Part shown: positions 1 through 64,000 of the stretch, one piece after another
Layout of the letters: each line of letters opens with the position of its first letter
Position numbering within the stretch: position 1 is the stretch's first letter
Position numbers and translations under genes: made by a program
Assembly: GCA_052034235.1 (NCBI GenBank)
Contig: JBPOIT010000007.1
Span: forward strand, 22,234-86,233
DNA length: 64,000 bases
Direction: 5' to 3'
Origin: Candidatus Levyibacteriota bacterium
Lineage (GTDB): Bacteria; Patescibacteriota; Microgenomatia; Levybacterales; UBA12049
Notes under the pieces: model-generated
What the model was told of the DNA's origin: nothing
Database searches by the model: none
What the model saw: only the letters and a program-made list of their open reading frames with translations

Positions 1-884
1 CAAAAGGGAGATTAAAAGGTGTTAACTACACATTTGAAAAGAACACACATACTGGGACTGAAACACTTATTATTGCAGCATCACTTGCAGAAGGGAAGAC
101 AACACTTGAAAACGCAGCTCAGGAGCCTGAAATTGACGAACTTATCGAAATGCTTAATGGCATGGGTGCAAAAATTAAACGCGTTGAACCAAGAAAAATT
201 GAAATTGAAGGTGTACATGTCTTACATGGAACTGAATTTACTATTGGCGCTGATAGAAATGAAATCGTAACATTTGCTATTGGTGCGATAGCGACAAAGG
301 GTGATGTTTTTATTGAAGGAGCTCATAAAGAAGGGCTTGAAGAATTTTTAACTGAACTCGATAATGTTGGTGGTGGGTATGAAATTAAGGAAAACGGCAT
401 ACGCTTTTACTATAAAGAACCTTTGCGGGCAACAGATATAACAACATCACCATATCCAGGTTTTATGACAGATTGGCAAGCACCTTGGGCAATGCTTATG
501 ACACAAGCGACTGGTTCATCAATAGTTCATGAAACTGTTTTTGAAAGTCGTTTCGGTTATGTAAAGGAACTTGAAAAAATGGGAGCAAAATTTAAAATGT
601 TTAATCCCGAAGTTGCAAATCCCGAGACCGTGTATAACTTTAATATTGAAGATAAAAAAGATGGAGTCTTTCATGCGATTTCTATAAAAGGACCTGCCAA
701 GTTACATAGTGCATTTGTGGCAATATCGGATTTGCGAGCAGGTGCGACACTCGCAATTGCAGCTCTTGTTGCTGATGGAACGTCTCATATCACTGGTGTT
801 GAAAAACTCGATCGCGGATATGAAGCTTTTGAAACGCGCCTTACCAAACTTGGTGCGTCCGTAAAACGGGTTTCTGATAAATAA
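1..884 (+). CDS. murA: UDP-N-acetylglucosamine 1-carboxyvinyltransferase (MurA), 5'-truncated by window edge
   Basis: Open frame runs from position 3 with no start. Translation (...TETLIIAASLAEGKTTLENAAQEPEIDELIEMLNGMGAKI...DLRAGATLAIAAL...DRGYEAFETRLTKLGA) is colinear with the MurA family over the whole length; stop at 882-884. Confidence 0.9.
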   Translation, partial: KGRLKGVNYTFEKNTHTGTETLIIAASLAEGKTTLENAAQEPEIDELIEMLNGMGAKIKRVEPRKIEIEGVHVLHGTEFTIGADRNEIVTFAIGAIATKGDVFIEGAHKEGLEEFLTELDNVGGGYEIKENGIRFYYKEPLRATDITTSPYPGFMTDWQAPWAMLMTQATGSSIVHETVFESRFGYVKELEKMGAKFKMFNPEVANPETVYNFNIEDKKDGVFHAISIKGPAKLHSAFVAISDLRAGATLAIAALVADGTSHITGVEKLDRGYEAFETRLTKLGASVKRVSDK

Positions 885-886
885 CT

Positions 887-1624
887 ATGGAGCGATCATT
901 AGGTGCAGTTATTTTAGCTGCTGGCAAAGGTAAAAGAATGCAGGCTAAGCAACTTAATAAAGTTGCAATGCTTTTAAACAATAAACCTATTATTTCCCAC
1001 GTATTGGATGTTTTAGAAAACATGCACTTAAAAACGGTCGTTGTTGTCGTCGGGTTTGCGAAAGAATCAGTTATACAAATTATAAAAAATCCAAATGTTG
1101 TTTTTGCTGAACAGAGTGAACAGTTGGGTACAGGACACGCAGTCCTAACAGCGCTTTCAAAAGTGCCAAATGAAATAACAGACATACTCGTCATCCAAGG
1201 CGATGATTCATATTTTTATAACGAAGATTTGTTTACTCAACTCTCGAAAAAGCACTTTACAACCAGCGCAGCAATGACGTTTTTGACAATTCAGGTTGCA
1301 AAACCTGACGCACTTGGTAGAATTGTGAGAGACGAATATGGTAATGTTGTTTCAGTAGTTGAAGAAAAAGACGCAACTGATGAAATCAGGATGATTTCTG
1401 AAATTAATCCAGCATGTTATATCTTTAATATTACTTTTCTCAAAAAATATTTGTCTAAGATTGAAAAGAGTCCTGTTACAGGGGAATATTATTTAACGAG
1501 TCTTATTGATATTGCACTACAAAATAAGGAAAAAGTTGAAACCGTGCAAGCAGGATTTATCCCGTGGAGAGGGATTAATACACCAGAAGAATTATCTGAA
1601 GCAGAAAGATTGTTTACACATTAA
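887..1624 (+). CDS. sugar-phosphate nucleotidyltransferase (GlmU N-terminal-domain-like)
   Basis: N-terminal G-rich loop AVILAAGKGKRM typical of the nucleotidyl-transferase fold, 245 aa. Start lies 3 nt after the murA stop. Confidence 0.55.
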   Translation: MERSLGAVILAAGKGKRMQAKQLNKVAMLLNNKPIISHVLDVLENMHLKTVVVVVGFAKESVIQIIKNPNVVFAEQSEQLGTGHAVLTALSKVPNEITDILVIQGDDSYFYNEDLFTQLSKKHFTTSAAMTFLTIQVAKPDALGRIVRDEYGNVVSVVEEKDATDEIRMISEINPACYIFNITFLKKYLSKIEKSPVTGEYYLTSLIDIALQNKEKVETVQAGFIPWRGINTPEELSEAERLFTH

Positions 1625-1626
1625 GT

Positions 1627-2082
1627 ATGGAAAATAGTGAATTTATCATTGAAAAATTAGAAGAAGCTACACCCGAGAATGCCGAAATAATAAGAGGCTT
1701 AGTCGCGCAACTAGGAAGTAATTATAAAGAAATTAGTAATAAAGATTTTGAAGCTATGATTAACGCTTCGTGTAATCATCTGTTTGTAGCAAAAAACAAG
1801 AATAACATTGTTGGCATGGTTACTGTAATCGTTTATCGTATACCTTATGCTAAAAAAGCTTACATTGAAGATATCGTTGTTGATGAATCATTCCGCCAGA
1901 TGGGGCTAGGAAAACTTTTATTAGAAAAAGCTGTTGCATTTGCAAAAGAACAAAAAGTTGCATACGTACAATTTACTTCCAAAAAAACCCGGGAAGCTGG
2001 TAATGCACTTTATAATAAACTCGGCTTTGAGATTCATGATACGAACGTTTACAGACTGAACTTTTCTTATGAGCAGGAATAA
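1627..2082 (+). CDS. GNAT family N-acetyltransferase
   Basis: 151 aa with an acetyl-CoA-binding motif-A-like segment (RQMGLGKLLLEKAV). Tightly packed after the previous gene. Confidence 0.55.
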   Translation: MENSEFIIEKLEEATPENAEIIRGLVAQLGSNYKEISNKDFEAMINASCNHLFVAKNKNNIVGMVTVIVYRIPYAKKAYIEDIVVDESFRQMGLGKLLLEKAVAFAKEQKVAYVQFTSKKTREAGNALYNKLGFEIHDTNVYRLNFSYEQE

Positions 2083-2551
2083 AAAAATAGTTTTATTTGA
2101 TATTGATTATACTATCCTTGATACAGATGTTTTAAAAAAGAGTAACCTCGCAAAATTTGAACTTTATAAAGAAGTTTTAGAAACTTTTTCTCAGTTGAAA
2201 GAAGTTGCAGATTTTGGTATTTTTTCTGAAGGAGATATTGCATTTCAAAAAAAGAAAATGCGTGAGACCAATATTGAAAAATATTTTCTCGAAGAGCATA
2301 TTCATATTTTTGAGAAGAAGAACGACGAAATAGAAAATTTGTTGAAAAAATATGATCCAAAAGGATCGTTATATTTTGTTGATGACAAATTATCTGTTTT
2401 ACATCTTGCAAAATCAATAGAACCGAATGTCTTTACGATTTGGGTAAAGCGAGGAATTTACGCCCTTAATCAAAAACCAATCACAGGATTTAATCCGGAT
2501 GCGACGGTACTATCACTCCATGAGATAGTGCCCCTTATTGCAAAGGAGTAA
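2069..2551 (+). CDS. HAD-superfamily hydrolase-like protein
   Basis: N-terminal FDIDYTILD (DxD/DxT HAD motif I) and C-terminal FVDDK (motif IV-like). Confidence 0.45.
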   Translation: MSRNKKIVLFDIDYTILDTDVLKKSNLAKFELYKEVLETFSQLKEVADFGIFSEGDIAFQKKKMRETNIEKYFLEEHIHIFEKKNDEIENLLKKYDPKGSLYFVDDKLSVLHLAKSIEPNVFTIWVKRGIYALNQKPITGFNPDATVLSLHEIVPLIAKE

Positions 2552-2562
2552 TTATATGACAT

Positions 2563-3753
2563 ATGGGATTACTTTTTATTTTAACAAGCAGTTTATTCTT
2601 CCTCTGGGCAATTAGAGATATCCTTTTTTGGTTATGGTTGTGGCAACACAATGAATATCGTGCGGATAGATTTCTGGCTGATCTGAGAAAAAGGAAACCC
2701 CGAATTACCGGTTTTTCTCCAGTATTGGGAGTCATGACGGTAATGTTATTACTTTCTTATGGAATCTTTATTTTCTACGATTCGTATTTGCTCTATTATC
2801 ACATTACCGTTGCAGCATTTTTTGCGTTGAAGATGCTGTTTATCGGTAAAGAAATATATAATAACCGTTTAAAGAAACCAAGACTTGATTTTTCTGCGCT
2901 ACTTATTATTTGCCTCTCAGGGTTAACAATTGTTGTAATTTATATTTTACAACTCATGGATAGCTTCTTTTGGCTTCTTTTCATTGATTCATTGGTGCCC
3001 TTTATTATTGGATTCTTTGTCCTCGTTTTGTCAGTACCTTCAGAGGTATTTGGTGATTGGAGAACTGAACAGGCTTTAAAAAAATTACGTAATAATCCTG
3101 ATCTATTAATCATCGGTGTGACAGGCAGTTATGGTAAAAGTATTGTCAAAGATATTATTGCCCAAGTATTAAGTTTGAAATTCAAAGTGATGAAAACTCA
3201 TGGTTCAGATAATACGCTTGTTGGTATTTCTTCGACAATACTCAAACATTTAGAAAGTGATACAGAGGTTTTTGTAACAGAAATGAGTGCATACAAAAAA
3301 GGAGAAATAGCTGCCCTTTGTCGATATGTTCGACCCACAATTGGGGTACTAACAGGTATAAATAACCAATACAAAAATTTGTTTAAAACGCAGGAGAATA
3401 TAACCAAAACGAATTTTGAACTCGTTGAATCTCTTCCAAAAAAAGGTTTTTGTGTTTTTAATGGAAATAATAAATATACAGCTCAGCTTTATAAAGCAAG
3501 TAAAAAGCAAAAGGTGATCTATTCAACTGAGCTCTCAAAACATTTTGTTCCTAATCCCGATATAAAAGCATTTCAAATTACGCAGAAAGCAAAAAAAGTC
3601 ACCTTTAACATTCAGTTTCGAGACACGTCTTTTCAAAATATTTCTTTGCGAGCAGGCTTAAATGTTGAATATGTTCTACCAGCGATTTACATTGGCTATC
3701 ATTTAGGCATGAGTGAAAATGAAATTAAAAAAGCTGTGGGTCAACTAAAATAA
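2563..3753 (+). CDS. Mur ligase family protein with N-terminal polytopic membrane domain (MurF-position; C-terminal domain absent)
   Basis: The first ~160 aa are strongly hydrophobic (4-5 TM segments). A Mur ligase central-domain P-loop follows (IIGVTGSYGKS). The ORF stops ~235 aa after the P-loop, without a Mur ligase C-terminal domain. It sits directly upstream of mraY. Confidence 0.5.
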   Translation: MGLLFILTSSLFFLWAIRDILFWLWLWQHNEYRADRFLADLRKRKPRITGFSPVLGVMTVMLLLSYGIFIFYDSYLLYYHITVAAFFALKMLFIGKEIYNNRLKKPRLDFSALLIICLSGLTIVVIYILQLMDSFFWLLFIDSLVPFIIGFFVLVLSVPSEVFGDWRTEQALKKLRNNPDLLIIGVTGSYGKSIVKDIIAQVLSLKFKVMKTHGSDNTLVGISSTILKHLESDTEVFVTEMSAYKKGEIAALCRYVRPTIGVLTGINNQYKNLFKTQENITKTNFELVESLPKKGFCVFNGNNKYTAQLYKASKKQKVIYSTELSKHFVPNPDIKAFQITQKAKKVTFNIQFRDTSFQNISLRAGLNVEYVLPAIYIGYHLGMSENEIKKAVGQLK

Positions 3754-3799
3754 AACTCATGTTTTGCACGCATGAAGCAAATGGGGTATAATTCAAGCC

Positions 3800-4804
3800 A
3801 TGGAACAATTACTTGGATTATCTATTTCGTCTTTCATCATAACTGCCATTCTGCTCGTCCCCTTTATTGATTTTCTTTACAAAGTAAAACTGCGCCGCTC
3901 TAAACAAGTCACAAAGGACATGTTTAACAATAGAACTCCAATGTTTGATAAATTTAATTCTTGGAAAGTTGGAACACCATTTGGTGGAGGTTTGCTTATT
4001 ATTCTCATTGTCACTATTTGGTCATTCTGGGCATATGGTATTTTAAATGTCAAAGTAAAGCCTTGGGAAATCTTTGTCATATTTTTCTCGTTTATTAGCT
4101 ACGGCATGCTTGGATTTTACGATGATTTTAAAAAACTCACAGGCAATAAAAGCGGCTTCTGGGGTTTACGTTTCTATCATAAATTCATCATCCAATGGAT
4201 TCTGGCTATCATAATTGCTACCGTTTTTTATGTTCAGTTGCAATATTCATTTATTTTCATTCACGGTTTAGGGACCCTAAATATAGGTGCTCTTTTCATT
4301 CCATTTGCAGCATTCGTTATTGTGTCATTTGTGAATGCATTTAATATAACTGACGGACTAGACGGTTTGGCAACCGGGCTTCTTCTTATTTGTTTGAGTG
4401 CCTTTCTCGTTATTAATTCAGCACAACTTGATCAGGCGCTTGGTATTTTTCTTGCAATTCTAATGGGAAGTATCGCTGCATTTTTGTATTTCAATATTTA
4501 TAAAGCACGTTTGTGGCTTGGGGATGTTGGTTCATTAGCCTTGGGTGCTGCACTTGCAGTTACGGGTTTATTAACAGGTAAAGCATTGGCACTGGTTATC
4601 ATTGGAGGATTCTTTGTTGTGGAGATTGCTTCGTCACTTATTCAGCTTCTTAGTAAACGTTTCTTAGGTAGAAAATTGCTTCCAGCAGCGCCTTTCCATT
4701 TATATTTACAAAAAAAAGGTTGGGAAGAACCAAAAATTGTTATGCGTGCATGGATTATTGGTTTCTTCCTCGCAATTGTTGGAATTTTTATAGCTTTCGT
4801 GTAA
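3800..4804 (+). CDS. mraY: phospho-N-acetylmuramoyl-pentapeptide transferase
   Basis: Polytopic membrane protein of 334 aa with the conserved MraY C-terminal region (GDVGSLALGAALAV...); canonical dcw position before ftsW. Confidence 0.85.
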   Translation: MEQLLGLSISSFIITAILLVPFIDFLYKVKLRRSKQVTKDMFNNRTPMFDKFNSWKVGTPFGGGLLIILIVTIWSFWAYGILNVKVKPWEIFVIFFSFISYGMLGFYDDFKKLTGNKSGFWGLRFYHKFIIQWILAIIIATVFYVQLQYSFIFIHGLGTLNIGALFIPFAAFVIVSFVNAFNITDGLDGLATGLLLICLSAFLVINSAQLDQALGIFLAILMGSIAAFLYFNIYKARLWLGDVGSLALGAALAVTGLLTGKALALVIIGGFFVVEIASSLIQLLSKRFLGRKLLPAAPFHLYLQKKGWEEPKIVMRAWIIGFFLAIVGIFIAFV

Positions 4805-4825
4805 GTCGCATAAGAGTACTGTCCT

Positions 4826-5962
4826 ATGAAACGATTTGATATCGTCCTTTTTTTTACAATTGTTTTATTAACGCTTTTTGGCCTCTTTATGGTGTATGAC
4901 GCTTCTTCTGTTCTGGCCTTTAATGTCTACGGTGATAAGTATCAATTTATAAAAGACCAATCTTTGTGGGCAATTCTCGGTTTTACAATGCTCTTTATCA
5001 CGTACAGGATTGACTACCACAAATGGTATTTACTTGCTTTACCTGCATTAATTATTGCTTTGGTGTTGTTATTGTTGGTGTTTGTGCCAGGTATTGGTGC
5101 TGGGGCCAAAGGAGCGAATCGGTGGATTAATTTGGGTTTTGGAACACTTCAGCCAGCTGAATTTGTGAAATTGTCACTCGCAGTTTATTTGGCTGCATGG
5201 TTTTCTCATAAAGAAAAAGGAAGAGTAATGGCATTTCTTTTATTGTTAGGAGCCGTAATGTTGTTGGTTATGATGCAACCTGATATGGGAACTGCGTCAA
5301 TTATTTTATTTGAAGCTGTTACTATTTATTATCTTTCCGGGGGTAATATTTTATATTTCTTTCTAGGTGCACCTGTTGTCGCGCTCATTGGTTATATTTA
5401 TATCATCCTTGAACCATATAGACTTTCACGTCTGACGAGTTTTCTTAATTTGAATGGTTCTTCTTTTGATGGCGTGTCTTATCATGTCAAACAAATTCTT
5501 ATTGCGCTTGGTTCTGGAGGAGTCGTTGGTTTGGGTATTGGAAATTCCATACAAAAATATGCATATTTACCAGAAAATGTAACTGATTCAATTTTCCCGA
5601 TATTTGCTGAAGAATTTGGATTTATAGGTTCTTGTATTTTGATAGGCGTTTATACGCTTCTTATCTGGAGAGGTTTTTTCATTGCTTCCCGTGCCAAAGA
5701 TGCATTTGGAAAACTTCTAGCAGGAGGGATTGTCTCGTTTATTGGAATTCAGGCGGTTATCAATCTTGCTGCTATGTCAGCACTTGTTCCTCTCACCGGT
5801 GTACCTCTTCCATTTGTCTCATACGGAGGATCAGCTCTCGTTGTTGATCTTGCTTCAATGGGTATTCTTCTCAATATTTATAGACAAAGCTCTCATCATG
5901 AATTAGCCACGGCAGGTTTTTCCCTGAAAAAGATTATAAAAAAGCATAAAAGGAAGAGATAA
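4826..5962 (+). CDS. ftsW: SEDS-family peptidoglycan glycosyltransferase FtsW/RodA
   Basis: 378-aa polytopic membrane protein with SEDS signatures (...PDMGTA..., ...GVPLPFVSYGGSA...), located between mraY and murG. Confidence 0.8.
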   Translation: MKRFDIVLFFTIVLLTLFGLFMVYDASSVLAFNVYGDKYQFIKDQSLWAILGFTMLFITYRIDYHKWYLLALPALIIALVLLLLVFVPGIGAGAKGANRWINLGFGTLQPAEFVKLSLAVYLAAWFSHKEKGRVMAFLLLLGAVMLLVMMQPDMGTASIILFEAVTIYYLSGGNILYFFLGAPVVALIGYIYIILEPYRLSRLTSFLNLNGSSFDGVSYHVKQILIALGSGGVVGLGIGNSIQKYAYLPENVTDSIFPIFAEEFGFIGSCILIGVYTLLIWRGFFIASRAKDAFGKLLAGGIVSFIGIQAVINLAAMSALVPLTGVPLPFVSYGGSALVVDLASMGILLNIYRQSSHHELATAGFSLKKIIKKHKRKR

Positions 5963-5990
5963 CCTGCAGTTTTAGTGATATACTAAGTAT

Positions 5991-7178
5991 ATGAAACTGC
6001 TCATCGTTGTGGGAGGAGGAGGTCATTTTGTTGCTGCATTGGCTGTCATACAACAACTGCCAAAGCATTGGGAAATATTGGTAGTTGGACGCAAATATGC
6101 GTTTGAAGGTGAAACTGCTCTCTCTCTTGAATATCAAACATGTCAAAATCTCGGCATTCCGTTTACTAGCATTTCAACAGGAAGGCTGCAGCGTAAACTT
6201 TCTACACAGACAATTGCATCACTTTTAAAAATACCCGGAGGGCTTTTAGAATCTGGTCAACTGCTTTCTCAATTCAAGCCTGATATCGTTCTCTCCTTTG
6301 GTGGTTACGTTTCGTTTCCTATTATTTCTGCTGCTGCGTTGCAGCGTATACCAATTGTGCTTCATGAACAAACACACCATGCAGGCCTTGCCAATAAATT
6401 TGCAGCCAAGTTTGCGGCAAAGATTTGTATATCATGGCCTGATTCTTCAAAATTTTTCCCTCAAGAAAAAACTATTTTGACAGGCAATCCGCTACGAAAA
6501 GAATTTCTTGCTGCTCAATCTTTTAAACCACCTCATCCCGCCCACGCGATGATAAAAAAAGTTTTACAGAATCTTCCCAAAGGAACGCTTGCAATTTCAA
6601 ATAAAAAAACACCAGTGATTTATGTGACTGGTGGAAGCGCAGGTGCCCATGGGATTAACATGCTGCTTGAAGGTTGTATTGAGCGTTTATTACAAAAATA
6701 TAAAATAATTCATCAAACAGGTGATTCACAGGAGTACAAAGATTTCGATAGATTGAGTCAGCTTCGTGAAACTTTACCTGAAGCTTTGCAAAATCGCTAC
6801 GTGCTACATAAATTTATTGAGACCGAAAAGGTAGCAGATATTTTAACTGAGGCTGATCTCGTTGTCGCAAGGTCGGGGATTAACACGGTAACTGAGCTTC
6901 TTTTTCTTGGAAAGCCAGCCCTGTTTATACCTCTTCCGTATGGTCAGCATAATGAACAACAAACGAATGCGGCATTTGTGAAAGAATTAGGTATGGCAGA
7001 AGTTGTTGATCAGCTTACGATCGATGCTATTTTCTTGCAGACACGTATCGAAACAATGATTCAAAATCTCACTATTTATAAACAACATGGATTAGAAGCG
7101 AAATCTCTTGTCAAAAAAGACGCTGCGGAACAAATCATTGCCGTTGTTAACCAAGTCTATGACCAAACGATTAACTAA
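5991..7178 (+). CDS. murG: undecaprenyldiphospho-muramoylpentapeptide beta-N-acetylglucosaminyltransferase
   Basis: N-terminal GGGGH motif (VVGGGGHFVAALAV) and GT28-family C-terminal domain; dcw position. Confidence 0.85.
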   Translation: MKLLIVVGGGGHFVAALAVIQQLPKHWEILVVGRKYAFEGETALSLEYQTCQNLGIPFTSISTGRLQRKLSTQTIASLLKIPGGLLESGQLLSQFKPDIVLSFGGYVSFPIISAAALQRIPIVLHEQTHHAGLANKFAAKFAAKICISWPDSSKFFPQEKTILTGNPLRKEFLAAQSFKPPHPAHAMIKKVLQNLPKGTLAISNKKTPVIYVTGGSAGAHGINMLLEGCIERLLQKYKIIHQTGDSQEYKDFDRLSQLRETLPEALQNRYVLHKFIETEKVADILTEADLVVARSGINTVTELLFLGKPALFIPLPYGQHNEQQTNAAFVKELGMAEVVDQLTIDAIFLQTRIETMIQNLTIYKQHGLEAKSLVKKDAAEQIIAVVNQVYDQTIN

Positions 7179-7608
7179 CATTAATAAGCTTAAGCGTAAT
7201 AACAAACGGAGACTTATTGTGTTTTATAGTATGATAGTCGCAACAAGTTTACTTTTTGCATCAGGTATTGCATGTATTCTTGTTCTTCAATCACAGTCTC
7301 CAGTTCTTATTAGCCCAGTGCCTGTTTTTAAGGCATTAGCAAATGGTTTGCACGAGGATGAACATGTCCGGGAGATCAAATCGCTTCTTAAAGAAAAATC
7401 GATTAGTTATTCTACTGTAGAAAATACCGATTCTCTTTATATAATTGAGTTAGAAAATGGGTCTGAAGTGACTTTATCTGCAAAAAAAGATATAATAATG
7501 CAAATCTCCTCTTTACAATTTATCCTTGCACGGCTTACAATGGAAGGTAGGCAATTTCGGAAGCTGGATCTGCAGTTTGATAAGCCAATAATTGTTTTTA
7601 AGGAGTGA
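7159..7608 (+). CDS. FtsQ/DivIB-like small cell-division protein (putative)
   Basis: Single N-terminal TM (IVATSLLFASGIACILVL) followed by a short periplasmic domain. It sits between murG and ftsA where ftsQ is expected. The start is ambiguous (7159, 7231, or the track start 7108). Confidence 0.35.
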   Translation: MTKRLTNINKLKRNNKRRLIVFYSMIVATSLLFASGIACILVLQSQSPVLISPVPVFKALANGLHEDEHVREIKSLLKEKSISYSTVENTDSLYIIELENGSEVTLSAKKDIIMQISSLQFILARLTMEGRQFRKLDLQFDKPIIVFKE

Positions 7609-7666
7609 AATTGCAACATAAAGGCGTGAAGACGCAAAGTTTTTTGCGTGGATACCAAGGGGAAAT

Positions 7667-8950
7667 ATGAGTAATGAAGGGAAAATACTAGTCGCAATAG
7701 ATGTAGGAACTTATAAAGTTGTAACTGTCATTGCGAAAGTAACTGAAAATATAATAAACGTCCTCGGTGTCTCCGAAGTCAAGTCCGCTGGAATTCGTAA
7801 AGGACAGGTAGTAGACATTGAAGAATCAGTTGGTGCAATCAATGCATCACTTGAATCCGCCGAACGTATGGCGGGTTTTTCTGCATCTCATGTTATCGTT
7901 TCAATTGGCGGCAGCCAAATAGAATGTCAAAACTCACGCGGTGTCGTCGCTGTATCTACACCTCAGGGAGAGATTAGTTCAAGTGACCTTGCTCGGGTTA
8001 TTGATGCCGCAAAAGCTATTTCATTGCCATCAACACGTGAGATTATTCATGTACTCCCTCGTAATTACATTGTCGACGGTCAGGAAGGTATCAAAGATCC
8101 GGTTGGAATGTCTGGAACGCGTCTTGAAGTCGATACTCATATCATTACCGCCAATAGTGTCTCAGTCAGAAATCTTGAGAAAGCGTTTTCTGAAGTTGGA
8201 GTTGATGTCGACAGTTTCTCATTTAGCGGCTACGCAAGTTCACTTGCCGTGCTTTCAGATACTGAAAAGGAACTTGGTGTTATTTTGGTCGACATCGGTG
8301 CTGGGACAACTGATATTTCTATTTACACCGAAGGGTCAGTTGCTTATTCTTCAGTTCTTGCAATCGGCGCACGTCATGTCACCAATGATTTAGCAATTGG
8401 TCTTCGTATTTCCCTTGAAAGTGCCGAAAAGATAAAATTATTCTTCTCACAAGATGCAGGCAAACGGTTGGTTCCTATTGAAGGAGAAGAGAAAAAACCA
8501 AGTGATGAAGTAGATTTATCGCCACTTAATCTTCCTGAAGAAATTAAAAAAGTTTCACAAAAGACGCTCGTTGATGGCATCATCAAGCCCCGTCTGAATG
8601 AAATCTGCACGATGATCGGTCTGGAAATTAAAAAGAGTGGTTTTGCAGGCCAATGTCCAGCTGGCGTTGTCTTTACAGGTGGAGGATCGCTCACCGTTGG
8701 TCTTAAGGATGCTTCTCGCAGAACACTTGCTATGCCTGTCAGAATTGGCATGCCTCATGATGTAAAAGGAATTATTGATGAAGTGCAGCACCCTGCATTT
8801 TCAACTGCGATCGGCCTTATTCACTATGGACTTGCAAACGGCATCTCCCGAAGCGCATCATCATCACGATTCAACATGCCCAAAGGCATGGGCGGCGGAT
8901 CAAAACTCGTCAAAAAAGTCCTCAACCTCATCAAAACATTTATCCCTTAA
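7667..8950 (+). CDS. ftsA: cell division protein FtsA
   Basis: Actin-like ATPase motifs (ILVAIDVGTYKV; DIGAGTTDIS; VFTGGGS); immediately upstream of ftsZ. Confidence 0.85.
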   Translation: MSNEGKILVAIDVGTYKVVTVIAKVTENIINVLGVSEVKSAGIRKGQVVDIEESVGAINASLESAERMAGFSASHVIVSIGGSQIECQNSRGVVAVSTPQGEISSSDLARVIDAAKAISLPSTREIIHVLPRNYIVDGQEGIKDPVGMSGTRLEVDTHIITANSVSVRNLEKAFSEVGVDVDSFSFSGYASSLAVLSDTEKELGVILVDIGAGTTDISIYTEGSVAYSSVLAIGARHVTNDLAIGLRISLESAEKIKLFFSQDAGKRLVPIEGEEKKPSDEVDLSPLNLPEEIKKVSQKTLVDGIIKPRLNEICTMIGLEIKKSGFAGQCPAGVVFTGGGSLTVGLKDASRRTLAMPVRIGMPHDVKGIIDEVQHPAFSTAIGLIHYGLANGISRSASSSRFNMPKGMGGGSKLVKKVLNLIKTFIP

Positions 8951-9007
8951 ATATCTCCCTTGCATTCTCTAAGTACTTCTGGTAGGATTTGTCCAAGTAC
9001 CTAAACT

Positions 9008-10156
9008 ATGTTAATTCGTCCTCAATCTACAAATTTCGCAAAAATCCGAGTCATTGGTATCGGTGGTGGAGGTAGTAATGCGATTGGTTCTATGATTTCT
9101 CATGGTTCAATTGGTGGTGTTGATTTTGTCTCCATAAATACCGATGCGCAGGCACTGCTTCTCAATAAAGCTGAAACAAAAGTTCAAATAGGTGAGACTC
9201 ATACAAAAGGACTTGGAAGCGGTGGCGATCCTGAAATCGGTAAACAAGCAGCCGAGGAATCAGAAGAAAAAATCAAACATATGCTTGAAGGTTCTGACAT
9301 GGTTTTCTTAACAGCTGGTATGGGCGGCGGAACCGGAACTGGAGCCACTCCAGTTGTCGCTAAAATAGCCAAGGACGTCGGTGCACTCACTGTTGCTGTT
9401 GTTACCAAACCTTTCACTTTTGAAGGTACAAGGCGAATGGTCGCAGCTGAAGAAGGAATCGAAAACCTCAAAGATAAAGTAGATACACTTATTGTAATCC
9501 CAAATCAGAGAATTCTTGATGTCGTTGACCGCAAATTATCCCTGCTTGATGCATTTAAAGTTGCAGATTCAATCCTCACCCAGGGCGTTCAGGGAATTTC
9601 AGAAATCATTACCCAACCAGGTCTTATCAATGTCGATTTCGCCGATGTTCGCGCGATCATGTCAAATGCAGGATCCGCTCTTATGGGTATTGGCTCAGGG
9701 GTCGGCGAAAATCGAGCCCAGACAGCTGCCAGATCAGCAGTTTCCAGTCCACTACTTGAAATCAGTATGGACGGTGCAAGAGGAGTGCTTTTTAACATTG
9801 TCGGTGGTGCAGACCTTACGATGACAGAAGTTGATGAAGCAGCCAAGATCATTACCAGTGCAGCAGATCCAGATGCCAACATCATCTTTGGTGCGACCAT
9901 CGATGAAACCATGCACGACCAAATCCGCATCACCATCGTAGCAACAGGTTTTGATCAAGCCAAACAGCGCCTGCAGCAGTTTGTGATCAACAACGAAAAA
10001 GAAGAAGAAATACAACAAGCAACATCCCCAACAGACATAAACATCGTCCCGCCATCTGCACCACAAATGCAGCAGCCACAACAAGACGATCAAAAAGACA
10101 AAAAAAACACCGAAGACGAATGGGACATCCCCGCATTTCTAAGACAGAGGAATTGA
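9008..10156 (+). CDS. ftsZ: cell division GTPase FtsZ
   Basis: Tubulin signature GGGTGTGA ([14 protein letters not shown]), NAIGSMI and TDAQAL motifs; conserved C-terminal peptide [10 protein letters not shown]-stop. Confidence 0.95.
10127..10148 (+). repeat. ftsZ 3'-end core repeat, copy 1 (native end of ftsZ)
   Basis: atccccgcatttctaagacaga is identical to 11245-11266 and near-identical to 63629-63649. Confidence 0.8.
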
Positions 10157-10203
10157 GTACTATTTTTCATCTATGCCAATATTGTATTCAAATAAAAGTT
10201 GTT

Positions 10204-11091
10204 TCAGATAGTAGCTGGAAGCAAAATGGAAAAGGTTCTGTTTTCACCCATATCTTTCATATTCCATCCTACTTGATTATACTTGTTAAATTCGTCCGTT
10301 CCACTTCTGTTAAAATCGGGTTCTCTTGCTCCATTTATAAGATCAACTAACTCATAGAATTTTTTTGCAGACAATGAAGTGTCATTATGTGCAGGAAATA
10401 CTAATTTTAAATGTCCAATAGACGCAGCTAATTTGTGAACTGAAGGTAAAAACTTTTCATAGTCCGACTCTTTCATGTGTAGGTAGAGTGGTCCCACATA
10501 TAGTGTATCGCCGGTAAATAAATAGCCCGCTTTTTCAAGGTAAAAACTAGAACTGCCCGGCGTGTGGCCAGGAGTGCTTATGACTCTTAATTTATCATTA
10601 CCTAAGTCAATTACATCTCCATCATGAAAAACCTGGAATTCCAATATTCCTGGAACCTCGAAATTTTCTGCTGTGTAAGAAGTGGGAATATCGATATCAA
10701 TAAAATACTCCGAGCTTAATCCAGGCATTTCTCCAGGTTTCCATCCTAAAGATAATCTTGATACTTCGGAGGGTTCATCATTTACTCTCACGTTTGGAAG
10801 GTCAGATGCACCCCCGATATGGTCCCAGTGAGTATGTGTAATTAAAGTTGTTAATTTCCTATTTTGGTTACGTTTGAGGAGCGGTATTGTGGCGCGTATA
10901 TCAGCTAGCCCCATTCCTGAATCTACAAGAATGTCCTGAGCGTTTCCATGTATTAAGTAAGATACAACATCTTGGTCATGATGTGGCTCTCTTATTGCCC
11001 AGACATTCTCTGCTATTTGAGTTGAATGAAACCATTTTTCGGTTTCAAATGGAAATCGACTTTCTTTTTGACGCAAAATTTCACAAGCCAT
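10204..11091 (-). CDS. MBL-fold metallo-hydrolase
   Basis: HxHxDH motif (LITHTHWDHIGGA) and downstream His/Asp ligands; 295 aa. Confidence 0.7.
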   Translation of the reverse strand: MACEILRQKESRFPFETEKWFHSTQIAENVWAIREPHHDQDVVSYLIHGNAQDILVDSGMGLADIRATIPLLKRNQNRKLTTLITHTHWDHIGGASDLPNVRVNDEPSEVSRLSLGWKPGEMPGLSSEYFIDIDIPTSYTAENFEVPGILEFQVFHDGDVIDLGNDKLRVISTPGHTPGSSSFYLEKAGYLFTGDTLYVGPLYLHMKESDYEKFLPSVHKLAASIGHLKLVFPAHNDTSLSAKKFYELVDLINGAREPDFNRSGTDEFNKYNQVGWNMKDMGENRTFSILLPATI

Positions 11092-11234
11092 ACTTCATCA
11101 TAAGTAGATAATACCATTTATACCAACTGACTGTTGATTTTTCAACATACTATTGTTAAATTCATTCCAGGACAAATAGGAATAGCTTTTATTAAAAGGT
11201 GCTTATTAGAATAAATTGAAGCTAAACCGGGAGA

Positions 11235-11266
11235 TGACTTAAAAATCCCCGCATTTCTAAGACAGA
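11235..11266 (+). repeat. ftsZ 3'-end repeat, copy 2 (putative attL of prophage; encodes ...DDLKIPAFLRQKN-stop)
   Basis: gacttaaaaatccccgcatttctaagacaga. 22 nt match copy 1 exactly, and the gacttaRaaatccccgcatt portion matches copy 3. A 13-codon orphan reading frame ends in a stop. Confidence 0.75.
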
Positions 11267-11304
11267 AAAATTAAAGCTAAATAGCTCATACAGCTAAACA
11301 AGAG

Positions 11305-11329
11305 AAGCGCCCACGAGGCGCTTTTTTCT
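11305..11329 (+). terminator. rho-independent terminator downstream of ftsZ-end copy 2
   Basis: GCGCC-cacga-GGCGC hairpin followed by TTTTTTCTT. Confidence 0.6.
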
Positions 11330-11533
11330 TGGCTTTCAAAGTACGGTTACATATTAACGGATAAGGTTAATAACCGTCAAGCGTATGAGCAAACAAAAAA
11401 CTGATCGAAATCAAGAAATCTACAAAAAGCATAAGCAAGGTAAATCTACTTATGCCCTCTCATTTGAGTATCAGATCACTCAACCTGCAATCTTCAAGAT
11501 TATCAAAAGGGAAGAAAAGAAGGAGGCAAAACT

Positions 11534-12148
11534 ATGACCGACTTTGCTCAACCCCAACCATTTGTAAGTTCCAGAGTCAAAAGACTGAAAAGGAGAGCTT
11601 TTATGAGAAAAATCTATCCAATACTCCTATTTTTAGCAATTCTTCTTATTATTGCTTTTCTCTTTAATCACAAAGGAGAGATTGTTAGCTCAGTTTCTAA
11701 TGTAAAAGTAGAAGCTGTACACGCTCAAGAAACTGCTTCAGCTTCGGCTACTCCTGTAATTATTGTTGAAGAAGATAAAAGAATTGCTCTTCTCGAAGAC
11801 TTTTTGACTAAAAAAGATTCTCCTCTTGCTTCGTATTCTAAGTACTTTATTGAGACTGCAGATAAATATGGTTTGGATTGGACATTAATGCCTGCAATCT
11901 CAGGAATTGAGTCAAATTTCGGAAAAAGAATGCCTGAAGGATCAAATAATCCTTTTGGGCTTGGAGGCGGAAAACTGATGTCATTTCCGGCATTATATGA
12001 CTCTATAGAGTACGAGGGAAAGCTCCTGTCCCAACATTACAAGTTAGCAGCCAACCACGCCATCGGATCTATTTACTGCCCAACGACTGAATGTAATCAG
12101 AATTGGGCTTTTATTGTTACAAATTTCTCGGAGGAGATATTGAACTAA
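11534..12148 (+). CDS. membrane-anchored lysozyme-like/transglycosylase-like protein (putative)
   Basis: GGAGG RBS 8 nt upstream; N-terminal TM; C-terminal ISGIESNFGKRMPEGSNNPFGLGGG resembles the SLT/lysozyme-like catalytic region. Confidence 0.4.
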   Translation: MTDFAQPQPFVSSRVKRLKRRAFMRKIYPILLFLAILLIIAFLFNHKGEIVSSVSNVKVEAVHAQETASASATPVIIVEEDKRIALLEDFLTKKDSPLASYSKYFIETADKYGLDWTLMPAISGIESNFGKRMPEGSNNPFGLGGGKLMSFPALYDSIEYEGKLLSQHYKLAANHAIGSIYCPTTECNQNWAFIVTNFSEEILN

Positions 12149-12150
12149 CT

Positions 12151-12369
12151 ATGATACGACGCAGATTTTCAAAACCAAGATCAAATATGTCCGGACTCGC
12201 TTCTTATATGCCAACACCTGAGAGGGATTGGTGCAGAAATAAGGGCTGTTTAAAAACCGTCAGTATGAAAGTCGCAAAGTTTTCAAAAGAAAAATTAGGA
12301 GTAGTACTTTGCTGGGATTGTCAAAGATTAGATCCCGAAGAAAGGAGCGTAGTTAAAGATGACGAGTAA
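12151..12369 (+). CDS. small zinc-ribbon protein
   Basis: CxxC...CxxC (CRNKGC...CWDCQ) in a 72-aa ORF. Confidence 0.35.
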   Translation: MIRRRFSKPRSNMSGLASYMPTPERDWCRNKGCLKTVSMKVAKFSKEKLGVVLCWDCQRLDPEERSVVKDDE

Positions 12370-12589
12370 TTATTGTGTCTATTGTGGGGAAAAGAAAGCA
12401 GTGAAGCTCTGGAAAGAAACAAACGAGTACGTTTGTTTATCATGCAGACTTTCTTTGCTCGCTCAGGAATTTGAAGGAACAGAGAGCAAAGAGGAATGCG
12501 GCTTAGTTCAGTATTGGAGCGAATTATTAAATGCCGATGTAAAAGTTACCAAGTTTGATGAGAAAGGAGAAAAATATGCAACCGAGTGA
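12359..12589 (+). CDS. small zinc-ribbon protein
   Basis: CVYCG...CLSCR, 76 aa; translationally coupled to its neighbours. Confidence 0.35.
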   Translation: MTSNYCVYCGEKKAVKLWKETNEYVCLSCRLSLLAQEFEGTESKEECGLVQYWSELLNADVKVTKFDEKGEKYATE

Positions 12590-12872
12590 AATAAAACTAG
12601 AGGAATTTAACAATTGTCCTGGTGTTGCTGCTCTAAAACAGTATCTCTATAAGCACAATTTAAATCCTTATTTTGAAATTGTCGATATAGATGAGGGAAG
12701 GTCTTATGGTTACAAAAATGATCTGGACACATTGGTCATTTCAATTTTACCTGGACCAACTGAAGCGCAAGTCGCACTAGCTATTGGAGCAATGGCAGTT
12801 GAGCTTAGTGCCGACGAATTTAACTGGAAAGCCATAGATGGAAAATATTTAGTCCGTTTATGGTGGGATTAA
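12576..12872 (+). CDS. hypothetical protein
   Basis: ORF with an AAGGAG RBS before the ATG at 12576; no recognisable domain. Confidence 0.3.
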   Translation: MQPSEIKLEEFNNCPGVAALKQYLYKHNLNPYFEIVDIDEGRSYGYKNDLDTLVISILPGPTEAQVALAIGAMAVELSADEFNWKAIDGKYLVRLWWD

Positions 12873-12905
12873 AAATTAAATTTTGAAAGGAGGTGAAAAA
12901 AATAT

Positions 12906-13727
12906 ATGGAACTCAGAAAAGCACAAAAAAGTAAAAGCAAACTAAGAATAGGGATCGCCGGAACTTCAGGTTCTGGAAAAACTTATTCTGCGCTTCTTTT
13001 GGCAAGTGGCATGACGTCTTGGGACAAAATCTGCGTGATTGATACCGAAAACGGATCAGCAGATTTATACGATGGTCTTGGAGAATATAACGTCATTACT
13101 CTAAAAGCTCCCTTTGCTCCGGAACGCTATATCGAGGCAATTAAAACAGCCGAAGATGCAGGAATGGAAGTCATTATTGTTGACTCTATTACTCATGAAT
13201 GGGATGGCGAAGGAGGGTGTTTAGAGATTGTCGATAAGCTTGGTGGTCGCTATCAAGATTGGGGAAAAGTAACCCCACGACACCAAAAGTTCATTCAGTC
13301 AATTCTTCAATCAACAGCTCATGTCATAACAACTGTTCGCAAGAAACAGGACTATGCAATGACTCAGGATACAAACGGGCGATTGAAGGTTGAAAAGAAA
13401 GGACTCAAGGAAATAACCAGAGAAGGGTTTGAGTACGAGCTGACGCTTTCGTTTGATGTTGGTCAAAATCACTTGGCTAATACTTCCAAAGACAGAACCG
13501 GTCTTTTTATGGATAAGCCTGAATTTCTGATTACAACAGAAACAGGAAAAACCGTTAAAAACTGGGCTGAAAAAGGAGTAGAGCCGGAACCAATAGCAAA
13601 AACAGAAACAGTCGTAAATCATCCTGCCCCACAAGAGCAGGCTGAAATCTCCCCTGTTTCTGGCAAGTGTCAGTATTGTGGAACAACCAATAAGTATCAC
13701 AAGAAGGGTTGTCCAAACGCAGTTTGA
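12906..13727 (+). CDS. phage RecA-like/Sak4-like AAA ATPase with C-terminal zinc ribbon
   Basis: Walker A GTSGSGKTYSA, Walker B VIIVDS; C-terminal CQYCG...HKKGCP. Typical phage recombination/replication ATPase. Confidence 0.6.
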   Translation: MELRKAQKSKSKLRIGIAGTSGSGKTYSALLLASGMTSWDKICVIDTENGSADLYDGLGEYNVITLKAPFAPERYIEAIKTAEDAGMEVIIVDSITHEWDGEGGCLEIVDKLGGRYQDWGKVTPRHQKFIQSILQSTAHVITTVRKKQDYAMTQDTNGRLKVEKKGLKEITREGFEYELTLSFDVGQNHLANTSKDRTGLFMDKPEFLITTETGKTVKNWAEKGVEPEPIAKTETVVNHPAPQEQAEISPVSGKCQYCGTTNKYHKKGCPNAV

Positions 13728-13808
13728 GTCTTGCAGCTGTCTTCCTACCGACTGAGTGGAAGGCGGCTAGAGGATTTAAATAAAAATTAAAAAGTAAATA
13801 TCTGTCCT

Positions 13809-14300
13809 ATGCCCAAGAATGCTGTTTTATCAATTTGGTACAACAAGAAACCTTACCGACAAGGTAAGTTCTACGGGGTCGGCAAAAAATATTACTACAT
13901 TGCAAATATCGATGACGCAAAGCTTTTTAGAAAATTTAATGGTTATGCCATCGCTAAGAGGCTTCTTGATAAGTTTTCAGAATTAAAAATAAGAAACCTC
14001 ACAATTATCTATAGATATGTAGAGCGAAATACTATTTATCTTACAAAGCCTTCGGTATTTAAAACAAAAGGAATTCTCGTTGCATTTGGCGGACATAGCC
14101 AATATGTATTGCCCCTGAAAAATTGGAAAGCACATCAGACAGATTTTAAAGAAGATCCAAAAGATTTACCTGTTATAGATCTTGAGAAATGGGGAAAAGA
14201 GGAAGTCGAGTATATCTATAAAGGTAATGTTGCGGTCACTGTCACCAAAGAAGTTATGCGGGAAAGTTTAGTTCCTACTCAACAGAGGTTACTTATATGA
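13809..14300 (+). CDS. hypothetical phage protein
   Basis: 163-aa ORF in the early operon; no recognised motif. Confidence 0.35.
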   Translation: MPKNAVLSIWYNKKPYRQGKFYGVGKKYYYIANIDDAKLFRKFNGYAIAKRLLDKFSELKIRNLTIIYRYVERNTIYLTKPSVFKTKGILVAFGGHSQYVLPLKNWKAHQTDFKEDPKDLPVIDLEKWGKEEVEYIYKGNVAVTVTKEVMRESLVPTQQRLLI

Positions 14301-15124
14301 AATGGTTTAAACACGATACCAATACATTTTCGAATCCCAAAATAGAAATGCTGAAAGAAAAGCATGGAGTAGCCGGTTATGGTGTCTATTTCCAGTTAGT
14401 AGAGCTGATTGCCTCTGCAGTTGATAAAGAGAACGTTGATGACTGGGGTTATCTGCCGGATGTCTACTCAATGGAATATCTCGCGAAAAAGTTTTGTGTT
14501 GATGGAAACCTCTTAGAAGAAATATTACAAACCTGCATTTCTTTGAAACTTATTGAAAAAAGAAAGGAGAGATTTTTCTGTCCAAAAGTACTAGATCGCT
14601 GCGATGAATTTATTGAAAAAGTAAAAAGGAGTATGTCCGGAGAGAAAAAGGATTCAAACGGGAGTAACTCAGGTTCAAATCCCGAATCAATCGGGACTGA
14701 CTCGGGAGCAAGAAGTAAGAAAGAAGAAACAGAATTAGACGAAGAAGTAGAAGAAGAAAAAGAAAATAAATTAATTACTGGCAAAAGCCCAGAAATTAAA
14801 AAATCTTTAAACTCGATTGGAGCAGTTTTAAAAGACCGATACAGCTTTCCTCCACCTAAGAGCAACGGAATAACAACCCAATGGCAAGATAAAGCTTTTC
14901 GCTATGCGGATAAGCTGCAAATAAAACTCAGCGAAGATTTAAAAGGGCGATGGTTAAAAGTGTTCAAACAAGCGAGTTTAGGGCGTAAGAGCAAGAACTT
15001 AGATCAAGCATATTCTTACCTTGTGGACTATCCAAACCAGTTATCAAGCGAAGAGAAAATTAAATATTTCTTTTACATCTACGAAAACGGATTAAAAGAG
15101 AATTTCGATATAAAACGATTATGA
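14297..15124 (+). CDS. phage replisome organizer / replication initiation protein (DUF4373-like N-terminal domain)
   Basis: N-terminus MKWFKHDTNTFSNPKIEMLKEKHGVAGYGVYFQLVELIA matches the phage replisome-organizer N-terminal domain pattern; acidic low-complexity linker. Confidence 0.55.
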   Translation: MKWFKHDTNTFSNPKIEMLKEKHGVAGYGVYFQLVELIASAVDKENVDDWGYLPDVYSMEYLAKKFCVDGNLLEEILQTCISLKLIEKRKERFFCPKVLDRCDEFIEKVKRSMSGEKKDSNGSNSGSNPESIGTDSGARSKKEETELDEEVEEEKENKLITGKSPEIKKSLNSIGAVLKDRYSFPPPKSNGITTQWQDKAFRYADKLQIKLSEDLKGRWLKVFKQASLGRKSKNLDQAYSYLVDYPNQLSSEEKIKYFFYIYENGLKENFDIKRL

Positions 15125-15245
15125 AATTTTTAATTGAGATCATCAGGTTTTTACAAGATAAGTCAACATGCTGCGGAGCCGATATAGAAGTTTATAGCTG
15201 GAAAAAAGCTTTTTGTTCTAAATGTGGGAGGAAAAATTAAGCCTA

Positions 15246-15541
15246 TGCGAATGCAAACTATTAAAGTCTATGTTCAGCATGTCTCTATTGACGCTTTAGA
15301 AGAATCGGGATGGGAATTAGGAGATGGTGGATTTCAAGCAGAGAATGCAGCAAGTTTTATTCAAAATGATTGGCTTTTTAAATGTTTAACAAAACGACAA
15401 AGATCAGTAGCAGAATTATTAACGGAAGGATACACAAGAAGGGAAACGGCGGAAAAACTAGACGTTTCTCTTCAGGCGGTTCATCAGATAGTACTCAGAA
15501 TGAGAAGCCGGTTGAAGTTAAAAGGCAAATTAAAGATGTAG
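15246..15541 (+). CDS. sigma-70 region-4 / LuxR-type HTH protein (putative late-gene regulator)
   Basis: GGGAGG RBS then ATG at 15246; C-terminal HTH TEGYTRRETAEKLDVSLQAVHQIVLRMRSRL. Confidence 0.45.
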
Positions 15542-15543
15542 TA

Positions 15544-15732
15544 ATGAAAGGCGATATGGAATTAATAAAAAATGTTGTTTATCTCTACTTCCTATTTAAT
15601 CCGGGAGCAAAACCCAGATCTATTTTTATGAAATGGTATAACCATTCGGTTTTAGCTGATTATACTAGACCAGAACTTAGCAGATTAAGGAGGTGGATAA
15701 CTGAATTTCAGCAAGAAATATATGGAAATTAA
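15544..15732 (+). CDS. hypothetical small protein
   Basis: ATG immediately after the previous stop; the longer 15382 form overlaps the preceding gene and was not used. Confidence 0.25.
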   Translation: MKGDMELIKNVVYLYFLFNPGAKPRSIFMKWYNHSVLADYTRPELSRLRRWITEFQQEIYGN

Positions 15733-16225
15733 ATTAATCGATATAAACACATTAAAAGAATATGATCGCAACCCTCGGAATATTACTGAGGAGGGAATGG
15801 AGCGATTAAAAAAACAGATCAAAAAACTTGGACAGTACAAGCCTCTTATTGTTACTCCTGAAGGAATTATTTTGGGTGGGAACATGAGATACAAAGCGCT
15901 TAAAGAATTAGGAATTGAGAAAGTGTGGGTATCAATTGTTAAACCAACAGATGACAACCAAATGCTTGAGTACTCTTTTTCAGATAACGATAGAGCTGGA
16001 TTCTATGACGAGGGATTACTAGAAAAACTACTGCCCGACTTTGATCTGGATTGGAACGATTATGCAGTCGATTTACTTGAGCCAACACTTATTGCAGACC
16101 TTATGAATAATCCAACAGAAAGCTTTGACCAGAAAAATAAGGAAGTAAATACAGATGGATTAGAAAAAGATTTAAATGCAGAGTGCCCGAAGTGTGGCTT
16201 TAAGTTTAAGTATGAACAAGCATAA
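15722..16225 (+). CDS. ParB-like nuclease-domain protein with C-terminal zinc ribbon
   Basis: ParB/Srx N-domain pattern (KEYDRNPRNITEEGMERLKKQIKKLGQYKPLIVTPEGIILGGNMRYKALKE); C-terminal CPKCG. Directly precedes a DNA methyltransferase, as in phage ParB-MTase pairs. Confidence 0.6.
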   Translation: MEIKLIDINTLKEYDRNPRNITEEGMERLKKQIKKLGQYKPLIVTPEGIILGGNMRYKALKELGIEKVWVSIVKPTDDNQMLEYSFSDNDRAGFYDEGLLEKLLPDFDLDWNDYAVDLLEPTLIADLMNNPTESFDQKNKEVNTDGLEKDLNAECPKCGFKFKYEQA

Positions 16226-17258
16226 ATTTCCTTACAGATGGAATCTTTCAGCCGGTTATCCGGCGGAAGGTATTGACCATCATAAATCGACGGTTCTTAC
16301 AACTTTCGCTTGTGGCGGTGGTTCTTCAATGGGCTATAAGTTAGCCGGTTTTGATGTGATTGGCTGTAATGAAATAGATCCGGAGATGATGCGCCTTTAT
16401 GATGCAAACCATCACCCCAAATATAAGTTTTTAGAAGATATTAGAACATTCAAGAATAGGACCGATTTACCAGAAGAATTTTATAACCTGGATGTATTAG
16501 ATGGTTCCCCACCCTGCTCTGTTTTTAGTATCGCCGGTCAAAGGGAGGATGCTTGGGGTAAGGAAAAGAAGTTTCGAGAGGGACAAGCAGAACAGACATT
16601 AGACGATTTATTTTTCGAATTTATAGATTTAGCAAAGAAGCTTCAGCCAAAAGTAATCATTGCTGAAAATGTCAAAGGGTTACTTCTTGGCAACGCTAAA
16701 GGATATACTCTTGAGATTTTTACTAAATTCTCTCAAGCAGGATATGACATGCAATTATTTCTTCTTAACGCTGCAAGTATGGGAGTGCCGCAATCGCGGG
16801 AACGAGTATTCTTTATTGGAAGTAGAAAAGATTTAACTTTACCAGGGTTGAAACTAGATTTTAAAGAACCATCGATACCTTTTAAAGAAATTAAAACAGA
16901 TGGAGTCGGCGCAAAGCGTTTGAGAGGAAAACTTATGGAGCTTTGGAAGAGAAGGCAGCGTGGAGATTTGGCTATGAGTGATCCTTACGAACGAATGTAT
17001 AAAAAACGATCTTTTTATACTCACCGCTTTATCTATGAACATAAAGTTCTCAGGACCATTATTGCAGCTGACAAGAATATGCTCTTTACCGAGCCACGAC
17101 TATTAAATAAGGAAGAATACTGTTTAGCTTCTTCTTTCCCACTTGATTATAACTTTCTAGGTATGGATGTTCCCTATATTGTCGGAATGTCTGTACCGCC
17201 TCTTATGATGGCTCAGGTAGCCCAAAATGTATATTACCAGTGGCTAAGGAACATATAA
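16212..17258 (+). CDS. DNA (cytosine-5)-methyltransferase
   Basis: Motif I FACGGGSSMG, motif IV GSPPCSVFS, motif VI ENVKGLL, motif VIII GVPQSRERVFFIG. The start chosen is the ATG after the ParB stop; the track ATG at 16176 lies inside the ParB gene. Confidence 0.85.
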   Translation: MNKHKFPYRWNLSAGYPAEGIDHHKSTVLTTFACGGGSSMGYKLAGFDVIGCNEIDPEMMRLYDANHHPKYKFLEDIRTFKNRTDLPEEFYNLDVLDGSPPCSVFSIAGQREDAWGKEKKFREGQAEQTLDDLFFEFIDLAKKLQPKVIIAENVKGLLLGNAKGYTLEIFTKFSQAGYDMQLFLLNAASMGVPQSRERVFFIGSRKDLTLPGLKLDFKEPSIPFKEIKTDGVGAKRLRGKLMELWKRRQRGDLAMSDPYERMYKKRSFYTHRFIYEHKVLRTIIAADKNMLFTEPRLLNKEEYCLASSFPLDYNFLGMDVPYIVGMSVPPLMMAQVAQNVYYQWLRNI

Positions 17259-17267
17259 TTCATATGT

Positions 17268-17795
17268 ATGAAAAATCAACAAAATCAACAGAATCAACAA
17301 AACAAAAAATTAGATGATCTTAATCCTTATGACCAACTCGATACATTTGGAAAACAGATTGTTGATTTAAAACTTGAAGGATGGAAATACAAAAGACTAG
17401 AAAGTGTAACCAAAAAGGAAGAGCAGACAATCCGGACATGGTTCATGACCGGAGGGCAGTATCATGACGCTTTTGAATGGAGACGAGACCAGCTTATTAA
17501 AGAAGCTCTTGAGGAGTTTTCAGAAGCTGAGTTTCATCTTAGACAAGGTGTTGCGGATGCAATTGTGGTCCTTAAAGCAGAAGTTGCTAAGAAAAACTGG
17601 AAGGCAGCAGTCGCGCTCCTTAAAATGGTTGGTTTTAACGTTCAAAAGATTATAAGTGATGATGAAAGTGAAGGAACTATATTGCTCAGAGAGTTAATAA
17701 AAATGAGAAGAAATGAAAAACACAAGTCTCGAAAAACTGTTCAAAATAGGAAACCAGAAAATGGATCTGTCTCCAAATCAAAGGAAGATATTTGA
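17268..17795 (+). CDS. putative terminase small subunit
   Basis: 175-aa ORF immediately upstream of and overlapping terminase large subunit; Q/N-rich N-terminus. Call is positional only. Confidence 0.3.
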   Translation: MKNQQNQQNQQNKKLDDLNPYDQLDTFGKQIVDLKLEGWKYKRLESVTKKEEQTIRTWFMTGGQYHDAFEWRRDQLIKEALEEFSEAEFHLRQGVADAIVVLKAEVAKKNWKAAVALLKMVGFNVQKIISDDESEGTILLRELIKMRRNEKHKSRKTVQNRKPENGSVSKSKEDI

Positions 17796-19062
17796 TCTTA
17801 TTGTAGATATTGAGCATCCTCGTAACCAGATTATCGCCCCCACGCAGTATGGAAAATCACTAACTGTTGGTCTTGGAGTCCTGCCCTGCGCTTCTATTAT
17901 GGGTGAGAGATTTACGATTTTAGCTCCAACAGAAAAGAAAGCTCAAATCATCATGGGATATATCATAGATCACTCTTTTGATGATCCTATTTTTACTGAA
18001 AGGCTTGAGCTTGATAACAATACTACGCTTGACCGATTAAGAAGAGAGCGATCGAGAACCCACTTAACTTATAAAGGCGGTGGAGGCGTGATGGTCCTAA
18101 CTCTTGATGCCAGAAACCAGAAAAGAAGTATTGAGGCTGCTATGGGATTTGGAGGAAACAGGATTATTTTAGATGAAAGTTCATTAATTGATGATCCTCT
18201 GTATGCAACAGTAAAAAGAATGCTTGGAGGCTATAAATACCAGGACACTTTTCTTCTTGAGATCGGAAATCCCTTTTATCGCAACCATTTCTATAGAACT
18301 TGGCATGATGACAGGTATAACAAGATCTTTATTGATTACAAGATAGCTTTAGAAGAAGGTCGGTATTCAGAAGAGTTTATAGATGAGATGCGCCAGGAAG
18401 CTTTTTTTGACATTTTTTATGAATGTAAGTTCCCTGATGAGGATATGCTTGATGAGAGAGGCTATAGAAATCTTATTACCCACGAGAAGCTAGAAGGCTC
18501 CTTTACGACTGATATTACTGAAGGCGATGGTAAGCTAAAGCTAGGCGTAGATATTGGCGGTGGTGGGGATTACAACGTCTATGTGCTCCGAAATCAAGAT
18601 GCGGCATGGATAGAATCAAAAAACAAGTCAAACGATACAATGAGCAATGTTTCTGAGGTGCAAAGAATATTAAGAGAGCATCCTAATCTTAGAGCTGAAG
18701 ATGTCTTCATTGATGATATTGGTATTGGTAGAGGTGTTTCTGATCGATTAAGGGAACTCGAAATTTCGGTTAATGGTGTATCTGTTGGAGAGAGGCCACA
18801 AGATACAACAAAATACAAAAATATTAAGGCGGAAGCATACTGGTTACTCAAGGTATGGCTTGATGCTGGTGGGAAACTGGCAAAAGAAGAAGGGTTTAAG
18901 CAATTAACCTGGATGAAATACAAAGTGAATACCGATAAGGTTTTACAGATCGAGCCAAAAGACGAGTTAAAAAAGAGGACCGGCAAATCACCAGATTATG
19001 CGGATGCTTTAATGCTGACATTTACTCCCCAACCACCTGAGCCTTCAGTTTCTTGGATATAA
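17761..19062 (+). CDS. phage terminase large subunit
   Basis: ATPase P-loop-like QYGKSLTVG, Walker B ILDESS, C-terminal nuclease-domain acidic residues (VDIGGGGDYNV...FIDDIGIGRGV). Confidence 0.75.
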   Translation: MDLSPNQRKIFDLIVDIEHPRNQIIAPTQYGKSLTVGLGVLPCASIMGERFTILAPTEKKAQIIMGYIIDHSFDDPIFTERLELDNNTTLDRLRRERSRTHLTYKGGGGVMVLTLDARNQKRSIEAAMGFGGNRIILDESSLIDDPLYATVKRMLGGYKYQDTFLLEIGNPFYRNHFYRTWHDDRYNKIFIDYKIALEEGRYSEEFIDEMRQEAFFDIFYECKFPDEDMLDERGYRNLITHEKLEGSFTTDITEGDGKLKLGVDIGGGGDYNVYVLRNQDAAWIESKNKSNDTMSNVSEVQRILREHPNLRAEDVFIDDIGIGRGVSDRLRELEISVNGVSVGERPQDTTKYKNIKAEAYWLLKVWLDAGGKLAKEEGFKQLTWMKYKVNTDKVLQIEPKDELKKRTGKSPDYADALMLTFTPQPPEPSVSWI

Positions 19063-19074
19063 CGTTTCCCACAA

Positions 19075-19109
19075 ATGTATAAGTATTCTCCATTTCGTCA
19101 ATAGAATTG
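19075..19109 (+). promoter_or_regulatory. conserved late intergenic motif ATGTATAAG-N14-TCAATAGAATTG (copy 1, before portal)
   Basis: One of 7 near-identical copies. Like the others it lies just after the upstream stop codon, here 6 nt before the portal ATG. Confidence 0.5.
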
Positions 19110-19115
19110 TTGGGT

Positions 19116-21080
19116 ATGGGATTATTGGATAGATTTAGACAAAAGCAAACCGCCATCAACACTTCAATTTTTTCTGTCCTTTTTGGTAGGGAAGCTCCAA
19201 ACATGAAGGGACCGGAATTCTTAGGAGCATATAAAGGTTGGGTATACTCCTGTGTTAATGCGATAGCTGAAGAAGTTTCGACAATTGAACTTCAGTTACA
19301 ACGTCTTACCTCTGATGGATGGGTTGAAATTCCTGAGCATTTAGCGCTTTCAACTCTTGCTGATGTAAATCCCTTTATGTCTTCTTCAGATCTGCTTATT
19401 GCAACACAATCATTTTTAGAGCTTGAAGGAAACGCTTTTTGGTATTTACCACGAGGATCTGTAACTAGAAAGCCTGCTGAGATATGGCTTCTTGATCCAA
19501 CAAGAACGTATGTGGTTAAGTCTGCAACCGAGTTTATTGGCGGATACGTATATAAAAACGAAAAAGGTGAGGATGTTCCTTTTAAGCGAGAAGAAATAAT
19601 CCATTTCAAACGATTCAATCCACAGAATAAATATCGTGGTATGGGTACGGTTCAAGCTGCAGCAATGGCGATTGACATAGATACCTATTCTGCAACTTGG
19701 AATAGGAATTTCTTTTTCAACTCCGCCATGCCTTCCGCAACTCTTGAAACAGCCGGAACATTAACAGCAGAACAATATAACAGAGTCAAGGCTGAATGGG
19801 ATTCCAGATATAAAGGTGTTGATAATGCTCATAAATTGGCAATTTTACAAGGAGGGCTTCATTTCAATCCAATTTCTCTCTCTCAAAAAGATATGGAGTT
19901 TTTGGAGCAAAGAAAGATGTCCAGAGATGAAATATTGGGAATCTTTAGAGTACCGAAAACTATTTTAGGTATTAGTGATGATGTAAACAGAGCAAATGCT
20001 GAAGCGACAGAGTATGTCTTTTCAAAACGTGTCATTAAGACCCGAATGGAATTTATTGTTGATCGGCTTAATGAGTTTTATATTGAAATGTTTGGTGAAG
20101 ACCAAAAGAAGCTCAGATTCACCTATACAGATCCGGTTCCGAAAAATAGAGAGTTGGTATTGCAAGCAAATGAAACAGGAATTAGAGCTGGTTATTTAAC
20201 AATCAATGAAGTTCGAGAACAAGAAGGGAAACAACCGGTAAGCGGTGGAGATGAAATATATTTGCCTCTCAATCTTACTCCTATTGGATCGGTCCAGGAA
20301 GATTCACAAAATAGTCAAAAGAAAGTTCAAAAAGTTATATCACTGGTAAAAAGTACAGATGCTGACCGCGTGGAGAAACGAGTGAGATTTATTCAATCAG
20401 AAATCAAAAACAGACAAGGTGATTACAGGGAGACACTGCTTCTTATTAAAAACTTCTTAGTCAGACGAGTAAAACAGGGTAAAAAGGCAGTTAAGAAAGA
20501 TCCAACTGAAGATATTCTCAGGACCGTATTTGATTCATTCGAAGATACTTTTATTCCTCTGACAGGTAAGCTCAATAAAAATGCTTTGGAAGCTGCATTT
20601 CTATTTGGAGGTAAACAAGCACTCTCTCAACTTGAGACTGATGTAAGTTTTGATCTACAAAATCCACGAGCTGATGAATGGCTTAAAACTAACGCCCTCG
20701 ATCATGCTAAATCAATTGTTTCAACTCTAAAAGACGAAGCAAAAACAAGAATACTAGCAGGATTAAAAGAAGGACTTGGATCTGGGGATATAGCTTCAAA
20801 CCTTTCAGACTTTTTTGATTCTCAATCTTCCTGGAGAGCATTACGAATAGCGCGAACTGAGGTGATTGGTGGCTATGCAGAAGGATCAATCGAAGGATAT
20901 AGACAGTCAGGAGTAGTCAGCATGAAGCGTTGGATTACTGCAGAAGATGACAAAGTAGATGATTCGTGTTCTCAGAATGAAGCAGATGGTCCTATTTCTT
21001 TGGGAGCATCTTTTTCAAGTGGTGATGATGCCCCGCCACTTCATCCCAATTGTCGATGTGTAATAGCACCTGAAATTTAA
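19116..21080 (+). CDS. phage portal protein fused to Mu gpF-like minor head/morphogenesis domain
   Basis: N-terminal ~400 aa are portal-like. The C-terminal ~150 aa carry the MuF/SPP1 gp7 signature (RTEVIGGYAEGS...PLHPNCRCVIAP). The ATG at 19116 sits 6 nt after the conserved intergenic motif; the track start 19107 is TTG. Confidence 0.65.
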   Translation: MGLLDRFRQKQTAINTSIFSVLFGREAPNMKGPEFLGAYKGWVYSCVNAIAEEVSTIELQLQRLTSDGWVEIPEHLALSTLADVNPFMSSSDLLIATQSFLELEGNAFWYLPRGSVTRKPAEIWLLDPTRTYVVKSATEFIGGYVYKNEKGEDVPFKREEIIHFKRFNPQNKYRGMGTVQAAAMAIDIDTYSATWNRNFFFNSAMPSATLETAGTLTAEQYNRVKAEWDSRYKGVDNAHKLAILQGGLHFNPISLSQKDMEFLEQRKMSRDEILGIFRVPKTILGISDDVNRANAEATEYVFSKRVIKTRMEFIVDRLNEFYIEMFGEDQKKLRFTYTDPVPKNRELVLQANETGIRAGYLTINEVREQEGKQPVSGGDEIYLPLNLTPIGSVQEDSQNSQKKVQKVISLVKSTDADRVEKRVRFIQSEIKNRQGDYRETLLLIKNFLVRRVKQGKKAVKKDPTEDILRTVFDSFEDTFIPLTGKLNKNALEAAFLFGGKQALSQLETDVSFDLQNPRADEWLKTNALDHAKSIVSTLKDEAKTRILAGLKEGLGSGDIASNLSDFFDSQSSWRALRIARTEVIGGYAEGSIEGYRQSGVVSMKRWITAEDDKVDDSCSQNEADGPISLGASFSSGDDAPPLHPNCRCVIAPEI

Positions 21081-21082
21081 AA

Positions 21083-21117
21083 ATGTATAAGTTCTTTAAA
21101 GTCCGTCAATACAATTG
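21083..21117 (+). promoter_or_regulatory. conserved late intergenic motif (copy 2, before prohead protease)
   Basis: ATGTATAAG-N14-TCAATACAATTG. Confidence 0.5.
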
Positions 21118-21135
21118 GGTAGGAAATTAAAAACT

Positions 21136-22179
21136 ATGAAGCTTATTCGAAAAACATACCAGGCCGAAACTAAAGCAAGCGGTGAAGATCGCACGCTTAT
21201 TGTAAAGATTTCTACTGCAAATCCTGATCGCTCTAATGATGTCGTAATGCCTAAAGGAGTTATTTTTGATAACTACCAAAAAAATCCGGTTGTTGCATTT
21301 GCTCATAACTACTCCGGACTCTCCATTGGAAAAACTATTGATATTCAAAAAGTTGATGACGGCATAGTTGCTCAAGTCGAGTTTGTGCCAAAAGGTGTCT
21401 ATCCTCTGGCAGATCAACTTTATGAAATGTACAAAGGTGGATTTATGAACGCTTGGTCCATTGGTTTTATTCCAAAAAAATGGAGTGATAGACCAGATGG
21501 AGGCCGCGAGTTCCAGGAATGGGAATTATTAGAGTATTCAGCAGTACTCGTTCCGGATAATCCTGAAGCTTTAACTCTTTTGAGAAGTAAAGGTATCGAT
21601 CCAGAGCCTCTCGTTGAAGAGTCAGAAAATGTAAAACCTGAAGAAGATGTTAAGGAAGATAAGCCGAAAGAAGAACCTAAAGAAGAGAAAGAGGAAGACA
21701 AAAAAACTGTAAAGCTCGAAGAAGTTGATAAAAATGTTGAAAATCCTCAGATAGAGAGTATTGAAGTGGACAGTAAAGAAAAGACTCTTATTCTCCGTTT
21801 TGCTGATAAGAAAACGCTTGAGTTTAAAGGACAGGAAACAGTCTTGGGTTACCTTGATGAGTTACAAACAGCATATCGAGAAGTAAAAGAAGGAAGAGTT
21901 TTGTCCGAGAAGAATAGAAAGCTTGTTTCTGACTGCTTAACATCACTGAAAAGTACAGAATCGGCACTTCAGGCTCTTGTAGATGCTTCTGAGAAAGAGC
22001 CAAAAGAAGTTTCAGATAGCAACCAAGTAGTGGTTATCGATCTTGCACAGGCACTAAGGGTCATTGATAAAGTGGCCGGTGTCGCGCTACGCGATTTAAA
22101 GCGCAAGGTCAATGGAGAACTGGGCATAGTACCCGAAGACTCCCGTGTTCCAATCGAAATAGGAAAGAAAGAGGGGTGA
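21136..22179 (+). CDS. HK97-family prohead protease with C-terminal scaffold-like acidic coiled-coil domain
   Basis: N-terminal S78-like region (TANPDRSNDVVMPKGV...VAFAHN) followed by a 150-aa E/K-rich helical region. AGGAAA RBS before ATG 21136. Confidence 0.6.
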   Translation: MKLIRKTYQAETKASGEDRTLIVKISTANPDRSNDVVMPKGVIFDNYQKNPVVAFAHNYSGLSIGKTIDIQKVDDGIVAQVEFVPKGVYPLADQLYEMYKGGFMNAWSIGFIPKKWSDRPDGGREFQEWELLEYSAVLVPDNPEALTLLRSKGIDPEPLVEESENVKPEEDVKEDKPKEEPKEEKEEDKKTVKLEEVDKNVENPQIESIEVDSKEKTLILRFADKKTLEFKGQETVLGYLDELQTAYREVKEGRVLSEKNRKLVSDCLTSLKSTESALQALVDASEKEPKEVSDSNQVVVIDLAQALRVIDKVAGVALRDLKRKVNGELGIVPEDSRVPIEIGKKEG

Positions 22180-22186
22180 AATAAAT

Positions 22187-23272
22187 ATGGATGCAAATCA
22201 AAAAGTAATGACAATGGATGAGTTTACTAAGTTCTTCTCTGATCTCATGGATCAAAAAATCCGTGATATGGGGCTTGATAAGGTAGATAGAAAGCATGGT
22301 GTCTTTCCTTCAAAAGATGATCCGAATGGTGATGGTTTAGAAAATCTCACCAAGGAAGAGAAAGTTAAGAAGTTTTTGAAAGCCATTATCGACAACGATA
22401 GTGTTACTGCAAAAGCTCTCTCTGAGGGTACATCTGCTGATGGTGGATACCTGGTCCCGAATGAATTTAAGGCGGCGATTATAGCAAAGCGAGATGTCGC
22501 AGCTGTAATTAGGCCACGAGCTACAGTTTTCCCAATGACAAGAGACAAGATGGATGTTCCATCTGAGGGAAACGCAGTAACCCTTTATTGGGCTGCTGAG
22601 AACGCTGCTCTTACCGAATCTAATCCAACATTTGGCAATACAACGCTTAACACTAATAAGCTTACCGGTTTATCAAAAATGAGCCGTGAGTTATTTGGTG
22701 ACAGTGCAGTAAATCTTATGGATTTCTTAGCTGGGCTGTATGGTCGAAAGTTTGCTTTGGAAGAGGATAAGAAGTTCATGACTGGAACGGGTACTGGCGA
22801 ACCGAAAGGTATTCGTCAATACACGCTTACTAACGCTGCACAAGCCGCAGCTAACTTAGCTGCAGATGATCTCGTCAAATTGTTCTATACACTTGGCTCT
22901 CAATATCGAAGTCAATCAACTTGGATACTGCATAACAGCATTATTCGATTGATAAGGTTGCTCAAAGATTCCAATGGTCGCTATTTGTGGACCGATGGAT
23001 TCCAAGATGCACCGGCAACGATTCTGGGAAGACCAGTTGTTGAAGAAAACGATATTCCAACCAATTTGGGTGCTGGAACGAATGAATCTGAAATATTCTT
23101 CGGTGATCTTTCTTACTATCTCATTGGAGATAGGCAGGAGATGACTATTGAATCAACAACCGAGGGTGCTGGAACGTTTGAGAATCATCAGGTTGCTGTA
23201 AAAGTTCTTGAGCGTGTTGATGGACAGCTCGGTCTAACCGATCCATTTGTCAAACTGACAGCAGTGAAATAA
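22187..23272 (+). CDS. phage major capsid protein (HK97 fold)
   Basis: 361 aa directly after protease/scaffold; composition and size typical of HK97-like MCP (GGYLVPNEF..., TGTGTGEPKGI...). Confidence 0.7.
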   Translation: MDANQKVMTMDEFTKFFSDLMDQKIRDMGLDKVDRKHGVFPSKDDPNGDGLENLTKEEKVKKFLKAIIDNDSVTAKALSEGTSADGGYLVPNEFKAAIIAKRDVAAVIRPRATVFPMTRDKMDVPSEGNAVTLYWAAENAALTESNPTFGNTTLNTNKLTGLSKMSRELFGDSAVNLMDFLAGLYGRKFALEEDKKFMTGTGTGEPKGIRQYTLTNAAQAAANLAADDLVKLFYTLGSQYRSQSTWILHNSIIRLIRLLKDSNGRYLWTDGFQDAPATILGRPVVEENDIPTNLGAGTNESEIFFGDLSYYLIGDRQEMTIESTTEGAGTFENHQVAVKVLERVDGQLGLTDPFVKLTAVK

Positions 23273-23371
23273 TAGTTTATTTCTGCTCTGGCTCTTAAAG
23301 GTGTTTGGGAGATTCACCAATTTAGGAGTCAGGCAAAAGTAAAGTATTTAAAGAAAAGGAGGTGAATTAAT

Positions 23372-23635
23372 ATGACGCGAGTAGTTAAATTTATAAAACC
23401 ATTTTCAGTCTATGCAGTAGACGATATTGCAGGTCTTACCGAATCGGAAGCGAGAGCAGCAATCGAAGCTGAAGCTGCGGTTCCTTATAAAGCTGAAAAA
23501 CAGATTGAAAAAGAATCAGAAAAAGTTAAAGAAGATCCTAAAAAGGAAGAGCCTAAAGAAGAAACTGATGAGACAAAATCTGTTGATTCACCTGTTGAAG
23601 ACAAAATGGCAAAAAATGCACCTGTAAAGAAATAA
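23372..23635 (+). CDS. hypothetical acidic head-region protein
   Basis: 87-aa ORF with AGGAGG RBS; E/K-rich tail. Confidence 0.3.
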   Translation: MTRVVKFIKPFSVYAVDDIAGLTESEARAAIEAEAAVPYKAEKQIEKESEKVKEDPKKEEPKEETDETKSVDSPVEDKMAKNAPVKK

Positions 23636-23637
23636 AA

Positions 23638-23672
23638 ATGTATAAGAGTCTTTAGATCTCTTAATACAATGA
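23638..23672 (+). promoter_or_regulatory. conserved late intergenic motif (copy 3)
   Basis: ATGTATAAG-N14-TTAATACAATGA. Confidence 0.45.
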
Positions 23673-23687
23673 TGCAGGAGTACACCT

Positions 23688-23876
23688 ATGGAAGATAAAC
23701 AGAAAAAACAGGAAACCAAAAAGCCTTTAACCAATAAGGATATTCTTGAGTCTCACGGACTTGTTGAGATTTACGATGCTTCAATTGGTGCTTATCGACA
23801 AGTACCAAAAGAGGAAGCTGAAAAAATGGTTGAAAAGCTTGAGGAAATTAAAAAGGCAATGGAGGGTAATAAATAA
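23688..23876 (+). CDS. hypothetical small protein
   Basis: 62-aa ORF preceded by the conserved late intergenic motif. Confidence 0.3.
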   Translation: MEDKQKKQETKKPLTNKDILESHGLVEIYDASIGAYRQVPKEEAEKMVEKLEEIKKAMEGNK

Positions 23877-23877
23877 T

Positions 23878-24489
23878 ATGAATCCAGTACCTCACGAAAC
23901 AGGACAAGGTTTTGATTCTCTCGGTGTAAGTCGAGGATATAACATTCATGACAAAGCGTTTTATAAGACGCGTTGGAAGATTGATAAATGGGACTTTGCT
24001 CCTGAAGTGAGAAAACAAGCTGAAGCAGATATGCGGTCGGGTATGTCGTTTGCAGCTCTTATTGATAAGTACGGGGCAAAATCTTATGTAGGAAAAGAAC
24101 TAGTTGAGGGAAATCTACTTTTAAATGAGGGTATCAATGCAATCTGGACTCTAGTTGCTGGTGGATCTGAAACCGCTTTTAATAACGCTAATGCAAGACT
24201 TGGCGTTGGAGATTCAAATACTGCTGAATCAGCAGCTCAAACCGACTTACAAGCTTCCACAAATAAACTTTTTAAAGCTATGGATGCTTCTTATCCAACG
24301 TACGGGACCAGCCAAAAGATTACTTTCCGTTCAACTTTTGGATCTTCTGAAGCGAATTATGCCTGGCAAGAGTTCTCAGTTGATAATGGTTCAACTCCTC
24401 TGAAGAACCTAAACCGCAAAGTTTCTGCTCAAGGAACTAAAACCTCTGGTCAGACATGGCAGCTAACATTAGACATCACACTCTCTTAA
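23878..24489 (+). CDS. hypothetical head-region structural protein
   Basis: ATG at 23878 immediately after the previous stop; the longer 23746 form overlaps and was not used. Confidence 0.35.
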   Translation: MNPVPHETGQGFDSLGVSRGYNIHDKAFYKTRWKIDKWDFAPEVRKQAEADMRSGMSFAALIDKYGAKSYVGKELVEGNLLLNEGINAIWTLVAGGSETAFNNANARLGVGDSNTAESAAQTDLQASTNKLFKAMDASYPTYGTSQKITFRSTFGSSEANYAWQEFSVDNGSTPLKNLNRKVSAQGTKTSGQTWQLTLDITLS

Positions 24490-24492
24490 TAT

Positions 24493-25041
24493 ATGTCAAG
24501 ACAATTTTGGAATGAAACATTAACATGGGCAGTCGCAAATGGTGCAGCAATTGCAAACACCACTACCGAAACGATTTTATTTCCCAATGTAACTATTCCA
24601 GCTAACTTTCTTCAGGATGGAAGAGTACTTCGTCTTACTGCTCAAGGGAAACTTTCTAATATTGTTACTTCTCCTGGAAATCTTATTTTTGCTCTGAGAT
24701 GGGGTGGCGTTGCTGGAACTATTTTGGCTCAAACTTCAGCGTTCAACTTAAACACTACAGCTCAGACAGACGTAATGTTCAGAATAACTATAGAGATTGT
24801 AGTAAGAGGGAATGGATCTTCTGGATCTCTTCTGGCAATGGGTTTGGCTGATCTTGCCTTCAAATCTGTCATACAACCGGAGTTTATGGGTTCTGCAGGT
24901 GGTAGCTCTGGAAATACACCAGCTGCTGTTACTGTTGATCTTACTGCAGATACAGCACTTGCTCTTACTGCTAAATTCTCAGTTGCCAATTCAGGAAATT
25001 CAATTACAGGTATGAATTATTTGCTTGAAGCATTGAATTAA
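24493..25041 (+). CDS. hypothetical head-region structural protein
   Basis: 182-aa ORF, tightly packed in the operon. Confidence 0.35.
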   Translation: MSRQFWNETLTWAVANGAAIANTTTETILFPNVTIPANFLQDGRVLRLTAQGKLSNIVTSPGNLIFALRWGGVAGTILAQTSAFNLNTTAQTDVMFRITIEIVVRGNGSSGSLLAMGLADLAFKSVIQPEFMGSAGGSSGNTPAAVTVDLTADTALALTAKFSVANSGNSITGMNYLLEALN

Positions 25042-25049
25042 ACATATGT

Positions 25050-25736
25050 ATGACACGATTCTATTTTCCATCTTCTGGAAATGCGCCAAACATTTCACCC
25101 GCCTTTGATGCAGGTTGGGATCAAACCGGCGAAGCAGACCGGTTAATTTTAATTCCAAAACTTCAACTCGATGTAGCAACTTCAAGAACAGGTAAACAGA
25201 TAACAGTTCCTATCACGACTACTCAGGATATATTAGCGAGACAATTTGTTTCTGGTCCTATTCCTCCAACAAATTTTAAAACTACTGACACAATCTCAGC
25301 AATTGTCCGATGTGTAGAGAGTGCCACAACAATAAACGCTTCACTCGCAATTGTTGTCAAAATCGTATCTCAGGATGGAAGTATTGTTCGAGGAACGCTT
25401 TATTCTAATTTTAATATTGATTCGGAATTTCCAGCTTCAGGTTCAGATGCAACCAGAATTATGAATTCAGTTAATATTTCTGCACTTCAAACTTTGCCTG
25501 GAGACAGAATTGTTATAGAGGTTGGGGTTCATGCAGCTGCTCCTTCAGCAGGCGGAACAGCAAGTGTAAGGTTTGGCAATAACTCAACAAGTGGAGATTT
25601 TGCCATGACTAGCGGTCTCACAACCGATTTAAATCCCTGGTTTGAAATGTCAAAAGATCTATGGGCGACTGTGTTTAATAATCAGCAATTCGTTAAGGTT
25701 GGAGACGGAATGTCTACAGGAGAAAAAATAAGATAA
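25050..25736 (+). CDS. hypothetical structural protein
   Basis: 228-aa ORF; no recognised motif. Confidence 0.35.
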   Translation: MTRFYFPSSGNAPNISPAFDAGWDQTGEADRLILIPKLQLDVATSRTGKQITVPITTTQDILARQFVSGPIPPTNFKTTDTISAIVRCVESATTINASLAIVVKIVSQDGSIVRGTLYSNFNIDSEFPASGSDATRIMNSVNISALQTLPGDRIVIEVGVHAAAPSAGGTASVRFGNNSTSGDFAMTSGLTTDLNPWFEMSKDLWATVFNNQQFVKVGDGMSTGEKIR

Positions 25737-25737
25737 T

Positions 25738-26382
25738 ATGCCTAAACTACATACATTACAGGAAACATGGGATGGACAATATCAAAATGCCGGTTCATGG
25801 GTAGGACAATTTAATACTGCGCAGATTACTTACACAAATGGGCAGTTAAATATTGCTTTACCTTCTGGTAGTGCTTTATATCATGGTTTTGATTCTGCTC
25901 CTGACTCAACATTAGTAGATTCTTCTTACACCACGCGGGTTATTGATGCTGGAAATCAGTCTTTAATCTCAGTTGAATGTTATCCGGTCCAACTTGTAAA
26001 GGACAGCAGTAATACTATTTACTTTCTTATTTCCGGAGGCACTGTTTACGCAGTTAAAAAAGTAGCGAATGTTTCCACCAATATTGCAACGGCAACTTAT
26101 AACTCAAGCGTTCATGTCTGGTTTAGGATTCGTGAAGAAAACAATGTTGTCTATTGGGAAACCTCAAGGGATGGAATTACTTGGACTCAGTTTGCAAGTG
26201 AAACTGTCGCAAATCTTTTTGCAATCACACTTTTAAGGATGGAAGCTGTAGCCGGAACATGGCAGGCGGAAGCAAGCTCAACGCAGTGTATTTATGACAA
26301 TTTTAATTATATTCCGACAAACAAACCTGGAAACATGCTTCCAAATGTAAGAGTCGGAAACGGAATGGGGAGGTCTGGATAA
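25738..26382 (+). CDS. hypothetical structural protein
   Basis: 214-aa ORF; no recognised motif. Confidence 0.35.
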   Translation: MPKLHTLQETWDGQYQNAGSWVGQFNTAQITYTNGQLNIALPSGSALYHGFDSAPDSTLVDSSYTTRVIDAGNQSLISVECYPVQLVKDSSNTIYFLISGGTVYAVKKVANVSTNIATATYNSSVHVWFRIREENNVVYWETSRDGITWTQFASETVANLFAITLLRMEAVAGTWQAEASSTQCIYDNFNYIPTNKPGNMLPNVRVGNGMGRSG

Positions 26383-26383
26383 T

Positions 26384-26914
26384 ATGCCACGAGGAGTTTT
26401 AGATCAACATCAAGATAGTGAAGGTGCGAATTTCGGCTTTGGACAAGCTGCTGGTGTCAAATATAGAGGTGGTCTATTTACCCCTGCAATTTCAGGTTTT
26501 TTGACCTCTCTTGGGTTTTCAAGAGATGTTGGAACAACTGACATTAAGGTTTACATAGATAGCACTGTTTCAGGTTTGCCGGAACACGCAGTCGGAAGTG
26601 AGCTTTATTCTTTTACTATTACAAATGCCCAACTTACCACATATGGAGCCTATGACTTACCTGTTCCTCTTCAGCTTAAAGCTGGAAAACAATATTGTTT
26701 TTATTTGGCTCCATTTTCAGGAGGAGTTTATTCTGATGACTATCGTGATGCTCATGGAGTAGCTGGGGGATTTGCTGAAATTACTTATGCAGGTTCATGG
26801 TTTAGTGAAAATCTAACCTATCACTATGCAACATACATGGACCCGAATCCTTTTACTTTTCCGAATAGAGGAAGAACTAGACCAAGGCCATTTGCGCCAG
26901 GAATTGCGAGGTAA
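26384..26914 (+). CDS. hypothetical structural protein
   Basis: 176-aa ORF; no recognised motif. Confidence 0.35.
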   Translation: MPRGVLDQHQDSEGANFGFGQAAGVKYRGGLFTPAISGFLTSLGFSRDVGTTDIKVYIDSTVSGLPEHAVGSELYSFTITNAQLTTYGAYDLPVPLQLKAGKQYCFYLAPFSGGVYSDDYRDAHGVAGGFAEITYAGSWFSENLTYHYATYMDPNPFTFPNRGRTRPRPFAPGIAR

Positions 26915-26917
26915 AAT

Positions 26918-28477
26918 ATGTCATTTATACAAAGAAGATCACCATTTTTTAGTAACAAACCACTTACACTCACTTTTGTAACAGTGGATTTATCCGATAC
27001 TGGTTCAGGTGCAGAAACTCTTTCGCTCTTGAACTTAGTTAATTTGGCAGAATCAAGTTTAGGATGGGATGCAATCGCTCCTCTACTCCTACTTGAGCAG
27101 TTTGAATCAATTTCAGGTTGGGATCAGGATCAAGGAACATGGCAAGTGGCAGGAAATCAACTTGATCCGGTATCACAAAGCGCGCCTAACTGGGGAGGTA
27201 TGGTTCTGACCAAAAATGTAAGTTATCAAGACTTTGATGCTTACATGAGAATTAAAAGTCCAACGGATAATAAAGGTATCCAGTTTATTTTCCGGACAGG
27301 ATCAACGGAAGGCTCAGGATACGGACTTCAACTTCGTTTAAATGATGGCAATTTCAGGATTGAAAACTGGGGCGTAGCGAATTTATCTAATGTTTCGTAT
27401 TCCTATACGAATGATGTTTACTATCGAGTAAGAGTTCGGGTTCGTGGATCAAATATAAAGGCAAAGATATGGCTTGATGGAAACACAGAGCCTTCAAGTT
27501 GGAATATTGATTTTAACGATACTACCTTCCCAAATGCTGGAAAGGTTGGTTTTTCATCTGAAGATTCAATCAGTTGGTTAGTTGATTGGTTAATTATTGA
27601 ATCATACGATGTAAATATTTTAAGTTTTATTCCAGTTTCTGATTCAGGAGGTGGAAGCGAAGCCATAAGCTTACTTGCTCAAGTTGCTCTCAGTGATTCA
27701 GCATTTGGGACCGATGCAATTAATATACTTGCACAAATTGCTCTTTCTGATTCCGGAAGCGCGACAGAAGCACTATCGGCACTGGTTACGATCTCTTTAT
27801 CTGATAGTGGAACTTCGAATGAGGCATTATCAATTGTAGTAAGTTTGCTCTTAAATGATTCCGGAAGTAGCTCTGAAGCTCTCTCAATAATTATTTCTTT
27901 CCTTATATCTGATACAGGTTCACATTCTGATGTAATCGATATATTAGCAATGGTCGCTATCTCAGATAGCGCAGTAGCAAATGATACATTAACAGCTTTG
28001 GTTTCTCTGGCGATCTCGGACTCTGGTTCTCACGCAGACGCAGTTTCTATCCTCGCTTCAATAGGAGTCGCAGATACAGGAATAGGAGATGAAATATTAT
28101 CTATTCTTGCTCAAATAAATCTTTCAGATAGCGCTCAAGGAACTGAAACACTTCAAATTCTTAACTCTTTTATTCTTTCTGACTCAGGACTAGGGGTTGA
28201 AAGCTTAAACATCTTAGCTCAAGTGGCAATAGCTGATAGTGGAAGTATTTCATCTGAAGCAATTTCAATTATTGCCGGTGTTGCGGTTTCAGATTCAGTA
28301 AGTGCGACAGATGCACTATTTACCCTAACTATTGTGGCTCTTTCAGATTCTGGTATTGCCGAAGAAGCGGTAACTGCTGGGTTGGCTTCTGGATTATTCG
28401 CGAGAGGATCATCCCTCTACGATCTAAAAGCCAAATTATATAACAAAACAAGCGTAGGTCTTTACAATAAAAAATAG
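26918..28477 (+). CDS. LamG/DUF1080-like domain protein with 13x tandem ~20-aa (A/I)LS(D/L)SGxxxEALSILAQV repeats
   Basis: N-terminal ~230 aa resemble a concanavalin/LamG-like jelly roll (GIQFIFRTGSTEGSGYGLQLRLNDGNFRIENWG). The C-terminal 260 aa are 60-nt tandem coding repeats. Confidence 0.45.
   Translation: MSFIQRRSPFFSNKPLTLTFVTVDLSDTGSGAETLSLLNLVNLAESSLGWDAIAPLLLLEQFESISGWDQDQGTWQVAGNQLDPVSQSAPNWGGMVLTKNVSYQDFDAYMRIKSPTDNKGIQFIFRTGSTEGSGYGLQLRLNDGNFRIENWGVANLSNVSYSYTNDVYYRVRVRVRGSNIKAKIWLDGNTEPSSWNIDFNDTTFPNAGKVGFSSEDSISWLVDWLIIESYDVNILSFIPVSDSGGGSEAISLLAQVALSDSAFGTDAINILAQIALSDSGSATEALSALVTISLSDSGTSNEALSIVVSLLLNDSGSSSEALSIIISFLISDTGSHSDVIDILAMVAISDSAVANDTLTALVSLAISDSGSHADAVSILASIGVADTGIGDEILSILAQINLSDSAQGTETLQILNSFILSDSGLGVESLNILAQVAIADSGSISSEAISIIAGVAVSDSVSATDALFTLTIVALSDSGIAEEAVTAGLASGLFARGSSLYDLKAKLYNKTSVGLYNKK
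27650..28400 (+). repeat. tandem 60-nt in-frame coding repeats (about 13 units)
   Basis: Repeated gctctttctgattccgg / ...agtgattc... units encoding SDSG/SDSA-containing 20-mers. Confidence 0.7.
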
Positions 28478-28480
28478 AAT

Positions 28481-29020
28481 ATGTCATACGTTTTACGAGT
28501 CGATATTGAAACATTTTTAGATATAACGCTTTCAGCTAATGGTCAAGCATTGGTTGATTCACTTATTCCGGCTATAGAGAAGTACGCTGAAGATTATTGT
28601 GGCAGAGTTTGGAATAAAGGAGCAAATGATGATATTACTGAGATTTTTGATGGCGGTACAGACCTCTTTTTCCCTGCAAACCCTCCGATAGCTTCGATCC
28701 AGTCAATTACCGTCCAGGGGTCAGTATATGACCTCACGCGTGCCTACAATTACGGATCTCACATTAAACTTTCTTCAAAAGCTGTTGATATTCCCCGCGC
28801 TGTAGTTATTGTCTATAGAACTTCGGCTACTGCTATTCCAGCAGACTTAAAACACGCTCTTATCAGATGGATCTCTGAGGTATTTAAATCTTCAGATGAT
28901 GCCGGAAAGGTTACAGGTAGAGTTTCCAGCGGTCCCGTATCCGTTGATTACCTTACTCAAGATGGAATTCCTAAATTTGTTGAAATGGTACTGAATAAAT
29001 ATCGTTTAGAACCAAAATAA
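28481..29020 (+). CDS. head-tail connector (gp6-like) protein
   Basis: Position after the head genes; N-terminal pattern (LRVDIETFLDITLSANGQALVDSLIPAIEKYAEDYCGRVW) typical of the Phage_connect family. Confidence 0.45.
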   Translation: MSYVLRVDIETFLDITLSANGQALVDSLIPAIEKYAEDYCGRVWNKGANDDITEIFDGGTDLFFPANPPIASIQSITVQGSVYDLTRAYNYGSHIKLSSKAVDIPRAVVIVYRTSATAIPADLKHALIRWISEVFKSSDDAGKVTGRVSSGPVSVDYLTQDGIPKFVEMVLNKYRLEPK

Positions 29021-29021
29021 T

Positions 29022-29339
29022 ATGGGATTTCAAAAAATAACACATTCAGCTGATGTTTATAGATTGACGAGAACCGGTGATACGGAAAGTTATCATACAA
29101 CTCCTGTTATAACCGGTTTGGAATGCGGCATTTTTCCAGCTTCAACAGATATTCTAGCCGTTTATCCTGGTGAATCATCATTTCAGCTTTACGAGTGTTA
29201 CGTTTATGAATTTGTAGTTCTTAAAAATGGAGATAAGTTTAAAGCTTTAGGTGAAGAATGGATTGCAAGAGGAGTCCCGCAGGTTTTCGACACAAATCAT
29301 TTGTATTACCAGAGATTAGTACTTGAGAAAGTAGTGTAA
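29022..29339 (+). CDS. head-tail adaptor/closure protein (putative)
   Basis: 105-aa ORF in connector position. Confidence 0.3.
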   Translation: MGFQKITHSADVYRLTRTGDTESYHTTPVITGLECGIFPASTDILAVYPGESSFQLYECYVYEFVVLKNGDKFKALGEEWIARGVPQVFDTNHLYYQRLVLEKVV

Positions 29340-29341
29340 TT

Positions 29342-29824
29342 ATGGCCGGATATAAATTAACCACCGATGTAATAGGAGCAGATGAGTTAAAAGCAGCTTT
29401 TTCGAAAGCTCCTGAAGTCGTGGCAAGAAATTTGAAGGATGCAGTGGGTAAAACTGCTTTTTCTGTTGAAGGTAAAGCAAAATCTTACGCTCCGATCCAA
29501 TATGGAAACTTGCGAGGATCTATCCATACAGAGGGACCAACTGTATTAAGCACAAATGTTGAAGCTGCAGTAGGTACAAACGTAAAGTACGCCGAATGGC
29601 AAGAAAAAGGAACAGGTATTTATGCAGGAAAAGGGATGATTACTCCTAAAAGTAAGAAATTTCTCGCTTGGAAACAAAATGGAAGATGGATTTTTGCAAG
29701 GCAGGTAAAAGGAGTAAGACCGAAGCTTTTCTTCAAGAAAGCAAGAACAGAAGCTTTGCCTTTATTGGAAGCGAATCTGAAAGCGGCAATGGCAAATATA
29801 ACAACGTTTTTAGCGAAAGGATAA
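29342..29824 (+). CDS. HK97 gp10-like tail-component protein (putative)
   Basis: 160 aa in the synteny position of the gp10 family. Confidence 0.4.
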   Translation: MAGYKLTTDVIGADELKAAFSKAPEVVARNLKDAVGKTAFSVEGKAKSYAPIQYGNLRGSIHTEGPTVLSTNVEAAVGTNVKYAEWQEKGTGIYAGKGMITPKSKKFLAWKQNGRWIFARQVKGVRPKLFFKKARTEALPLLEANLKAAMANITTFLAKG

Positions 29825-29825
29825 T

Positions 29826-30227
29826 ATGAGTTACACAAGTATCAGAGCCGGTATCGTTTCAATGTTACAAACTGTTTCAGGGATTCAACAGGTCTATAAC
29901 TATGAAGCAAAAGAGCTAGCAAAATATCCGGCTGCAACAGTTACAAATCTTTCTCACAAAAATCTGTTTGCAGATACCGCAAGGAACAGAAGGCAATATA
30001 GCTTTATGATCCGGCTTTACTTTAGGACTGATGTAGCTCAGGATGCTGAAACGATTTTATCAACGATTACTGATGCAGTTATTGTAAAAATCGAATCTGA
30101 TCCGACACTTGGCGGTGTTTGTGATTTTGCCGAACCCTCTGAAGGGAAATGGTTATTTCAAGAACGCGAAGTTCCTCTACGCCTAGTTGAGATAGTAGTT
30201 ACCGCAATGAAACAAGTCCTCCGTTAA
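29826..30227 (+). CDS. tail completion protein (putative)
   Basis: 133-aa ORF before the major tail gene. Confidence 0.3.
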   Translation: MSYTSIRAGIVSMLQTVSGIQQVYNYEAKELAKYPAATVTNLSHKNLFADTARNRRQYSFMIRLYFRTDVAQDAETILSTITDAVIVKIESDPTLGGVCDFAEPSEGKWLFQEREVPLRLVEIVVTAMKQVLR

Positions 30228-30230
30228 AAA

Positions 30231-30265
30231 TGTATAAGACTTCGGGTATTCCTCAATAGAATTAG
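30231..30265 (+). promoter_or_regulatory. conserved late intergenic motif (copy 4, before a ~48-aa ORF starting at 30274 and the major tail gene)
   Basis: ATGTATAAG-N14-TCAATAGAATTA. Confidence 0.5.
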
Positions 30266-30416
30266 TTCGGATATGAAGAAATATAAATACTCAGGTTCAG
30301 TTGAAGTCCATATTGCAGGTGTCGGTATTGTAAAGCCTGGTGCTGAGGTGGAGACAGAAATTGAAATCAATCATCCAGATTTTAAGGAGATCAAAAAGAA
30401 AGAGGATAAATAACCT

Positions 30417-31367
30417 ATGTCAGCTGGACAATTAAATCAACTATCATTCAAACGAGAATCCACATGGGGAACTGCTGTAGTTCCCGATAAGTCTATTCCG
30501 GTCCATTTCTCCGGAGGAATTCAGACTGACAATGACACACAAATAATCTCAAATGCTCGCGCTGTTCTTCCTAAGAATCAAGACGCGTTCTTAGGTGCAA
30601 GAAAACATGAAGGAGAGTATGAGTTTGATCTTTTTGGAGATTATATCGGCTATTTCCTTCTCTCTGCTCTAGGTAGTATTTCTTCAGCTTTAAAAGGTGG
30701 AGAATCAGTTGTTTATAACCACACAATTACTGAACAGGAAACAAAACAACCTTTAACACTTGAACAGGTAGTTGGTGAGAATGTCAGACGATATGCCGGA
30801 GCGATTGCAACCGGATTTAAGATTTCCTCTAAAGCCGGTGAAGTTGCAGTAATGAGCGCTTCATTTAAGGCAAAATCTCAAGCATCTGCTACAAAAATTA
30901 CACCTGCCTATACTACAGCTCCAGTTTTTGACTTTACAGATGCGGCACTTAAGATCGGTGGAGTCCAAGTTACTGAAGTATCTAACTTCGAACTTGAATA
31001 TAAAAATAATATTGAATTTTTGGCTGCTCTTAATAACACCAACGATCCAGCTTTTAACTATGTAAAAGGCTCTGAGATCAAGGGAAAGATTGATATGTAT
31101 TTGGATAATACAACTCTTGCTGAAATGACAGCCTATCTTGCCAAGACCAATAGAGCTTTGGATGTTGTATTTACCGGAGATGCTATCGGGACTTCTTCAA
31201 ACTATGCTCTTGCAATTAGTATTCCAAAAGTTGTTTATACAGCAGCTGAGACAAAACTTTCGGACGACTACAACTTATTAAGTATCGAGTTCGAAGGATT
31301 GTATGATACTTCAACTTCAAAACTATTATCGGCAGTATTAACAAATTTACTAGCTAACTTAAACTAA
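30417..31367 (+). CDS. major tail (tube) protein
   Basis: 316 aa immediately upstream of the chaperone/frameshift pair and the tape measure gene. Confidence 0.5.
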   Translation: MSAGQLNQLSFKRESTWGTAVVPDKSIPVHFSGGIQTDNDTQIISNARAVLPKNQDAFLGARKHEGEYEFDLFGDYIGYFLLSALGSISSALKGGESVVYNHTITEQETKQPLTLEQVVGENVRRYAGAIATGFKISSKAGEVAVMSASFKAKSQASATKITPAYTTAPVFDFTDAALKIGGVQVTEVSNFELEYKNNIEFLAALNNTNDPAFNYVKGSEIKGKIDMYLDNTTLAEMTAYLAKTNRALDVVFTGDAIGTSSNYALAISIPKVVYTAAETKLSDDYNLLSIEFEGLYDTSTSKLLSAVLTNLLANLN

Positions 31368-31368
31368 T

Positions 31369-31743
31369 ATGGAACCAATTGAATTTACTACTCCTGGACA
31401 GTACAAAGTGCTTATAAAGCCATATTTGACCTATGGTGAGTATAAGCAGATCAAACAGAGCATAAAAGACCATATTATGGTCGAATTGTCAGCAAGCGGT
31501 AAAGCTGAAGATATAAAAGCTGAGGATGTTAAATTCCAGCCTATCAGTTTGGCTAGTATTTTGTCCTCAAATGATATTGCTTTAAAGATTCTAGTCAAAA
31601 AAGTAACCGATAAAGATGGAAAAGACTTAGGAGATCCGGCGCAAGCAATTGATAACATGCCAATTGAAGATGCAGATTCAGTTGTTGAGAAGGTAAACGA
31701 GATCACAAAGGCTGCTGAACTCTCAAAAAAAAAGGGGATTTAA
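31369..31743 (+). CDS. tail assembly chaperone (G-like, zero-frame product)
   Basis: 124-aa acidic ORF ending KKKGI-stop, with an A9G4 slippery run at its 3' end, located between the major tail and tape measure genes. Confidence 0.6.
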   Translation: MEPIEFTTPGQYKVLIKPYLTYGEYKQIKQSIKDHIMVELSASGKAEDIKAEDVKFQPISLASILSSNDIALKILVKKVTDKDGKDLGDPAQAIDNMPIEDADSVVEKVNEITKAAELSKKKGI

Positions 31744-31958
31744 TTTCTGCTAAGGTCTTCCAGGCTTTCTACTCCGAAAACTTTCGTGTTTTTCCTGATG
31801 AAGTTAGGACCGTTTGGGTATGCGATATGTTGGGGATTACCTATTCTGAGCTTATTAAACAACCGGCTGAATGGGTGAATATGTATATTGTCTATCTGGA
31901 AGGTAAATCAAAAGCAGAGAAACAAAAAATGAAACAGAACCAAAGTAAAAAAAGTTAG
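31369..31958 (+). CDS. tail assembly chaperone -1 frameshift fusion product (G-T-like)
   Basis: A -1 shift at A_AAA_AAG (31728-31734) enters a 72-codon ATG-less ORF (GDLISAKVFQAFYSENFRVFPDEV...KQNQSKKS) that ends at 31958. Confidence 0.55.
31728..31734 (+). promoter_or_regulatory. programmed -1 ribosomal frameshift slippery heptamer A_AAA_AAG
   Basis: X_XXY_YYZ heptamer in the zero frame of the chaperone gene, 3 codons before its stop. The downstream -1 frame stays open for 72 codons. Confidence 0.55.
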
Positions 31959-32103
31959 TCTTTTTTTGATAGCTTTATTGAGAACTCATATATCTTTCTA
32001 ATCCCTCTAGTCATAAAAAGAAGACCATCTACAAATGCTGGAAGAAAGATCAGGCGAATACTTTTTCCGATTAACTTTTTTGAATTTTCCAAAGGATTTT
32101 GCA

Positions 32104-32140
32104 TTTTATATAAGATCGAGATCATTCCTCAATACAATTT
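32104..32140 (+). promoter_or_regulatory. conserved late intergenic motif (copy 5, variant, before tape measure gene)
   Basis: TTTTATATAAG-N14-TCAATACAATTT. Confidence 0.4.
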
Positions 32141-32180
32141 GCTAGTAGTGTGTCGGGTTTAGACATACTCGTCAAGGTAT

Positions 32181-34073
32181 ATGGAAGAAAGAATCCTCGA
32201 AATCGTTTTAAAAGCAAGAGATGAAGCCTCAAAAGAAATTCAGAATGTGGGGAAGGAAGCTGGTGGATTAGCTAATCTCTTAGCCGGATCATTTAAAAAT
32301 GCTGCAATTCTATCTGGTGCGGCTCTAGCGGGTATCGCTGTTGAGGCGGTCCGATCAGTAGGAGCATTTGAAGAATCCCAAGCTGCAGTAGCACAACTTG
32401 AAACAGTATTAAAATCAACCAGAAATGCAGCTGGATTATATAAAGATGACTTAATAGAGCAAGCTTCGGCTCTTGAAAGAGTAACTTCTTATTCGGATGA
32501 AGCAATTATCGGCACTGAAAATTTACTTCTCACATTTACAAATATTAAAGGAGCAATTTTCCAGCAAGCACTTCCAGCAGTTTTAGATATGTCTCAGGCT
32601 CTAGGACAAGATTTAAAGTCCTCCTCTATTCAGTTAGGTAAAGCACTAAACGATCCTATTCAGGGTATTACAGCGCTTCGAAGAGTCGGAGTTTCTTTTA
32701 CTGATTCGCAGCAAGACATGATTAAGTCTTTAGTCGAGAGCGGAAAAACAATTGATGCTCAAAAGATGATTTTGAAGGAGATTCAAACTGAGTTCGGAGG
32801 AAGTGCCGAGGCAGCAGGCAAAACTTTTGCTGGATCTGTAACAAGACTTAAGAATCAAATTAATAACCTCGAAGAATCACTTGGTGGAATAATTGTTAAT
32901 GCACTTCAACCCTTCATTGATAAAGCTTCTAATGTAGCAACTGTTCTTGTGGAGTTTTTTAACGGTGCAAAAAGCCTCGATGATGTTACCAAATCACTAA
33001 AAGAAAACTTCGGGGGGTTTGGGGAGGTACTCGGAAACATTATTACTTTCTTTGCTACTCATCGAGAAGCAGTTATAGCATTAGCCGGAGCAATCGGTGG
33101 GTTCTTAGCAATAGCTCTCATTGCTGCAGGAGTGGCAATGGCTTCATTTATCGGCCTTTCGCTTCCTGTTATCGGTATCGCAATGTTGATAGGTGCTGCA
33201 GTTGCACTTCTAATTGCAAACTGGGGTAATATTTCCGGCTTCTTTATCAATTTATGGAATAGTATTGTTGCCAAATTCAATGAAGCAAAACAATTTGTGA
33301 TTGATATTTTAACTGCAATCTGGACTGTTGTTGGTCCTATTCTTCAGTCAATTTTTGATACTTTCTCAACGATTTTTAACGCTATTTGGGCAGTCGTTTC
33401 ATATGTATTTAATTTTATCTGGACTCTTATTCAGTTTTACTTCTATATCTATCTGGCAGAGATACAACTTGTACTTGGTCTAATTCAAGCTGTCTGGAAC
33501 GCAATTTGGGGAGCAATAGGACCATACGTTACAGCGATTTGGGAAGGAATTAAAAATATTATTTCCGGAGCAATTAATGGAGTAAAAACGATTATCACCA
33601 GTGTCCTTACTGCAATCAGTCAAATATGGGAAAACTCCTGGAAAGAAAAATACGAGACTGTTGTTTCCTGGTTTACGAAAATTCATAACTATATCTCAGA
33701 TGCAGTAAATAAGGTTAAGGGATTTTTTCAGGACTTGGCAAATAGCATTACAAATATCTTGTCAAACATCCATATTCCCACGCTTCATATAGAAACAGAA
33801 ACAAAAGAAGTAATGGGACAAAAGATTCAAGTTCCTAAGCTCGGTTGGTATGAGCAGGGTGGATTTGTGCCAGAGACAATGCTGGCGGTCTTACACAAAG
33901 GAGAATTTGTTTTATCAAAGAATATGCTTGCAGGTAATCAACCGGCTCCAATTCCAGGCAATTCTTACAGTACTCCTATTTCAATTGGTCCTGTATATGT
34001 TTCTGATTTAGGAGACGTTGATACATTAGCCCAGAGATTAGCTTTCTTTATGCAAACTAGCGGAAATCTATGA
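32181..34073 (+). CDS. tail tape measure protein
   Basis: 630 aa, helical N-terminal half, central hydrophobic/TM-like block (AIGGFLAIALIAAGVAMASFIGLSLPVIGIAMLIGAAVALLIA); position after the chaperone pair. Confidence 0.7.
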   Translation: MEERILEIVLKARDEASKEIQNVGKEAGGLANLLAGSFKNAAILSGAALAGIAVEAVRSVGAFEESQAAVAQLETVLKSTRNAAGLYKDDLIEQASALERVTSYSDEAIIGTENLLLTFTNIKGAIFQQALPAVLDMSQALGQDLKSSSIQLGKALNDPIQGITALRRVGVSFTDSQQDMIKSLVESGKTIDAQKMILKEIQTEFGGSAEAAGKTFAGSVTRLKNQINNLEESLGGIIVNALQPFIDKASNVATVLVEFFNGAKSLDDVTKSLKENFGGFGEVLGNIITFFATHREAVIALAGAIGGFLAIALIAAGVAMASFIGLSLPVIGIAMLIGAAVALLIANWGNISGFFINLWNSIVAKFNEAKQFVIDILTAIWTVVGPILQSIFDTFSTIFNAIWAVVSYVFNFIWTLIQFYFYIYLAEIQLVLGLIQAVWNAIWGAIGPYVTAIWEGIKNIISGAINGVKTIITSVLTAISQIWENSWKEKYETVVSWFTKIHNYISDAVNKVKGFFQDLANSITNILSNIHIPTLHIETETKEVMGQKIQVPKLGWYEQGGFVPETMLAVLHKGEFVLSKNMLAGNQPAPIPGNSYSTPISIGPVYVSDLGDVDTLAQRLAFFMQTSGNL

Positions 34074-34900
34074 TAAGTTCACTAAACATTCGATCAACGA
34101 CATTTAATACTGGAAGTAATTTCTTTATTACTGAACTTCCTGGTCTTGAAATGCCTCCGATGCGAGTTGTTAATTATAACTTAGCAGGTGAGCATTTTGG
34201 ATTGTATGTTTCTGCGTTTTACGGGAAAAGAAGATTCTCTATCAAAGGATGGGTTGTCGGTAGTTCTCAGTCTGATTTTCAAACACAAAGAGATCAGTTG
34301 CAAAGAGATTTAGATATAACAAGTGGTGAGATTCCAATTAATATAACGCTTGTTAATGGAAGACAACTTACAATCAATGCAATTCTTATTGCGCTTGATT
34401 TTTCTCCGAAGCCTGGAGAATTAACAGCAACACAATTTAACGCTTCTTTTGATGCCTCTTTCCCTTTTTTAGTTTCTCAAACTGAAAATTCACAAAATAT
34501 TAACCTGGCAACCGGTGGAGGAGGAAAAGTACCACCGGATACCATGCCGATGGCACTTGCACCTGATTCAGGTGGAGCTAACTTTATCATCAATAATGGT
34601 AATGCTCCTTACTATCCTTTTGCTCGAATAACCGGTCCTGTTTTAAATCCATCACTCCGAAATAATACTTCTGGAAAGGTTGTTAGATTTGCAGTGAATC
34701 TAGCTGCAGGTGAATATATAGACATTGATTTCAAAAGAAAGACCATTTTTGATAATCAAGGAAGGAATCAGTATTCCACAAAATCTGGTGATTGGTGGTT
34801 TCTGCAGCCTGGTACTTCAGAGATTCGTTTTCTGGCCGACTCCTATGATGCTTCAGCAGTCGCAAATATTAAGTTTAGAGATAGTTTCTTAGGAATATAG
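34070..34900 (+). CDS. distal tail protein (putative)
   Basis: 276-aa ORF overlapping the TMP stop by 4 nt; synteny. Confidence 0.4.
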   Translation: MISSLNIRSTTFNTGSNFFITELPGLEMPPMRVVNYNLAGEHFGLYVSAFYGKRRFSIKGWVVGSSQSDFQTQRDQLQRDLDITSGEIPINITLVNGRQLTINAILIALDFSPKPGELTATQFNASFDASFPFLVSQTENSQNINLATGGGGKVPPDTMPMALAPDSGGANFIINNGNAPYYPFARITGPVLNPSLRNNTSGKVVRFAVNLAAGEYIDIDFKRKTIFDNQGRNQYSTKSGDWWFLQPGTSEIRFLADSYDASAVANIKFRDSFLGI

Positions 34901-34901
34901 T

Positions 34902-35936
34902 ATGGGACTTTACGAATTTCTTATTAAAGATAAAAGTGGAAATGTAATTGCCTCTTTGGATTCAGCAAAAGAGAGATCTTTTGAAGTTTATTTGAACAAG
35001 TCAGGTGCTGCAGGCTTTACAATTTCACCAACAGATCCAAAAGTTACTCAAGATTTACTGTTGTTAGGCAATAAAGAGCTTTACATTTATCGTGCAGGAA
35101 CGCTTGTTTGGGGAGGAGAATTAGGTTATAGAAAAACCGATGTTGCAGATGGTCGCGAAGGAATCATGGTTACTGCAAAAGGTTTTATTGATTTACTAAG
35201 CAAAAAAATAATAGGGAGTGCTGCGACTCCTAAGCTCTACACCAATACTGATGCTGGACAAATTGCCTGGGACATTATTAATACAGTTCAAACCGGCACA
35301 AATGCTTCTTTTGGAATTACTGCAGGGAGTATTCCAGCCTCTGTTAATAGAGATCGAACATATGAATTTAAAAATGTTAAAGATGCTATTGAAGGTTTGT
35401 CTTCACTCAATATTAATAATGGGTTTGATTTTGAGATTGATGCTAACAAGCAGTTTTCAGTTTTCTATCCGCGAAAAGGATTAGATAAATCTGATCTTGT
35501 TTTTGAATATGGTAAAAACATTCTTTCTTTTTCGGAAACCCTGGATGCAACAGATATGGCGAATGAGATATTGGTTTTAGGTTCAGGAAATGGTTCTGAG
35601 ATGATTACCTCTGTTCGCGACTCAAACGCTACTACTCAGTCTCAATACAAAGTAAGACAAAAAGTAATCTCTTTTAAAGACGTTATAGAAACCGCAACGT
35701 TAAACGACAATGGAGATAAGGAGCTTTCACTACGACAGGTTCAGCAACAAATTATTTCACTGAAAACAAAAGGAAATCTTGAACCATTTTATGGATCGTA
35801 TGTTGTGGGAGATTCAGTAAGAGTAAAGATTAAGTACGGAATTATATCGATTGATTCGCTTTTTAGAATCTATGGAATAAAAGTAAAAATTTCCGATGAT
35901 GACGATGAAGATATAGAGTTAGTATTCAATCCTTAA
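34902..35936 (+). CDS. tail-associated/baseplate protein (putative)
   Basis: 344-aa ORF after the distal tail protein; synteny. Confidence 0.4.
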   Translation: MGLYEFLIKDKSGNVIASLDSAKERSFEVYLNKSGAAGFTISPTDPKVTQDLLLLGNKELYIYRAGTLVWGGELGYRKTDVADGREGIMVTAKGFIDLLSKKIIGSAATPKLYTNTDAGQIAWDIINTVQTGTNASFGITAGSIPASVNRDRTYEFKNVKDAIEGLSSLNINNGFDFEIDANKQFSVFYPRKGLDKSDLVFEYGKNILSFSETLDATDMANEILVLGSGNGSEMITSVRDSNATTQSQYKVRQKVISFKDVIETATLNDNGDKELSLRQVQQQIISLKTKGNLEPFYGSYVVGDSVRVKIKYGIISIDSLFRIYGIKVKISDDDDEDIELVFNP

Positions 35937-35937
35937 T

Positions 35938-36171
35938 ATGGCATTACAAAAATCAATTATTGAAGAAATAAAAGACTTAAAGGATAGGCTTGATTCACTT
36001 GAGAGGGCGAATCAGGTAAAAAACATCAAAATTCCAACTGGAGGAAAGATGGTGGTTAATGCTGAGGCTTCCGATCCGCCGGTTCAGAATGGAAAGATTT
36101 ATTACAACACTACAACCAATAAGTACAAGGTTTGTGAGAATGGCACCTGGAAAACAATTACTACTTCTTAA
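35938..36171 (+). CDS. hypothetical small tail-region protein
   Basis: 77-aa ORF. Confidence 0.3.
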   Translation: MALQKSIIEEIKDLKDRLDSLERANQVKNIKIPTGGKMVVNAEASDPPVQNGKIYYNTTTNKYKVCENGTWKTITTS

Positions 36172-36174
36172 TTT

Positions 36175-36208
36175 TGTATAAGATTTCCGCTTTCCATCAA
36201 TAGAATTA
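36175..36208 (+). promoter_or_regulatory. conserved late intergenic motif (copy 6)
   Basis: TGTATAAG-N14-TCAATAGAATTA. Confidence 0.5.
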
Positions 36209-36214
36209 TTCAGC

Positions 36215-36529
36215 ATGGACCCAATAGAAGATACTCAGGCTGAAGAAACGCAGCCAAAACCAGTTGAAACAGTAGATAAAGCGCTTGAAGAGCGTGTGGC
36301 AGTTCTGGAAGAAAAAGTTGCAGCTCTTGAGCCGAAAGTATCAGATGTCGAGGAGGCAGTTAAGCCAATCCGGCAGACTTTGCAAGTGGTTATTGAAAGA
36401 GAAGGTAGTGTTACCAAAGTTCGAAGAAAAGTATTAGTAACTATTGCCGGAAATAGCCAAGAGAAATGGGAAGACGCGACTGAGGAAGTCGATCCACAAG
36501 TAAAGGAGGACTTATTAAATGGCACATAA
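36215..36529 (+). CDS. hypothetical acidic coiled-coil protein
   Basis: 104-aa ORF preceded by the conserved late intergenic motif. Confidence 0.3.
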   Translation: MDPIEDTQAEETQPKPVETVDKALEERVAVLEEKVAALEPKVSDVEEAVKPIRQTLQVVIEREGSVTKVRRKVLVTIAGNSQEKWEDATEEVDPQVKEDLLNGT

Positions 36530-37490
36530 AGTAGCAGTCATTAACGGTAAACAGCCATCAGGAGGAACAGGTGGTGTTTCTGATGCCGATTTATCGAATA
36601 TCGGAGTCAATTTCCTCAATAAAGGGGTCGTGAAGGCCAATGATTATAAAGTCGCTGCTCAAGGTACTCCAAACATGACAGTTCAGGTTGCAGCTGGTAT
36701 TGCTTATTGTTTTAAGCCGGATGGATCAAATGTGTATGTTAGCAATCTTGATACAGCCCAAAACGCGACAATCGGAGCAAATGCTTCAGGTAATCCAAGA
36801 ATAGACTCGGTTGTGATAAAAATCGATCTAGGTGTTACTCCAAACAATCTTGCTGATAATGTAGCCACTATAGTTGTTGTTCAGGGTACTCCGGCCGCTT
36901 CACCAACTGCTCCCTCAGATTCGGCAATTCAAACTGCTGTAGGATCTGGAAATCCATTTCTAAGACTGGCGGATATAACAGTTGCCAATGGTGCGACATC
37001 TATCACAAACGGAAATATTACCGATCCAAGAGTTGCTGTAGAATTCAAACTCCTTTCCGGAAGAATCAGATATAATCTTTCAACCAGTAAGCTTCAGTTT
37101 TCGAATGACGGGACCACCTATAAAGATTTCGGTTCAGCTGGATCTACACCGACTTTTACAGTGGTTGGCACTCTTTCAGTTAATACTTCGGTAACACCTC
37201 TCCTGATTGCTCCAATTCCATTAAATATTAAAAAAGCCTTTGCAAGAGTAAAAACTGCTCCAACCGGTCAAGCTCTTATTGTCGATATTAATAAGAATGG
37301 TACTTCAATCTGGAATACAAATCAGGCAAACAGACTTCAAATAGCCGCAACTGCAAATTCTGGATCTCAAACCTCTTTTGATACTACCTCCCTTGCTGAA
37401 GGTGATTATTTAACTCTCGATATTGACCAGGTTGGTTCAACAATTGCAGGAGCGGATTTAACAGTTGAGATTCTTTGTGAAGGAGCCTAA
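36519..37490 (+). CDS. tail fibre/receptor-binding-like protein (putative)
   Basis: 323 aa, Ser/Thr/Asn/Gly-rich beta-rich composition typical of fibre proteins. Confidence 0.35.
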   Translation: MAHKVAVINGKQPSGGTGGVSDADLSNIGVNFLNKGVVKANDYKVAAQGTPNMTVQVAAGIAYCFKPDGSNVYVSNLDTAQNATIGANASGNPRIDSVVIKIDLGVTPNNLADNVATIVVVQGTPAASPTAPSDSAIQTAVGSGNPFLRLADITVANGATSITNGNITDPRVAVEFKLLSGRIRYNLSTSKLQFSNDGTTYKDFGSAGSTPTFTVVGTLSVNTSVTPLLIAPIPLNIKKAFARVKTAPTGQALIVDINKNGTSIWNTNQANRLQIAATANSGSQTSFDTTSLAEGDYLTLDIDQVGSTIAGADLTVEILCEGA

Positions 37491-37492
37491 TT

Positions 37493-38662
37493 ATGAACTT
37501 TATTGGATTTGGTAACGGAAAAGATGGGGACTTAGTAGTTTCCTCTGCAAATACCATTATAAACAGCTACACAAGCCTTTCTGCCTCATATAGCGCAGGC
37601 GATAAGGTTTTTAATGTTGCAGATGCCACAAATTTTGCAGTTGGTGACGCAATTATTATTCATCAGTCGAGAGGTACGGGATTTGGTAATACTCAGAAAA
37701 ATAGAATTGAAGGGAAATCCGGAAATCAGCTTACTGTTAGCATTCCTTTTGATTATGGCTATGGAGATGACGGAGGAAACAGGCAGGCTCAAATTATTCG
37801 CTGCCCGGAATATAGTTCTGTAAAGATTAATAATACTGCTTCTATAGCGCCAACTGCTTGGAATGGGGATATTGGTGGAATTATTGCTTATTCATGTAAT
37901 GGGAAAACGACTGTTGATGGTTTCTTCAATTTGAAAGGAAAGGGTTATCGAGGTGGTCTTGGTGCAAATGATGATGCCGGAAGAATTCCTGCTTACTATG
38001 GCGAATCTGGTACTGGTCCCTCTGCGCAAGGACCAGGTGGAATTGATGGAACAGGTGCAGCAAATGGAGCCGGTGGAGGTGCAGGTGGCTCACGATCTGA
38101 TAACGGAGCAGGAGGAGGCGGTGGAGGTCATGCAAACGCAGGATCTAATGGCTTTACTGCTGGCTCAAATCCAAATCCTGGACAAGGTGGATCTTCTGTG
38201 GGTGATGCTGCATTTTCTAGTGCTCACATGGGAGCTGGTGGCGGTGGCGGTGGAATTGATGATTCTACTTATGGTGGACAGGGAGGAGATGGGGCAGGTC
38301 TTTTGTTTGCGGATTCTTATGAGTTTGTAATCAATAACAGCACTGGATATATCGATATGGATGGTACGAATGGTACTGGTCATGGAGATTCAGGAGGCGG
38401 TGGTGGTGGCGCTTCTGCAGGTGGAGCGTTTATCAGAGCTGTAAAAGGTGATATTGGCACTGATCGTATTTATGCAAGGGGAGGAACGGGTGGTCCGGCC
38501 GGTCATGCCTTTGCAGACGGAGGAGATGGTGGTCCTGGAAGTAAAGGAAGAGCAAGAGTTGAAGCCTGTACTCTTTCTGGATCACTCGGCTCATCATTTG
38601 CAGACTATTCATCAGTAGTAGGTGGGAAGGAATGGTGCGGAACCGGCACTGTAATGATGTAA
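37493..38662 (+). CDS. glycine-rich tail fibre-like protein
   Basis: 389 aa with long GGxGG tracts (GAGGGAGGSRSDNGAGGGGGGHANAG; GAGGGGGGIDDSTYGGQGGDGAG). Confidence 0.4.
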   Translation: MNFIGFGNGKDGDLVVSSANTIINSYTSLSASYSAGDKVFNVADATNFAVGDAIIIHQSRGTGFGNTQKNRIEGKSGNQLTVSIPFDYGYGDDGGNRQAQIIRCPEYSSVKINNTASIAPTAWNGDIGGIIAYSCNGKTTVDGFFNLKGKGYRGGLGANDDAGRIPAYYGESGTGPSAQGPGGIDGTGAANGAGGGAGGSRSDNGAGGGGGGHANAGSNGFTAGSNPNPGQGGSSVGDAAFSSAHMGAGGGGGGIDDSTYGGQGGDGAGLLFADSYEFVINNSTGYIDMDGTNGTGHGDSGGGGGGASAGGAFIRAVKGDIGTDRIYARGGTGGPAGHAFADGGDGGPGSKGRARVEACTLSGSLGSSFADYSSVVGGKEWCGTGTVMM

Positions 38663-38666
38663 AACT

Positions 38667-39023
38667 ATGCCAACTCAAGACTTAACAGATCATGACATAT
38701 TAATTACGCTTGTCGAATCGACAAAGAATAACCATACGACTGTTATGGATAAGATTTCTGATGTTAAATCGGATGTTATGGACTTAAAAAGTACGGTTAA
38801 TCTAAAAATTGCAGACCATGAAATCCGTATTAAAGAATTAGAAAAATTGCGAGATGAACTTCAACCGCATACATTAGTTGAAACTCTCAAGAAGAATGAT
38901 AAATGGATTAATGATTTTAAACTTACTTGGAAAGTAACACTTGGTATTGCCTCTGGAATTGCTACAGTCATTGGATTTATTTTGGCAACAGTCGCACAAG
39001 TCTTCAAACTCTTCGGACACTAA
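38667..39023 (+). CDS. coiled-coil protein with C-terminal TM helix (holin-like or tail-associated)
   Basis: 118 aa; C-terminal VTLGIASGIATVIGFILATVAQVF transmembrane segment. Confidence 0.3.
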   Translation: MPTQDLTDHDILITLVESTKNNHTTVMDKISDVKSDVMDLKSTVNLKIADHEIRIKELEKLRDELQPHTLVETLKKNDKWINDFKLTWKVTLGIASGIATVIGFILATVAQVFKLFGH

Positions 39024-39025
39024 AA

Positions 39026-39060
39026 ATGTATAAGGATTAGACCTCATCTCAATATCATTG
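39026..39060 (+). promoter_or_regulatory. conserved late intergenic motif (copy 7, before lysin)
   Basis: ATGTATAAG-N14-TCAATATCATTG, followed by GGTAGG and the ATG. Confidence 0.5.
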
Positions 39061-39066
39061 GGTAGG

Positions 39067-40098
39067 ATGAGAAACTACCCAAAAATCTATTCACAGCGCG
39101 ATCCTAAATGGGCTTCTCAAAGACTAGGAACAGTCAATGGGTCAACCATTGGCCAATATGGTTGTTATTTGACTTGTGATGCCATGACTGCAGGTTATTT
39201 TCATCAAGAAATAACCCCAAATGCTCTAGATGACATCTTCACCAATAAAAAGTACTACGTAAGCGGAAATTTACTCACTGATGACGCATTAACAAAGGTA
39301 TTTCCTGAAATTGTCTACCAAAGGACGTATTCCTATAAGGACGTCCCAGCTGATTTAAATTTACTCAGACAGCTTGCTCAAGACGACACACTAGCAATCA
39401 TTCTATGTATAGACTTCGATCACGATCCAAATGATGGAATTCAGACTCATTTTGTATGTGTTCAATCATATGAAGGAAATACTCTCAAAATTTATGATCC
39501 TTGGTATGGAACTGAAGATGACTTTGCACTCCACTATGGTAATAACCCAGGACTCACGATTCAAAAAGTTGTGGTTTATAAAGGTAATCCGGTTAATGGA
39601 ACCGTTGCTGTAGATGCAGCCGTTTTTCCCCAACTTGTCGATAAAGCCACAAAATATGATGCCTTTCATGCTGCAGGTTATACGACTGTAGATGATGTCA
39701 TAAAGAAAGTAGGTGACCTAACCAATGCCAATACTCAGTTTCAGCAAGATATTCAAAAGCTTCAAGGTCAAATTTCTGATATGGCGACTGCGATTCAAAA
39801 AGTTAAGGATGAAGATTTACAGGCAGTGGACGACTCCTTAAAAGCGCAGCATGAACGAGATAGTGCAGTTTCAGACTTAAATTTTGCAAAGAAACTTCTT
39901 GGTTTAGATCCTCAAGCAACTCCGGATGATATGGATAAAGCAGTTAGTACTTTGAAAGACAAGAATAAGGAGTTAGAGAAAGAAATTAAAGAACAAACTA
40001 AGCCTCAAGCAGAAATTACAGATCCAGATGTTAAAGCTGCATTTAGTTTAATAACTTTCTTGAAAAAGATATTCGGAAAAGGAGGTGATACTCAGTGA
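39067..40098 (+). CDS. putative endolysin: peptidase C39-like/CHAP-like cysteine peptidase with C-terminal coiled-coil domain
   Basis: YSQRDPKWASQRLG...TIGQYGCYLTCDAMTAGYF matches the Peptidase_C39_2-type Cys active-site region. Followed by a holin-like gene. Confidence 0.5.
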   Translation: MRNYPKIYSQRDPKWASQRLGTVNGSTIGQYGCYLTCDAMTAGYFHQEITPNALDDIFTNKKYYVSGNLLTDDALTKVFPEIVYQRTYSYKDVPADLNLLRQLAQDDTLAIILCIDFDHDPNDGIQTHFVCVQSYEGNTLKIYDPWYGTEDDFALHYGNNPGLTIQKVVVYKGNPVNGTVAVDAAVFPQLVDKATKYDAFHAAGYTTVDDVIKKVGDLTNANTQFQQDIQKLQGQISDMATAIQKVKDEDLQAVDDSLKAQHERDSAVSDLNFAKKLLGLDPQATPDDMDKAVSTLKDKNKELEKEIKEQTKPQAEITDPDVKAAFSLITFLKKIFGKGGDTQ

Positions 40099-40373
40099 AT
40101 GACTTAATTGGATTGGTTTTACCACCGGTTATTGATCTTATAAATCATAAAGTATCAAATTCAGCAGCAAAAGTTCTCCTCTCTTTAGCAATTTCACTTA
40201 TTGTTGGTGCATTATTGAATCTTGATAAGCTTAATGTCAAAGACGCAGGAGATGTTTTACAGGCTGGACTAGTGGTTTTCGGATCAGCTCAGGTAACTTA
40301 TCAGCTTTATTGGAAAAAGTCTTTAGATAGGCAACAGATGGTCTCAAAATTGCAAGGAAAAATTTCTAGTTGA
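40095..40373 (+). CDS. putative holin
   Basis: 92 aa with two hydrophobic segments; overlaps the lysin stop by 4 nt. Confidence 0.4.
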   Translation: MNDLIGLVLPPVIDLINHKVSNSAAKVLLSLAISLIVGALLNLDKLNVKDAGDVLQAGLVVFGSAQVTYQLYWKKSLDRQQMVSKLQGKISS

Positions 40374-40632
40374 AGAGTATAATTGCTAGAAGAAGAACTA
40401 TAAATAAAATTGTTCCTACTACCCATATTGTACTCTTTTTGGAGCCTTTTCTTACATCGACAATTATTGGATAATTGAATGGTTGTTTATCTTCTTTTGT
40501 AGTAAATCTCATCATAATTAATTCTATATCATTTTAGGATTGTTTTCTTTTGTGTATTCGTCTGTAATTTGATCCTATATGCGCTATAATAATAGTGTTA
40601 ATAACCTTATGGGCGAAGTAGGTGATAATTCT

Positions 40633-42837
40633 ATGACTGTAAGAGTTGAAGGAGCTGGTATCAGTGATCATCCTGGGGTAGAGCATTCCGCCCCTGTTTT
40701 TCGTGCTCTTAGAAGAGACCAAGATAGACAAGCTGAAATACTTGGTGGTTTTTCTCCGGACCAACAACGAGATATAAGATATAAACAAAAAATACTCACT
40801 TCACTCGCTTCTTTTATAGGAAAGGATTTTAGCATCCCCGTTAAACTGAATGAGCCAGGACAAGGCTGGCATTGGAACTTCCAAGACAACGAAATCAAAG
40901 TAGACCCACAAGATTTAGTAGAAAAGCCACTGGATTATTTAAGATTTGTTACTTCTCATGAAGGTACTCATAGAAGAATATCCAGAGCAGGCGATATTCC
41001 TCAGGAGGTTTGGAGACAACCTGGATTTTCTTTTATGGCAAATGCTATTGAAGATCCAAGAGTAAATAACTTTCTAGCTGATGCATATCCTAAGTCCAGG
41101 GAACAAATGAAGCTTGCCTATGAAATGGATGCTCAATTTGAAGCTCAAGCTAAGAAAGATGCAAAAGATCAGTTAGGATTTCAGCCAAGATTTGTAACAG
41201 CTGGCTTTGAATATATAAAGCAGTGGTTTAGAAGCACACAAGGTCAACCTGTAGAGCTAACTGACGACTTAGCTCCTGAAGTAAGAGAAGTTGTAAAGAA
41301 AACCTTGGAGTCTGCAAGAGATGCATGGCTCAGATACCCGTCAAAGCAAGAAGCAGATCAAGGCGAGGGAATAATAAAAAGATACTCACAGGTGTCTTAC
41401 GAAATTCAAAGAGATGAAGTATGGCCAGAATTTAAGAAGTTGGTAGATCAAGACATGCAAGACCAAGAAACGCAAGAGTTAATCCAACAAATGATGCAAG
41501 GGCAATCCGGTGAGGGTGAAGGCGAAGGACAAAGTGGTCAAGGTATGCCGCAAGACCTAAAAGATAAATTGACACCAGAGCAACAGGGAGAATTAGAGCA
41601 AGCAATGCAACAGGCAGCACAAAAAGGGCAACCTCAGCCTGGCGAGGGACAACCTCAAGCTGGAGATGGTCAGCCAGGGCAAGGAAAAAGAACCGCTGTT
41701 GACTTAGATTCTTTATCACCTGAATTAAGACAAAAATTAAAAGAGCATATTGATAGCAAACCCCAACCCACGCAACAGCAGTTAGAAGAAATGGCTAGGC
41801 AAGCACTTAAAGAATTAGAGGATATGATAAATGAACAATTGCAAGGTAAGTTATCGGATAATCCGGATAAAAAAGCGGAGAGAGAAGCAGCACAAGCTCA
41901 AGCAAAACCTGCAGGAGAAGCTGCTCAGGGTGATAAAAAACCAACTGAAGAAGGAGAGCCTAGCGATAAGCCCGCCACTCCATCTGACTATGAAGGATCA
42001 GATGATTTCAGAAAATTTAAAGACCAATTAGAGCAGGTCATGCAAAAAGACGAAAGCGTATATGAGCAAAACAGAAGAGAAGTTTTACCTGTTATCGATG
42101 CTCTGGAGGGTGATTTAAGAGAGTTGTTCGTGGCACGAAGAGCCAATAAGTGGCACAGTGGTTTCAGAACGGGTAAAAGGATAGATATTAAGAAAAGAAT
42201 GCAGGAGAAAGCCTTGGGTGTCTCTCCTATTGAAAGTAAAGCTTGGCAAAAAAGAGAGGTTCCTCAGGAAAAAGATTATGCAATTACTCTTTTAGTTGAT
42301 CTTTCTGGTTCAATGAGAGGACAAAAGATTTCTGAAACCTTTAAAGGTGCGGTTGCTCTAGCCGAAGTATTAAATAGATTATCGATAAACACGGAAATAT
42401 TAGGATTTAATGACCGACTTTATGAATATCAGGCATATGGACAAGACATGTCGCAAGAAATTAGAGATCGAATGGGAACAATGCCACGGGAGGTTAACAC
42501 CGAAAGAGCTTCATATAATGACGATGGGTGGGCTTTAGAAGAAGCCTCTGAAAGATTAGCCAGACAAAAAGCAACCGAAAAATTCTTATTTGTGTTATCT
42601 GATGGTGTACCAGAGCCATCATCTGCGCACTCTGGTCCCAGGTATGAGTTAGGAGCTGCAGTTAGAAGGATTATGGAAGGATCAGATCAAAAATTAATTG
42701 GTTTAGGAATTGGTCAAGGAACTGAGCATGTCAGTAGATTTTACCCCAATAGTATTGCTAATATAAATGTAGGAGAAATGCCAGAAAAGCTGGCAGATGT
42801 AATTCGAGAAGCAATTGCTAATTACGATACCTTTTAG
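40633..42837 (+). CDS. DUF2201-like protein: N-terminal HExxH metallopeptidase-like domain + Q/G/E-rich linker + C-terminal von Willebrand A (VWA) domain; partner of MoxR-type ATPase
   Basis: HEGTHRR (HExxH) near the N-terminus; VWA MIDAS DxSxS (LLVDLSGSMRGQK) and VLSDG near the C-terminus. AGGTGA RBS before ATG 40633; the track start 40579 is further upstream. Confidence 0.6.
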   Translation: MTVRVEGAGISDHPGVEHSAPVFRALRRDQDRQAEILGGFSPDQQRDIRYKQKILTSLASFIGKDFSIPVKLNEPGQGWHWNFQDNEIKVDPQDLVEKPLDYLRFVTSHEGTHRRISRAGDIPQEVWRQPGFSFMANAIEDPRVNNFLADAYPKSREQMKLAYEMDAQFEAQAKKDAKDQLGFQPRFVTAGFEYIKQWFRSTQGQPVELTDDLAPEVREVVKKTLESARDAWLRYPSKQEADQGEGIIKRYSQVSYEIQRDEVWPEFKKLVDQDMQDQETQELIQQMMQGQSGEGEGEGQSGQGMPQDLKDKLTPEQQGELEQAMQQAAQKGQPQPGEGQPQAGDGQPGQGKRTAVDLDSLSPELRQKLKEHIDSKPQPTQQQLEEMARQALKELEDMINEQLQGKLSDNPDKKAEREAAQAQAKPAGEAAQGDKKPTEEGEPSDKPATPSDYEGSDDFRKFKDQLEQVMQKDESVYEQNRREVLPVIDALEGDLRELFVARRANKWHSGFRTGKRIDIKKRMQEKALGVSPIESKAWQKREVPQEKDYAITLLVDLSGSMRGQKISETFKGAVALAEVLNRLSINTEILGFNDRLYEYQAYGQDMSQEIRDRMGTMPREVNTERASYNDDGWALEEASERLARQKATEKFLFVLSDGVPEPSSAHSGPRYELGAAVRRIMEGSDQKLIGLGIGQGTEHVSRFYPNSIANINVGEMPEKLADVIREAIANYDTF

Positions 42838-42848
42838 TAAGATAAAAA

Positions 42849-43265
42849 TTGATGATTATGAATAGCAAATTTACAGACTTTCTAAAACACTCACTCTCTC
42901 AAAAAGAAATTTCTCTGGCTATTGCAAAAGACGATCAGGAGCTAAATAGCTTCCAAGAGACTCTTCATCAAGCTGGATTTAAGAAGGCTTATGATATTCC
43001 CGAAATCTTAAATGACATGAAGGAAAACTCAAAGGTCTACTACTTTATTGATGAGAAATTCCCCAAAGCGCTGTATGACTTAATAATTCAATACCCCACT
43101 GGTCAAGTAGAGACTTTTGATGTTCGAACAATGAAATCTACAGTGGTTACGCCGTCTTATAGCAAATCAGCTATAATACTGCTTGTCACAAAGGATACTT
43201 TAGCTTATTTTCAGACTAAAGGCTATTCAATATTAGAAAAAGTTGGAATAGCATATCAAAGTTAA
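42849..43265 (+). CDS. hypothetical protein between VWA and AAA genes
   Basis: 138-aa ORF, tightly spaced with both neighbours. Confidence 0.3.
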   Translation: MMIMNSKFTDFLKHSLSQKEISLAIAKDDQELNSFQETLHQAGFKKAYDIPEILNDMKENSKVYYFIDEKFPKALYDLIIQYPTGQVETFDVRTMKSTVVTPSYSKSAIILLVTKDTLAYFQTKGYSILEKVGIAYQS

Positions 43266-43268
43266 AAT

Positions 43269-45269
43269 ATGGAAGATCCGAATGTAGACTCAGCTATGAT
43301 AGAAAGACAAGGACCGATTGACCGAAAGACTGCTCCTATTGTGGAAACTCCTGATACAGTTTCCTATTTGGGCGTGCGTTTAGAGAAGTCATCGGCTCCT
43401 CCTGGATTGTACGTTCCCAGAAAAGAACAATATGCTGATTATATCAATGATAGATTTTCCCTAGACCTTCAAAAACAACTAGCAGTAAGCTTTCTTCAGG
43501 GTGATCCAATTCTTGTGGAAGGTGGTACTAGTATCGGTAAAACAACTACTGTAAGAAAGATGGCAGCAGATCTTGGGTGGGAAGTTCACTACGCCAACCT
43601 TAATGGAGCAACGGATGTAGAAGATTTAATGGGTAGATACATCCCTAATCCAGATAAACATGCTCCTGAAGATCCTGAATATGTATTTGCTGATGGAAAA
43701 GTCACCAGTGGTCTAAGACAAGAAGATGGGAAAATTAAAGTTATTATTTTGGATGAGTTTAATGCTGCAGCTCCTAATATTTTAATTCGTTTACATGAGG
43801 TATTGGATGCTGTAGGCAGAGGGGAAAATGTTGTTTTATCAGAGGATGCTTCAGAAGTTGTTCCTGTTGATAAAGCTAAGACCAAAGTAGTAGCACTCAT
43901 GAATCCTCCTGGAAAAGGTTATTTTGGAAGAGAGCCGCTAGATCCGGCACAGCTAAGACGTTGGGTATACACAAAAGCCCCTACAGATTTACCAGACGAA
44001 ACGTTCAGCCATGCTACAGACGCTTTATTTACGCTGGCTCCTCAAATGCAGGATGTGCCGGAGGATGCATATTTATTAAATCGAGACTTGGCCTTGCTAC
44101 CAGAGCAATTACAAGAAATACCAGGTATCCACGAAGTACTGGCTAAATATAAGGAATTTCACAAAGGAGCAAAATTGTTGGTCAGAGAAAGAAGAGTTGC
44201 TGCAGATCAACCGCAACCATTTACTTACGATGACAGAATGGAACCTAGAAGAGTGAGAGATTTCGTTTTGTCTTTTTATAATGGAGATGTTAATGACACC
44301 TTCCAAACAGCTCTGCGTTATTACTATGAAAATAAATTAGATTCAGCAGTAGATAAAGCTGCTATGGATGAATTAGTCAGAACAGTCGAATATGTAGAGC
44401 CAATACAAAATGTTTCTTCTCAAAGGCGAGGACTAGAAAGGGACGCTGCTGTCAGACCTGGAGAACCATTAGTAGATATTGTTAGGTCTACCGCTACGGA
44501 GACATCTGAGCTTGGAAGAAGGGAAACTGAAGCATGGCAAAGAGTTTTGGGTACAAGAGTTGAAGTAAAGCCATTGCCTGAATCTGTTACACCAGAAGTA
44601 AGAAGAAATCTTGAACGACTTGGGTTTGATTTACGGTATGTTCCCAAAATTGAGCTTGCTGATCGTGATGCTATTAGGCGTAAAGGTGTTGACCAGTACT
44701 TAAAAGATTTACAACGTCAATATCCAAATTGGAAGCCATATGAATCTCTTGGTGATAGAGAGCAATCCGACCATAGAATTCCTCGAAACTTGAGGGAATG
44801 GTATTGGGAGTTAGTAAAAGATGGAAAAGTGGATATGCCTGTGCTTCCTGGACAGTGGTTAGCTGTTGAAACAGTCGATAAGCCATCATATGGGAATAAA
44901 TATGCAAGAACTGCTTTTGCTGAAAAGTTAGGATTTAGAGATGATAGGTTTAATGTCTCTTGGAATGATGCAAATAACGCTATAGAAAGGCAAAAGAGAG
45001 CAGTTTTAGGTGAAGTCGGGCTTACTGGAAGGTCTGCAGATATTCGATTACTAGAGACTCCTGAATGGAATTTATTAGGAAATCGTGAGGGTTGGGGTGC
45101 AACTGATACTTATGAGTGGACAAATACAGAATATCGTGAGTCCGGTGGTCCGCGCCGTCTCGTGGTTGGTGGCTCCGACTACGGTGGTGCGGCGAACGTC
45201 TACTGGGCTCATCCTGACTACTCGTACGACAACGTGGGGTTCCGTGCTGCGGTAGTCGTGGGTTCTTGA
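43269..45269 (+). CDS. DGR target: AAA_5 (MoxR/dynein-related) ATPase with C-terminal FGE-sulfatase/C-type-lectin-fold variable domain
   Basis: Walker A ILVEGGTSIGKTTT, Walker B VIILDEFNAA; no signal peptide. The C-terminal WTNTEYRESGGPRRLVVGGSDYGGAANVYWAHPDYSYDNVGFRAAVV matches the FGE-sulfatase fold signature (RGGSW...GFRcA). The last 122 nt form the VR of the downstream DGR. Confidence 0.75.
   Translation: MEDPNVDSAMIERQGPIDRKTAPIVETPDTVSYLGVRLEKSSAPPGLYVPRKEQYADYINDRFSLDLQKQLAVSFLQGDPILVEGGTSIGKTTTVRKMAADLGWEVHYANLNGATDVEDLMGRYIPNPDKHAPEDPEYVFADGKVTSGLRQEDGKIKVIILDEFNAAAPNILIRLHEVLDAVGRGENVVLSEDASEVVPVDKAKTKVVALMNPPGKGYFGREPLDPAQLRRWVYTKAPTDLPDETFSHATDALFTLAPQMQDVPEDAYLLNRDLALLPEQLQEIPGIHEVLAKYKEFHKGAKLLVRERRVAADQPQPFTYDDRMEPRRVRDFVLSFYNGDVNDTFQTALRYYYENKLDSAVDKAAMDELVRTVEYVEPIQNVSSQRRGLERDAAVRPGEPLVDIVRSTATETSELGRRETEAWQRVLGTRVEVKPLPESVTPEVRRNLERLGFDLRYVPKIELADRDAIRRKGVDQYLKDLQRQYPNWKPYESLGDREQSDHRIPRNLREWYWELVKDGKVDMPVLPGQWLAVETVDKPSYGNKYARTAFAEKLGFRDDRFNVSWNDANNAIERQKRAVLGEVGLTGRSADIRLLETPEWNLLGNREGWGATDTYEWTNTEYRESGGPRRLVVGGSDYGGAANVYWAHPDYSYDNVGFRAAVVVGS
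45135..45256 (+). repeat. DGR variable repeat (VR) at the 3' end of the target gene
   Basis: 122 nt aligning with TR at 45723-45844. The 10 differences (G/A, CG/AA, GG/AA, T/A x4, C/A) all fall on TR adenines. The identical GC-rich 3' end (ggggttccgtgctgcggtagt) is IMH-like. Confidence 0.9.
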
Positions 45270-45284
45270 TAGCTTGATCCTTTG

Positions 45285-45315
45285 GATCTTTTGGTTTTTT
45301 TGGTTTTGATCTCTT
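45285..45315 (+). terminator. rho-independent terminator of DGR target gene
   Basis: GATCC-ttt-GGATC hairpin followed by TTTTGGTTTTTTTGG. Confidence 0.5.
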
Positions 45316-45722
45316 GAATTACCCGCTTGCGGGTCGATTCAAAAAAATAATTTCAGCCTCATAATAATTGCATACGATAGATAGCATTTGACCTTGATTT
45401 TTGTTAGTACCCTCCGATATACTCCTAAATAGATTTTGTTAATGTAAGCGTGGGCATGCCTGCGTTTCACGAAATCTCTCTTTTTATCAATGTGTGAGTT
45501 TTGATGGGTACGCCTATCAGAAGAGAGCAAATAAGAAGATGAAACTACTTGTCCCTTTTTGAAGGTCTCAATAAGTAATTGTTGAGCCAAGTTAAATACA
45601 GGAGACAGTCTTTAGTGTCTAAAGACCATCTCGGTACGAATATAAAGGTAAGGGTTTGTAATTTAACATTCAGTGGCAAGAACTCCGATTCAATCGGAGG
45701 GAAAGAAAAGGGGCAATGCACA

Positions 45723-45844
45723 CGTGAGTCCGGTGATCCGAACCGTCTCGTGGTTGGTAACTCCGACAACGGTGGTGCGGCGAACGTCAACTGGGATCAT
45801 CCTGACAACTCGAACGACAACGTGGGGTTCCGTGCTGCGGTAGT
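45723..45844 (+). repeat. DGR template repeat (TR)
   Basis: Adenine-rich at the variable codons (AAC/AAT). Differs from VR only at adenines. Lies in a 380-nt untranslated spacer upstream of avd/RT. The overlapping 144-aa ORF 45579-46013 is rejected. Confidence 0.9.
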
Positions 45845-45894
45845 ATTATCTTTAAGTGAAATACGGCCTGCTCTATCAAGGGTAGGCCTTATTT

Positions 45895-46272
45895 TTAGGT
45901 GGAAGATGACCTTATCCATCCACCTAACATTTTACCAATTTCTTGAAGGGAGGATTCTAATTCAAGATATTTTTTATTATCAAGTATTTTTAGATCTTTA
46001 CATAACCTTATGAGTACTTTTGTTAAATCGAGCTTTGTACTTGCTCTTTGCAAGACTGGTATTTTTTCTTGTTTAGGTAGGCTCGCAGCGATTGTAACTG
46101 ATTCTAGAAAATCGAGAAGAGCATTTTCGCATCTCTGGCCAAGTGTATATTTATCTTTTTTAGGAAAGTTAACAAGGTAACCATAAAAGGTTTTGTATGT
46201 TTCGTAAGTTTTTTGAAAAATGGGAAAATCTAAAGTTTTATTAATTGATTGAAAATCATGAGAGTCTGGCAT
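45895..46272 (-). CDS. avd: accessory variability determinant (Avd; four-helix-bundle / 23S rRNA-IVS family)
   Basis: 125 aa. FPKKDKYTLGQRCENALLDF... and C-terminal EIGKMLGGWIRSS match the four-helix-bundle family signature (FPKxEKYxLxsQlrRA...EIGKMLNGLIKSL). Head-to-head with the RT gene, overlapping it by 24 nt. Confidence 0.55.
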   Translation of the reverse strand: MPDSHDFQSINKTLDFPIFQKTYETYKTFYGYLVNFPKKDKYTLGQRCENALLDFLESVTIAASLPKQEKIPVLQRASTKLDLTKVLIRLCKDLKILDNKKYLELESSLQEIGKMLGGWIRSSST

Positions 46273-47295
46273 AACATTTACTCAAATCTTATCACATTGG
46301 AGAGCGTTTTTACAGCGTGGGATGAGTTTATTCAAGGCAAAAAGAAAAAAGATGACGTAATGGCTTTTAGAAGGTTTCTCGAGGATAATTTATTCGAACT
46401 TCATCAAAGCTTAAAAGCTAAGACATACCAACATGGTGGGTACAAATCTTTTTATATTAGAGATCCAAAAGTGCGCCATATTTCAAAAGCTTGTGTCAGA
46501 GATAGAGTCGTCCATCATCTCGTCAGTAATGTCTTAGAAAGAATTTTTGACCCTACATTTTATGTGCATTCCTATTCCTGCCGTAAAAACAAAGGAACTC
46601 ATAAAGCAATCGAATCATTTGTTAAGCTTGCCAGAAAAGCTAGCAAAAATAATACGTCACCTCTTTTTGTTCTTAAATGTGACGTAAAGAAGTTTTTTGC
46701 CAGCGTCGATCATGAAATATTATATAGACTACTGGATAGGAGAATTTTTGATGAAGATTTTTTGTGGTTATTGAGAGAAATAATTAATAGCTTTAGTATA
46801 GATGCTCAGGAAAGGGGTATGCCTATAGGGAATCTCACTTCTCAATTTTTCGCTAATATTTACCTGGATCCTTTTGACCGTTTCATTAAGCATGATCTTA
46901 AAATTGAATATTATATTCGCTATGCTGATGACTTCATAATCTTGTCAGACAATAAGGAATATTTAGAGAAGTTAATTGTCAATCTTGAACACTTTTTGGA
47001 ATTTGAGCTAAAGCTATTCCTTCACCCTCACAAAATATCAATTCGAGATTATTATTTAGGAATAGATTTTTTAGGCTATATCGTTTTTCCTAATTTTGTC
47101 TTACCCAGAACCAAAACGAAGAAGCGGCTTTTTAGGAAGATTCATAAAAAGGTGGAACTTTATAAGATGAGTAAAATTACAGCAGAATCCCTTAGCCAGT
47201 CAATTCAATCCTACCTTGGTTATCTTACTCATGCCAATGCGTACAAACTCTCTCAACAGCTGAAGAATCAAATTATATTTTGGCTAAACGACTAA
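46249..47295 (+). CDS. DGR-type reverse transcriptase
   Basis: RT motifs including YADDFII (motif 5) and the DGR-specific MPIGNLTSQFFANIYL (I/LGxxxSQ in place of QGxxxSP). 348 aa with no maturase or endonuclease domains. Confidence 0.9.
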   Translation: MKIMRVWHNIYSNLITLESVFTAWDEFIQGKKKKDDVMAFRRFLEDNLFELHQSLKAKTYQHGGYKSFYIRDPKVRHISKACVRDRVVHHLVSNVLERIFDPTFYVHSYSCRKNKGTHKAIESFVKLARKASKNNTSPLFVLKCDVKKFFASVDHEILYRLLDRRIFDEDFLWLLREIINSFSIDAQERGMPIGNLTSQFFANIYLDPFDRFIKHDLKIEYYIRYADDFIILSDNKEYLEKLIVNLEHFLEFELKLFLHPHKISIRDYYLGIDFLGYIVFPNFVLPRTKTKKRLFRKIHKKVELYKMSKITAESLSQSIQSYLGYLTHANAYKLSQQLKNQIIFWLND

Positions 47296-47507
47296 AACAT
47301 AAATAACTCTTTTGGCTCTACCTTCAGAGCCTTGGAGAGCTTATATATGTTGTCCAGGGAGACATTTTGCTCTCCTCTCTCCACCGCTCCAATATAGGTG
47401 CGGTGAATACTGGCCTTAAACCCCAATGCTTCCTGAGAAAGCTTTGCGGCTTTTCTAACCTCCCTTAGTCTGTTTCCGAATTTTTTTCGGATATTAGTTT
47501 GTCCCAT
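47292..47507 (-). CDS. XRE-family HTH transcriptional regulator
   Basis: 71 aa; LSQEALGFKASIHRTYIGAVERGEQNVSLDNIYKLSKAL is a classic Cro/C1-type HTH. Confidence 0.6.
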   Translation of the reverse strand: MGQTNIRKKFGNRLREVRKAAKLSQEALGFKASIHRTYIGAVERGEQNVSLDNIYKLSKALKVEPKELFMF

Positions 47508-47585
47508 AATGACGCTGCAATCAAGGTTAGTATTTTGTAGTCAATAACTCTACAGACGATAACTAGCATTTCTGCTATAATTAGC

Positions 47586-47930
47586 TTGAAAATGAAAAGA
47601 AATTTAATTATCGAACAATATGAATTCGGGACAATTGAGGGAATAAATGATGAAGCTTTACTCAAAGCGATTAATAAGGCTCAATCAAGGTTTTTTACCA
47701 AGCAGGATGGGTTTTTATATGCGGAAGTACTTAAAGAAGGTGACAAGTGGATAAAACTTACTTACTGGAACAGCCGAGATGAAGCTATGGGGGCACAAAA
47801 AGCATTTTTAGATCATTCTAGCTGCTTACCTTTTGTTCAGATGATTTCTCCTGGTAATGTGAAGATATTGTACCTAGAACGAATTTTGAGATATAAGAGC
47901 AAAGCTTTTGGTGAAAGGAGGTTTAGTTAA
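47586..47930 (+). CDS. hypothetical protein (possibly ABM/dimeric alpha-beta-barrel-like)
   Basis: 114-aa ORF divergent from the XRE gene. Confidence 0.25.
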   Translation: MKMKRNLIIEQYEFGTIEGINDEALLKAINKAQSRFFTKQDGFLYAEVLKEGDKWIKLTYWNSRDEAMGAQKAFLDHSSCLPFVQMISPGNVKILYLERILRYKSKAFGERRFS

Positions 47931-48114
47931 TCAGTTTATCCAAGAAAATGTTCAGGAAATGTTTTATGTTATTACCTTAAAAATTGAGAATAAAGGCAAA
48001 GAAACTAAAAACAGTTCTCGAATCCGCTTAACGAATAACTCCCATAGATATAATCTGGGGGTTATTAATAGTCTATGTAATGCCTTAGTTTTCTGATAAA
48101 ATGCAGTTATATCT

Positions 48115-50388
48115 ATGAAATTATCAGACAATGAAAAACGAGACATTATTAAGTATCTTGAATCTGGGAAACCCCTTCCAGATAAATACAGATTCCTCCT
48201 CTTCGATGATGACCATGAAGTAGAACTGGTTTGGAATGGTAAAACAAACGAAATCTCCAATATTGTACTACCTTTTCAGACGATAGAACATATTGATGAA
48301 CCAAGAAGCGATGAATCAATCCGGATGCAGAAATCCCTTTTTGATATGTCTGGCCGTCAGATTGAAGGTTGGACAAATAAGCTCATTTGGGGCGATAACA
48401 AACTAATTCTGTCCTCACTCAAAAATGGCCCTCTTAGAAAAGAAATAGAAGCTCAAGGCGGTATAAAACTTATTTATATTGATCCTCCTTTTGATGTAGG
48501 CGCAGACTTTTCTATTGATGTTCAAATTGGTGAGGAAGAATTTATAAAGAAACCATCAGTAATTGAAGAAGTTGCATTTAGAGATACATGGGGTAAAGGT
48601 GTAGATAGTTTTATTGCAATGATTTATGAACGATTGCAATTAATGCACGATCTTTTAGCTGAAGATGGAAGTATTTATATTCACTGCGATGGTCGCGTGA
48701 GCGCATATCTTAAGCTTTGTCTTGATGAAATATTTGGAGCAGACAATAAAATGGCAGAGATAATTTGGAAAAGAAGTTCTGCTCATAATGATAGTAATTC
48801 TTATGGCACGATACATGACACAATTCATTTTTATACTAAAACAGATTTGAATATTTGGAATCCCACCTACGTTGAATACGACCAAGATTATATTGACCAA
48901 TATTATAGATATAAAGATCCTGATGGAAGAAAATGGTTGTCTCGCGACTGTAGTGCTCCTGGAGGGCGAGGGCCGAGATATGAATGGAATGGACATATTC
49001 GAAACTGGCGATACACCAAAGTTAAGATGCAAGAGCTTCATGATGCTGGGAAATTATTTTATACATCAAATGGTATACCTCGCTTTAAGCAGTATATGGA
49101 TGAGATGCCAGGTGTGCCCTCACAAAGTTTATGGATAGACAAAAGTGTTCAAGCAATTAATTCGTGGCATCAAGAAAATGAAGCTTACCCCACACAAAAA
49201 CCAGAAGGACTTTTAGAGCGAATTATAAAAGCGAGTAGTAATGAAAATGATATTGTGGCTGACTTTTTTGTTGGATCGGGAACAACATTGGCTGTCGCAG
49301 AAAAATTAGGTAGAAAATGGATAGGTTCTGATTTAGGAAGATTTTCAATGCACACTACCCGCAAAAGAATGATTAAAGTTCAAAGAGAGCTTAAGAAAGC
49401 AGGTAAAGATTTCAGAGCTTTTGAGATCCTAAATTTAGGAAAATATGAACGGGAACAGTTTATTGGGAAAAACGACAATCTAAGAGAAGAAGACCGACAA
49501 TTGCAGCAGCAAAAGAAAGAACAAGAATTTATAAAATTGATTCTATCAGCTTACAAAGCAGAGGCTGTTGATTCATTTTTAACTATGGTTGGTAAAAAAA
49601 GAGATCGTCTTGTAGCAATCGGACCAATAAATTTTCCTGTTACTGCAGAATTCTTACATCAAGTCGTTACAGAGTGTATAGAGAAGAATATCACTAAAGT
49701 AGATGTGCTTGGGTTTGATTGGGAAATGGGTCTTGAAGTAGATCAATTTAAGAATCAAGGAGTTGATCTTCAGCTTAGAGTAATTCCAAGAGAAGTATTT
49801 GATAAGCGAGCAGTTGAAAAAGGACAAGTTAAATTTTATGAGGTAGCTTTTATTGAAGTTAAGCCCATTATAAAAAAGAATACTATCGCGGTTCAGTTAA
49901 TGGATTTTAGCGTCTTTTATAACCAAGATGATTCAGGTGAAATCGAAGAAAAATTAAAATCAGGTGGTTCTAAAGTTGTTGTCGAGAACGGTCAAGTGAT
50001 TAAGCTTAGTAAAGATAAAGGATCTGAGATTGTTAATCGAGAAGTATTAACAACTAAATGGACAGATTGGGTTGATTATTGGGCTGTTGATTTTAATTTT
50101 GAAAGTAAGAAAGAGTTCATTAGGAAAGCTAAAGATTTCGATATATCTCAACCAAAACTTGATGGTACCGAAGATCCAACACAAACAAAATTCCCTGAGT
50201 ATGAAGAATTATGGACTGGTAGTTATATTTTTGAAAATGAATGGCAATCATTTAGATCTCAAAAAGATAGAAATTTGGAATTAACTACAGTATTTAAAGA
50301 AGTCTCAAGAGGAACTTTAAAGATTGCAGTTAAAGTCGTTGATATTTTTGGTAACGATACAACAAAGGTGATTGAAGTTACAGTTTAA
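48115..50388 (+). CDS. mod: Type III restriction-modification system methyltransferase (Mod; N6-adenine/N4-cytosine, beta class)
   Basis: Motif IV LIYIDPPFD precedes motif I FFVGSGTTLAVAEKLGRKWIGSD (beta-class order). 757 aa, followed directly by a DEAH helicase-nuclease. Confidence 0.75.
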   Translation: MKLSDNEKRDIIKYLESGKPLPDKYRFLLFDDDHEVELVWNGKTNEISNIVLPFQTIEHIDEPRSDESIRMQKSLFDMSGRQIEGWTNKLIWGDNKLILSSLKNGPLRKEIEAQGGIKLIYIDPPFDVGADFSIDVQIGEEEFIKKPSVIEEVAFRDTWGKGVDSFIAMIYERLQLMHDLLAEDGSIYIHCDGRVSAYLKLCLDEIFGADNKMAEIIWKRSSAHNDSNSYGTIHDTIHFYTKTDLNIWNPTYVEYDQDYIDQYYRYKDPDGRKWLSRDCSAPGGRGPRYEWNGHIRNWRYTKVKMQELHDAGKLFYTSNGIPRFKQYMDEMPGVPSQSLWIDKSVQAINSWHQENEAYPTQKPEGLLERIIKASSNENDIVADFFVGSGTTLAVAEKLGRKWIGSDLGRFSMHTTRKRMIKVQRELKKAGKDFRAFEILNLGKYEREQFIGKNDNLREEDRQLQQQKKEQEFIKLILSAYKAEAVDSFLTMVGKKRDRLVAIGPINFPVTAEFLHQVVTECIEKNITKVDVLGFDWEMGLEVDQFKNQGVDLQLRVIPREVFDKRAVEKGQVKFYEVAFIEVKPIIKKNTIAVQLMDFSVFYNQDDSGEIEEKLKSGGSKVVVENGQVIKLSKDKGSEIVNREVLTTKWTDWVDYWAVDFNFESKKEFIRKAKDFDISQPKLDGTEDPTQTKFPEYEELWTGSYIFENEWQSFRSQKDRNLELTTVFKEVSRGTLKIAVKVVDIFGNDTTKVIEVTV

Positions 50389-50393
50389 AAATT

Positions 50394-53078
50394 ATGGCAT
50401 TACATAAAGATTTTCCAATCGATCCATACGCAATTTTAGATCCAAATATAAGATGGTTTCCTGCTGTCGAGGATTTAAGAGAAAAAGGTGGATATGAGCG
50501 GCTTTTGCCTCCATTTATTTCGGAACTTCGAAAAAGAGTAAAAGAATGGAGGGACAACGACTATGCTGAAGCTAGTGAAACTTCAAAAGCGCTTTTAAAT
50601 TGGTGGTTTAAAGAAGAACATACGATTTTTGATAAAAATGGCATGTCCACTCCATTTAAGTATTATTTCTCTCAAAGAGAAGCCGTTGAAACAGTTATCT
50701 GGTTATACGATGTTGCAAAGGTTAAAAGTAAATACGATTTAATTAAATTCGATTCATTGGGAAGAGTCAGTCCTAATATGTTTAATGAGGATTGGTTAAG
50801 ATTCGTTATTAAAATGGCAACAGGAAGCGGGAAAACAAAAGTAATGAGTTTGATTTTGGCATGGGCATACTTCCACAAACTCTATGAGAAGGACTCAAAA
50901 TTAGCTCGTAATTTCTTACTTATAACTCCAAATATTATCGTACTTGAAAGAATAAAAACAGACTTCTTAGGTTTAAAGATATTTCATGAAGATCCAATAC
51001 TACCTGATAATGGATATTCCGGACAGAATTGGCAAGACGATTTTCAATTGACCTTACACTTACAAGATGAGATCGGTTCTATATCTCCTACCGGGAATAT
51101 ATTTTTAACAAATATTCATCGAGTTTTTGAAGGCAATATAGAAGAATCTAGTCCCGATGATGAGGATAGTACAACATATTTTCTTGGTCCAAAACCTGTT
51201 AACAAGACAAATGATTCAAGAGTAGATTTAAGTTCGATTATTCGTGAAATCGATGAATTAATAGTTATTAATGACGAAGCTCACCACATTCATGACGAGA
51301 AGTTAGCTTGGTTTAAATCAATTCAGGACATTCACAATAAACTTAAATTAAAAAATGGAGAACTAGCACTACAGATTGATGTAACTGCCACACCTAAACA
51401 TAACAATGGCGCAATTTTTGTTCAAGTAGTATCTGACTATCCGCTTGTAGAAGCGATTCACCAACGAGTTGTAAAAAATCCCGTATTGCCAGATCAAGCT
51501 AGCAGAGCAAAGCTAAAAGAGAATCAAAGCTCTCTATTTACTGAGAAATACGAAGATTACATAAACTTGGGAGTTATCGAGTGGAAAAAGACCTATGAAG
51601 AATTATTAAAAGCTGGTAAAAAGTCGATTTTATTTATAATGACAGATGACACAAAAAACTGTGATGAGGTGGCTGAATATTTGGAGAGAACATATGCTGA
51701 ATTTAAGGGTGCGGTTTTGACAATTCACACAAATAAAAGCGGTGAAATATCAGAGACTATTCAAGGAAAAGATGAAAAAGAATTGGTAAAGCTTAGGGAA
51801 CAAGCAAATGCAATAGATAGTAACGAAAGTCCTTTTAAAGCGATTATTTCTGTATTGATGCTTAAAGAGGGTTGGGATGTAAAAAACGTTACAACAATTG
51901 TTGGGTTGAGAGCATATTCCTCTACTGCAAATATATTGCCGGAGCAAACATTAGGTCGAGGTTTAAGAAGGATGTTTTTTGGAAGAGATGATCTGGCAGA
52001 GTACGTAAGCATTATTGGTACGCCTGCATTTATGGATTTCGTTGAGTCCATTAAAGGAGAAGGTGTTATTTTGGAAAAGCGCGCAATGGATATAGGAGCA
52101 AAGCCTATTACTCCGGTTGTTATTGAAGTTGATAAAGAAAATGTTAAGAAAGATATTGAAAAACTCGATATTGAACTGCCTATTCTTACTCCAAGAATTC
52201 AGAGAGAGTACAAAAATCTCTCAAAGCTAGATGTTTCAAGCTTTCCTCATAAAAAAATGCCGGTAAAACAATTTAGTGATAAGGAGAAAAAGGAAATAAT
52301 TTTTAAAGAAGTTATCGCGGACAAGCTTCACCACACAACTGTTTTAGATACAAATATTGAACCTAGTTATCAAAGTGCCGTTGGGTTTTTTGCTCAAACG
52401 ATAATGAGAGAACTGCGGCTATTTGGCTGCTACGATATTTTATTTGGACAGGTAAAAGAGTTTGTGAGTAATTACTTATTCGAGACTGCAGTAAATTTGG
52501 ATGATTTAAATATTCTTCGCAATTTATCTGAGCCTGAAGTAACGAAAACCATAACAGAAGTATTCAAAAAGGAAATTAACGATCTCACAATCGAAGATAA
52601 AGGGGATGCTGAGATAAAAAATTACATAAAAATCAGTAATTGTAGGCCATTTGTTGTTAACGACAACGCTTATCTCTTACCGAAGAAGAGCATTTTTAAT
52701 AAAATTGTTGGCGATAGTCATTTTGAGCTTGAATTTGCTGATTTTCTTGAAAGTTGTGAGGACATATTGTCATTTGCTAAAAACTACTTTGAAATACATT
52801 TCAAAATTGATTATAAAAACTCCGATGGATCAATCTCTTATTACTATCCTGATTTCTTTGTAAAAAAAGATAATAAAACTGTTTATATTATCGAAACAAA
52901 AGGCAGAGAAGATCTTGATGATCCAATTAAGATAGCTCGTTTGGCTCAGTGGTGCAATGATGCAAATGGAAGACAAAGCAAGATACAGTACGAAATGTTA
53001 TATGTTAAGGAAGATGAATGGAATAAATATAAACCGAAAGATTTTACCGAGTTGGTTAAAATTTACAAATCTGAATAA
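50394..53078 (+). CDS. res: Type III restriction enzyme Res subunit (SF2 helicase + nuclease)
   Basis: Walker A MATGSGKTKV, DEAH box VINDEAHHIHD, helicase motif VI-like region; 894 aa. C-terminal IIETKGRED resembles a PD-(D/E)XK motif. Confidence 0.75.
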   Translation: MALHKDFPIDPYAILDPNIRWFPAVEDLREKGGYERLLPPFISELRKRVKEWRDNDYAEASETSKALLNWWFKEEHTIFDKNGMSTPFKYYFSQREAVETVIWLYDVAKVKSKYDLIKFDSLGRVSPNMFNEDWLRFVIKMATGSGKTKVMSLILAWAYFHKLYEKDSKLARNFLLITPNIIVLERIKTDFLGLKIFHEDPILPDNGYSGQNWQDDFQLTLHLQDEIGSISPTGNIFLTNIHRVFEGNIEESSPDDEDSTTYFLGPKPVNKTNDSRVDLSSIIREIDELIVINDEAHHIHDEKLAWFKSIQDIHNKLKLKNGELALQIDVTATPKHNNGAIFVQVVSDYPLVEAIHQRVVKNPVLPDQASRAKLKENQSSLFTEKYEDYINLGVIEWKKTYEELLKAGKKSILFIMTDDTKNCDEVAEYLERTYAEFKGAVLTIHTNKSGEISETIQGKDEKELVKLREQANAIDSNESPFKAIISVLMLKEGWDVKNVTTIVGLRAYSSTANILPEQTLGRGLRRMFFGRDDLAEYVSIIGTPAFMDFVESIKGEGVILEKRAMDIGAKPITPVVIEVDKENVKKDIEKLDIELPILTPRIQREYKNLSKLDVSSFPHKKMPVKQFSDKEKKEIIFKEVIADKLHHTTVLDTNIEPSYQSAVGFFAQTIMRELRLFGCYDILFGQVKEFVSNYLFETAVNLDDLNILRNLSEPEVTKTITEVFKKEINDLTIEDKGDAEIKNYIKISNCRPFVVNDNAYLLPKKSIFNKIVGDSHFELEFADFLESCEDILSFAKNYFEIHFKIDYKNSDGSISYYYPDFFVKKDNKTVYIIETKGREDLDDPIKIARLAQWCNDANGRQSKIQYEMLYVKEDEWNKYKPKDFTELVKIYKSE

Positions 53079-53746
53079 TGATAAAACTATCACGATCAAA
53101 AATTGAGTTACTTTTCGACTGCCCTCGTTGCTTTTGGTTTTATGCCGGAAAAAGCATTGCCCGCCCGTTTGGTGCTCCTTACACAATAAATAATGCGGTA
53201 GATTTTATCCTTAAAAAGGAATTTGATGTCCATAGAGCCAATGGAACTGCTCACTATCTAATTGTAAGGGATGGAATTGATGCAATTCCATATATGCACG
53301 AAGATATTGATAAATGGAGACACAACTTTACAGGTATTCAATTTCACCACCAAGAGACAGATTTCCTTGTTTTTGGAGCAGTTGATGATATATGGGTCGA
53401 TTCCCAGGGAAATCTCATTGTGGTGGATTACAAAGCCTCTGGGGCTAAAGAAGGAGAGCTTTACGATAGTTATAAAAGACAGATGGAAATTTACCAATGG
53501 ATACTAAGACAAAATGGATTTAAGGTGCAAAATCGTGGGTATTTCGTATATTGCCGAGTAAATAAAGAGAATGGGTTTCCAGAGGGTAAACTTAGCTTCG
53601 ATATTAAACTTCAGCCATATGATGGTGATGATAGTTGGGTTACAAATAAGATCTTCGAAGCAAAAAAGATATTGGATGGAAAAATGCCTGATAGCTCCGA
53701 GGCGTGCACATATTGCAAGTATGTTAAATCTCTTCAGATCGATTAA
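53078..53746 (+). CDS. Cas4-like PD-(D/E)XK nuclease with N- and C-terminal Cys pairs
   Basis: CPRCFW near the N-terminus and CTYCKY at the C-terminus flank VDD...VVDYKAS (D...D-x-K). Start overlaps the res stop. Confidence 0.5.
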   Translation: MIKLSRSKIELLFDCPRCFWFYAGKSIARPFGAPYTINNAVDFILKKEFDVHRANGTAHYLIVRDGIDAIPYMHEDIDKWRHNFTGIQFHHQETDFLVFGAVDDIWVDSQGNLIVVDYKASGAKEGELYDSYKRQMEIYQWILRQNGFKVQNRGYFVYCRVNKENGFPEGKLSFDIKLQPYDGDDSWVTNKIFEAKKILDGKMPDSSEACTYCKYVKSLQID

Positions 53747-53772
53747 AGCTATAAAAAGGAAAGGAAACCCTC

Positions 53773-56700
53773 ATGCCAAGTAGGGTTGATTACTCTATAC
53801 CTCCTCCGACTAATTGGGAGGCTTTTGAGAGCCTCTGCCGTGATTTATGGGCAGAAATTTGGAATGATACCAATACTCAAAAGAATGGAAGACAAAGCCA
53901 ACCTCAACATGGAGTCGATGTTTATGGTGAACCGAAAAAAAGTCAGTGGGCAGGCTTACAGGCTAAAGAGAAAGATCAACTTCCAGCAAAAACTCTTACG
54001 ATCACTGAGCTTCGGGCTGAAGTTAAAAAGGCAAAGAGTTTTACACCCGCACTAAAAGAGTATGTCGTAGCAACCACTGGTCCCAGAGATGTAAATGTTC
54101 AAGAGGAAGCAAGAAAAATAACAGAGGAAAATCGTAAGAGCGGGTTATTTGATGTGGTTGTTTATAGCTGGGAAGATATTGAGGCACTTCTTAAGAAATA
54201 TCAGAATGTTTATAGACTCCACTATCCTCAACATTTCCCTGATTTAGAAGGTGTAGAATCCCTAACTAAGCAAGTATTAGATAAACAAGATGAAAATTTT
54301 GAAAAGTCTTCAGAAGAAATTAGTGGTCTGAAATTTGAAGTAGGTAGTGGATTTAAACATTTAGCTGACCAAATGTCTGTAGGTGGCGATGTTACCCAAG
54401 AACATCAAGTAGAGATAGACTATGCAAGAGATTTAATTGATAAGCATAAACCTGCTTCAGCTTTAAGTTATTTAGAACCGATAAAAGATCGTATCTGGAA
54501 TCAGACAACTCCAAGTGTGAAATTCCGACTTCTCACTAATATCGCTGCAGCAAAACTTGAATTGGGCGAGGAGAAAGATGCTGCTCAATTATTCATTGAA
54601 GCATTGCAATACAACCCCGATGAGGAAAAAGCATTATGTAATGTTGCACTTGCATATATTCTCCTTGATAAGCCTGATAAAGCTGAAGAATATGTCAAAA
54701 AAGTATTACTAAAAAATCAAGCAAGTGGGCGTGGATATTCAATGCTAATTCAGATTCGTTCTGACGCTTCAGTCCCTGTCGAAAAAATTATTAGTGAGAT
54801 ACCTTCTGAATATCACGACCTACCGGTGGTTGCCTACGCATTAGGAACGGTGTGCAGGAGAAGTCAGCACTTCAAAGAAGCACTTGAATGGTTTAAAAAG
54901 GCTGGGACTGCAAAAAATAAGGAACCAGAATATTTAGTTTCTCAAGCAACTACTCTCCTTGCATCTATTTCCACAAACATGCACTTGTCTTTCTCTAAAA
55001 GATTGACAAAGGATGAGCATGAAAAAGTAATAGAGGCTGTCGGTTTGTTTGAGCAAGCTTGGGAAGAAATAAAATCACACGAAGATAAAAGTCTAAAAAT
55101 TGAGTGTCTAACCAATAAAGGTATTTCATACATGTTACTTGGTGATACTCAAAAAGCAGCGATAAGTTTTGACGATGCTCTTGTTATGGAGCCGGATAAC
55201 CCAAGCTACATTTTCAACAGAGCATTTATTGATTATGAATCGGGTAAGAAGGATCTTGCTTTAGAGAGAATAAAAAAAATAGCTGAAAACCCCGAACTTC
55301 CAGCCGCCATTTTAATTGGTGATATATATCTGAGTAGCAGCAACAGTAATCCAGAAATATTACGCAAAGAGGCTCTTCCCGTAGTTGAAAAGTACATAAA
55401 ACTTAATCCACCACCTTTCTTAAGAGGTGCAGCTGAAAGATTATTAATTCAGCTGAATGTAGCATTAAACCAACTAAAGGAAGCTGCTGAAATCGCTGAT
55501 GAGTTAGTAAAACGAAATCCTAAGGATATAAATTCGCTTGTGAGTCAGTCCAGAATATACAGATTACTTAAGGATGAAAAAAAAGCTGATGAAAGCCTTT
55601 CAGCAGCAGAAAAACTTGTAGACAAAGATACGACATATTTTGATCTGCTAGCTTTAGCTGATGAATATAATTTCGTAGGTAAATTTGGTAAAGCATCAAC
55701 TTTTTATGAGAGGGTTACGGATATTAAAGTCGATAGTGAAATAACTAGGCGATTGATCGATACATATCTTAAATCAGGAAATAATCAAAAAGCGCTTTCT
55801 GTTTGTAAATCGATAAGAGAGAATCAAGGCTTAATCAGAGAGGTTATTGAACTTGAAGCCACACTTCATGAAGATATTGGAGATCTCGAAAATGCAACAA
55901 AATTGTGCGAAGAATATCTTAAGGAAAACCCAAATGACGAGAGAGTAAAGTTACACCTTGCTGCTATTAACTTCAGGAACCAAAAACTAAATCAGGTTGA
56001 TGAATTTTTAAAAACACCTTTTGATTATGAAAACTTATCTTTAAGGTATCGCATTCAGTATGCTCAACTGTTAGGAATTAGAGGATTTAATAAAGAAGCA
56101 ATAAATGTAATGTATGAAACGAGACGAAAATATTTCGATCAAAGTGAAGCACACTTACAATATATCACCACGCTCTTCAGAACCGAAGAGAGAGATGATA
56201 AATGGATTCATCCGGATGCAATTTCTGAAGGAACCGCCGCATTGTTAGAAGACAAAAATGGTACGAAAGTTTGGTATCTCATAGAAGATAGAGCCGATGC
56301 AGATTTTGCCAAAAATGAACTGAAGCCTCAACATTCCCTTGCCCAGAGAATGATCGGAAAAAAGATCGGTGATGAAGTTGAATTAGTATCCTCTGGTCCT
56401 CAAAAAAAGTACGGAAAAGTTGTAGAGATAAAAAGCAAATATATTTACGCTTTGCATAACAGCATGAATTCTTATCAAAAAATGTTTCCGGAAGCTGATG
56501 GACTATATGAAATTGATTTAAAAAGTGGAGAAACTGGAGAAATCGAAAAAAAAGATCTGGAAATACTTTTTAAGCAAGTAGATCAACAACACGAACGTTA
56601 TTCTAAAGTGATGAAACTGTATACAGAAGGGCATCTGACAGTTGGAGCTTTATCTAAGATGTTGAGCAGGAATGAGGTTGAAGCTTGGGGTTTATTAACA

Positions 56701-57702
56701 AGTCAGGAAGAACCAGGATTAAAATGCTGTATTGGCGATGTTAATTTAAGAAGAAGCGCACAAACAAGCCTAAATACCAATCCAAAACCCAAGATAGTTA
56801 TTGATGTTCTAGCTCTTCTTACGATTCATGGTTTGGAAGGCGCAGATATTGTAGTGAAACATTATGGAAAATTCCTAATCTCTCAGTCCACGATTGATGT
56901 TTTTAATGAGTTAGTGACCAATTGTAAGGGAATGCAGGCAAAAGGATTTATGAGTGTAGGTAAACAAGGCGATCAATATGTAAAAGAAGAAATTACTGCA
57001 GATCAACTAAAGAAAAATTCAGAATATCTCAAGGGTATTTTGGCGTGGATTAAAAAGAATTGTGTAATTACTCCTTGCCATGAAGCATTAAAACTAGATG
57101 CAGATAAGAGAGAAGAGTTATATAAACTTTTTGGTATTTCATCTATCGACAGTATTTTAATTGCTAAGCAGGAAGATGCACTTCTTTATTCAGATGATGA
57201 AAGATTACGATCATTTGCTCTTGGTTCGTATAGTGTCCAGGGAGTATGGACACAAGCTGTTATAGAGAATTTACTTAATTTGGGTATTATCAGTAACGAA
57301 AAATATCAAGATTTCGTAATACGCTTGGTCAATTCTAATTATGTTTTTACGAGTATTAACTCTGATACTTTGATTGAAGCTACAAAACAGTCTCAGTGGA
57401 AGCCGGATAGAAATTTTATGAAAATGGTAAGTTTGTTGAATGGAAAAAAGTGTGATGACATACCTGCAATAATTGTCGTCTCTGACTATATTCAAAAACT
57501 AATTAATCAACCAATATTTATTGATGATCCTAAAAACATATGCTTTGTTGTTTTGGATAATGCTATTAAAGATAGGCTTAATAAGCCTGAATTTCTTCAG
57601 AGGTTGGAGATAAGACTTAATAAACTATTTATGCTGTCTCCGACAAAACTTTCTGAGGCTAAACTAATACTAGCTGCGTGGTTAAAAACTCAGATTGTGT
57701 AA
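53773..57702 (+). CDS. 1309-aa protein: N-terminal Mrr/restriction-endonuclease-like domain + very long TPR/helical-repeat region (candidate defence protein)
   Basis: N-terminal HGVDVYGE...AGLQAKEKD fits a D...(Q)xK PD-(D/E)XK pattern. Residues ~200-1000 are TPR-like (repeated A/L/Y/N/P helical hairpins). No P-loop was found. Confidence 0.45.
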   Translation: MPSRVDYSIPPPTNWEAFESLCRDLWAEIWNDTNTQKNGRQSQPQHGVDVYGEPKKSQWAGLQAKEKDQLPAKTLTITELRAEVKKAKSFTPALKEYVVATTGPRDVNVQEEARKITEENRKSGLFDVVVYSWEDIEALLKKYQNVYRLHYPQHFPDLEGVESLTKQVLDKQDENFEKSSEEISGLKFEVGSGFKHLADQMSVGGDVTQEHQVEIDYARDLIDKHKPASALSYLEPIKDRIWNQTTPSVKFRLLTNIAAAKLELGEEKDAAQLFIEALQYNPDEEKALCNVALAYILLDKPDKAEEYVKKVLLKNQASGRGYSMLIQIRSDASVPVEKIISEIPSEYHDLPVVAYALGTVCRRSQHFKEALEWFKKAGTAKNKEPEYLVSQATTLLASISTNMHLSFSKRLTKDEHEKVIEAVGLFEQAWEEIKSHEDKSLKIECLTNKGISYMLLGDTQKAAISFDDALVMEPDNPSYIFNRAFIDYESGKKDLALERIKKIAENPELPAAILIGDIYLSSSNSNPEILRKEALPVVEKYIKLNPPPFLRGAAERLLIQLNVALNQLKEAAEIADELVKRNPKDINSLVSQSRIYRLLKDEKKADESLSAAEKLVDKDTTYFDLLALADEYNFVGKFGKASTFYERVTDIKVDSEITRRLIDTYLKSGNNQKALSVCKSIRENQGLIREVIELEATLHEDIGDLENATKLCEEYLKENPNDERVKLHLAAINFRNQKLNQVDEFLKTPFDYENLSLRYRIQYAQLLGIRGFNKEAINVMYETRRKYFDQSEAHLQYITTLFRTEERDDKWIHPDAISEGTAALLEDKNGTKVWYLIEDRADADFAKNELKPQHSLAQRMIGKKIGDEVELVSSGPQKKYGKVVEIKSKYIYALHNSMNSYQKMFPEADGLYEIDLKSGETGEIEKKDLEILFKQVDQQHERYSKVMKLYTEGHLTVGALSKMLSRNEVEAWGLLTSQEEPGLKCCIGDVNLRRSAQTSLNTNPKPKIVIDVLALLTIHGLEGADIVVKHYGKFLISQSTIDVFNELVTNCKGMQAKGFMSVGKQGDQYVKEEITADQLKKNSEYLKGILAWIKKNCVITPCHEALKLDADKREELYKLFGISSIDSILIAKQEDALLYSDDERLRSFALGSYSVQGVWTQAVIENLLNLGIISNEKYQDFVIRLVNSNYVFTSINSDTLIEATKQSQWKPDRNFMKMVSLLNGKKCDDIPAIIVVSDYIQKLINQPIFIDDPKNICFVVLDNAIKDRLNKPEFLQRLEIRLNKLFMLSPTKLSEAKLILAAWLKTQIV

Positions 57703-57712
57703 AAATTAATTT

Positions 57713-58552
57713 ATGAATGACGAACAACAATTTAAACATAGATATTCACTACTAAAAATAGATGTAACTGATACTCTTCCTATTGCTGATTTTTTTGATG
57801 ACGATCATTATGTTGGATTTCAAAACAGCGACAATCTTGAAGAACTTTTAGATTTAGCGGTAGTTGGCTTTTGGAAGTTAAACCCAACAATGAAAACTTA
57901 TGAAGATTGGGAAACAAAAGCAGAAGATGGTGGTTTTGATTTTCAAATTACTGCAGGCAAACGGATTATTTTTAGATCAAGCTTATTGTTAGCTGATCCA
58001 AGAATTATGGGGGCAATTTATCTTGTTCGAGATTTCCATAGTGGTCAAGTACGCAAAGGCGATGGATTTCCGTACTTAGAACATCCTTTAGAAGTTGGAT
58101 ACCGTTTATGGAGAGATAAATTTCCGGGCGATGTTGTTGCTGCAGGATTTTGCCACGATCTTTTAGAAGATACTAAATGTACTGAGGATGAAATTAAAGA
58201 AAAATGCGGTGACGAGGTGTTGCGAATAGTCAAAGCTGTATCTAACGATGAGTCATTATCTGATAAGAAAGACTGGGAAAAGAAAAAAGAGAAATATATT
58301 ATGTCTGTCAAAAATGGTGGAGAAAAAGCAATAGCAGTAAGTATAGTAGATAAAATCAGTAATCTTTATTCTTTTTTTGATCAGTATGAGAAAGAAGGGC
58401 CAGCACTTTGGAAAAAGTTTAATAGGGGAAAAGACAAAAAGGTGTGGTTTGAAAAAGAAGTTATGAGCATGGCACGAAGCAACTGGAAACATCCATTACT
58501 TGATGAATTAGAAAAATTGATTTCTAAACTTGAGCAGACTCAGGCGGGCTAA
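57713..58552 (+). CDS. HD-domain (p)ppGpp-hydrolase-like protein (RelA/SpoT HD family, small alarmone hydrolase-like)
   Basis: HSGQVRKGDGFPYLEHPLEVG...AAGFCHDLLEDT matches the RelA/SpoT hydrolase HD signature (H...HD...D). Confidence 0.6.
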   Translation: MNDEQQFKHRYSLLKIDVTDTLPIADFFDDDHYVGFQNSDNLEELLDLAVVGFWKLNPTMKTYEDWETKAEDGGFDFQITAGKRIIFRSSLLLADPRIMGAIYLVRDFHSGQVRKGDGFPYLEHPLEVGYRLWRDKFPGDVVAAGFCHDLLEDTKCTEDEIKEKCGDEVLRIVKAVSNDESLSDKKDWEKKKEKYIMSVKNGGEKAIAVSIVDKISNLYSFFDQYEKEGPALWKKFNRGKDKKVWFEKEVMSMARSNWKHPLLDELEKLISKLEQTQAG

Positions 58553-58559
58553 TTATAAA

Positions 58560-60125
58560 ATGAATATGATAATTACTCCACGCCGAAGAAAATTAAAACT
58601 TATATTAAAGAGGTTATTAAGGTTAAAGATAGTTTTTACAGTTTTTGCTCTCCTGCTTATTTTAGATGTCGTATTCACAAAAGCATTGGGAGATAAATAT
58701 GAAGATAGGTTTCCGGTCATATTCTGGACATCTCTTCCTTTTATGCTCTATGTTCTTCTCGGATTAAGTTTCCCAATAGTCTTAAGAGTGGAAAGAAGTA
58801 GAAAATACTATTTGATCCTCTGGTTATTATTACTGTCCATTATTCTTTTTGGCATATATTGGATCTCAGATGAGAAATTACATTCCTGGTTTTTACTAAG
58901 TAATGTTTTAAGCTATTTTGTTGTCAGTTTATGGGTAGCCGTTATTATTCTCTTACTTTTACAGATTCCAAAAATAAAGAAAGTTCACTTCTCTACACTT
59001 ATTTCAAAAACTTTTTCTGTTGTAGCAAATATTAAAAAAAGATTAACTGTAAATACCTTATTGTTGATCCTTATTCTTTCAGCTGTGGTTTACTACGGGA
59101 ATGCTCAACTGCAAAAAGTAAATAGTAGGCTCGATACAATTGAGAATAGACTTGGGGGACCGAAAAAGATTGCATGCAATGAAAAAGACACAATTAATAA
59201 AGTAAGACGTTCTGTTGTGCGCATTGTAGGTGGTGAATCAGAAGGATCAGGTTTTGCAGTGAAAACAGGCGGATTAATTCTTACCAATTTCCATGTAATT
59301 GAATTTGAACCCGCTCCAAAAGTCGTTTTGCCGGACAATACATTTGAAACAGCTGAGGTTATTATGGCTGACAAGAACGCTGATCTGGCAATAATAAAAA
59401 TCAGCAAAGATCTTCCTGTAATTTCTTGGGGTGAACCTACTGAGCTTGAACCGGCAGAAGAACTTTTAGCAATTGGATTTCCTTTGGGTGGCTCACTTTC
59501 AGGGGAATCATCTGTAAATAAAGGATCTCTAGCAGGTAGACGAAAATCAAAAGATGTTGGAGTTGAATATTTACAGACTGATATTACATTAACTCCTGGA
59601 GTAAGCGGTGGTCCTATGGTTAATGTATGTGGAGACGTAATGGGAATAAATACTGCAGGGCTGTCAGGGCTAGGATTAGCTATCTCTGCTGATTCCGCAA
59701 AGCAGAAATGGCTTGAAATGGCGACATCTGACGATTCACTTAAGGATATTAAAAAAATCTCATTCAATGATACTGAAAGTGCTGAATTTGCTGTTGCAAC
59801 TTTCTACAATTATTTAAAAGTAAGAAAGCTTGATAAAGCATTTGAACTACTTTCAGACAATTTTAAGAATGGGCACGGTTTCGATTATTGGAAAGGTGGA
59901 TATACAACACTTCTTGATACAACTGTAATTAAGATTGAGGATGATAAAACTAAAAAGGATCGTGTAACAATTAAGCTCTCTACTAAGGATATGGTTGATG
60001 ACGAGATTGTATATAAATATTTTGAGGGCTATTGGGATGCAAAAAATATTAACGGAAAATGGAGGCTTTGGGACCCTGAAATTAAAGAAGTGAAAGATCC
60101 AGGCTATCTCTGGTTCTATGAATAA
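58560..60125 (+). CDS. membrane-anchored trypsin-like (S1) serine protease with C-terminal extra domain
   Basis: N-terminal TM helices; catalytic triad context TNFHV (His), DLAIIKI (Asp), GVSGGPMVN (Ser). The C-terminal ~130 aa are unassigned. Confidence 0.6.
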   Translation: MNMIITPRRRKLKLILKRLLRLKIVFTVFALLLILDVVFTKALGDKYEDRFPVIFWTSLPFMLYVLLGLSFPIVLRVERSRKYYLILWLLLLSIILFGIYWISDEKLHSWFLLSNVLSYFVVSLWVAVIILLLLQIPKIKKVHFSTLISKTFSVVANIKKRLTVNTLLLILILSAVVYYGNAQLQKVNSRLDTIENRLGGPKKIACNEKDTINKVRRSVVRIVGGESEGSGFAVKTGGLILTNFHVIEFEPAPKVVLPDNTFETAEVIMADKNADLAIIKISKDLPVISWGEPTELEPAEELLAIGFPLGGSLSGESSVNKGSLAGRRKSKDVGVEYLQTDITLTPGVSGGPMVNVCGDVMGINTAGLSGLGLAISADSAKQKWLEMATSDDSLKDIKKISFNDTESAEFAVATFYNYLKVRKLDKAFELLSDNFKNGHGFDYWKGGYTTLLDTTVIKIEDDKTKKDRVTIKLSTKDMVDDEIVYKYFEGYWDAKNINGKWRLWDPEIKEVKDPGYLWFYE

Positions 60126-60133
60126 TACGAAGC

Positions 60134-60823
60134 TTATTCCTGAGGTTTTATAAGCTCTTCTGAATCATTTTTAGGACTGTTGACTGCAGTAGATACTCTG
60201 GTTGCTTTCATTTGATCGCTTGGATAAGGTTTTAAGAGTGGTAATAGTCGTTCCGGTTCTATAACATCAGGATCTAGCCAAAAATCCTCATCTTCTTTAC
60301 TGAGTATTACCGGCATTCTTTGATGGACAGGAGCAACTACATCATTTGGTTCAGTTGTAATAATTGTGTAGCTGTAAATTTCTTGTCCATCCTTCGGATC
60401 TTTCCAGACATCATATAAGCCTGCAAAGGCAAATAATGATTCGTCTTTCAGTTGAAAATAATAAGGAATACTTGGTTTTGTCGATTTATCCCATTCATAA
60501 AATCCTGAAGCCGGTATCAAACATCTTTGAAAGCGAAGTGGTTTTTTATACGACGGTTTACTCTCAATTCCTTCAGCGCGAGCATTAATTGTTTTATAAC
60601 TCATGCTAGAGTCTTTTGCCCAGTGGGGAATTAAGCCCCAGAGCATGAATTGAATTGAGTTTGGACTATGCCGAGTAATTGTAGGCTGCATTGTACCAGG
60701 CGCGATATTATAATGAGATTTCAGATTCGGTACTTCATTCTCGATCTCGAAGCGCTTGTATACATCCCTGGCACTGCTTATTGAGAAGCCATATCTGCCA
60801 CACATAATACTGTTATTATACAC
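60134..60823 (-). CDS. SOS-response-associated peptidase (SRAP/YedK/HMCES family) abasic-site processing protein
   Basis: N-terminal MCGRY with catalytic Cys2, 229 aa; divergent from the LexA-like gene. Confidence 0.8.
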   Translation of the reverse strand: MYNNSIMCGRYGFSISSARDVYKRFEIENEVPNLKSHYNIAPGTMQPTITRHSPNSIQFMLWGLIPHWAKDSSMSYKTINARAEGIESKPSYKKPLRFQRCLIPASGFYEWDKSTKPSIPYYFQLKDESLFAFAGLYDVWKDPKDGQEIYSYTIITTEPNDVVAPVHQRMPVILSKEDEDFWLDPDVIEPERLLPLLKPYPSDQMKATRVSTAVNSPKNDSEELIKPQE

Positions 60824-60840
60824 TATGTGCCTCTTGAAAA

Positions 60841-60856
60841 GTAAACAAATGTTTAT
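60841..60856. promoter_or_regulatory. palindromic operator GTAAACA-AA-TGTTTAT (putative LexA/repressor box) in SRAP-repressor divergent promoter region
   Basis: One of three copies of GTAAACA-N2-TGTTTAC. It lies 18 nt upstream of the SRAP start and 40 nt upstream of the repressor start. Confidence 0.5.
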
Positions 60857-60896
60857 TATACTTAAGAGCGTGGTTTTATTAAATAATTATTAACTT

Positions 60897-61484
60897 ATGC
60901 GTACTCCAAGTATCAAAACTGAAATTGCGATTAAAAAAATTAGACAGTTCCACCAAAAGCAGCGAAGAGTGCCTACTTTAGAAGAGATGTCAAAACTCTT
61001 TAAATTTGCTTCCAAGAGATCTGCTTTCCTTCTAGTGGAAAGATTGGTTGAAGCTGGGTTAATTGAGAAAGACATTAAAGGTCGCATAACAATCAAACGG
61101 ATGTTTCTCCCTTTACCTGTTTTAGGTTCGATTAGAGCAGGATTTCCGCAAGACGAGGAAGAACAACTTATTGATACTCTTTCATTTGACGAGTACTTAG
61201 TAGATCGTCCAGAGTCTTCTTATTTACTCAAAGTTATTGGAGATTCAATGGAAGATGCAGGGCTTCGCGAGGGAGATATTGTAATTGTCGATAAGAGAAA
61301 AGAACCGAAAGAAAATGATATTGTAGTCGCAAATGTTGATGACCAATTTACTCTTAAATATTTTCGAACGATAGATGGTAAGGTTTGTTTAGTTCCTGGA
61401 AACAATAAATATAAGACTATTTACCCAAAAGATAGTTTGAGCATACAAGGTGTTATTATTAGCACAGTGCGTAGGTATCGTTAA
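60897..61484 (+). CDS. lexA: LexA-type S24 autopeptidase repressor (host-like LexA or prophage CI analogue)
   Basis: N-terminal LexA-type winged HTH (VPTLEEMSKLFKFASKRSAFLLVERLVEAGLIEK). Cleavage-site region VLGSIRAGFP, catalytic GDSM (Ser) and VANVDDQFTLKYF (Lys). Confidence 0.75.
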   Translation: MRTPSIKTEIAIKKIRQFHQKQRRVPTLEEMSKLFKFASKRSAFLLVERLVEAGLIEKDIKGRITIKRMFLPLPVLGSIRAGFPQDEEEQLIDTLSFDEYLVDRPESSYLLKVIGDSMEDAGLREGDIVIVDKRKEPKENDIVVANVDDQFTLKYFRTIDGKVCLVPGNNKYKTIYPKDSLSIQGVIISTVRRYR

Positions 61485-61487
61485 TAT

Positions 61488-62156
61488 ATGTTTATTTATC
61501 TTGATGAAAGTGGAACTCTTACAGAAAGTAATGGCAAATATTTTGTCATAGGCACTTATACTGTTGGTGATCCTCGGAAAATTACTAAAGCTTTCAGAAA
61601 ATGGCAGAAAACTAAGTTCCCCAAGAAATTGAGAAGGCAAGCTGAGTTAAAGTTTAACGATTCTCACATAGATGACAAGCTTAGACTTAAAACACTTCAA
61701 TATTTCGCTAAACAAGACATCCGGATCTTTTATACTTATCTTCAGAAAAAGAATATTCCAAAGGAATATTACAAAAAAGGTAAGGTAACTGAGACTGGAT
61801 TACTCTATACCGAAATCGTCAGAGCAACTCTTGAATTATATATGCCAGTTACTGATAGCCAACTTACTATCGTGAGGGATCAAAGGACTTTAAAAGGAGT
61901 TAGTGTAAGTAAATTTGACGAGATTCTTCGAGCGAGTTTATTGCCTAAGCTTCCCGCAAAGGTAGTTTTGGAAGTACAAGCTGTTGATTCTACCAGTAAT
62001 CCGCTTATTCAAGTTTCTGATTGGGTTTGTGGCGCTCTTGCTAGATATTATGAAGGAAAGCCATCAGGAGAAGAGTTTTATACTGTTCTTAAAGGGAATA
62101 TCGTTCAGGAGAAAGAACTGTTTTCAGAGAAATGGACAAAGACTTGGGAGAAGTAG
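61488..62156 (+). CDS. DUF3800-family protein
   Basis: N-terminal MFIYLDESGT signature of DUF3800. Confidence 0.5.
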   Translation: MFIYLDESGTLTESNGKYFVIGTYTVGDPRKITKAFRKWQKTKFPKKLRRQAELKFNDSHIDDKLRLKTLQYFAKQDIRIFYTYLQKKNIPKEYYKKGKVTETGLLYTEIVRATLELYMPVTDSQLTIVRDQRTLKGVSVSKFDEILRASLLPKLPAKVVLEVQAVDSTSNPLIQVSDWVCGALARYYEGKPSGEEFYTVLKGNIVQEKELFSEKWTKTWEK

Positions 62157-62348
62157 ATACAAAAAAGACCTGCGTATGCAGATCTGTTTTGTTAGAGCGG
62201 CGGTGCTATAAATGTTGTTCCTAGACTCGTACTGAATGAACCATTCAGGAGCATCTAGGCATATATAGCGTATTATTACCAGCTCCATGAATAATATACC
62301 AAATCAGGGAGAGTTTGTCAAGGGTAAATGGAGAGTTCTAGCCTCAAA

Positions 62349-63371
62349 TCACTTCACAAACATAGTAAAAGCAAGAGAATTACTACCCCTTTCTAGTTTA
62401 TAGTTAAATCTCTCATCTGTGTCTATTTTAAAGCCGTCAATTAAATCCTGAAGCATTTTAATAATTTCTTTAGGATCAATGTTTCTTCGAATCAAAGGAT
62501 GTCTATACATAGCCTTCTTGAGGGTTTCATCGGCTAAATGAACATAATTCTCATAAGTGGTTTGAATATCTTTGTGCCCCAAGATTGCAGCAACCATTGT
62601 AATATCAACTCCGGACATTAACAGTTGAGTAGCTAGGCTATGACGAAACAAATGGGGATGAACTCTTTTGGTTACACCGGCTGCTACTGCTCGGCGCTTT
62701 AGATCCTTTATAAAATCTTGAGGATGAATTCTTCCACCAGTTAGACTATTAAATACCAAATCTTCGGGATTCTTACCTTCAACAAGTTTTTTCAATCGTG
62801 AAATAAGAGGTTCAGTAATATGAGCGTGGCGGATCTCTTTATTCTTGGTTAATACGAATGTTGCTTTTCCAGCTGAGAGATCAAGTAGCTTTACCTTAAG
62901 TGAGGCCATTTCATCAAACCGGCAACCAGTATAGGCAAGAAACATACATACGGTCCTGTGTCTAAAATCCAAGATTTCTGTTACTTCTGCAGCAGTGCGT
63001 TTGTAAAAATGCCCATAAGTTAAAGGCATATTGATAATACTTTCAATTTCATCAGGAGTAAGGATGATAATAGTGGGTTTTACTTTAGTGAATGCAGTGA
63101 AGCTTTCGAAGAAATTATTATCTGATCCACGATCCTTAATATAGTCTTGGATATATCTGAGAGTGAAGAAGTAGGTGTTTAGAGTGTTATTATTGAGTCC
63201 CTTTTGCTTCAAATAGAAAAAGAACTCTTCTACAGAGTCCTTATTGAGTTCTTTATTGTTTTCCTTGAGCCAATTGTTTATGATATTGAAGCGAACCTTG
63301 CAGAGACGAACAGAGTTAGCTGCTAAGCTTTTCTTGATAGTTATGTATCTTATAAAATCTAGTTCATCCAT
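62349..63371 (-). CDS. int: tyrosine-type site-specific integrase
   Basis: C-terminal catalytic domain with R...HxLRHS...Y (HLFRHSLATQLLMSGVDITMVAAILGHKDIQTTYENYVHL). It lies next to the right att repeat. Confidence 0.85.
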   Translation of the reverse strand: MDELDFIRYITIKKSLAANSVRLCKVRFNIINNWLKENNKELNKDSVEEFFFYLKQKGLNNNTLNTYFFTLRYIQDYIKDRGSDNNFFESFTAFTKVKPTIIILTPDEIESIINMPLTYGHFYKRTAAEVTEILDFRHRTVCMFLAYTGCRFDEMASLKVKLLDLSAGKATFVLTKNKEIRHAHITEPLISRLKKLVEGKNPEDLVFNSLTGGRIHPQDFIKDLKRRAVAAGVTKRVHPHLFRHSLATQLLMSGVDITMVAAILGHKDIQTTYENYVHLADETLKKAMYRHPLIRRNIDPKEIIKMLQDLIDGFKIDTDERFNYKLERGSNSLAFTMFVK

Positions 63372-63390
63372 AATAAGGAATTATTCATAA

Positions 63391-63406
63391 GTAAACATTT
63401 GTTTAC
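63391..63406. promoter_or_regulatory. palindromic operator GTAAACA-TT-TGTTTAC 20 nt upstream of integrase start
   Basis: Perfect 7-bp arms. Same motif as at 60841 and 63471. Confidence 0.5.
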
Positions 63407-63470
63407 TATTAATAATAGTTGATGAGATGTTAATTGACAATTGGTTGTTAAGGAATCTAACAATATCAAA

Positions 63471-63486
63471 GTAAACTTTTGTTTAC
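63471..63486. promoter_or_regulatory. palindromic operator GTAAAC-TTTT-GTTTAC (third copy)
   Basis: 100 nt upstream of the integrase start. Confidence 0.45.
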
Positions 63487-63494
63487 TTTACCCC

Positions 63495-63524
63495 TTGACA
63501 ACCGTTATTAACGCTCGATATAAT
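63495..63524 (+). promoter_or_regulatory. sigma70-like promoter TTGACA-N18-TATAAT
   Basis: Consensus -35 and -10 hexamers with an 18-nt spacer, immediately after operator copy 3 and pointing towards the right att repeat. Confidence 0.35.
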
Positions 63525-63619
63525 GTTAATGTACTTTTGAAAACACAAAAAAAGACCCACTTTCGTGAGTCTTCTCCCAAATAACTGTACGCAGTTATTT
63601 TAGCTTTAAAATGAGACTT

Positions 63620-63657
63620 GACTTAGAAATCCCCGCATTCATCAGACAGCGTAATTA
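63620..63657 (+). repeat. ftsZ 3'-end repeat, copy 3 (putative attR; encodes ...DLEIPAFIRQRN-stop)
   Basis: gacttagaaatccccgcattcatcagacagcgtaattaa matches copy 2 at 20 of 21 positions in gacttaRaaatccccgcatt, then in agacag, and encodes an FtsZ C-terminal peptide variant. Confidence 0.75.
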
Positions 63658-63701
63658 AACGAGCATTTCACTTCTTAACCTAGAAAATCTGTTTATACTC
63701 C

Positions 63702-63908
63702 TTACCATGTATACGCATGGCGGCCGCAGGCGTCGAAGTATTGGCCGTGACGAAGGAGTTTATCATTGGACGGGGGAGTCTGGCATTCTTGTGTTCCAAC
63801 GGTATAGGTTGAACTAGGACTATTTTGGTTGGTGTATTCTGTTTGCACCCATCCTGTCGTTCTCGTAGTGTTTGCGATTCTCAATTCATCCATAACTCCA
63901 TTAAACAA
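63702..63908 (-). CDS. hypothetical protein (possibly 3' part of a longer gene running off the window)
   Basis: 68-aa ORF on the minus strand outside the prophage; the upstream region runs to the window edge. Confidence 0.2.
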   Translation of the reverse strand: MFNGVMDELRIANTTRTTGWVQTEYTNQNSPSSTYTVGTQECQTPPSNDKLLRHGQYFDACGRHAYTW

Positions 63909-64000
63909 GTTAATACCGACGAATGGATTGCAGTCAGCGCCAATACAAAGATCATTATTAGCATTACGTGTAGAGCCACTGGTTGTAGGATTACCAGCGG

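Follow-up and report, generated by a model that had tools for sequence, protein, structure and literature searches.

The question raised by this locus is whether a repeat pair and a reverse transcriptase (RT) gene in the analysed DNA (the window, a stretch of 64,000 nt) form a complete diversity-generating retroelement (DGR), and if so, whether the element is still active, which protein it recodes and how its RNA is organised. The locus is very probably an intact, currently active DGR of the CPR-typical 'B3' layout, carried as cargo of a prophage of ~52 kb in a Patescibacteria host.

Repeat pair and allelic variation

The target gene, the two repeats and the segment behind VR were found to contain the following features.

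43269-45269, forward strand: DGR target gene, 666 aa, a MoxR/midasin-type AAA+ ATPase followed by a helical part and a disordered linker, its C-terminal module modelled as ending in a C-type-lectin/FGE fold
45135-45256, forward strand: VR, codons 623-663 of the target
45226-45256, forward strand: IMH-like 3′ segment of VR, equal to TR 45814-45844, adenines unmutated
45259-45320: T-rich stretch with repeated CTTGA/TTGG motifs, the interval from VR to the GC hairpin, holding the target stop codon
45321-45334: GC hairpin ACCCG-CTTG-CGGGT, 65 nt downstream of VR
45723-45844, forward strand: TR, with 24 A, 20 of them within 13 variable codons

In an ungapped comparison, VR and TR were found to be identical at 112 of 122 positions (offset 588), and the identity ended sharply at both repeat edges. 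All 10 mismatches were found at an A of the TR, which was occupied in the VR by G (four sites), T (four) or C (two); given the 24 A in the 122 nt of the TR, such a pattern would arise by chance with P = 1.4e-8. The preliminary description had claimed exactly this 122-nt pair with 10 differences at TR adenines, and its word 'textbook' was accurate. Over 15 related loci also showed mismatches confined to adenines. The 3′ end of the TR occurred twice in the whole window, and the element therefore has a single VR.

The substitutions were found at codon positions 1 or 2 only, eight of them in six AAC codons and two in GAT codons. Template codons of the AAC/AAT type had been proposed, of which AAC was retained whereas no AAT was involved, the variable codons being AAC, GAT, GAC, CAT and GAG. 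At most 13 codons can be recoded, which gives ~7e11 protein variants and makes a stop codon impossible. The final 31 nt of the VR were the same in the TR (61% G+C, five A left unmutated), in agreement with the claim of an invariant GC-rich IMH-like 3′ end; no IMH/IMH* difference between VR and TR was found inside these 31 nt, and the segment was the exact break point of public k=31 assemblies.

Twelve loci were found to share the T-rich stretch at the nucleotide level; it showed a weak 9-nt tandem periodicity. The GC hairpin was present in 11 of 12 relatives, with a hairpin of other sequence in locus L008 and none in L006, and was followed by a T-run in two of them (L009 and L010). Its sequence had been given correctly but at 45318-45331, three positions before its true location. 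The hairpin may act in target recognition as a cruciform, end transcription of the target operon, or do both.

Another public assembly of this prophage (Logan SRR34217540), covering window positions 37967-45255, was found to differ at 4 of 7,289 positions, and all four were TR-adenine sites in the VR; the element is therefore active. The variation restricted to A-templated sites that the preliminary description had suggested looking for was thus found between assemblies. Since the other 7,285 nt compared were identical in the two samples, the diversification is younger than any other substitution. Two pairs of near-identical relatives (L062 and L067, L059 and L071) likewise differed at VR A-sites, and L001, L002, L059 and L062 were found to contain essentially one common TR together with very different VRs. 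A recently inactivated element, in which the VR/TR differences record past activity and the machinery is now dead, is improbable; it would be compatible with the two VR alleles seen of exactly this element (the window and the Logan assembly), but every ORF was found to be complete and uninterrupted, with catalytic motifs in place, helices, promoter and terminator of the RNA are likewise intact, and the alleles differ on an otherwise identical background.

Reverse transcriptase, Avd and the recoded ATPase

The remaining genes of the cassette were as follows.

40579-42837, forward strand: vWA/MIDAS partner, 752 aa, CobT-like (Pfam CobT_C 4.8e-16, and VWA), first gene of the conserved cassette
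42849-43265, forward strand: conserved protein of 135-138 aa, encoded between vWA partner and target, with an alignable counterpart in every related cassette
45895-46272, reverse strand: avd (accessory variability determinant), 125 aa, between TR and RT (Pfam bAvd 9.3e-19)
46258-47295, forward strand: DGR reverse transcriptase, 345 aa (RVT_1 7e-25), with PIGNLTSQ and YADD motifs
47292-47507, reverse strand: XRE-type HTH protein, 71 aa (HTH_3 4e-15), convergent with the RT gene and overlapping its stop codon by 4 nt

The best solved relative of the RT was the DGR RT of the Bordetella phage (8ub7; E = 8e-45, 157 bits, residues 5-333 aligned), against 75 bits for group II intron RTs and 72 bits for retron RTs. 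The motif PIGNLTSQ was aligned with PIGSLTSQ of the Bordetella phage RT, which upheld the DGR-specific I/LGxxxSQ motif noted before. The head-to-head gene on the opposite strand, earlier called Avd-like, was recognised by Pfam and also by the curated Avd equivalog of NCBIfam, NF033474 (93.9 bits, cut-off 80). For the RT, ATG 46258 is the most likely start codon and not, as first given, TTG 46249; the ATG start creates a 15-nt head-to-head overlap with avd, and the same overlap was found in three related loci.

A locus of another kind, with an RT of a group II intron, a retron or a defence system and a 122-nt repeat that is an unrelated duplication, deserves almost no credence. It could appeal to NCBIfam, where no matching DGR RT model was found and the top match was a group II intron RT/maturase (157 bits, cut-off 300), and to the generic RT models of PADLOC, which matched too. 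This identity is refuted by the RT scores, the Bordetella phage RT scoring double any group II intron or retron RT, by the Avd model, by the adenine-only mismatches with their recurrence in related loci and by the between-sample variation at adenine sites; moreover, Rfam detected no intron RNA domains and no retron msr/msd. Every check that the preliminary description had proposed turned out in favour of a DGR, and its claim of a complete element was thereby sustained.

The target ATPase was found to contain intact Walker motifs, and the encoded proteins were predicted to be soluble and cytoplasmic. The C-type-lectin/FGE fold at its C-terminus is proposed from structure models and was recognised by no sequence model searched. 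The nearest solved relatives of the vWA partner were CobT and the MIDAS domain of midasin; its DLSGSM MIDAS motif and the HEGxH of its N-terminal domain were invariant in six orthologues, and its gene occupied the same position in five related loci (L001, L002, L005, L006 and L008). The 138-aa protein had no match in Pfam, NCBIfam or PADLOC, and PADLOC assigned no known defence family to it or to the vWA partner, the target having a marginal AAA-domain match only (mad8, E = 4e-4). The HTH protein, probably a regulator that forms part of the cassette, was 76% identical to its L001 counterpart, above the 64% of the RT, and its gene stands in the same place in L006.

The pairing of an AAA_5 ATPase with a vWA partner containing a DxSxS MIDAS motif resembles CobS-CobT, NorQ-NorD, CbbQ-CbbO and midasin, the nearest solved relatives being midasin, CobS and CobT by sequence and NorQ and CbbQ by fold. 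The scores of the two proteins however fall far short of the curated CobS and CobT cut-offs (21 against 559 bits and 41 against 759 bits), and unlike those pairs the ATPase is extended at its C-terminus by a module of 250 residues that closes with a hypervariable lectin domain and the vWA protein bears the HEGxH N-terminal domain. The DGR-diversified vWA-MoxR 'VMAP ternary' conflict systems of multicellular bacteria (Kaur et al. 2020, PMC7159879; Dore et al. 2024, PMC10907252) are also similar, in that a vWA protein and a DGR-variable lectin domain are encoded together with an ATPase of the MoxR class, the proteins are predicted to be soluble and cytoplasmic and the neighbourhood is rich in defence-type genes. 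In the ternary systems the lectin is on the vWA protein, whereas here it is on the ATPase and the host is not multicellular; domain searches of the locus found no VMAP protein and no recognised effector or adaptor domain. The most likely role proposed for the target is that of a cytoplasmic ATPase machine of variable ligand specificity in a conflict or host-interaction context.

Prophage cargo and CPR relatives

The cassette was found to contain, in order, the vWA partner, the 138-aa protein, the target, the DGR RNA, avd, RT and HTH. Its location in a prophage cargo region, as first described, was corroborated by genes for terminase, portal, capsid and tape measure, by those for an integrase and a LexA-like repressor, and by att-like direct repeats at 11233-11255 and 63617-63639. 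The cassette lies downstream of the lysis genes, beside restriction-modification and other defence-type genes. The host FtsZ was nearest to Patescibacteria sequences.

With the cassette directly behind tail and lysis genes, the target might be taken for a virion receptor-binding protein like Mtd of BPP-1, the DGR switching the tropism of the prophage; the L001 and L002 contigs are classified viral and L006 adjoins a terminase gene. Such a role is very unlikely. The target has the intact Walker motifs of an AAA+ ATPase and is paired with a vWA protein, its gene stands in the cargo region next to defence-type genes, and no phage record of the phage collection contained a homologue. The same cassette was found between housekeeping genes in L008, and therefore the prophage context alone is not indicative of a phage function.

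The order TR-(avd)-RT was found in all 16 related loci with an AAA-type target that were checked, and corresponds to the published 'B3' architecture, the CPR standard (Wu et al. 2018, PMC5758913). The order and strands of VR, TR, inverted avd and RT, a target that joins the lectin fold to a midasin-like AAA ATPase and the Patescibacteria host are all shared with CPR B3 DGRs, for which AAA-ATPase/lectin targets are likewise a published standard (Paul et al. 2017, as summarised in PMC10907252). Dore et al. (2024, PMC10907252) place the CPR RTs in a separate clade. The Patescibacteria clade (RT clade 2 of Roux et al. 2021, PMC8144416) is described as almost entirely cell-encoded, whereas the copy here is in a prophage. 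The portions of the published CPR DGR descriptions consulted hold no mention of the vWA partner, the 138-aa protein, the HTH protein or the structured leader.

Putative promoter, leader and bridging strand of the DGR RNA

The region between the GC hairpin and avd was found to contain the following features, all on the forward strand.

45394-45423, forward strand: promoter-like site TTGATT-N18-TATACT, predicted RNA start ~45430
45430-45722, forward strand: structured 5′ leader of the DGR RNA, with hairpins at 45432-45476, 45491-45529, 45564-45588, 45599-45634 and 45683-45699
45536-45560, forward strand: bridging strand X+Y, helices 6 and 7 of the covariation test
45536-45548, forward strand: X, AAGAUGAAACUAC, pairing with the 3′ boundary of TR
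45549-45560, forward strand: Y, UUGUCCCUUUUU, directly after X, pairing with the segment just 5′ of TR
45705-45716, forward strand: Y′, GAAAAGGGGCAA, the partner of Y, ending 6 nt ahead of the TR 5′ boundary
45840-45852, forward strand: X′, GUAGU followed by AUUAUCUU, the partner of X, spanning the 3′ end of TR/VR homology
45865-45888, forward strand: 10-bp hairpin with tetraloop, then a T-run, 21 nt after TR, conserved in two related loci (L058 and L066)

The -35 and -10 hexamers were conserved or invariant over the family alignment, and in contrast to BPP-1 the TR seems to be transcribed as a unit by itself. In the covariation test (87 pairs, 14 sequences), 96.7% of cells were paired, against 42-47% when the partners were slid, and 37 pairs were changed on both sides, against 3-13; the observed values were reached by none of 500 shuffles. 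The minimum-free-energy fold of the single sequence gave the same helices (z = -5.1). The leader matched no Rfam family, and every hit of its covariance model at E < 0.1 followed the target gene and shared its strand, and lay between target and TR where the TR was mapped.

Helices 6 (X:X′) and 7 (Y:Y′) were 97% and 95% paired, with three and four pairs changed on both sides (for example, CUAC:GUAG to UUAC:GUAA), and end within 5-8 nt of the limits of VR/TR homology. A two-part bridging strand of other but complementary sequence was found in six further loci (L025, L048, L056, L057, L051 and L019). Covariation thus shows pairing of the X/Y strand of the leader with both the TR 3′ boundary and the TR 5′ flank.

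The same topology is known from the spacer RNA of BPP-1 (PDB 8ub7 series; bioRxiv 10.1101/2023.10.23.563531), in which a single strand is engaged in two adjoining duplexes, first with the 3′ end of TR and then with the segment upstream of TR, in the same 5′-to-3′ order. The BPP-1 DGR (mtd-avd-TR-brt) also shares adenine-specific mutagenesis, an AAC-rich template, the PIGxLTSQ motif of an RT matching bRT at 157 bits, an Avd and, as modelled here, a lectin-fold target. However, the bridging strand precedes TR here by ~175 nt, within a 290-nt leader, whereas in BPP-1 it belongs to a 140-nt spacer that follows TR; avd is encoded on the other strand and outside the RNA; VR and TR are without IMH/IMH* mismatch, the hairpin is 65 nt from VR and the target is not a tail fibre.

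The RNA may instead follow the Bordetella phage logic, with the leader merely a 5′ UTR (stability, regulation or processing) and with priming and Avd binding downstream of TR, at the hairpin 45865-45888 or on a read-through transcript antisense to avd running into the RT gene. This is rather unlikely but carries appreciable weight. The hairpin may terminate the DGR RNA, bind Avd as a stem-loop, or do both, and comparable stem-loops just 3′ of TR were reported in 207 of 278 Avd-type DGRs, a set including CPR members (bioRxiv 10.1101/2023.10.23.563531); the RT gene is downstream on the same strand, which makes read-through possible, and at the predicted priming position, where the Bordetella phage DGR has its priming adenosine, a base other than A stands here. 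On the other side, the ~50 nt from TR to the opposite-strand avd are poorly conserved outside the hairpin, a search of the 300 nt downstream of TR yielded, in the window and in L001, bridging duplexes weaker than those found upstream, and a simple UTR would hardly be expected to hold a strand pairing with both TR flanks and showing compensatory changes in two divergent subgroups.

In the preferred reading, in which the leader itself serves priming by analogy with the Bordetella phage DGR, the promoter would drive a non-coding RNA of ~466 nt (about 45430-45895), in which one leader strand, as the covariation shows, pairs with the TR 3′ boundary and, adjacently, with the segment just 5′ of TR. 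The RT-Avd complex would copy the TR to cDNA, misincorporating opposite adenines, in keeping with the adenine-specific outcome seen; the first duplex would place the priming site and the second would halt synthesis. The VR would be replaced by the cDNA via the common 31-nt 3′ segment, possibly with the downstream GC hairpin, and the outcome would be a recoded C-type-lectin tip on a soluble AAA+ ATPase of the MoxR/midasin type, encoded together with its vWA/MIDAS partner.

The element is of a type already described in CPR bacteria, acting on the ligand-binding tip of an ATPase-lectin fusion. New are its placement in the cargo region of a ~52-kb prophage and the covariation-supported, structured leader of ~290 nt before TR, in which the topology of the BPP-1 spacer RNA is moved upstream of TR. 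The one unexpected feature is that the RNA structure bracketing the TR sits upstream of it and not downstream.

Repeat pair, reverse transcriptase and Avd

The variable repeat (VR) and the template repeat (TR) were found where the preliminary description had placed them. The components of the locus are listed below.

Components of the retroelement and its neighbours (window positions)
40579-42837 (+), vWA/MIDAS partner protein
42849-43265 (+), 138-aa protein
43269-45269 (+), target, 666 aa
45135-45256, VR, at the 3′ end of the target gene
45259-45320, T-rich stretch
45321-45334, GC hairpin
45394-45423, promoter-like site TTGATT-N18-TATACT, hexamers conserved
45536-45560, bridging strand
45723-45844 (+), TR
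45865-45888, 10-bp hairpin with T-run, starting 21 nt past TR
45895-46272 (-), avd
46258-47295 (+), reverse transcriptase (RT)
47292-47507 (-), XRE-type HTH gene, convergent with RT and overlapping the RT stop codon by 4 nt

The ungapped alignment of VR and TR contained 112 identical positions out of 122, with the identity breaking off sharply at both repeat ends, and all 10 mismatches were found at TR adenines, as had been claimed (24 adenines in the 122-nt TR; chance P = 1.4e-8). The mismatched sites of VR were occupied by G (four), T (four) or C (two). The adenines had been assigned to AAC and AAT codons; the AAC part was upheld by 8 substitutions in six AAC codons, whereas no AAT codon was involved. 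The remaining two substitutions were found in GAT codons, and all 10 affected the first or second base of a target codon. The mutable adenines of TR numbered 20 and were contained in 13 codons, all at codon positions 1-2, seven of the codons being AAC and the others GAT, GAC, CAT or GAG. The coding reach of these 20 adenines was found to be about 7e11 protein variants, with no stop codon reachable. The shared GC-rich 3′ end was likewise found to be invariant, the last 31 nt being the same in VR and TR (61% G+C) and containing five adenines, all unmutated; no IMH/IMH* mismatch was present within these 31 nt, where the two copies are identical. The terminal 31-mer was present only twice in the window, which indicates a single VR.

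Some related Patescibacteria DGRs were observed to have two VRs, or a VR located several kb away from TR, namely those in the loci L040 (6297-6395 against 5879-5977 and 8693-8791), L056 (3364-3489) and L072 (1062-1183), and the lineage therefore also has multi-target elements, compared with the one VR of the window.

The closest solved relative of the RT was found to be 8ub7, the Bordetella phage DGR RT (E = 8e-45, 157 bits), with the alignment spanning residues 5-333, whereas the best group II intron and retron matches in the sequence search reached 75 bits (E 9e-20) and 72 bits. The I/LGxxxSQ motif named earlier was present as PIGNLTSQ, aligned to PIGSLTSQ of the Bordetella phage RT, and the YADD catalytic site was also present. 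On sequence comparison the RT is assigned to the DGR clade. NCBIfam gave no DGR RT family, so its best RT match was a group II intron maturase, far below cut-off. The Avd-like ORF 45895-46272(-) was found to match bAvd of Pfam (9e-19) and NF033474 of NCBIfam (93.9 bits against a cut-off of 80).

The head-to-head arrangement of avd and RT on opposite strands was retained from the preliminary description, with the RT start most likely at the ATG at 46258. The two genes were found to overlap by 15 nt (46258-46272, ATGAGAGTCTGGCAT), the start codon of each gene being present at either end, and the plus strand of the overlap encodes M-R-V-W-H, the minus strand M-P-D-S-H. An overlap of identical length was contained in the related loci L001, L002 and L006. 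With this arrangement the promoter of each gene falls inside the other, and mutual transcriptional interference or co-regulation of avd and RT is suggested. The XRE-type HTH protein was found to be 76% identical to its L001 counterpart, a higher conservation than that of RT or Avd, and looks like a fixed regulatory component of the cassette.

The order of TR, avd and RT was found to match the published B3 layout, TR-(avd)-RT, which Wu et al. 2018 (PMC5758913) give for 90% of their CPR set, and the same order was present in 16 of the 16 related loci with AAA-type targets that were checked. The identification of the locus as a DGR is correct and well supported, and the order in the window and in the 16 related loci makes the element a member of a known, published class.

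Recent change in the variable repeat

A second assembly of the same prophage, traced by exact-protein look-up of the adjacent 138-aa protein, was found in Logan SRR34217540 and spanned window positions 37967-45255. It differed from the window at 4 of 7,289 nt (45148, 45153, 45154 and 45172), all in VR and all at TR-adenine positions, which is the within-population variation that the preliminary description had called for; the chance of four differences in 7,289 nt all falling on the 20 variable sites is about 6e-11. A third contig, from another run, spanned 45815-47009 and contained zero differences. Among the related loci, L062 was separated from L067 by five differences at VR adenine sites and one elsewhere in 660 nt, and the sole difference in 1,112 nt between L059 and L071 was one VR adenine site. 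The TR was practically one sequence in L001, L002, L059 and L062, with very different VRs. The VR of the element has changed recently, and both an adenine-specific outcome and an intact machinery were found. By analogy, adenine-mutagenised cDNA would be synthesised by RT-Avd, followed by homing into VR.

Genome, metagenome and viral contig collections were scanned by exact pattern, with N in place of each TR adenine, and no VR/TR variant of the element was found; exact look-ups of the target and the RT also gave no match. The contig L076 ended at window position 45255 and L077 started at 45815, the public short-read assemblies of this prophage breaking exactly at the 31-nt VR/TR segment. VR heterogeneity was rejected as the cause of these breaks, which coincide with an exact 31-nt VR/TR repeat equal to the assembler k-mer length (31 in Logan assemblies). 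In k=31 assemblies, DGR loci with this layout will tend to fall on separate contigs and hence to be under-detected.

One database homologue of the target was found to contain a C-terminus with LIVGNSDNGGAANANWNHPDNSNDNIGFRVAVVL, in which the VR resembles the unmutated template and the variable codons are all Asn/Asp. It is either a naive VR freshly reset from TR or a VR-TR assembly chimera.

Leader RNA upstream of the template repeat

The GC hairpin reported downstream of VR was found to exist, at 45321-45334 and so three bases off the coordinates first given; it is located 65 nt downstream of VR and is conserved. The T-rich stretch at 45259-45320, between VR and the hairpin, contained repeated CTTGA/TTGG motifs with a period of roughly 8-9 nt, and its nucleotide sequence was conserved across 12 related loci though mostly non-coding. 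This stretch may serve as a protein-binding array or as a piece of target-site recognition. The hairpin may be a terminator instead of a DGR inverted repeat, and the stretch and hairpin together (45259-45334) may be candidate target-recognition elements, a terminator, or both. In the related locus L016 an insertion of about 670 nt (6043-6713) was observed to separate the post-VR hairpin region from the leader RNA, to which the covariance model still gave a score of 74 bits.

The VR-TR interval of about 450 nt was found to be conserved at the nucleotide level in loci with proteins only 65-75% identical. From the promoter-like site, together with the hairpin and T-run past TR, a separate transcript of about 466 nt is predicted. 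For the leader, 14 sequences were used to test a consensus structure of 87 pairs, with partners slid by 1-3 columns and 500 column shuffles as controls. A standard pair was contained in 96.7% of cells, against 42-47% for the slid partners, and 37 of the 87 pairs were altered on both sides, against 3-13; none of the 500 shuffles matched the observed values. The window leader folded alone was found to form the same helices (z = -5.1). No Rfam match was present within 45000-46400.

The bridging strand (45536-45560) was found to contain two pairing halves. The 5′ half (X), AAGAUGAAACUAC, pairs with GUAGU|AUUAUCUU (X′, 45840-45852), which straddles the 3′ limit of TR/VR homology, followed by the 3′ half (Y), UUGUCCCUUUUU, which pairs with GAAAAGGGGCAA (Y′, 45705-45716), ending 6 nt ahead of the 5′ end of the homology. 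The two helices, 6 (X:X′) and 7 (Y:Y′), were 97% and 95% paired, respectively, both with compensatory changes (for example CUAC:GUAG versus UUAC:GUAA). The aligned sequences establish a covariation-supported, base-paired bracket around TR. Helices given by RNAalifold inside TR were discarded, since the coding-type constraint on TR precludes covariation there. A protein-coding leader was also considered, the ORFs 45339-45590(-), 45545-45790(-) and 45579-46013(+) being present, and was rejected because of the covariation of the paired columns and of loop insertions that are not multiples of three.

No leader sequence similarity was found by nhmmer in more distant Patescibacteria DGRs. In six distant loci, at a distance of 116-129 nt ahead of TR, a segment of 5 nt complementary to the TR 3′ boundary was found, then GC, then a segment of 12 nt complementary to the sequence immediately before TR; the six loci represent four or five different, fully complementary sequences. 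An automatic energy scan for the bridging strand gave z of -4 to 0, with a clear signal only in some loci, and the claim of bridging in the distant loci therefore rests on the aligned complementary segments. A covariance model was also built for the 5′ part of the leader, and all of its matches with E < 0.1 were located past the target gene on the same strand; wherever TR was mapped they were located between target and TR, and weak matches in the distant group were among them. No published description of an upstream bracket RNA was found in the literature searched (Paul et al. 2017 not covered), and the upstream, covariation-supported bracket RNA is possibly a new feature.

In the Bordetella complex, two neighbouring duplexes are made by the spacer strand, which pairs with the TR 3′ end in the first and with the sequence upstream of TR in the second and contributes the priming adenosine between the two (bioRxiv 10.1101/2023.10.23.563531). 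The window RNA resembles that of the Bordetella phage BPP-1 in the presence of one strand with two adjacent duplexes in the same order along the strand, but differs in that the bridging strand is located upstream of TR and not in a downstream spacer. No bridging spacer is present downstream of TR in the window, where about 50 nt are followed by avd on the other strand, and the nucleotide equivalent to the Bordetella priming adenosine is not A. By analogy with BPP-1, the duplex X:X′ would position the start of the cDNA, with the first templated base at about 45839, and the duplex Y:Y′ would stop synthesis at the TR 5′ limit; the priming role of the RNA is inferred from the same analogy. It is quite possible, if not yet probable, that CPR-type (B3) DGRs use a circularly permuted, stand-alone template ncRNA uncoupled from avd/RT, in which the priming, stopping and organising element is a leader of about 120-290 nt upstream of TR. 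If this is true, the RNA rearrangement would account for the inverted avd and for the 15-nt overlap of avd with RT, and the many CPR and DPANN DGRs would prime outside the region covered by current RNA surveys (40 nt before and 100 nt after TR). The covariation-supported leader provides a testable nucleotide-level model for the start and stop of B3 cDNA, and shows the two-duplex TR bracket, seen by cryo-EM in one phage, to be conserved even in a rearranged RNA.

Prophage, cassette and target module

The location of the DGR in the cargo region of a prophage was borne out. The prophage, at about 11.2-63.6 kb (about 52.4 kb), was found to be bounded by imperfect direct repeats, GACTTA[A/G]AAATCCCCGCATT, and no tRNA gene was present at the junction.

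Features of the prophage (window positions)
11233-11255 and 63617-63639, direct repeats
17.7-36 kb, terminase, portal, protease, capsid, tape-measure and tail genes
39-40.4 kb, endolysin-like and holin-like genes
48115-50388, type III methylase, downstream of the DGR
50394-53078, Res helicase-nuclease (type III restriction-modification pair)
53078-53746, Cas4-like PD-(D/E)XK nuclease
53773-57702, TPR protein, 1,309 aa, with the PIN domain of the PIN-TPR-GreABC system
within 48115-61484, HD-domain protein, trypsin-like peptidase and SRAP peptidase
62349-63371 (-), integrase, at the prophage right end
prophage right end, LexA-like repressor (S24)

The cargo downstream of the DGR (48115-61484) was found to be a run of defence-type genes. 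The phage collection gave no match at the DNA or protein level. The left end of the window (150-10156) contained cell-wall and cell-division genes, with a dcw-like cluster through ftsA and ftsZ, and its FtsZ was 76-84% identical to Patescibacteria, Saccharimonadales and Levyibacteriota sequences. Homologous target loci were mostly named Patescibacteria. Several MAGs with this Patescibacteria-type cassette bear the names Gammaproteobacteria, Pseudomonadales, Anaerolineaceae or Geobacteraceae, probably through mistakes in binning or labelling and not because these are real hosts. Roux et al. 2021 (PMC8144416) describe the Patescibacteria DGR clade as almost wholly cell-encoded, a view that is modestly extended by the prophage-borne copy and its relatives on viral contigs.

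The cassette was found to contain, in order, the vWA/MIDAS partner, a 135-138-aa protein, the target, the DGR RNA, avd, RT and the XRE-type HTH. It was present on viral contigs (L001, L002), with primase-polymerase and terminase (L006), with another type III restriction system (L005) and among housekeeping genes (L008), and these varied contexts indicate that the cassette is mobile and not tied to virion function.

The target contained an AAA_5 domain with invariant Walker A and B motifs. Its closest solved relatives were midasin AAA modules (3e-33) and CobS by sequence, and NorQ, CbbQ and dynein by fold; a match of some CPR targets to the midasin AAA domain is given by Wu et al. 2018 (PMC5758913), and a lectin fold on an AAA ATPase is given for CPR DGR targets by Dore et al. 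2024 (PMC10907252), after Paul et al. 2017. In the modelled structure the VR residues are predicted to be displayed on a C-type-lectin/FGE fold. The lectin domain, the middle region of the target, the 138-aa protein and the HExxH domain of the partner were not recognised by sequence models. The partner contained an invariant SHEGxHRRISR motif (HExxH, residues 127-131) in an N-terminal domain without a Pfam model, and this HEGxH domain may, judged from the motif, be a candidate zincin-like metallopeptidase effector. An identity of the pair as cobaltochelatase was rejected at the curated equivalog cut-offs (CobS 21.4 against 558.6 bits; CobT 41.2 against 759 bits). The module resembles the DGR-diversified VMAP ternary systems of multicellular bacteria (vWA-MoxR) in the presence of a MoxR-type ATPase and a vWA protein, but its lectin is fused to the ATPase and not to the vWA protein, neither a VMAP family match nor an effector domain was found, and its third protein (138 aa) is without a recognisable domain.

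The target is a probably hexameric ATPase of MoxR/midasin type with a flexible arm tipped by the hypervariable lectin domain. If the ATPase works like NorQ-NorD, CobS-CobT and midasin, it would remodel something that the complex holds, or extract it, and the variable tip would pick the ligand. A conflict role, for example the recognition of invading elements or host factors, is favoured by the cargo position beside defence genes in two independent contexts (the window and L005), but stays speculative because of the chromosomal copy in L008 and of the PADLOC result, in which no known defence family was found for the target, the partner or the 138-aa protein; the latter two gave no match, and the target gave a marginal AAA-domain match (mad8, E = 4e-4).

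The locus provides a well-annotated reference for the CPR-abundant DGR class, with activity seen from public data alone. Its conserved module comprises a midasin-like ATPase tipped by a hypervariable lectin, a vWA/MIDAS partner that has an HExxH domain, and a small protein, and travels on prophages beside restriction and other defence genes. The findings support, short of proof, the view that the DGRs of this module diversify intracellular recognition machines rather than surface adhesins.

Follow-up and report, generated by a model that had tools for sequence, protein, structure and literature searches.

Exchangeable defence-type modules flank a Cas4-like nuclease gene in the cargo arm of a prophage from a Patescibacteria (CPR) bacterium

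The region that separates the reverse transcriptase gene of the DGR from the lysogeny/integrase module of a ~52-kb prophage is a genuine anti-phage defence island within that prophage. The prophage was found in the window (the whole stretch of 64,000 nucleotides that was analysed, from contig JBPOIT010000007.1 of a Candidatus Levyibacteriota bacterium). The best reading of the interval, with a probability of roughly 0.75, is as the cargo arm of an integrated tailed CPR prophage that forms a mosaic of defence modules of known kinds that act independently and occupy two slots on either side of a gene for a Cas4-like nuclease. Slot 1 would supply a Type III restriction-modification (R-M) system and slot 2 a single-gene TGP (TPR-GreA/B-C-PIN) system, each acting by itself. 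All systems on the island are new members of kinds that have been described before, and none of them is a new system. The sequence comparisons show the gene content, the domain order, the conservation of catalytic residues, the exchange of modules between related elements and the prophage and CPR setting; from these, all biochemical activities and the defence phenotype of the island are inferred.

The host of the prophage is a tiny-genome Patescibacteria (CPR) bacterium. The genes for the terminase, portal, capsid and tape-measure proteins are located upstream of the island and an S24 repressor-like gene and an integrase gene downstream, in line with the defence-type gene cluster inside a prophage that was proposed in the preliminary description; all five open reading frames (ORFs) listed there were recovered at their positions, motifs included. 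The interval given at the time held with respect to gene content and not with respect to its end at 57702, as the co-directional run on the plus strand continues to 60125 with genes encoding an HD_4 hydrolase and then a membrane trypsin-like protease. The conserved lysogeny arm (60134..63371) contains SRAP (minus strand), S24 LexA/CI-like, DUF3800 and tyrosine integrase (minus strand) genes; the same gene order was found in the related locus L036, with DNA homology over 60134-61484 and 62348-62669.

Inspection of about a dozen loci revealed that the cargo is modular. In a sister prophage (L036/L037/L042), the backbone is retained with a DNA identity of 70-84%, and both slots hold other cargo. 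In a blastn comparison with L036, homology was lost between 48157 and 53025 (slot 1, 48158..53024, plus strand, upstream of the Cas4-like gene) and again between 53692 and 60134 (slot 2, 53693..60133, plus strand, downstream of it). Slot 1 holds the Type III R-M system in the window, EcoRI_methylase and GmrSD_N/HNH genes in L036, a Type III R-M system only 26-28% identical to that of the window in L056, and a PLD-SNF2 helicase with an Eco57I-like MTase or a Gabija-like pair in other elements. Slot 2 holds the TGP, HD hydrolase and trypsin-like protease genes in the window, Thoeris-like genes (ThsB_TIR, ThsA_Macro, ThsB_TIR) together with NUDIX in L036, and DUF2254 or an SMC-like ATPase in other elements; it is often closed by the membrane trypsin-like protease, which recurs as its right border, and in L043 a Trypsin_2 gene directly follows the Cas4-like gene, with slot 2 empty. 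The Cas4-like, TGP, HD and protease genes were also found in a different integrative element (L056), downstream of its distantly related Type III R-M system. In P2/P4-like prophage hotspots, related prophages have conserved genes flanking defence cassettes that can be exchanged. The present arrangement resembles them in both its flanks and its cassettes, and differs in having a CPR host, a Cas4-like nuclease and a trypsin-like protease as anchors, and about a dozen loci as its basis.

Judged by sequence conservation in the related elements, the backbone consists of the XRE gene, a 114-aa ORF and the Cas4-like nuclease gene. The XRE/Cro-type HTH regulator (71 aa; 47292..47507, minus strand; HTH_3, 4e-15) also matched the PADLOC Control_protein model (3e-24) and had been listed as a regulator within the defence island. 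The sister prophage L036 has an HTH protein with 79% amino acid identity at the same position and a different R-M system; the gene thus belongs to the prophage backbone, divergent from the cargo run, and is not an R-M-specific controller. The 114-aa ORF (47586..47930) is the first gene of the plus-strand run; it gave no match in family searches (Pfam, PADLOC, NCBIfam), is 54% identical to a 111-aa ORF of L036 and falls within a block of 72% DNA homology with that locus (45058-47903, blastn).

The anchor between both variable slots is a gene encoding a solo Cas4-like PD-(D/E)XK nuclease of 222 aa (53078..53746, plus strand), which shows the highest DNA identity (84%) with L036 and L056. At least 8000 homologues were found, with 80-89% identity in several CPR lineages. 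The protein matched PDDEXK_1 (7e-13) and Cas_Cas4 (1.4e-5), and scored 34.5 bits against TIGR00372, under the cut-off of 65. It contains CxxC motifs at 15-18 and 210-213, DxK at 117-119 and QxxxY at 135-139, and C15, C18, C210, C213, D103, D104, D117, K119, Q135 and Y139 are invariant among homologues. The proposed PD-(D/E)XK nuclease was thus borne out by these matches, and the proposed Cas4/AddB-like arrangement of cysteines probably needs correction: canonical Cas4 and AddB have one N-terminal and three C-terminal cysteines, whereas the four cysteines here are arranged 2+2 (CxxC...CxxC). With the solo Cas4 and Cas4-like proteins of PF12705 (Hudaiberdiev et al. 2017, BMC Evol Biol 17:232) the protein shares the RecB-like PD-(D/E)xK fold, the QxxxY motif, four conserved cysteines, an abundance in CPR genomes and a location next to R-M systems. 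It differs from them in the CxxC...CxxC spacing, in scoring below the Cas4 equivalog cut-off, in having no cas genes nearby and, for the copy in the window, in being a conserved anchor between two variable slots.

The assignment of the first slot to a Type III R-M system agreed with the Pfam and PADLOC matches and with the motif order of both proteins. Mod (757 aa; 48115..50388, plus strand) is a beta-class N6A/N4C methyltransferase (N6_N4_Mtase, 8.5e-44; PADLOC MTase_III, 2e-109) in which DPPF (aa 123-126) precedes FxGxG (aa 385-389). It is 64% identical to the Mod protein of L051 except for aa 247-328, presumably the target-recognition domain (TRD). Res (894 aa; 50394..53078, plus strand), 65% identical to its L051 counterpart, combines an SF2 DEAH helicase (GSGKT at 144, DEAH at 294, TATP at 331, QxxGRxxR at 518) with a C-terminal PD-(D/E)xK nuclease (PD...ExK, 819-836). 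It matched ResIII (1.6e-16) and PADLOC REase_III (6e-22), and gave weak RE_endonuc and TnsA-like matches. The order of mod before res, the beta-class Mod and the composition of Res are those of EcoP15I/EcoP1I-type systems; unlike these, Res has its best NCBIfam match in the BPTD_3080 restriction endonuclease family (8.8e-83), far below the family cut-off. From what is known of the family, Mod would methylate one strand of a short asymmetric site in host and prophage DNA, and unmethylated incoming DNA would be cut by the Mod-Res complex, using the DEAH motor and the C-terminal nuclease.

In slot 2, the largest gene (53773..57702, plus strand) encodes a protein of 1309 aa that had been described as a nuclease followed by about 1000 aa of TPR-like repeats. 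The repeats in fact cover only about aa 215-790 (54415..56142, plus strand; multiple TPR Pfam families within aa 252-779), presumably as a sensor or scaffold, and two further domains had been missed. The first of these is a GreA/GreB C-terminal-like (GreA/B-C) domain (aa ~815-890; 56215..56442, plus strand), which matched PF01272 on the excised segment (1.1e-4), resembled GreA, GreB, Gfh1 and Rnk in Foldseek (probability 1.00, rmsd about 2 A over 74-77 residues) and was connected to E. coli GreA (1grj, E 0.0016) by a profile of the C-terminal region in which the SPIARGLIGK region was aligned. The second is a PIN nuclease domain of the PF20698 type (aa 1009-1149; 56797..57219, plus strand), with an E-value of 2.7e-30 and 105.9 bits against a Pfam cut-off of 27.8, conserved acidic residues (D1011, D1126, D1142, and also D1042 and E1143) and Foldseek matches to VapC4 (5h4g, probability 1.00) and to the HARP and SMG6 PIN domains. 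A structure model of the tail comprising both domains had a pLDDT of 88.8. Behind the PIN domain, the protein ends in a helical segment.

The N-terminal head (aa 1-155; 53773..54237, plus strand) is predicted to be an Mrr-like PD-(D/E)xK (REase-fold) effector domain, and the earlier proposal of a nuclease fold was supported. Pfam Mrr_cat was matched by 24 of 30 homologous N-domains (best E-value 7e-6), E19, D49 and Q63-x-K65 are (near-)invariant in homologues, and the AF2 model (pLDDT 87.7) has an alpha-beta-beta-beta-alpha-beta core. The N-domain of the window itself scored below the Pfam Mrr_cat level and gave no direct Pfam or PDB sequence match. The best PDB fold matches are PD-(D/E)xK nucleases, with Avs4 first (8dgf_A, E 3e-3, probability 0.98; E-values are marginal), followed by EcoO109I, Hjc, Cdn1, EcoT38I, NucS and Can2. 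In Avs4, an Mrr-like nuclease at the N-terminus is the effector and a repeat region the sensor. In contrast to Avs4, the protein in the window is without a STAND ATPase and has the TPR, GreA/B-C and PIN domains as its sensor/core. The Mrr-like head was also found on NACHT, AAA_16 and other TPR proteins, and in other homologues the same core is joined to different N-terminal heads.

As judged from this domain order, the giant protein is a member of the described TPR-GreA/B-C-PIN family, here with an Mrr-like DNase head. The TGP architecture was predicted by Kaur, Iyer, Burroughs & Aravind (2021, eLife 10:e70394; PMC8195603; PF20698), with the same core order and a variable N-terminal effector among which REase heads are explicitly listed, and TGP genes were reported to be mostly standalone and on mobile elements. 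There is no architectural difference from that description; the copy in the window is found in a CPR prophage beside an R-M system and a Cas4-like gene, and genes for an HD hydrolase and a protease accompany it in its closest relative. Among TGP proteins, only Agp of the Bab/Agp system of E. coli ECOR25 has been validated (2024 preprint, bioRxiv 10.1101/2024.11.07.622273); it is required for T5 resistance and loses defence when GreA/B-C is mutated. Even for Agp, whose PIN catalytic mutant was unstable in that study, PIN activity is putative. Agp shares the TGP core, and the protein of the window also retains the GreA 'SPxAxxLxGK'-like segment. Agp, however, has 1094 aa and an N-terminal amyloid (BASS11) motif that signals to a separate membrane effector, Bab, and activates it, whereas the 1309-aa protein has a fused predicted Mrr-like DNase and no adjacent Bab-like gene. 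Following the published family model, GreA/B-C would dock at the RNA polymerase secondary channel, phage takeover of transcription would be sensed by the TPR array and core, and the PIN RNase and/or the Mrr-like DNase would be released, destroying transcripts or DNA and aborting the infection.

Downstream of the TGP gene lies a gene (57713..58552, plus strand) for a RelA/SpoT-type HD hydrolase-only protein of 279 aa, resembling in sequence a small alarmone hydrolase (HD_4, 8e-14; TIGR00691, 1.2e-16 over aa 102-220; HD dyad at aa 148-149). It is followed by the gene for the membrane-anchored trypsin/HtrA-like serine protease (58530..60125, plus strand; Trypsin_2, 6.9e-25), which probably starts at an ATG near 58560. 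The protease has TM-like segments within aa 29-150 and a GVSGG motif at 357, and its identity is 39-41% with the L048 and L051 proteases and 66% with the one in L056. We consider the HD hydrolase and the protease to be separate passengers that only recently started to travel with TGP.

Several other explanations were weighed against independent modules on a prophage. That the island belongs to the host chromosome or forms a genomic island of its own is improbable. Structural phage genes are absent from 47.3-60.1 kb, the same block is present in the non-phage element L056, and evidence for att sites is weak: the candidate core AAATCCCCGCATT (13 nt; 63627..63639, plus strand, with a second copy at 11243-11255) is the sole exact repeat of at least 12 nt shared by 10.1-13.0 kb and 62.1-64.0 kb, with a chance expectation of about 0.08 such repeats. 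Yet the island lies between phage structural genes plus the DGR at one end and the repressor-like and integrase genes at the other, and the whole order from reverse transcriptase to integrase shows synteny with L036 and with an IMG/VR contig, a related element catalogued as viral. Nor does it seem likely that TGP works with the HD hydrolase and the membrane protease as one multi-gene system, signalling for example through the protease or an alarmone, despite their tight spacing (10 nt and about 0 nt) and the co-transfer of all three in L056 at 81-91% identity (81% for the HD gene). TGP homologues with 80-82% and 67% identity are without either neighbour, the HD gene is absent beside more distant TGP homologues, the protease recurs without TGP in L043, L048 and L051, an extra 322-aa gene separates the HD and protease genes in L056, and standalone TGP genes are the rule in the family. 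The earlier suggestion that the 1309-aa protein represents a new, unnamed nuclease and TPR effector-sensor family is hardly tenable: TGP is absent from the models of PADLOC v2, where the protein gave only a weak unrelated match, and its N-domain is without a direct sequence match, but the PF20698 match above cut-off, the confirmed GreA/B-C and PIN folds, the published architecture with one validated member and the size of the family rule it out, the core family comprising at least 2165 clusters at E<=1e-30, with 126 homologues of about 1300 aa and the same head in 68 of the 107 full-length top representatives.

Two explanations concern the Cas4-like nuclease. It is possible, though we do not favour it, that Mod, Res and the nuclease form one three-gene restriction system, which is compatible with the modular picture; as an exonuclease, the Cas4-like protein would process or finish cleaved DNA, or repair self-damage, in hosts possibly without RecBCD/AddAB. 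The ATG of its gene overlaps the res stop codon (TAATG), and in 8 of 12 distinct contexts the gene directly follows an R-M-type system of the same orientation (the window, L036, L040, L043, L045, L048, L051 and L056, three of them Type III), which may reflect functional coupling rather than pure modularity. Furthermore, solo Cas4 genes adjoin R-M systems in DPANN, and UvrD-Cas4-like fusions occur with Type III R-M systems (PMC5704561). Of the translational coupling to res put forward previously, the overlap is present, but the specificity for res is not, as the gene recurs behind the distantly related Type III system of L056, behind unrelated R-M systems, a Gabija-like pair (L046), Fic (L038) and small ORFs without assigned function (L054, L047), and keeps 82-89% identity when unrelated R-M types replace the one upstream. 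The overlap looks like a by-product of the junction, since the DNA homologous to L036 already begins within res, 53 nt before its 3' end. Somewhat more doubtful is that the gene product is an exonuclease serving phage recombination or replication as a housekeeping function, without a role in defence, and that cassettes insert beside the gene. The gene is conserved as prophage backbone, with the very high sequence conservation typical of a core function, and it occurs in viral contigs, in L040 close to ParB-MTase and terminase genes. On the other hand, it is also present in non-phage integrative elements or islands (L038, L054, L056), and in every context examined its neighbours are defence-type genes and not a replication module. 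On an island whose systems are all of known kinds, what deserves most attention is the recurrence of the Cas4-like gene as an anchor.

In the CPR bacterium from which the window comes, the defence genes lie within a prophage bounded by an integrase, as follows from the phage genes, the integrase and the host flank. Upstream of the island we found genes encoding terminase, portal, major capsid and tape-measure proteins, then a vWA protein, an AAA_5 (MoxR-like) protein and a DGR reverse transcriptase, and downstream of it genes encoding an SRAP protein, an S24 LexA/CI-like protein, a DUF3800 protein and a tyrosine integrase. The trio of SRAP (YedK-like, 2.5e-73), S24 and DUF3800 (60134-62156) is conserved beside the integrase, also in L036 (a locus of a sister prophage). 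The host flank (150-11091) carries the dcw cluster (murA fragment, Mur ligase, mraY, ftsW, murG, ftsA and ftsZ) and, within the same stretch, a metallo-beta-lactamase-fold gene. Among named relatives, those closest to its FtsZ come from Patescibacteria (84%) and Levyibacteriota, and the host is therefore a CPR bacterium with a complete tailed prophage. A weak candidate for att is a 13-nt sequence that occurs at both 11243 and 63627. A tRNA scan of the window found none, so no tRNA gene of the window serves as the integration site.

Two other features of the prophage deserve mention. The DGR (43269-47295) is bona fide: its variable repeat (VR, 45135-45256) forms the C-terminal end of the AAA_5 (MoxR-like) protein of 666 aa, all 10 mismatches with the template repeat (TR, 45723-45844) fall at template adenines, and the reverse transcriptase is encoded at 46249-47295. 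Together with the vWA protein encoded upstream (40579-42837), it resembles a prophage-borne MoxR-vWA conflict system whose C-terminus is diversified by the DGR. The prophage also encodes, shortly before the terminase gene, a DNA methyltransferase of its own (16176-17258; phrog_116, 8e-71) that may serve in self-protection or anti-restriction.

The preliminary description had proposed a defence island in the prophage cargo at 47292-57702, and this island is real: its ORF map was confirmed, the motifs quoted for Mod, Res and the small nuclease stand at the expected residues with strong profile matches, and the Type III R-M system, the Cas4-like nuclease and the Mrr-like head of the giant protein all held up. 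On the reverse strand lies an HTH (XRE) gene (47292-47507, encoding 71 aa), followed on the forward strand by a co-directional run that starts with a 114-aa ORF (47586-47930) and continues with mod (48115-50388), res (50394-53078), the gene of the Cas4-like nuclease (222 aa, 53078-53746) and that of the giant protein (1309 aa, 53773-57702). The run extends past the right edge first given for the island, to the genes of an HD_4 protein (279 aa, 57713-58552) and a trypsin-like protein (531 aa, 58530-60125). A promoter and terminator scan of 47.0-62.4 kb showed no enrichment over shuffled sequence and is thus uninformative on operon structure.

In Mod, DPPF (aa 123) precedes FxGxG (aa 385), which is the beta-class order, and MTase_III is matched at 2e-109. 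The res gene lies directly downstream after a gap of 5 nt, and its product contains GSGKT, DEAH, TATP, QxxGRxxR and a C-terminal PD...ExK motif, with matches to ResIII and REase_III; against the NCBIfam model of the BPTD_3080 restriction endonuclease it reached 278.8 bits, with a cut-off of 800. The Mod homologue of L051 (a related locus) is 64% identical except for an unaligned central block (aa 247-328, window 48853-49098), the pattern that would be expected if a target-recognition domain had been swapped for one of different specificity. The XRE gene matches the PADLOC Control_protein profile (3e-24), and we considered it as the C protein of this R-M system. This assignment was rejected: the gene is retained in L036 (79% aa identity) beside a different R-M system, in L051 and L056 the Type III homologues are accompanied by regulators of the HTH_17 type, and co-inheritance with R-M was not seen.

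Comparison with related loci, collected around homologues of the Cas4-like or the giant protein, showed how the island is built. In the sister prophage (L036, L037 and the IMG/VR contig L042) four blocks are shared at the DNA level, namely that of the reverse transcriptase, HTH gene and small ORF (45058-47903, 72% identity), the Cas4-like gene (53025-53692, 84%), the SRAP and S24 genes (60134-61484, 70%) and the integrase gene (62348-62669, 77%). Between them (L036 3702-9250), the slot upstream of the Cas4-like gene holds an EcoRI-type methylase and GmrSD_N/HNH in place of mod/res, and the slot downstream holds Thoeris-like genes (ThsB_TIR, ThsA_Macro, ThsB_TIR) and a NUDIX gene in place of those for the giant protein, the HD_4 protein and the protease. 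The other loci vary in the same two positions: L051 has a Type III R-M system upstream (64-65% identical, with the Mod central region differing) and DUF2254 followed by a trypsin-like protease downstream; L040, L043 and L048 share a PLD-SNF2 helicase and an Eco57I/MmeI-type methylase upstream and carry downstream, variously, an SNase, a trypsin-like protease, or a small ORF and an SMC-like ATPase; L045 has a methylase, two ORFs without matches and an SMC/AAA_21 ATPase upstream and a 174-aa ORF followed by an integrase downstream; L046 has a Gabija-like pair upstream and a 179-aa ORF without family match downstream; and L038 has Fic upstream and a 287-aa gene without a family match on record downstream. 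The L046 contig is viral, and its pair (5737-10696) consists of an AAA_15/OLD-TOPRIM protein and a UvrD helicase encoded directly upstream of the Cas4-like gene. In L043 (9935-11979, and also in L044) the trypsin-like protease directly follows the Cas4-like gene, so that the downstream slot looks empty, which suggests that the two form a conserved pair.

A different integrative element, L056 (4099-17320; primase, HTH_17, integrase), carries the Cas4-like gene (82%), the giant gene (91%), the HD_4 gene (81%), an extra 322-aa gene and the protease gene (66%), preceded by a Type III R-M system only 26-28% identical to that of the window. Homologues of the giant protein at 80-82% and at 67% identity have none of the neighbours of the L056 block. 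From these comparisons we conclude that the Type III R-M system and the giant protein represent cassettes independent of each other, that the two variable slots are separated by the Cas4-like gene as a conserved anchor, and that the XRE gene, like the 114-aa ORF, belongs to the backbone and not to the R-M system. Neither the HD_4 protein nor the protease is a conserved partner of the giant protein. Two genes tried as relatives were rejected: the 300-aa gene downstream of the giant homologue P0006 as an HD relative (BLASTP E 3) and the 322-aa gene of L056 as a relative of either the HD_4 protein or the protease (no match).

The Cas4-like nuclease itself has CxxC pairs at both ends, D103/D104, D117-x-K119 and Q135...Y139, and the residues C15, C18, C210, C213, D103, D104, D117, K119, Q135 and Y139 are invariant in its homologues, which number at least 8000 and are 80-89% identical in Levy-, Woese- and Daviesbacteria. 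Its Cys spacing is 2+2. In Pfam it matches Cas_Cas4 at 1.4e-5, versus 7e-13 for PDDEXK_1, and it does not reach the Cas4 equivalog TIGR00372 (34.5 bits versus a cut-off of 65). A profile search of PDB sequences gave no match at E<=0.01, and no cas families were found among the ORFs scanned at 36.5-63.4 kb or among the called neighbours in related loci. The ATG of its gene and the stop codon of res overlap (TAATG), probably as a by-product of the junction, because the homology with L036 sets in 53 nt before the 3' end of res.

What the nuclease does at this position can be read in several ways. An R-M-type system lies directly upstream of it in 8 of the 12 distinct contexts, solo-Cas4 genes were described before beside R-M systems in CPR and DPANN genomes, and UvrD-Cas4-like fusions occur with Type III R-M (PMC5704561). 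Given the R-M association and the earlier reports of solo-Cas4, the protein could act as an accessory nuclease that processes ends, as an enzyme of phage recombination or as a mere landmark of the hotspot. We tentatively propose, at a probability of roughly one in four, that the Cas4-like gene, often together with the gene of the membrane trypsin-like protease, does more than travel along and marks a hotspot for the exchange of defence cassettes, common to CPR phages and integrative elements, and that its product is perhaps also a shared accessory nuclease. Such a nuclease may serve the DNA-targeting defences, i.e. Type III and other R-M systems, GmrSD and the Gabija-like pair; it might, for instance, degrade or process the cut DNA where the host has no RecBCD/AddAB.

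The giant protein had been described as a Mrr-like D...QxK nuclease region joined to about 1000 aa of TPR repeats; the head stands, and the remainder proved to contain more than TPRs. Its order is Mrr-like REase, TPR, GreA/B-C, PIN and a helical tail. TPR families (TPR_19 at 3.3e-20, with TPR_14, TPR_2 and others) cover aa 252-779, and aa 1009-1149 match PF20698 (E 2.7e-30, 105.9 bits versus a cut-off of 27.8), which Pfam describes as "PIN domain associated with the TPR-GreAB-C-PIN system" (TGP). The GreA/GreB C-terminal domain (aa 815-887) matches PF01272 below threshold (1.1e-4, 22.5 bits versus 26.9); a profile of the C-terminal 515 residues, built from 22 homologues, matches E. coli GreA (1grj, E 0.0016) in an alignment that spans the conserved SPIARGLIGK region; in the giant protein, the GreA-like segment reads H854-S-L-A...G-K863. 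An AlphaFold model of the C-terminal region (pLDDT 88.8) was matched by Foldseek to the C-domains of GreA, GreB, Gfh1 and Rnk (prob 1.00, rmsd ~2 Å over 74-77 residues) and to PIN folds (VapC-type with prob 1.0, HARP and SMG6). In the PIN domain, D1011, D1126 and D1142 show family-wide conservation, and D1042 and E1143 are conserved too.

The nuclease fold expected in the N-terminus (aa 1-155) was found with a structure model and a scan of homologues. Direct searches with the head against Pfam and PDB sequences gave nothing meaningful (spurious PPR and Big_3_3 matches only), and the window's own head has no match to Mrr_cat at E<=10. Among 30 homologous N-domains scanned singly, 24 match Mrr_cat (best 7.2e-6) and 21 match Mrr_cat_2. 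Residues E19, D49 and Q63-x-K65 are invariant or nearly so in homologues, and the model (pLDDT 87.7) has the alpha-beta-beta-beta-alpha-beta REase core. Its best Foldseek match is Avs4 (8dgf_A, E 3e-3, prob 0.98), with EcoO109I, Hjc, Cdn1, EcoT38I, NucS and Can2 as further PDB matches; Avs4 and the runners-up are PD-(D/E)xK nucleases. It is on the conserved residues, the modelled core, these fold matches and the homologue scan that we call the head Mrr-like. The same head is also present on NACHT, AAA_16 and other TPR proteins.

The suggestion that the giant protein represents an unnamed new family of effector-sensor proteins did not survive, as the architecture was published in 2021 and its core family comprises at least 2165 clusters. 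Kaur, Iyer, Burroughs and Aravind (eLife 2021) described a constant TPR, GreA/B-C and PIN region headed by one of about 13 effectors, "such as DNase (REase, HNH)...", in genes that are mostly standalone, and predicted that the protein docks on virus-hijacked RNA polymerase, that the PIN domain cuts the transcript and that the N-terminal effector fires as a second line (PMC8195603). The protein of the window shares with theirs both this core and a variable head of the REase type. A 2024 preprint named the architecture TGP and showed that Agp of E. coli ECOR25, acting together with Bab, gives protection against T5 and that this defence is lost when GreA/B-C is mutated; Agp is the only TGP for which RNA polymerase binding and anti-phage activity were shown, and its PIN mutant was unstable, leaving the PIN activity unproven (bioRxiv 10.1101/2024.11.07.622273).

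With a profile of the constant core we found 2165 clusters (50% identity) at E<=1e-30 and 3306 at E<=1e-10 in a set of 1.84 billion representatives. Many homologues align only from residue 165-207 on, because their heads differ: among 107 full-length top representatives 68 heads are Mrr-like and 39 are other, and by eye, the latter seem to include SIR2-, HD-, PNPase-, hydrolase- and GT-like types. In the genome scan, relatives were found in Gammaproteobacteria, Ktedonosporobacter, Kuenenia, Poribacteria, Latescibacterota, Nostoc and Anabaena, in CPR lineages and in Methanolobus. A tblastn search of 50,697 phage records gave only a weak match to the N-domain in one Salmonella record, so no sequenced phage among these carries the TGP core. 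The protein of the window is a typical, intact family member, already covered by PF20698.

Taken together, the R-M system, as one of Type III, would hemimethylate an asymmetric site in self DNA and cut unmethylated invaders in an ATP-dependent manner, and the TGP protein would use its GreA/B-C domain and TPR array to detect that a phage interferes with RNA polymerase and then release the PIN and/or Mrr-like DNase activity, upon which the infection would be aborted. The HD_4 protein (HD_4 8e-14 and TIGR00691, over aa 102-220 only, with the HD dyad at aa 148-149) has no synthetase domain and is predicted to be a hydrolase-only protein of the RelA/SpoT type, akin to small alarmone hydrolases; it could hydrolyse alarmones and thereby modulate or counter alarmone-based toxins. 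It also has an N-terminal extension of ~100 aa. The trypsin-like protease is membrane-anchored, with an intact GVSGG motif.

The R-M system, the TGP protein and the Cas4-like nuclease are of known types, and the island is a new example of them in a CPR prophage. To our knowledge, the TGP architecture with a fused Mrr-like DNase head has been predicted and never tested. The clean, intact protein of this type encoded in the window is a good construct for asking whether the model of an RNA polymerase-docking sensor reaches beyond the amyloid-signalling Agp. The part most worth following is that the Cas4-like gene recurs in CPR mobile elements as an anchor for defence slots with exchangeable content. 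CPR bacteria (Patescibacteria) have tiny genomes, are hard to grow and are usually without CRISPR, and their prophage-borne defences inform on the conflict between phage and host in a large and poorly known part of the bacterial tree.

Follow-up and report, generated by a model that had tools for sequence, protein, structure and literature searches.

Within the window, that is, the whole 64,000-nucleotide stretch of the Candidatus Levyibacteriota contig analyzed here, the region from 60134 to 63371 encodes four proteins, for which profile searches agree with the gene calls of the initial annotation. A gene of the SRAP/YedK type (60134..60805, minus strand; PF02586, E 2.5e-73, profile positions 1-214 of 214) is divergent from the gene for a 195-aa LexA-family repressor with a Peptidase_S24 domain (60897..61484, plus strand), which is followed by a DUF3800 gene (61488..62156, plus strand; PF12686, E 8.9e-13) and a 340-aa tyrosine integrase gene, int (62349..63371, minus strand; PF00589, E 4.5e-33). 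Translation places the true SRAP start at ATG 60805, yielding MCGRYG with the catalytic Cys2, rather than at GTG 60823. DUF3800 starts 4 nt after lexA and is therefore probably co-transcribed with it. This gene is an optional cargo of the module: among the related loci (denoted by L numbers), L001 and L003 lack it and L088 has an NYN-domain gene in its place. A small RNA gene of the DUF3800-V type (62166..62321, minus strand) lies behind it, with a promoter (62321-62293) and a terminator (62185-62166) predicted by the promoter and terminator scan; the RNA itself (62193-62287) lies 37 nt from the stop codon of DUF3800 and matches Rfam RF02964 with 58.4 bits against a gathering score of 37.4 (E 1.4e-11).

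By its sequence, the repressor is a full-length LexA homologue of the self-cleaving type, in line with the autocleavable LexA-type repressor proposed initially. It narrowly misses the curated cutoff of the LexA equivalog model for the SOS repressor (NCBIfam TIGR00498; 107.4 bits against 110.95, residues 13-193 aligned), matches PF00717 with an E value of 4.9e-28, and its residues 16-192 align in phmmer with residues 16-197 of Escherichia coli LexA (entries 3jso/1jhh). The TIGR00498 and phmmer alignments both cover a LexA-type winged-HTH DNA-binding domain at the N-terminus; Pfam LexA_DNA_bind gave no match at E 0.01, and HTH_3 none either, the N-terminus aligning with LexA. The S24 domain retains the Ala81-Gly82 cleavage site and the Ser117/Lys154 dyad: all of 31 homologues have G82, S117 (GDSM), and K154 (TLKY), and at least 90% have A81. 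LexA relatives in the genome collection share at most 46% identity with the repressor. As for the integrase, its best NCBIfam matches are Xer models, yet it falls 110-210 bits under their cutoffs, and the integron-integrase model TIGR02249 aligns only with residues 215-282 (65.4 bits against a cutoff of 265), the IntI-specific sequence signature being absent.

The module is carried by a mobile prophage

The repressor and integrase genes lie at one end of a 52.4-kb prophage (about 11,250-63,636) that is integrated, probably by its tyrosine integrase, at the 3' end of ftsZ, in the last codons of the gene, in a Patescibacteria (CPR) bacterium. The attL core (11238..11261, CTTAAAAAT-CCCCGC-ATTTCTAAG) is followed by a terminator (11301-11327), and the attR core (63622..63645, CTTAGAAAT-CCCCGC-ATTCATCAG) by the displaced original end of ftsZ; both share the core CCCCGC between 9-bp inverted repeats, and the phage arm restores the end of the target gene (...IPAFLRQKN, then stop). 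In contigs with a 100% identical FtsZ, the whole 52.4-kb stretch, including lexA and int, is missing and the sequence resumes at window position 63619/63626. In two of these loci, L097 and L092, a naive attB (junction GGGACATCCCCGCATTCCTCAG) is present and ftsZ is followed directly by an M23 peptidase gene, and L090 contains only a small 1.1-kb element; the flanks of all three are 99.5-99.9% identical and the att junctions are exact. Occupied and empty sites, a duplicated core, and a restored gene end are thus all found, as in temperate phages that integrate into the 3' end of genes. Because contigs with identical FtsZ lack the 52.4-kb stretch, the module belongs to a mobile ftsZ prophage, and the proposed location of the repressor inside a prophage, next to int and an att site, is supported by the empty sites and att junctions.

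The element encodes portal, capsid, terminase, and tape measure proteins and a diversity-generating retroelement, and one of its relatives is listed as viral in IMG/VR. All genes between 11.4 and 60 kb are on one strand. Two further candidate regulators are encoded, an HTH_3 gene (47292-47507) and a 50-aa HTH-like ORF (11386-11538); no excisionase was identified in the element. The 3.5-kb module is embedded in different flanking DNA in every relative, and its conserved core consists of LexA and Int; SRAP is optional, being absent in L088 and L089.

Three boxes at the promoters of the module

The initial annotation had described three copies of the palindrome GTAAACA-N2-TGTTTAC. Their coordinates were correct, but the pattern as written is perfect only at 63391-63406, since the copy at 60841-60856 ends in T and that at 63471-63486 has T at position 7. 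The form GTAAAC-N4-GTTTAC is matched perfectly at 63391 and 63471 and with one mismatch at 60841, and nowhere else in the whole 64 kb. Random occurrence, which had been raised as an objection, is at odds with the counts: with up to one mismatch, three sites are found against 0.15 expected, and none of 100 dinucleotide shuffles reached three (for the original pattern with up to two mismatches, 0.25 sites are expected in the window). With a weight matrix derived from 15 homologous sites, the three boxes reach 20-22 bits, compared with 13.8 bits for the next best site in the window, a value inside the range of the shuffles. In a scan of the 52-kb element with this matrix, no box was found near replication, structural, packaging, or lysis genes.

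Box 1 (60841..60856, GTAAACAAATGTTTAT) fills the spacer of the predicted lexA promoter TTGAAA-17-TATACT (60834..60862, plus strand) and overlaps the -10 element and start site of the predicted SRAP promoter TTAATA-16-TATAAT (60855..60882, minus strand), each scoring 10/12 in the promoter scan. In silico, therefore, the repressor's own promoter contains a palindromic box. The position of box 1 is kept in L001, L002, L003, L004, L005, and L088, and the lexA -35, box, and -10 are invariant in five loci despite diverging flanks (alignment A5); a box between -35 and -10 is a layout common to at least 15 chromosomal lexA promoters.

Boxes 2 and 3 are located, as had been claimed, 20 and 100 nt from the integrase ATG (63371). 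Box 2 (63391..63406, GTAAACATTTGTTTAC) lies 5 nt downstream of the -10 of the predicted int promoter TTGTCA-17-TATTAT (63412..63440, minus strand, 10/12), at the predicted int start site; this -10 is conserved (alignment A4), and the order of -10 and then box is maintained in L001, L003, L004, L088, and L086. Box 3 (63471..63486, GTAAACTTTTGTTTAC) ends 8 nt ahead of the -35 of a promoter pointing outward, TTGACA-18-TATAAT (63495..63524, plus strand), so that it is upstream of this promoter and not over it. The outward promoter, the only 12/12 match in 60000-64000, is conserved in relatives and reads across attR, with no gene assigned to it. The 8-nt distance between box 3 and the -35 is fixed in six loci, and the spacing between boxes 2 and 3 ranges from 45 to about 120 bp. 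An inward-facing intrinsic terminator predicted by the terminator scan (63546..63579, minus strand), the hairpin of which is kept with compensatory changes in six loci, would block host transcription entering the int end. Downstream of the outward promoter, we found no significant Rfam match, the terminator hairpin being the only conserved structure.

The box belongs to the Cheo type and varies with the repressor

Comparison with relatives ties the box to the repressor encoded alongside it. The same three positions, with differing flanks, are occupied in L001 (LexA 77% identical), L003 (71%), L004/L005 (95%), and L088 (69%). In L086 (LexA 59% identical), all three positions carry GTAAAC-N5-GTTTAC, and in L089 (55%) the canonical TTGAACGATCGTT(C/T)A is present at lexA and upstream of int. 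The candidate operator and the LexA of the same element vary together, the former taking the N4, N5, or canonical GAAC form. Hence the idea that one palindrome serves the lexA/SRAP and int promoters gains strength, in that the positions are conserved in relatives and the sequence changes together with the repressor. Comparison of the recognition-helix residues of proteins with GAAC or AAAC boxes revealed no clean pattern.

The box had been suspected to be an undescribed LexA box, a view that the comparison does not bear out. It has the architecture of the Cheo box (GAAC-N4-GTTC), namely GT-AAAC-N4-GTTT-AC with 4-nt arms, a 4-nt spacer, and an AAC-N4-GTT core, and none of the three boxes has G at the outer arm position, where A is found here and in L001, L003, L004, and L088. 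The A-form is also present at chromosomal lexA genes in L021, L019, L029, and L031, a hybrid GTAAAC..GTTCAC upstream of lexA in L037, L081, and L030, and a sequence identical to GTAAACATTTGTTTAC in the promoter of the chromosomal lexA-dinB operon of a Roizmanbacteria MAG. On sequence grounds, the box is the form that the Cheo LexA box takes in the CPR, differing by one letter. Across metagenomes, at least 120 stretches contain the site AGTAAAC-N4-GTTTACT; among the matches listed, the genes downstream are mostly unrelated, including TetR in 8/46, S24 in 2/46, and recA in 0/46 cases. In these matches the palindrome is found more often upstream of TetR than of LexA genes, which means that its sequence alone does not identify the protein that binds it.

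Proposed circuit and alternative explanations

We consider it probable that the LexA-type repressor controls its own promoter and those of SRAP and int through the three boxes on the mobile ftsZ prophage. A repressor dimer would bind the three 16-bp GTAAAC-N4-GTTTAC boxes. At box 1, in the promoter spacer of lexA(-DUF3800) and over the divergent SRAP start site, binding would result in autoregulation and repression of SRAP; at box 2, it would cover the start site of the integrase promoter, and at box 3 it would abut the -35 of the consensus outward promoter beside attR. Upon DNA damage, RecA-ssDNA filaments would be expected to stimulate self-cleavage at Ala81-Gly82 via the Ser117/Lys154 dyad, freeing all four promoters, so that integrase and fresh repressor could be made, along with SRAP, a protein that shields abasic sites. 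The putative control of the integrase by the repressor is well supported, whereas control of prophage induction is not, because no box lies near the lytic genes. Accordingly, the built-in prophage switch proposed in the initial annotation holds for int, lexA-DUF3800, SRAP, and one outward promoter but not for the lytic genes, and derepression of int may be insufficient for excision or induction, given that these genes have no boxes and that the element has no recognized excisionase. Furthermore, a host LexA of the same specificity could share the operators, since the boxes are of the CPR variant of the Cheo type.

A larger role for the repressor is possible, if distinctly less probable: the LexA-type protein might be the master lysogeny repressor, an analogue of CI, whose cleavage directly turns on the lytic program, with the outward promoter acting as an early promoter that reads across attP into the left-end genes. 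The repressor does occupy the classical position beside int and att, and in the circular map the box 3 promoter faces the left-end genes, with every gene between 11.4 and 60 kb on the strand that it reads; integration would uncouple this promoter from those genes. However, the terminator at 11301-11327 is a strong intrinsic one and stands between attP and the first left-end gene, the first gene past att in L004 is on the opposite strand (L004 may or may not be the circular form of the phage, its DNA past att being unrelated to the left end of the window), box 3 does not overlap the outward promoter, and boxes are absent from the rest of the element, which has rival regulators of its own in the HTH_3 gene and the HTH-like ORF. 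The earlier suggestion that SRAP takes the place of cro stands in a positional sense only, as SRAP is missing from the L088 and L089 modules.

Alternatively, the boxes could be operators of the host LexA or another host regulator, with the element's LexA serving as a decoy, an activator similar to GIL01 gp6, or a UmuD-like factor. Host LexA could bind the box, as a chromosomal CPR lexA gene has one of the same sequence, TetR-type regulators elsewhere are associated with similar palindromes, and the use of host LexA by phages has a precedent in GIL01 (PMC6182141). We nevertheless deem this explanation unlikely: the boxes shift along with the LexA of the element that carries them (N4, N5, GAAC), the repressor has a complete DNA-binding domain, box 1 is placed as in chromosomal lexA promoters, and the module lacks a TetR gene and has no umuC in its vicinity.

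It is similarly doubtful, yet conceivable from the shared operator specificity with chromosomal CPR LexA, that the prophage LexA serves as, or replaces, the host SOS regulator, and that the box 3 promoter expresses a 15-codon ORF at attR (63611-63658, MRLDLEIPAFIRQRN followed by a stop) that mimics the FtsZ C-terminal tail. Induced by damage, such a peptide might inhibit division by competing for the partners of the FtsZ tail. An in-frame ATG is present in five of six element types and absent in L086; the probability that the ORF is a gene is low, because the 9-bp inverted repeat of the att core also explains its 'DLE' codons. Were the prophage LexA indeed an SOS regulator, it would represent a live case of the exchange of LexA and phage repressors through which SOS regulators are proposed to have arisen (PMC8565304, Fig. 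9).

Finally, that the host's own chromosomal LexA and a neighboring Xer-type recombinase form an ordinary SOS locus, as the near-cutoff full-length LexA homologue, the best matches to Xer models, and the chromosomal type of box might suggest, is highly improbable, being contradicted by the empty-site contigs with their precise att junctions, by the shortfall of every Xer model, and by the different surroundings of the module in every relative.

Significance and comparison with known systems

To our knowledge, little has been done to characterize the temperate phages of the candidate phyla radiation, and we know of no experimental work on how they sense host stress. The locus, in itself a sound but fairly ordinary candidate for a DNA-damage switch, offers a concrete and testable circuit composed of a phage-carried LexA-family repressor, three putative operators with defined promoter geometry, and a predicted integrase target, with occupied and empty sites occurring naturally in one population. 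The drift of the Cheo box (from G to A and from N4 to N5) in parallel with its LexA in one family of mobile elements provides material for studying the evolution of repressor specificity. With a putative operator common to a phage repressor and a chromosomal SOS box, moreover, host and phage might cross-regulate each other.

The closest counterpart in protein and operator is the LexA of the Cheo-box type (Bacillus subtilis DinR/LexA), which has the same two-domain architecture, Ala-Gly site, and Ser/Lys dyad and the same 16-bp palindrome with 4-nt arms and N4 between the lexA -35 and -10. The arm is AAAC here as opposed to GAAC, the gene is on a prophage that only part of a population carries, and the predicted targets are int, SRAP, DUF3800, and the outward promoter. 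With the S24 repressors lambda CI and P22 C2, the protein shares predicted self-cleavage, a location beside int, probable autoregulation, and a likely link between lysogeny and DNA damage; unlike these, it has a LexA winged HTH and not the Cro/C1 HTH_3 domain, the divergent gene is SRAP and not cro, and its boxes, confined to the module, do not lie over divergent lytic and lysogenic promoters. The integron integrase gene intI is reportedly under SOS control, with a LexA box over its promoter (Guerin et al. 2009). Both systems place a LexA box where a tyrosine recombinase gene has its promoter or start site and presumably tie recombination to DNA damage, but the element described here supplies its own repressor and the recombinase is a phage integrase.

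In Leptospira interrogans, lexA2 resides in a prophage remnant next to the remnant of an integrase gene (PMC3789691); it, too, encodes a full-length LexA homologue that was acquired laterally and is carried on prophage DNA close to a phage integrase. By contrast, the prophage studied here looks intact, with defined att sites and an empty site, its integrase promoter is boxed as well, and the LexA-Int pair is maintained family-wide at 55-95% identity. For SRAP/YedK genes, associations with SOS operons and with temperate phages have been described (Aravind et al. 2013, PMC3765255), and the SRAP gene of our element adjoins an S24 autopeptidase gene inside a temperate phage, as in the case of SPbeta YoqW. 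What distinguishes the present module, in which SRAP is optional, is the box shared by the overlapping divergent promoters of SRAP and lexA, which constitutes a concrete candidate for the regulatory link between the two genes.

Prophage integration at the ftsZ locus

Host cell-wall and division genes occupy the left end of the window, the last of them being ftsZ (9008-10156), whose relatives place the host in Patescibacteria. Downstream lie phage genes for AAA_24, a Lin1244-type replication protein, ParB and methylases, a structural set (terminase, portal, capsid, tail tube, tape measure protein), a reverse transcriptase (RT), defence-like genes and, at the far end, the SRAP-LexA-DUF3800-Int module. 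A relative of this prophage is entered as viral in IMG/VR. The last ftsZ codons occur three times in the window (10105-10157, 11223-11275 and 63607-63659). Comparison with contigs encoding 100% identical FtsZ, with flanks 99.5-99.9% identical, revealed that the prophage inserts into these codons and that the locus is found in three occupancy states within one population: (i) a naive state, with a gene for a 1013-aa M23/LamG protein directly after ftsZ (L092, L097); (ii) a state with a 1.1-kb element carrying one MBL-fold gene between ftsZ and the M23 gene (L090, L091, L094, L095); and (iii) the window state, in which another 52.4 kb accompanies the small element. The att core reads CTTAGAAAT-CCCCGC-ATTTCTAAG, and the junctions fit a tyrosine-recombinase core with a predicted crossover in or near CCCCGC. 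These locus states and the exact att junctions indicate that lexA is phage-borne and missing from part of the same population.

The phage arm restores the FtsZ C-terminus (...IPAFLRQKN-stop), replacing the original tail, and carries a terminator (11301-11327, plus strand); a second one (63579-63546, minus strand) is directed toward the other flank. There is one terminator per element end, facing inwards from the host flanks and presumably keeping transcription of ftsZ and the M23 gene from running into the prophage. The displaced ftsZ end (63637-63645) is ATTCATCAG (Phe-Ile-Arg) in occupied strains and ATTCCTCAG (Phe-Leu-Arg) at its naive counterpart (L097, 2088-2096), a one-base polymorphism at a recombinase half-site. 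The 1.1-kb element (10157-11275) has an MBL-fold hydrolase (10204-11091, minus strand) as its sole gene; since it lacks an integrase, ends in the same att core, is found without the prophage and is missing from L092 and L097, it appears to be a non-autonomous passenger of the prophage integrase system.

The phage body also contains a diversity-generating retroelement (RT, 46249-47295) with 122-nt repeats at 45135-45256 and 45723-45844, all 10 differences between which fall at adenines of the template copy; the variable repeat lies at the 3′ end of a 666-aa gene (43269-45269). An intergenic motif of 41-47 nt (AAAAATGTATAAG ... TCAATAGAATTG) occurs six times immediately 5′ of structural gene starts (19069, 21077, 23632, 30224, 36168 and 39020) and could be a late promoter or processing signal. 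Candidate small regulators are a 50-aa HTH-like ORF at the extreme left end (11386-11538, plus strand), preceded by the 7-bp inverted repeat ACGGTTA..TAACCGT, and a 71-aa HTH_3 protein adjoining RT (47292-47507, minus strand), the latter conserved also in the related element L086. Between phage body and lysogeny module, defence-like cargo (48115-60125) comprises an N6/N4 methylase, a ResIII helicase-nuclease, a Cas4-like PD-(D/E)XK protein, a 1309-aa TPR-GreAB-C-PIN protein, an HD-domain protein and a trypsin-like protease; every relative has other genes there.

The LexA-type repressor and its predicted operators

Profile searches bore out all four gene identities given in the initial annotation: SRAP (60134-60805, minus strand; true start at the ATG yielding MCGRYG), a Peptidase_S24 repressor (60897-61484, plus), DUF3800 (61488-62156, plus) and a tyrosine recombinase, Int (62349-63371, minus). 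By sequence, the repressor is a full-length LexA homologue, not of the lambda-CI type: residues 13-193 match TIGR00498 (lexA; 107.4 bits, slightly below the 110.95 cutoff), residues 16-192 align by phmmer to residues 16-197 of Escherichia coli LexA, and profile search found no HTH_3 domain in it. Among 31 homologues there is no variation at Gly82, Ser117 (GDSM) or Lys154 (TLKY), and Ala81 is almost invariant (at least 90%). DUF3800 starts 4 nt past the lexA stop and is therefore probably co-transcribed with it. A DUF3800-V RNA gene (62166-62321, minus strand; Rfam RF02964, 58.4 bits, E = 1.4e-11), with its own promoter (TTGACA-17-TATATT) and terminator, lies between DUF3800 and int; no function is assigned to this protein/RNA pair (PMC5737381).

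The palindrome previously noted around these genes was present at all three sites. GTAAAC-N4-GTTTAC is perfect at 63391-63406 (box 2) and 63471-63486 (box 3) and has one mismatch (GTTTAT) at 60841-60856 (box 1); no further site with up to one mismatch occurs in the 64-kb window, where 0.15 are expected by chance and three were reached in none of 100 shuffles. With a weight matrix derived from 15 homologous sites, the boxes score 20-22 bits, and the runner-up in the window (13.8) falls inside the shuffle range. Promoter scans place box 1 in the 17-nt spacer of the predicted lexA promoter (TTGAAA at 60834, TATACT at 60862), where it shares bases with both the -10 and the start site of a predicted divergent SRAP promoter (60882-60855). 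Box 2 begins 5 nt past the -10 of the predicted int promoter (TTGTCA-17-TATTAT, 63440-63412, minus strand), that is, at the predicted start site. Box 3 ends 8 nt before the -35 of a putative outward promoter (TTGACA-18-TATAAT, 63495-63524, plus strand), the sole 12/12 promoter match in the region, which reads out across attR; once the element is circular, the transcript from this promoter would run into the 11301-11327 terminator. In L004, the gene next after att is on the opposite strand. Downstream of the outward promoter, a 15-codon ORF (MRLDLEIPAFIRQRN, then a stop; 63611-63658) copies the FtsZ C-terminal tail; its in-frame ATG is found in five of six element types (kept in L001, L003, L004 and L088, absent in L086). 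That it might act as an FtsZ-tail mimic is a low-probability idea, because the palindromic att core accounts for much of the resemblance.

The initial annotation proposed that one repressor acts as an SOS switch for both repair and prophage mobility. Damage-dependent control of int, SRAP and lexA-DUF3800 via the predicted boxes is well supported, but control of prophage induction as a whole is not, since the weight-matrix scan of the window found no box near lytic genes and no excisionase was found in the prophage.

Box and repressor change together among related elements

The LexA-Int pairing is kept, with three boxes at equivalent positions, in L004/L005 (LexA 95% identical), L001 (77%), L003 (71%) and L088 (69%), and the DNA on either side of the 3.5-kb module is unrelated among them. 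Alignments of relatives show no change in the -35, the box or the -10, with variable bases next to them; box 3 keeps a constant distance from the outward -35, and box 2 and box 3 are spaced 45 to about 120 bp apart. In L086 (LexA 59% identical), all three positions carry GTAAAC-N5-GTTTAC, and L089 (55%) has canonical Cheo boxes (GAAC-N4-GTTC) at lexA and upstream of int. No DNA-binding proteins other than LexA and Int are shared by all the modules, and att is 2.5 kb away from box 1. Given this concerted change, the best available evidence, the likely binder of the boxes is the element's own LexA. The 5-nt spacer of L086/L087 (8001-11467) represents a one-base change in half-site spacing within one repressor family; the cargo there includes Thoeris (ThsA/ThsB), GmrSD and NUDIX genes.

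The suggestion that the box may be an undescribed LexA box was not supported. More distant lexA relatives (40-46% identity), from Parcubacteria, Syntrophales, Nitrospirota and others, have lexA promoters with GAAC-N4-GTTC between TTGACA and the -10. GTAAAC-N4-GTTTAC itself precedes lexA in two MAGs, one from Roizmanbacteria (L021, two boxes) and one gammaproteobacterial (L019), and in Saccharibacteria (L029, L031); hybrid-arm boxes do so at three other loci (L030, L037, L081). The L021 neighbourhood is chromosomal (rpoC, EF-G, lexA, a small ORF, a Y-family polymerase). These lexA-upstream forms and this context indicate that the window's box is a Cheo box in which A replaces G, a form that LexA proteins encoded on CPR chromosomes are predicted to use already. 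Outside the prophage-module context the palindrome cannot be taken as a mark of LexA; among the metagenome matches to AGTAAAC-N4-GTTTACT listed (L098-L217), TetR genes lay downstream in 8 of 46 and LexA genes in 2 of 46, and none had recA downstream.

Comparison with known systems

The module of the window has several precedents. Integron integrases are under LexA control. Leptospira lexA2 resides in a prophage remnant next to an integrase remnant (PMC3789691), gp6 of GIL01 is a LexA homologue (PMC6182141), and SRAP genes occur in temperate phages (PMC3765255). What is new relative to these is a CPR prophage that is apparently intact, varies in presence within its population and encodes a true LexA-family repressor, together with predicted operators on the prophage's integrase promoter, a putative prophage box identical to a predicted chromosomal CPR SOS box, and co-variation of box and repressor inside one element family.
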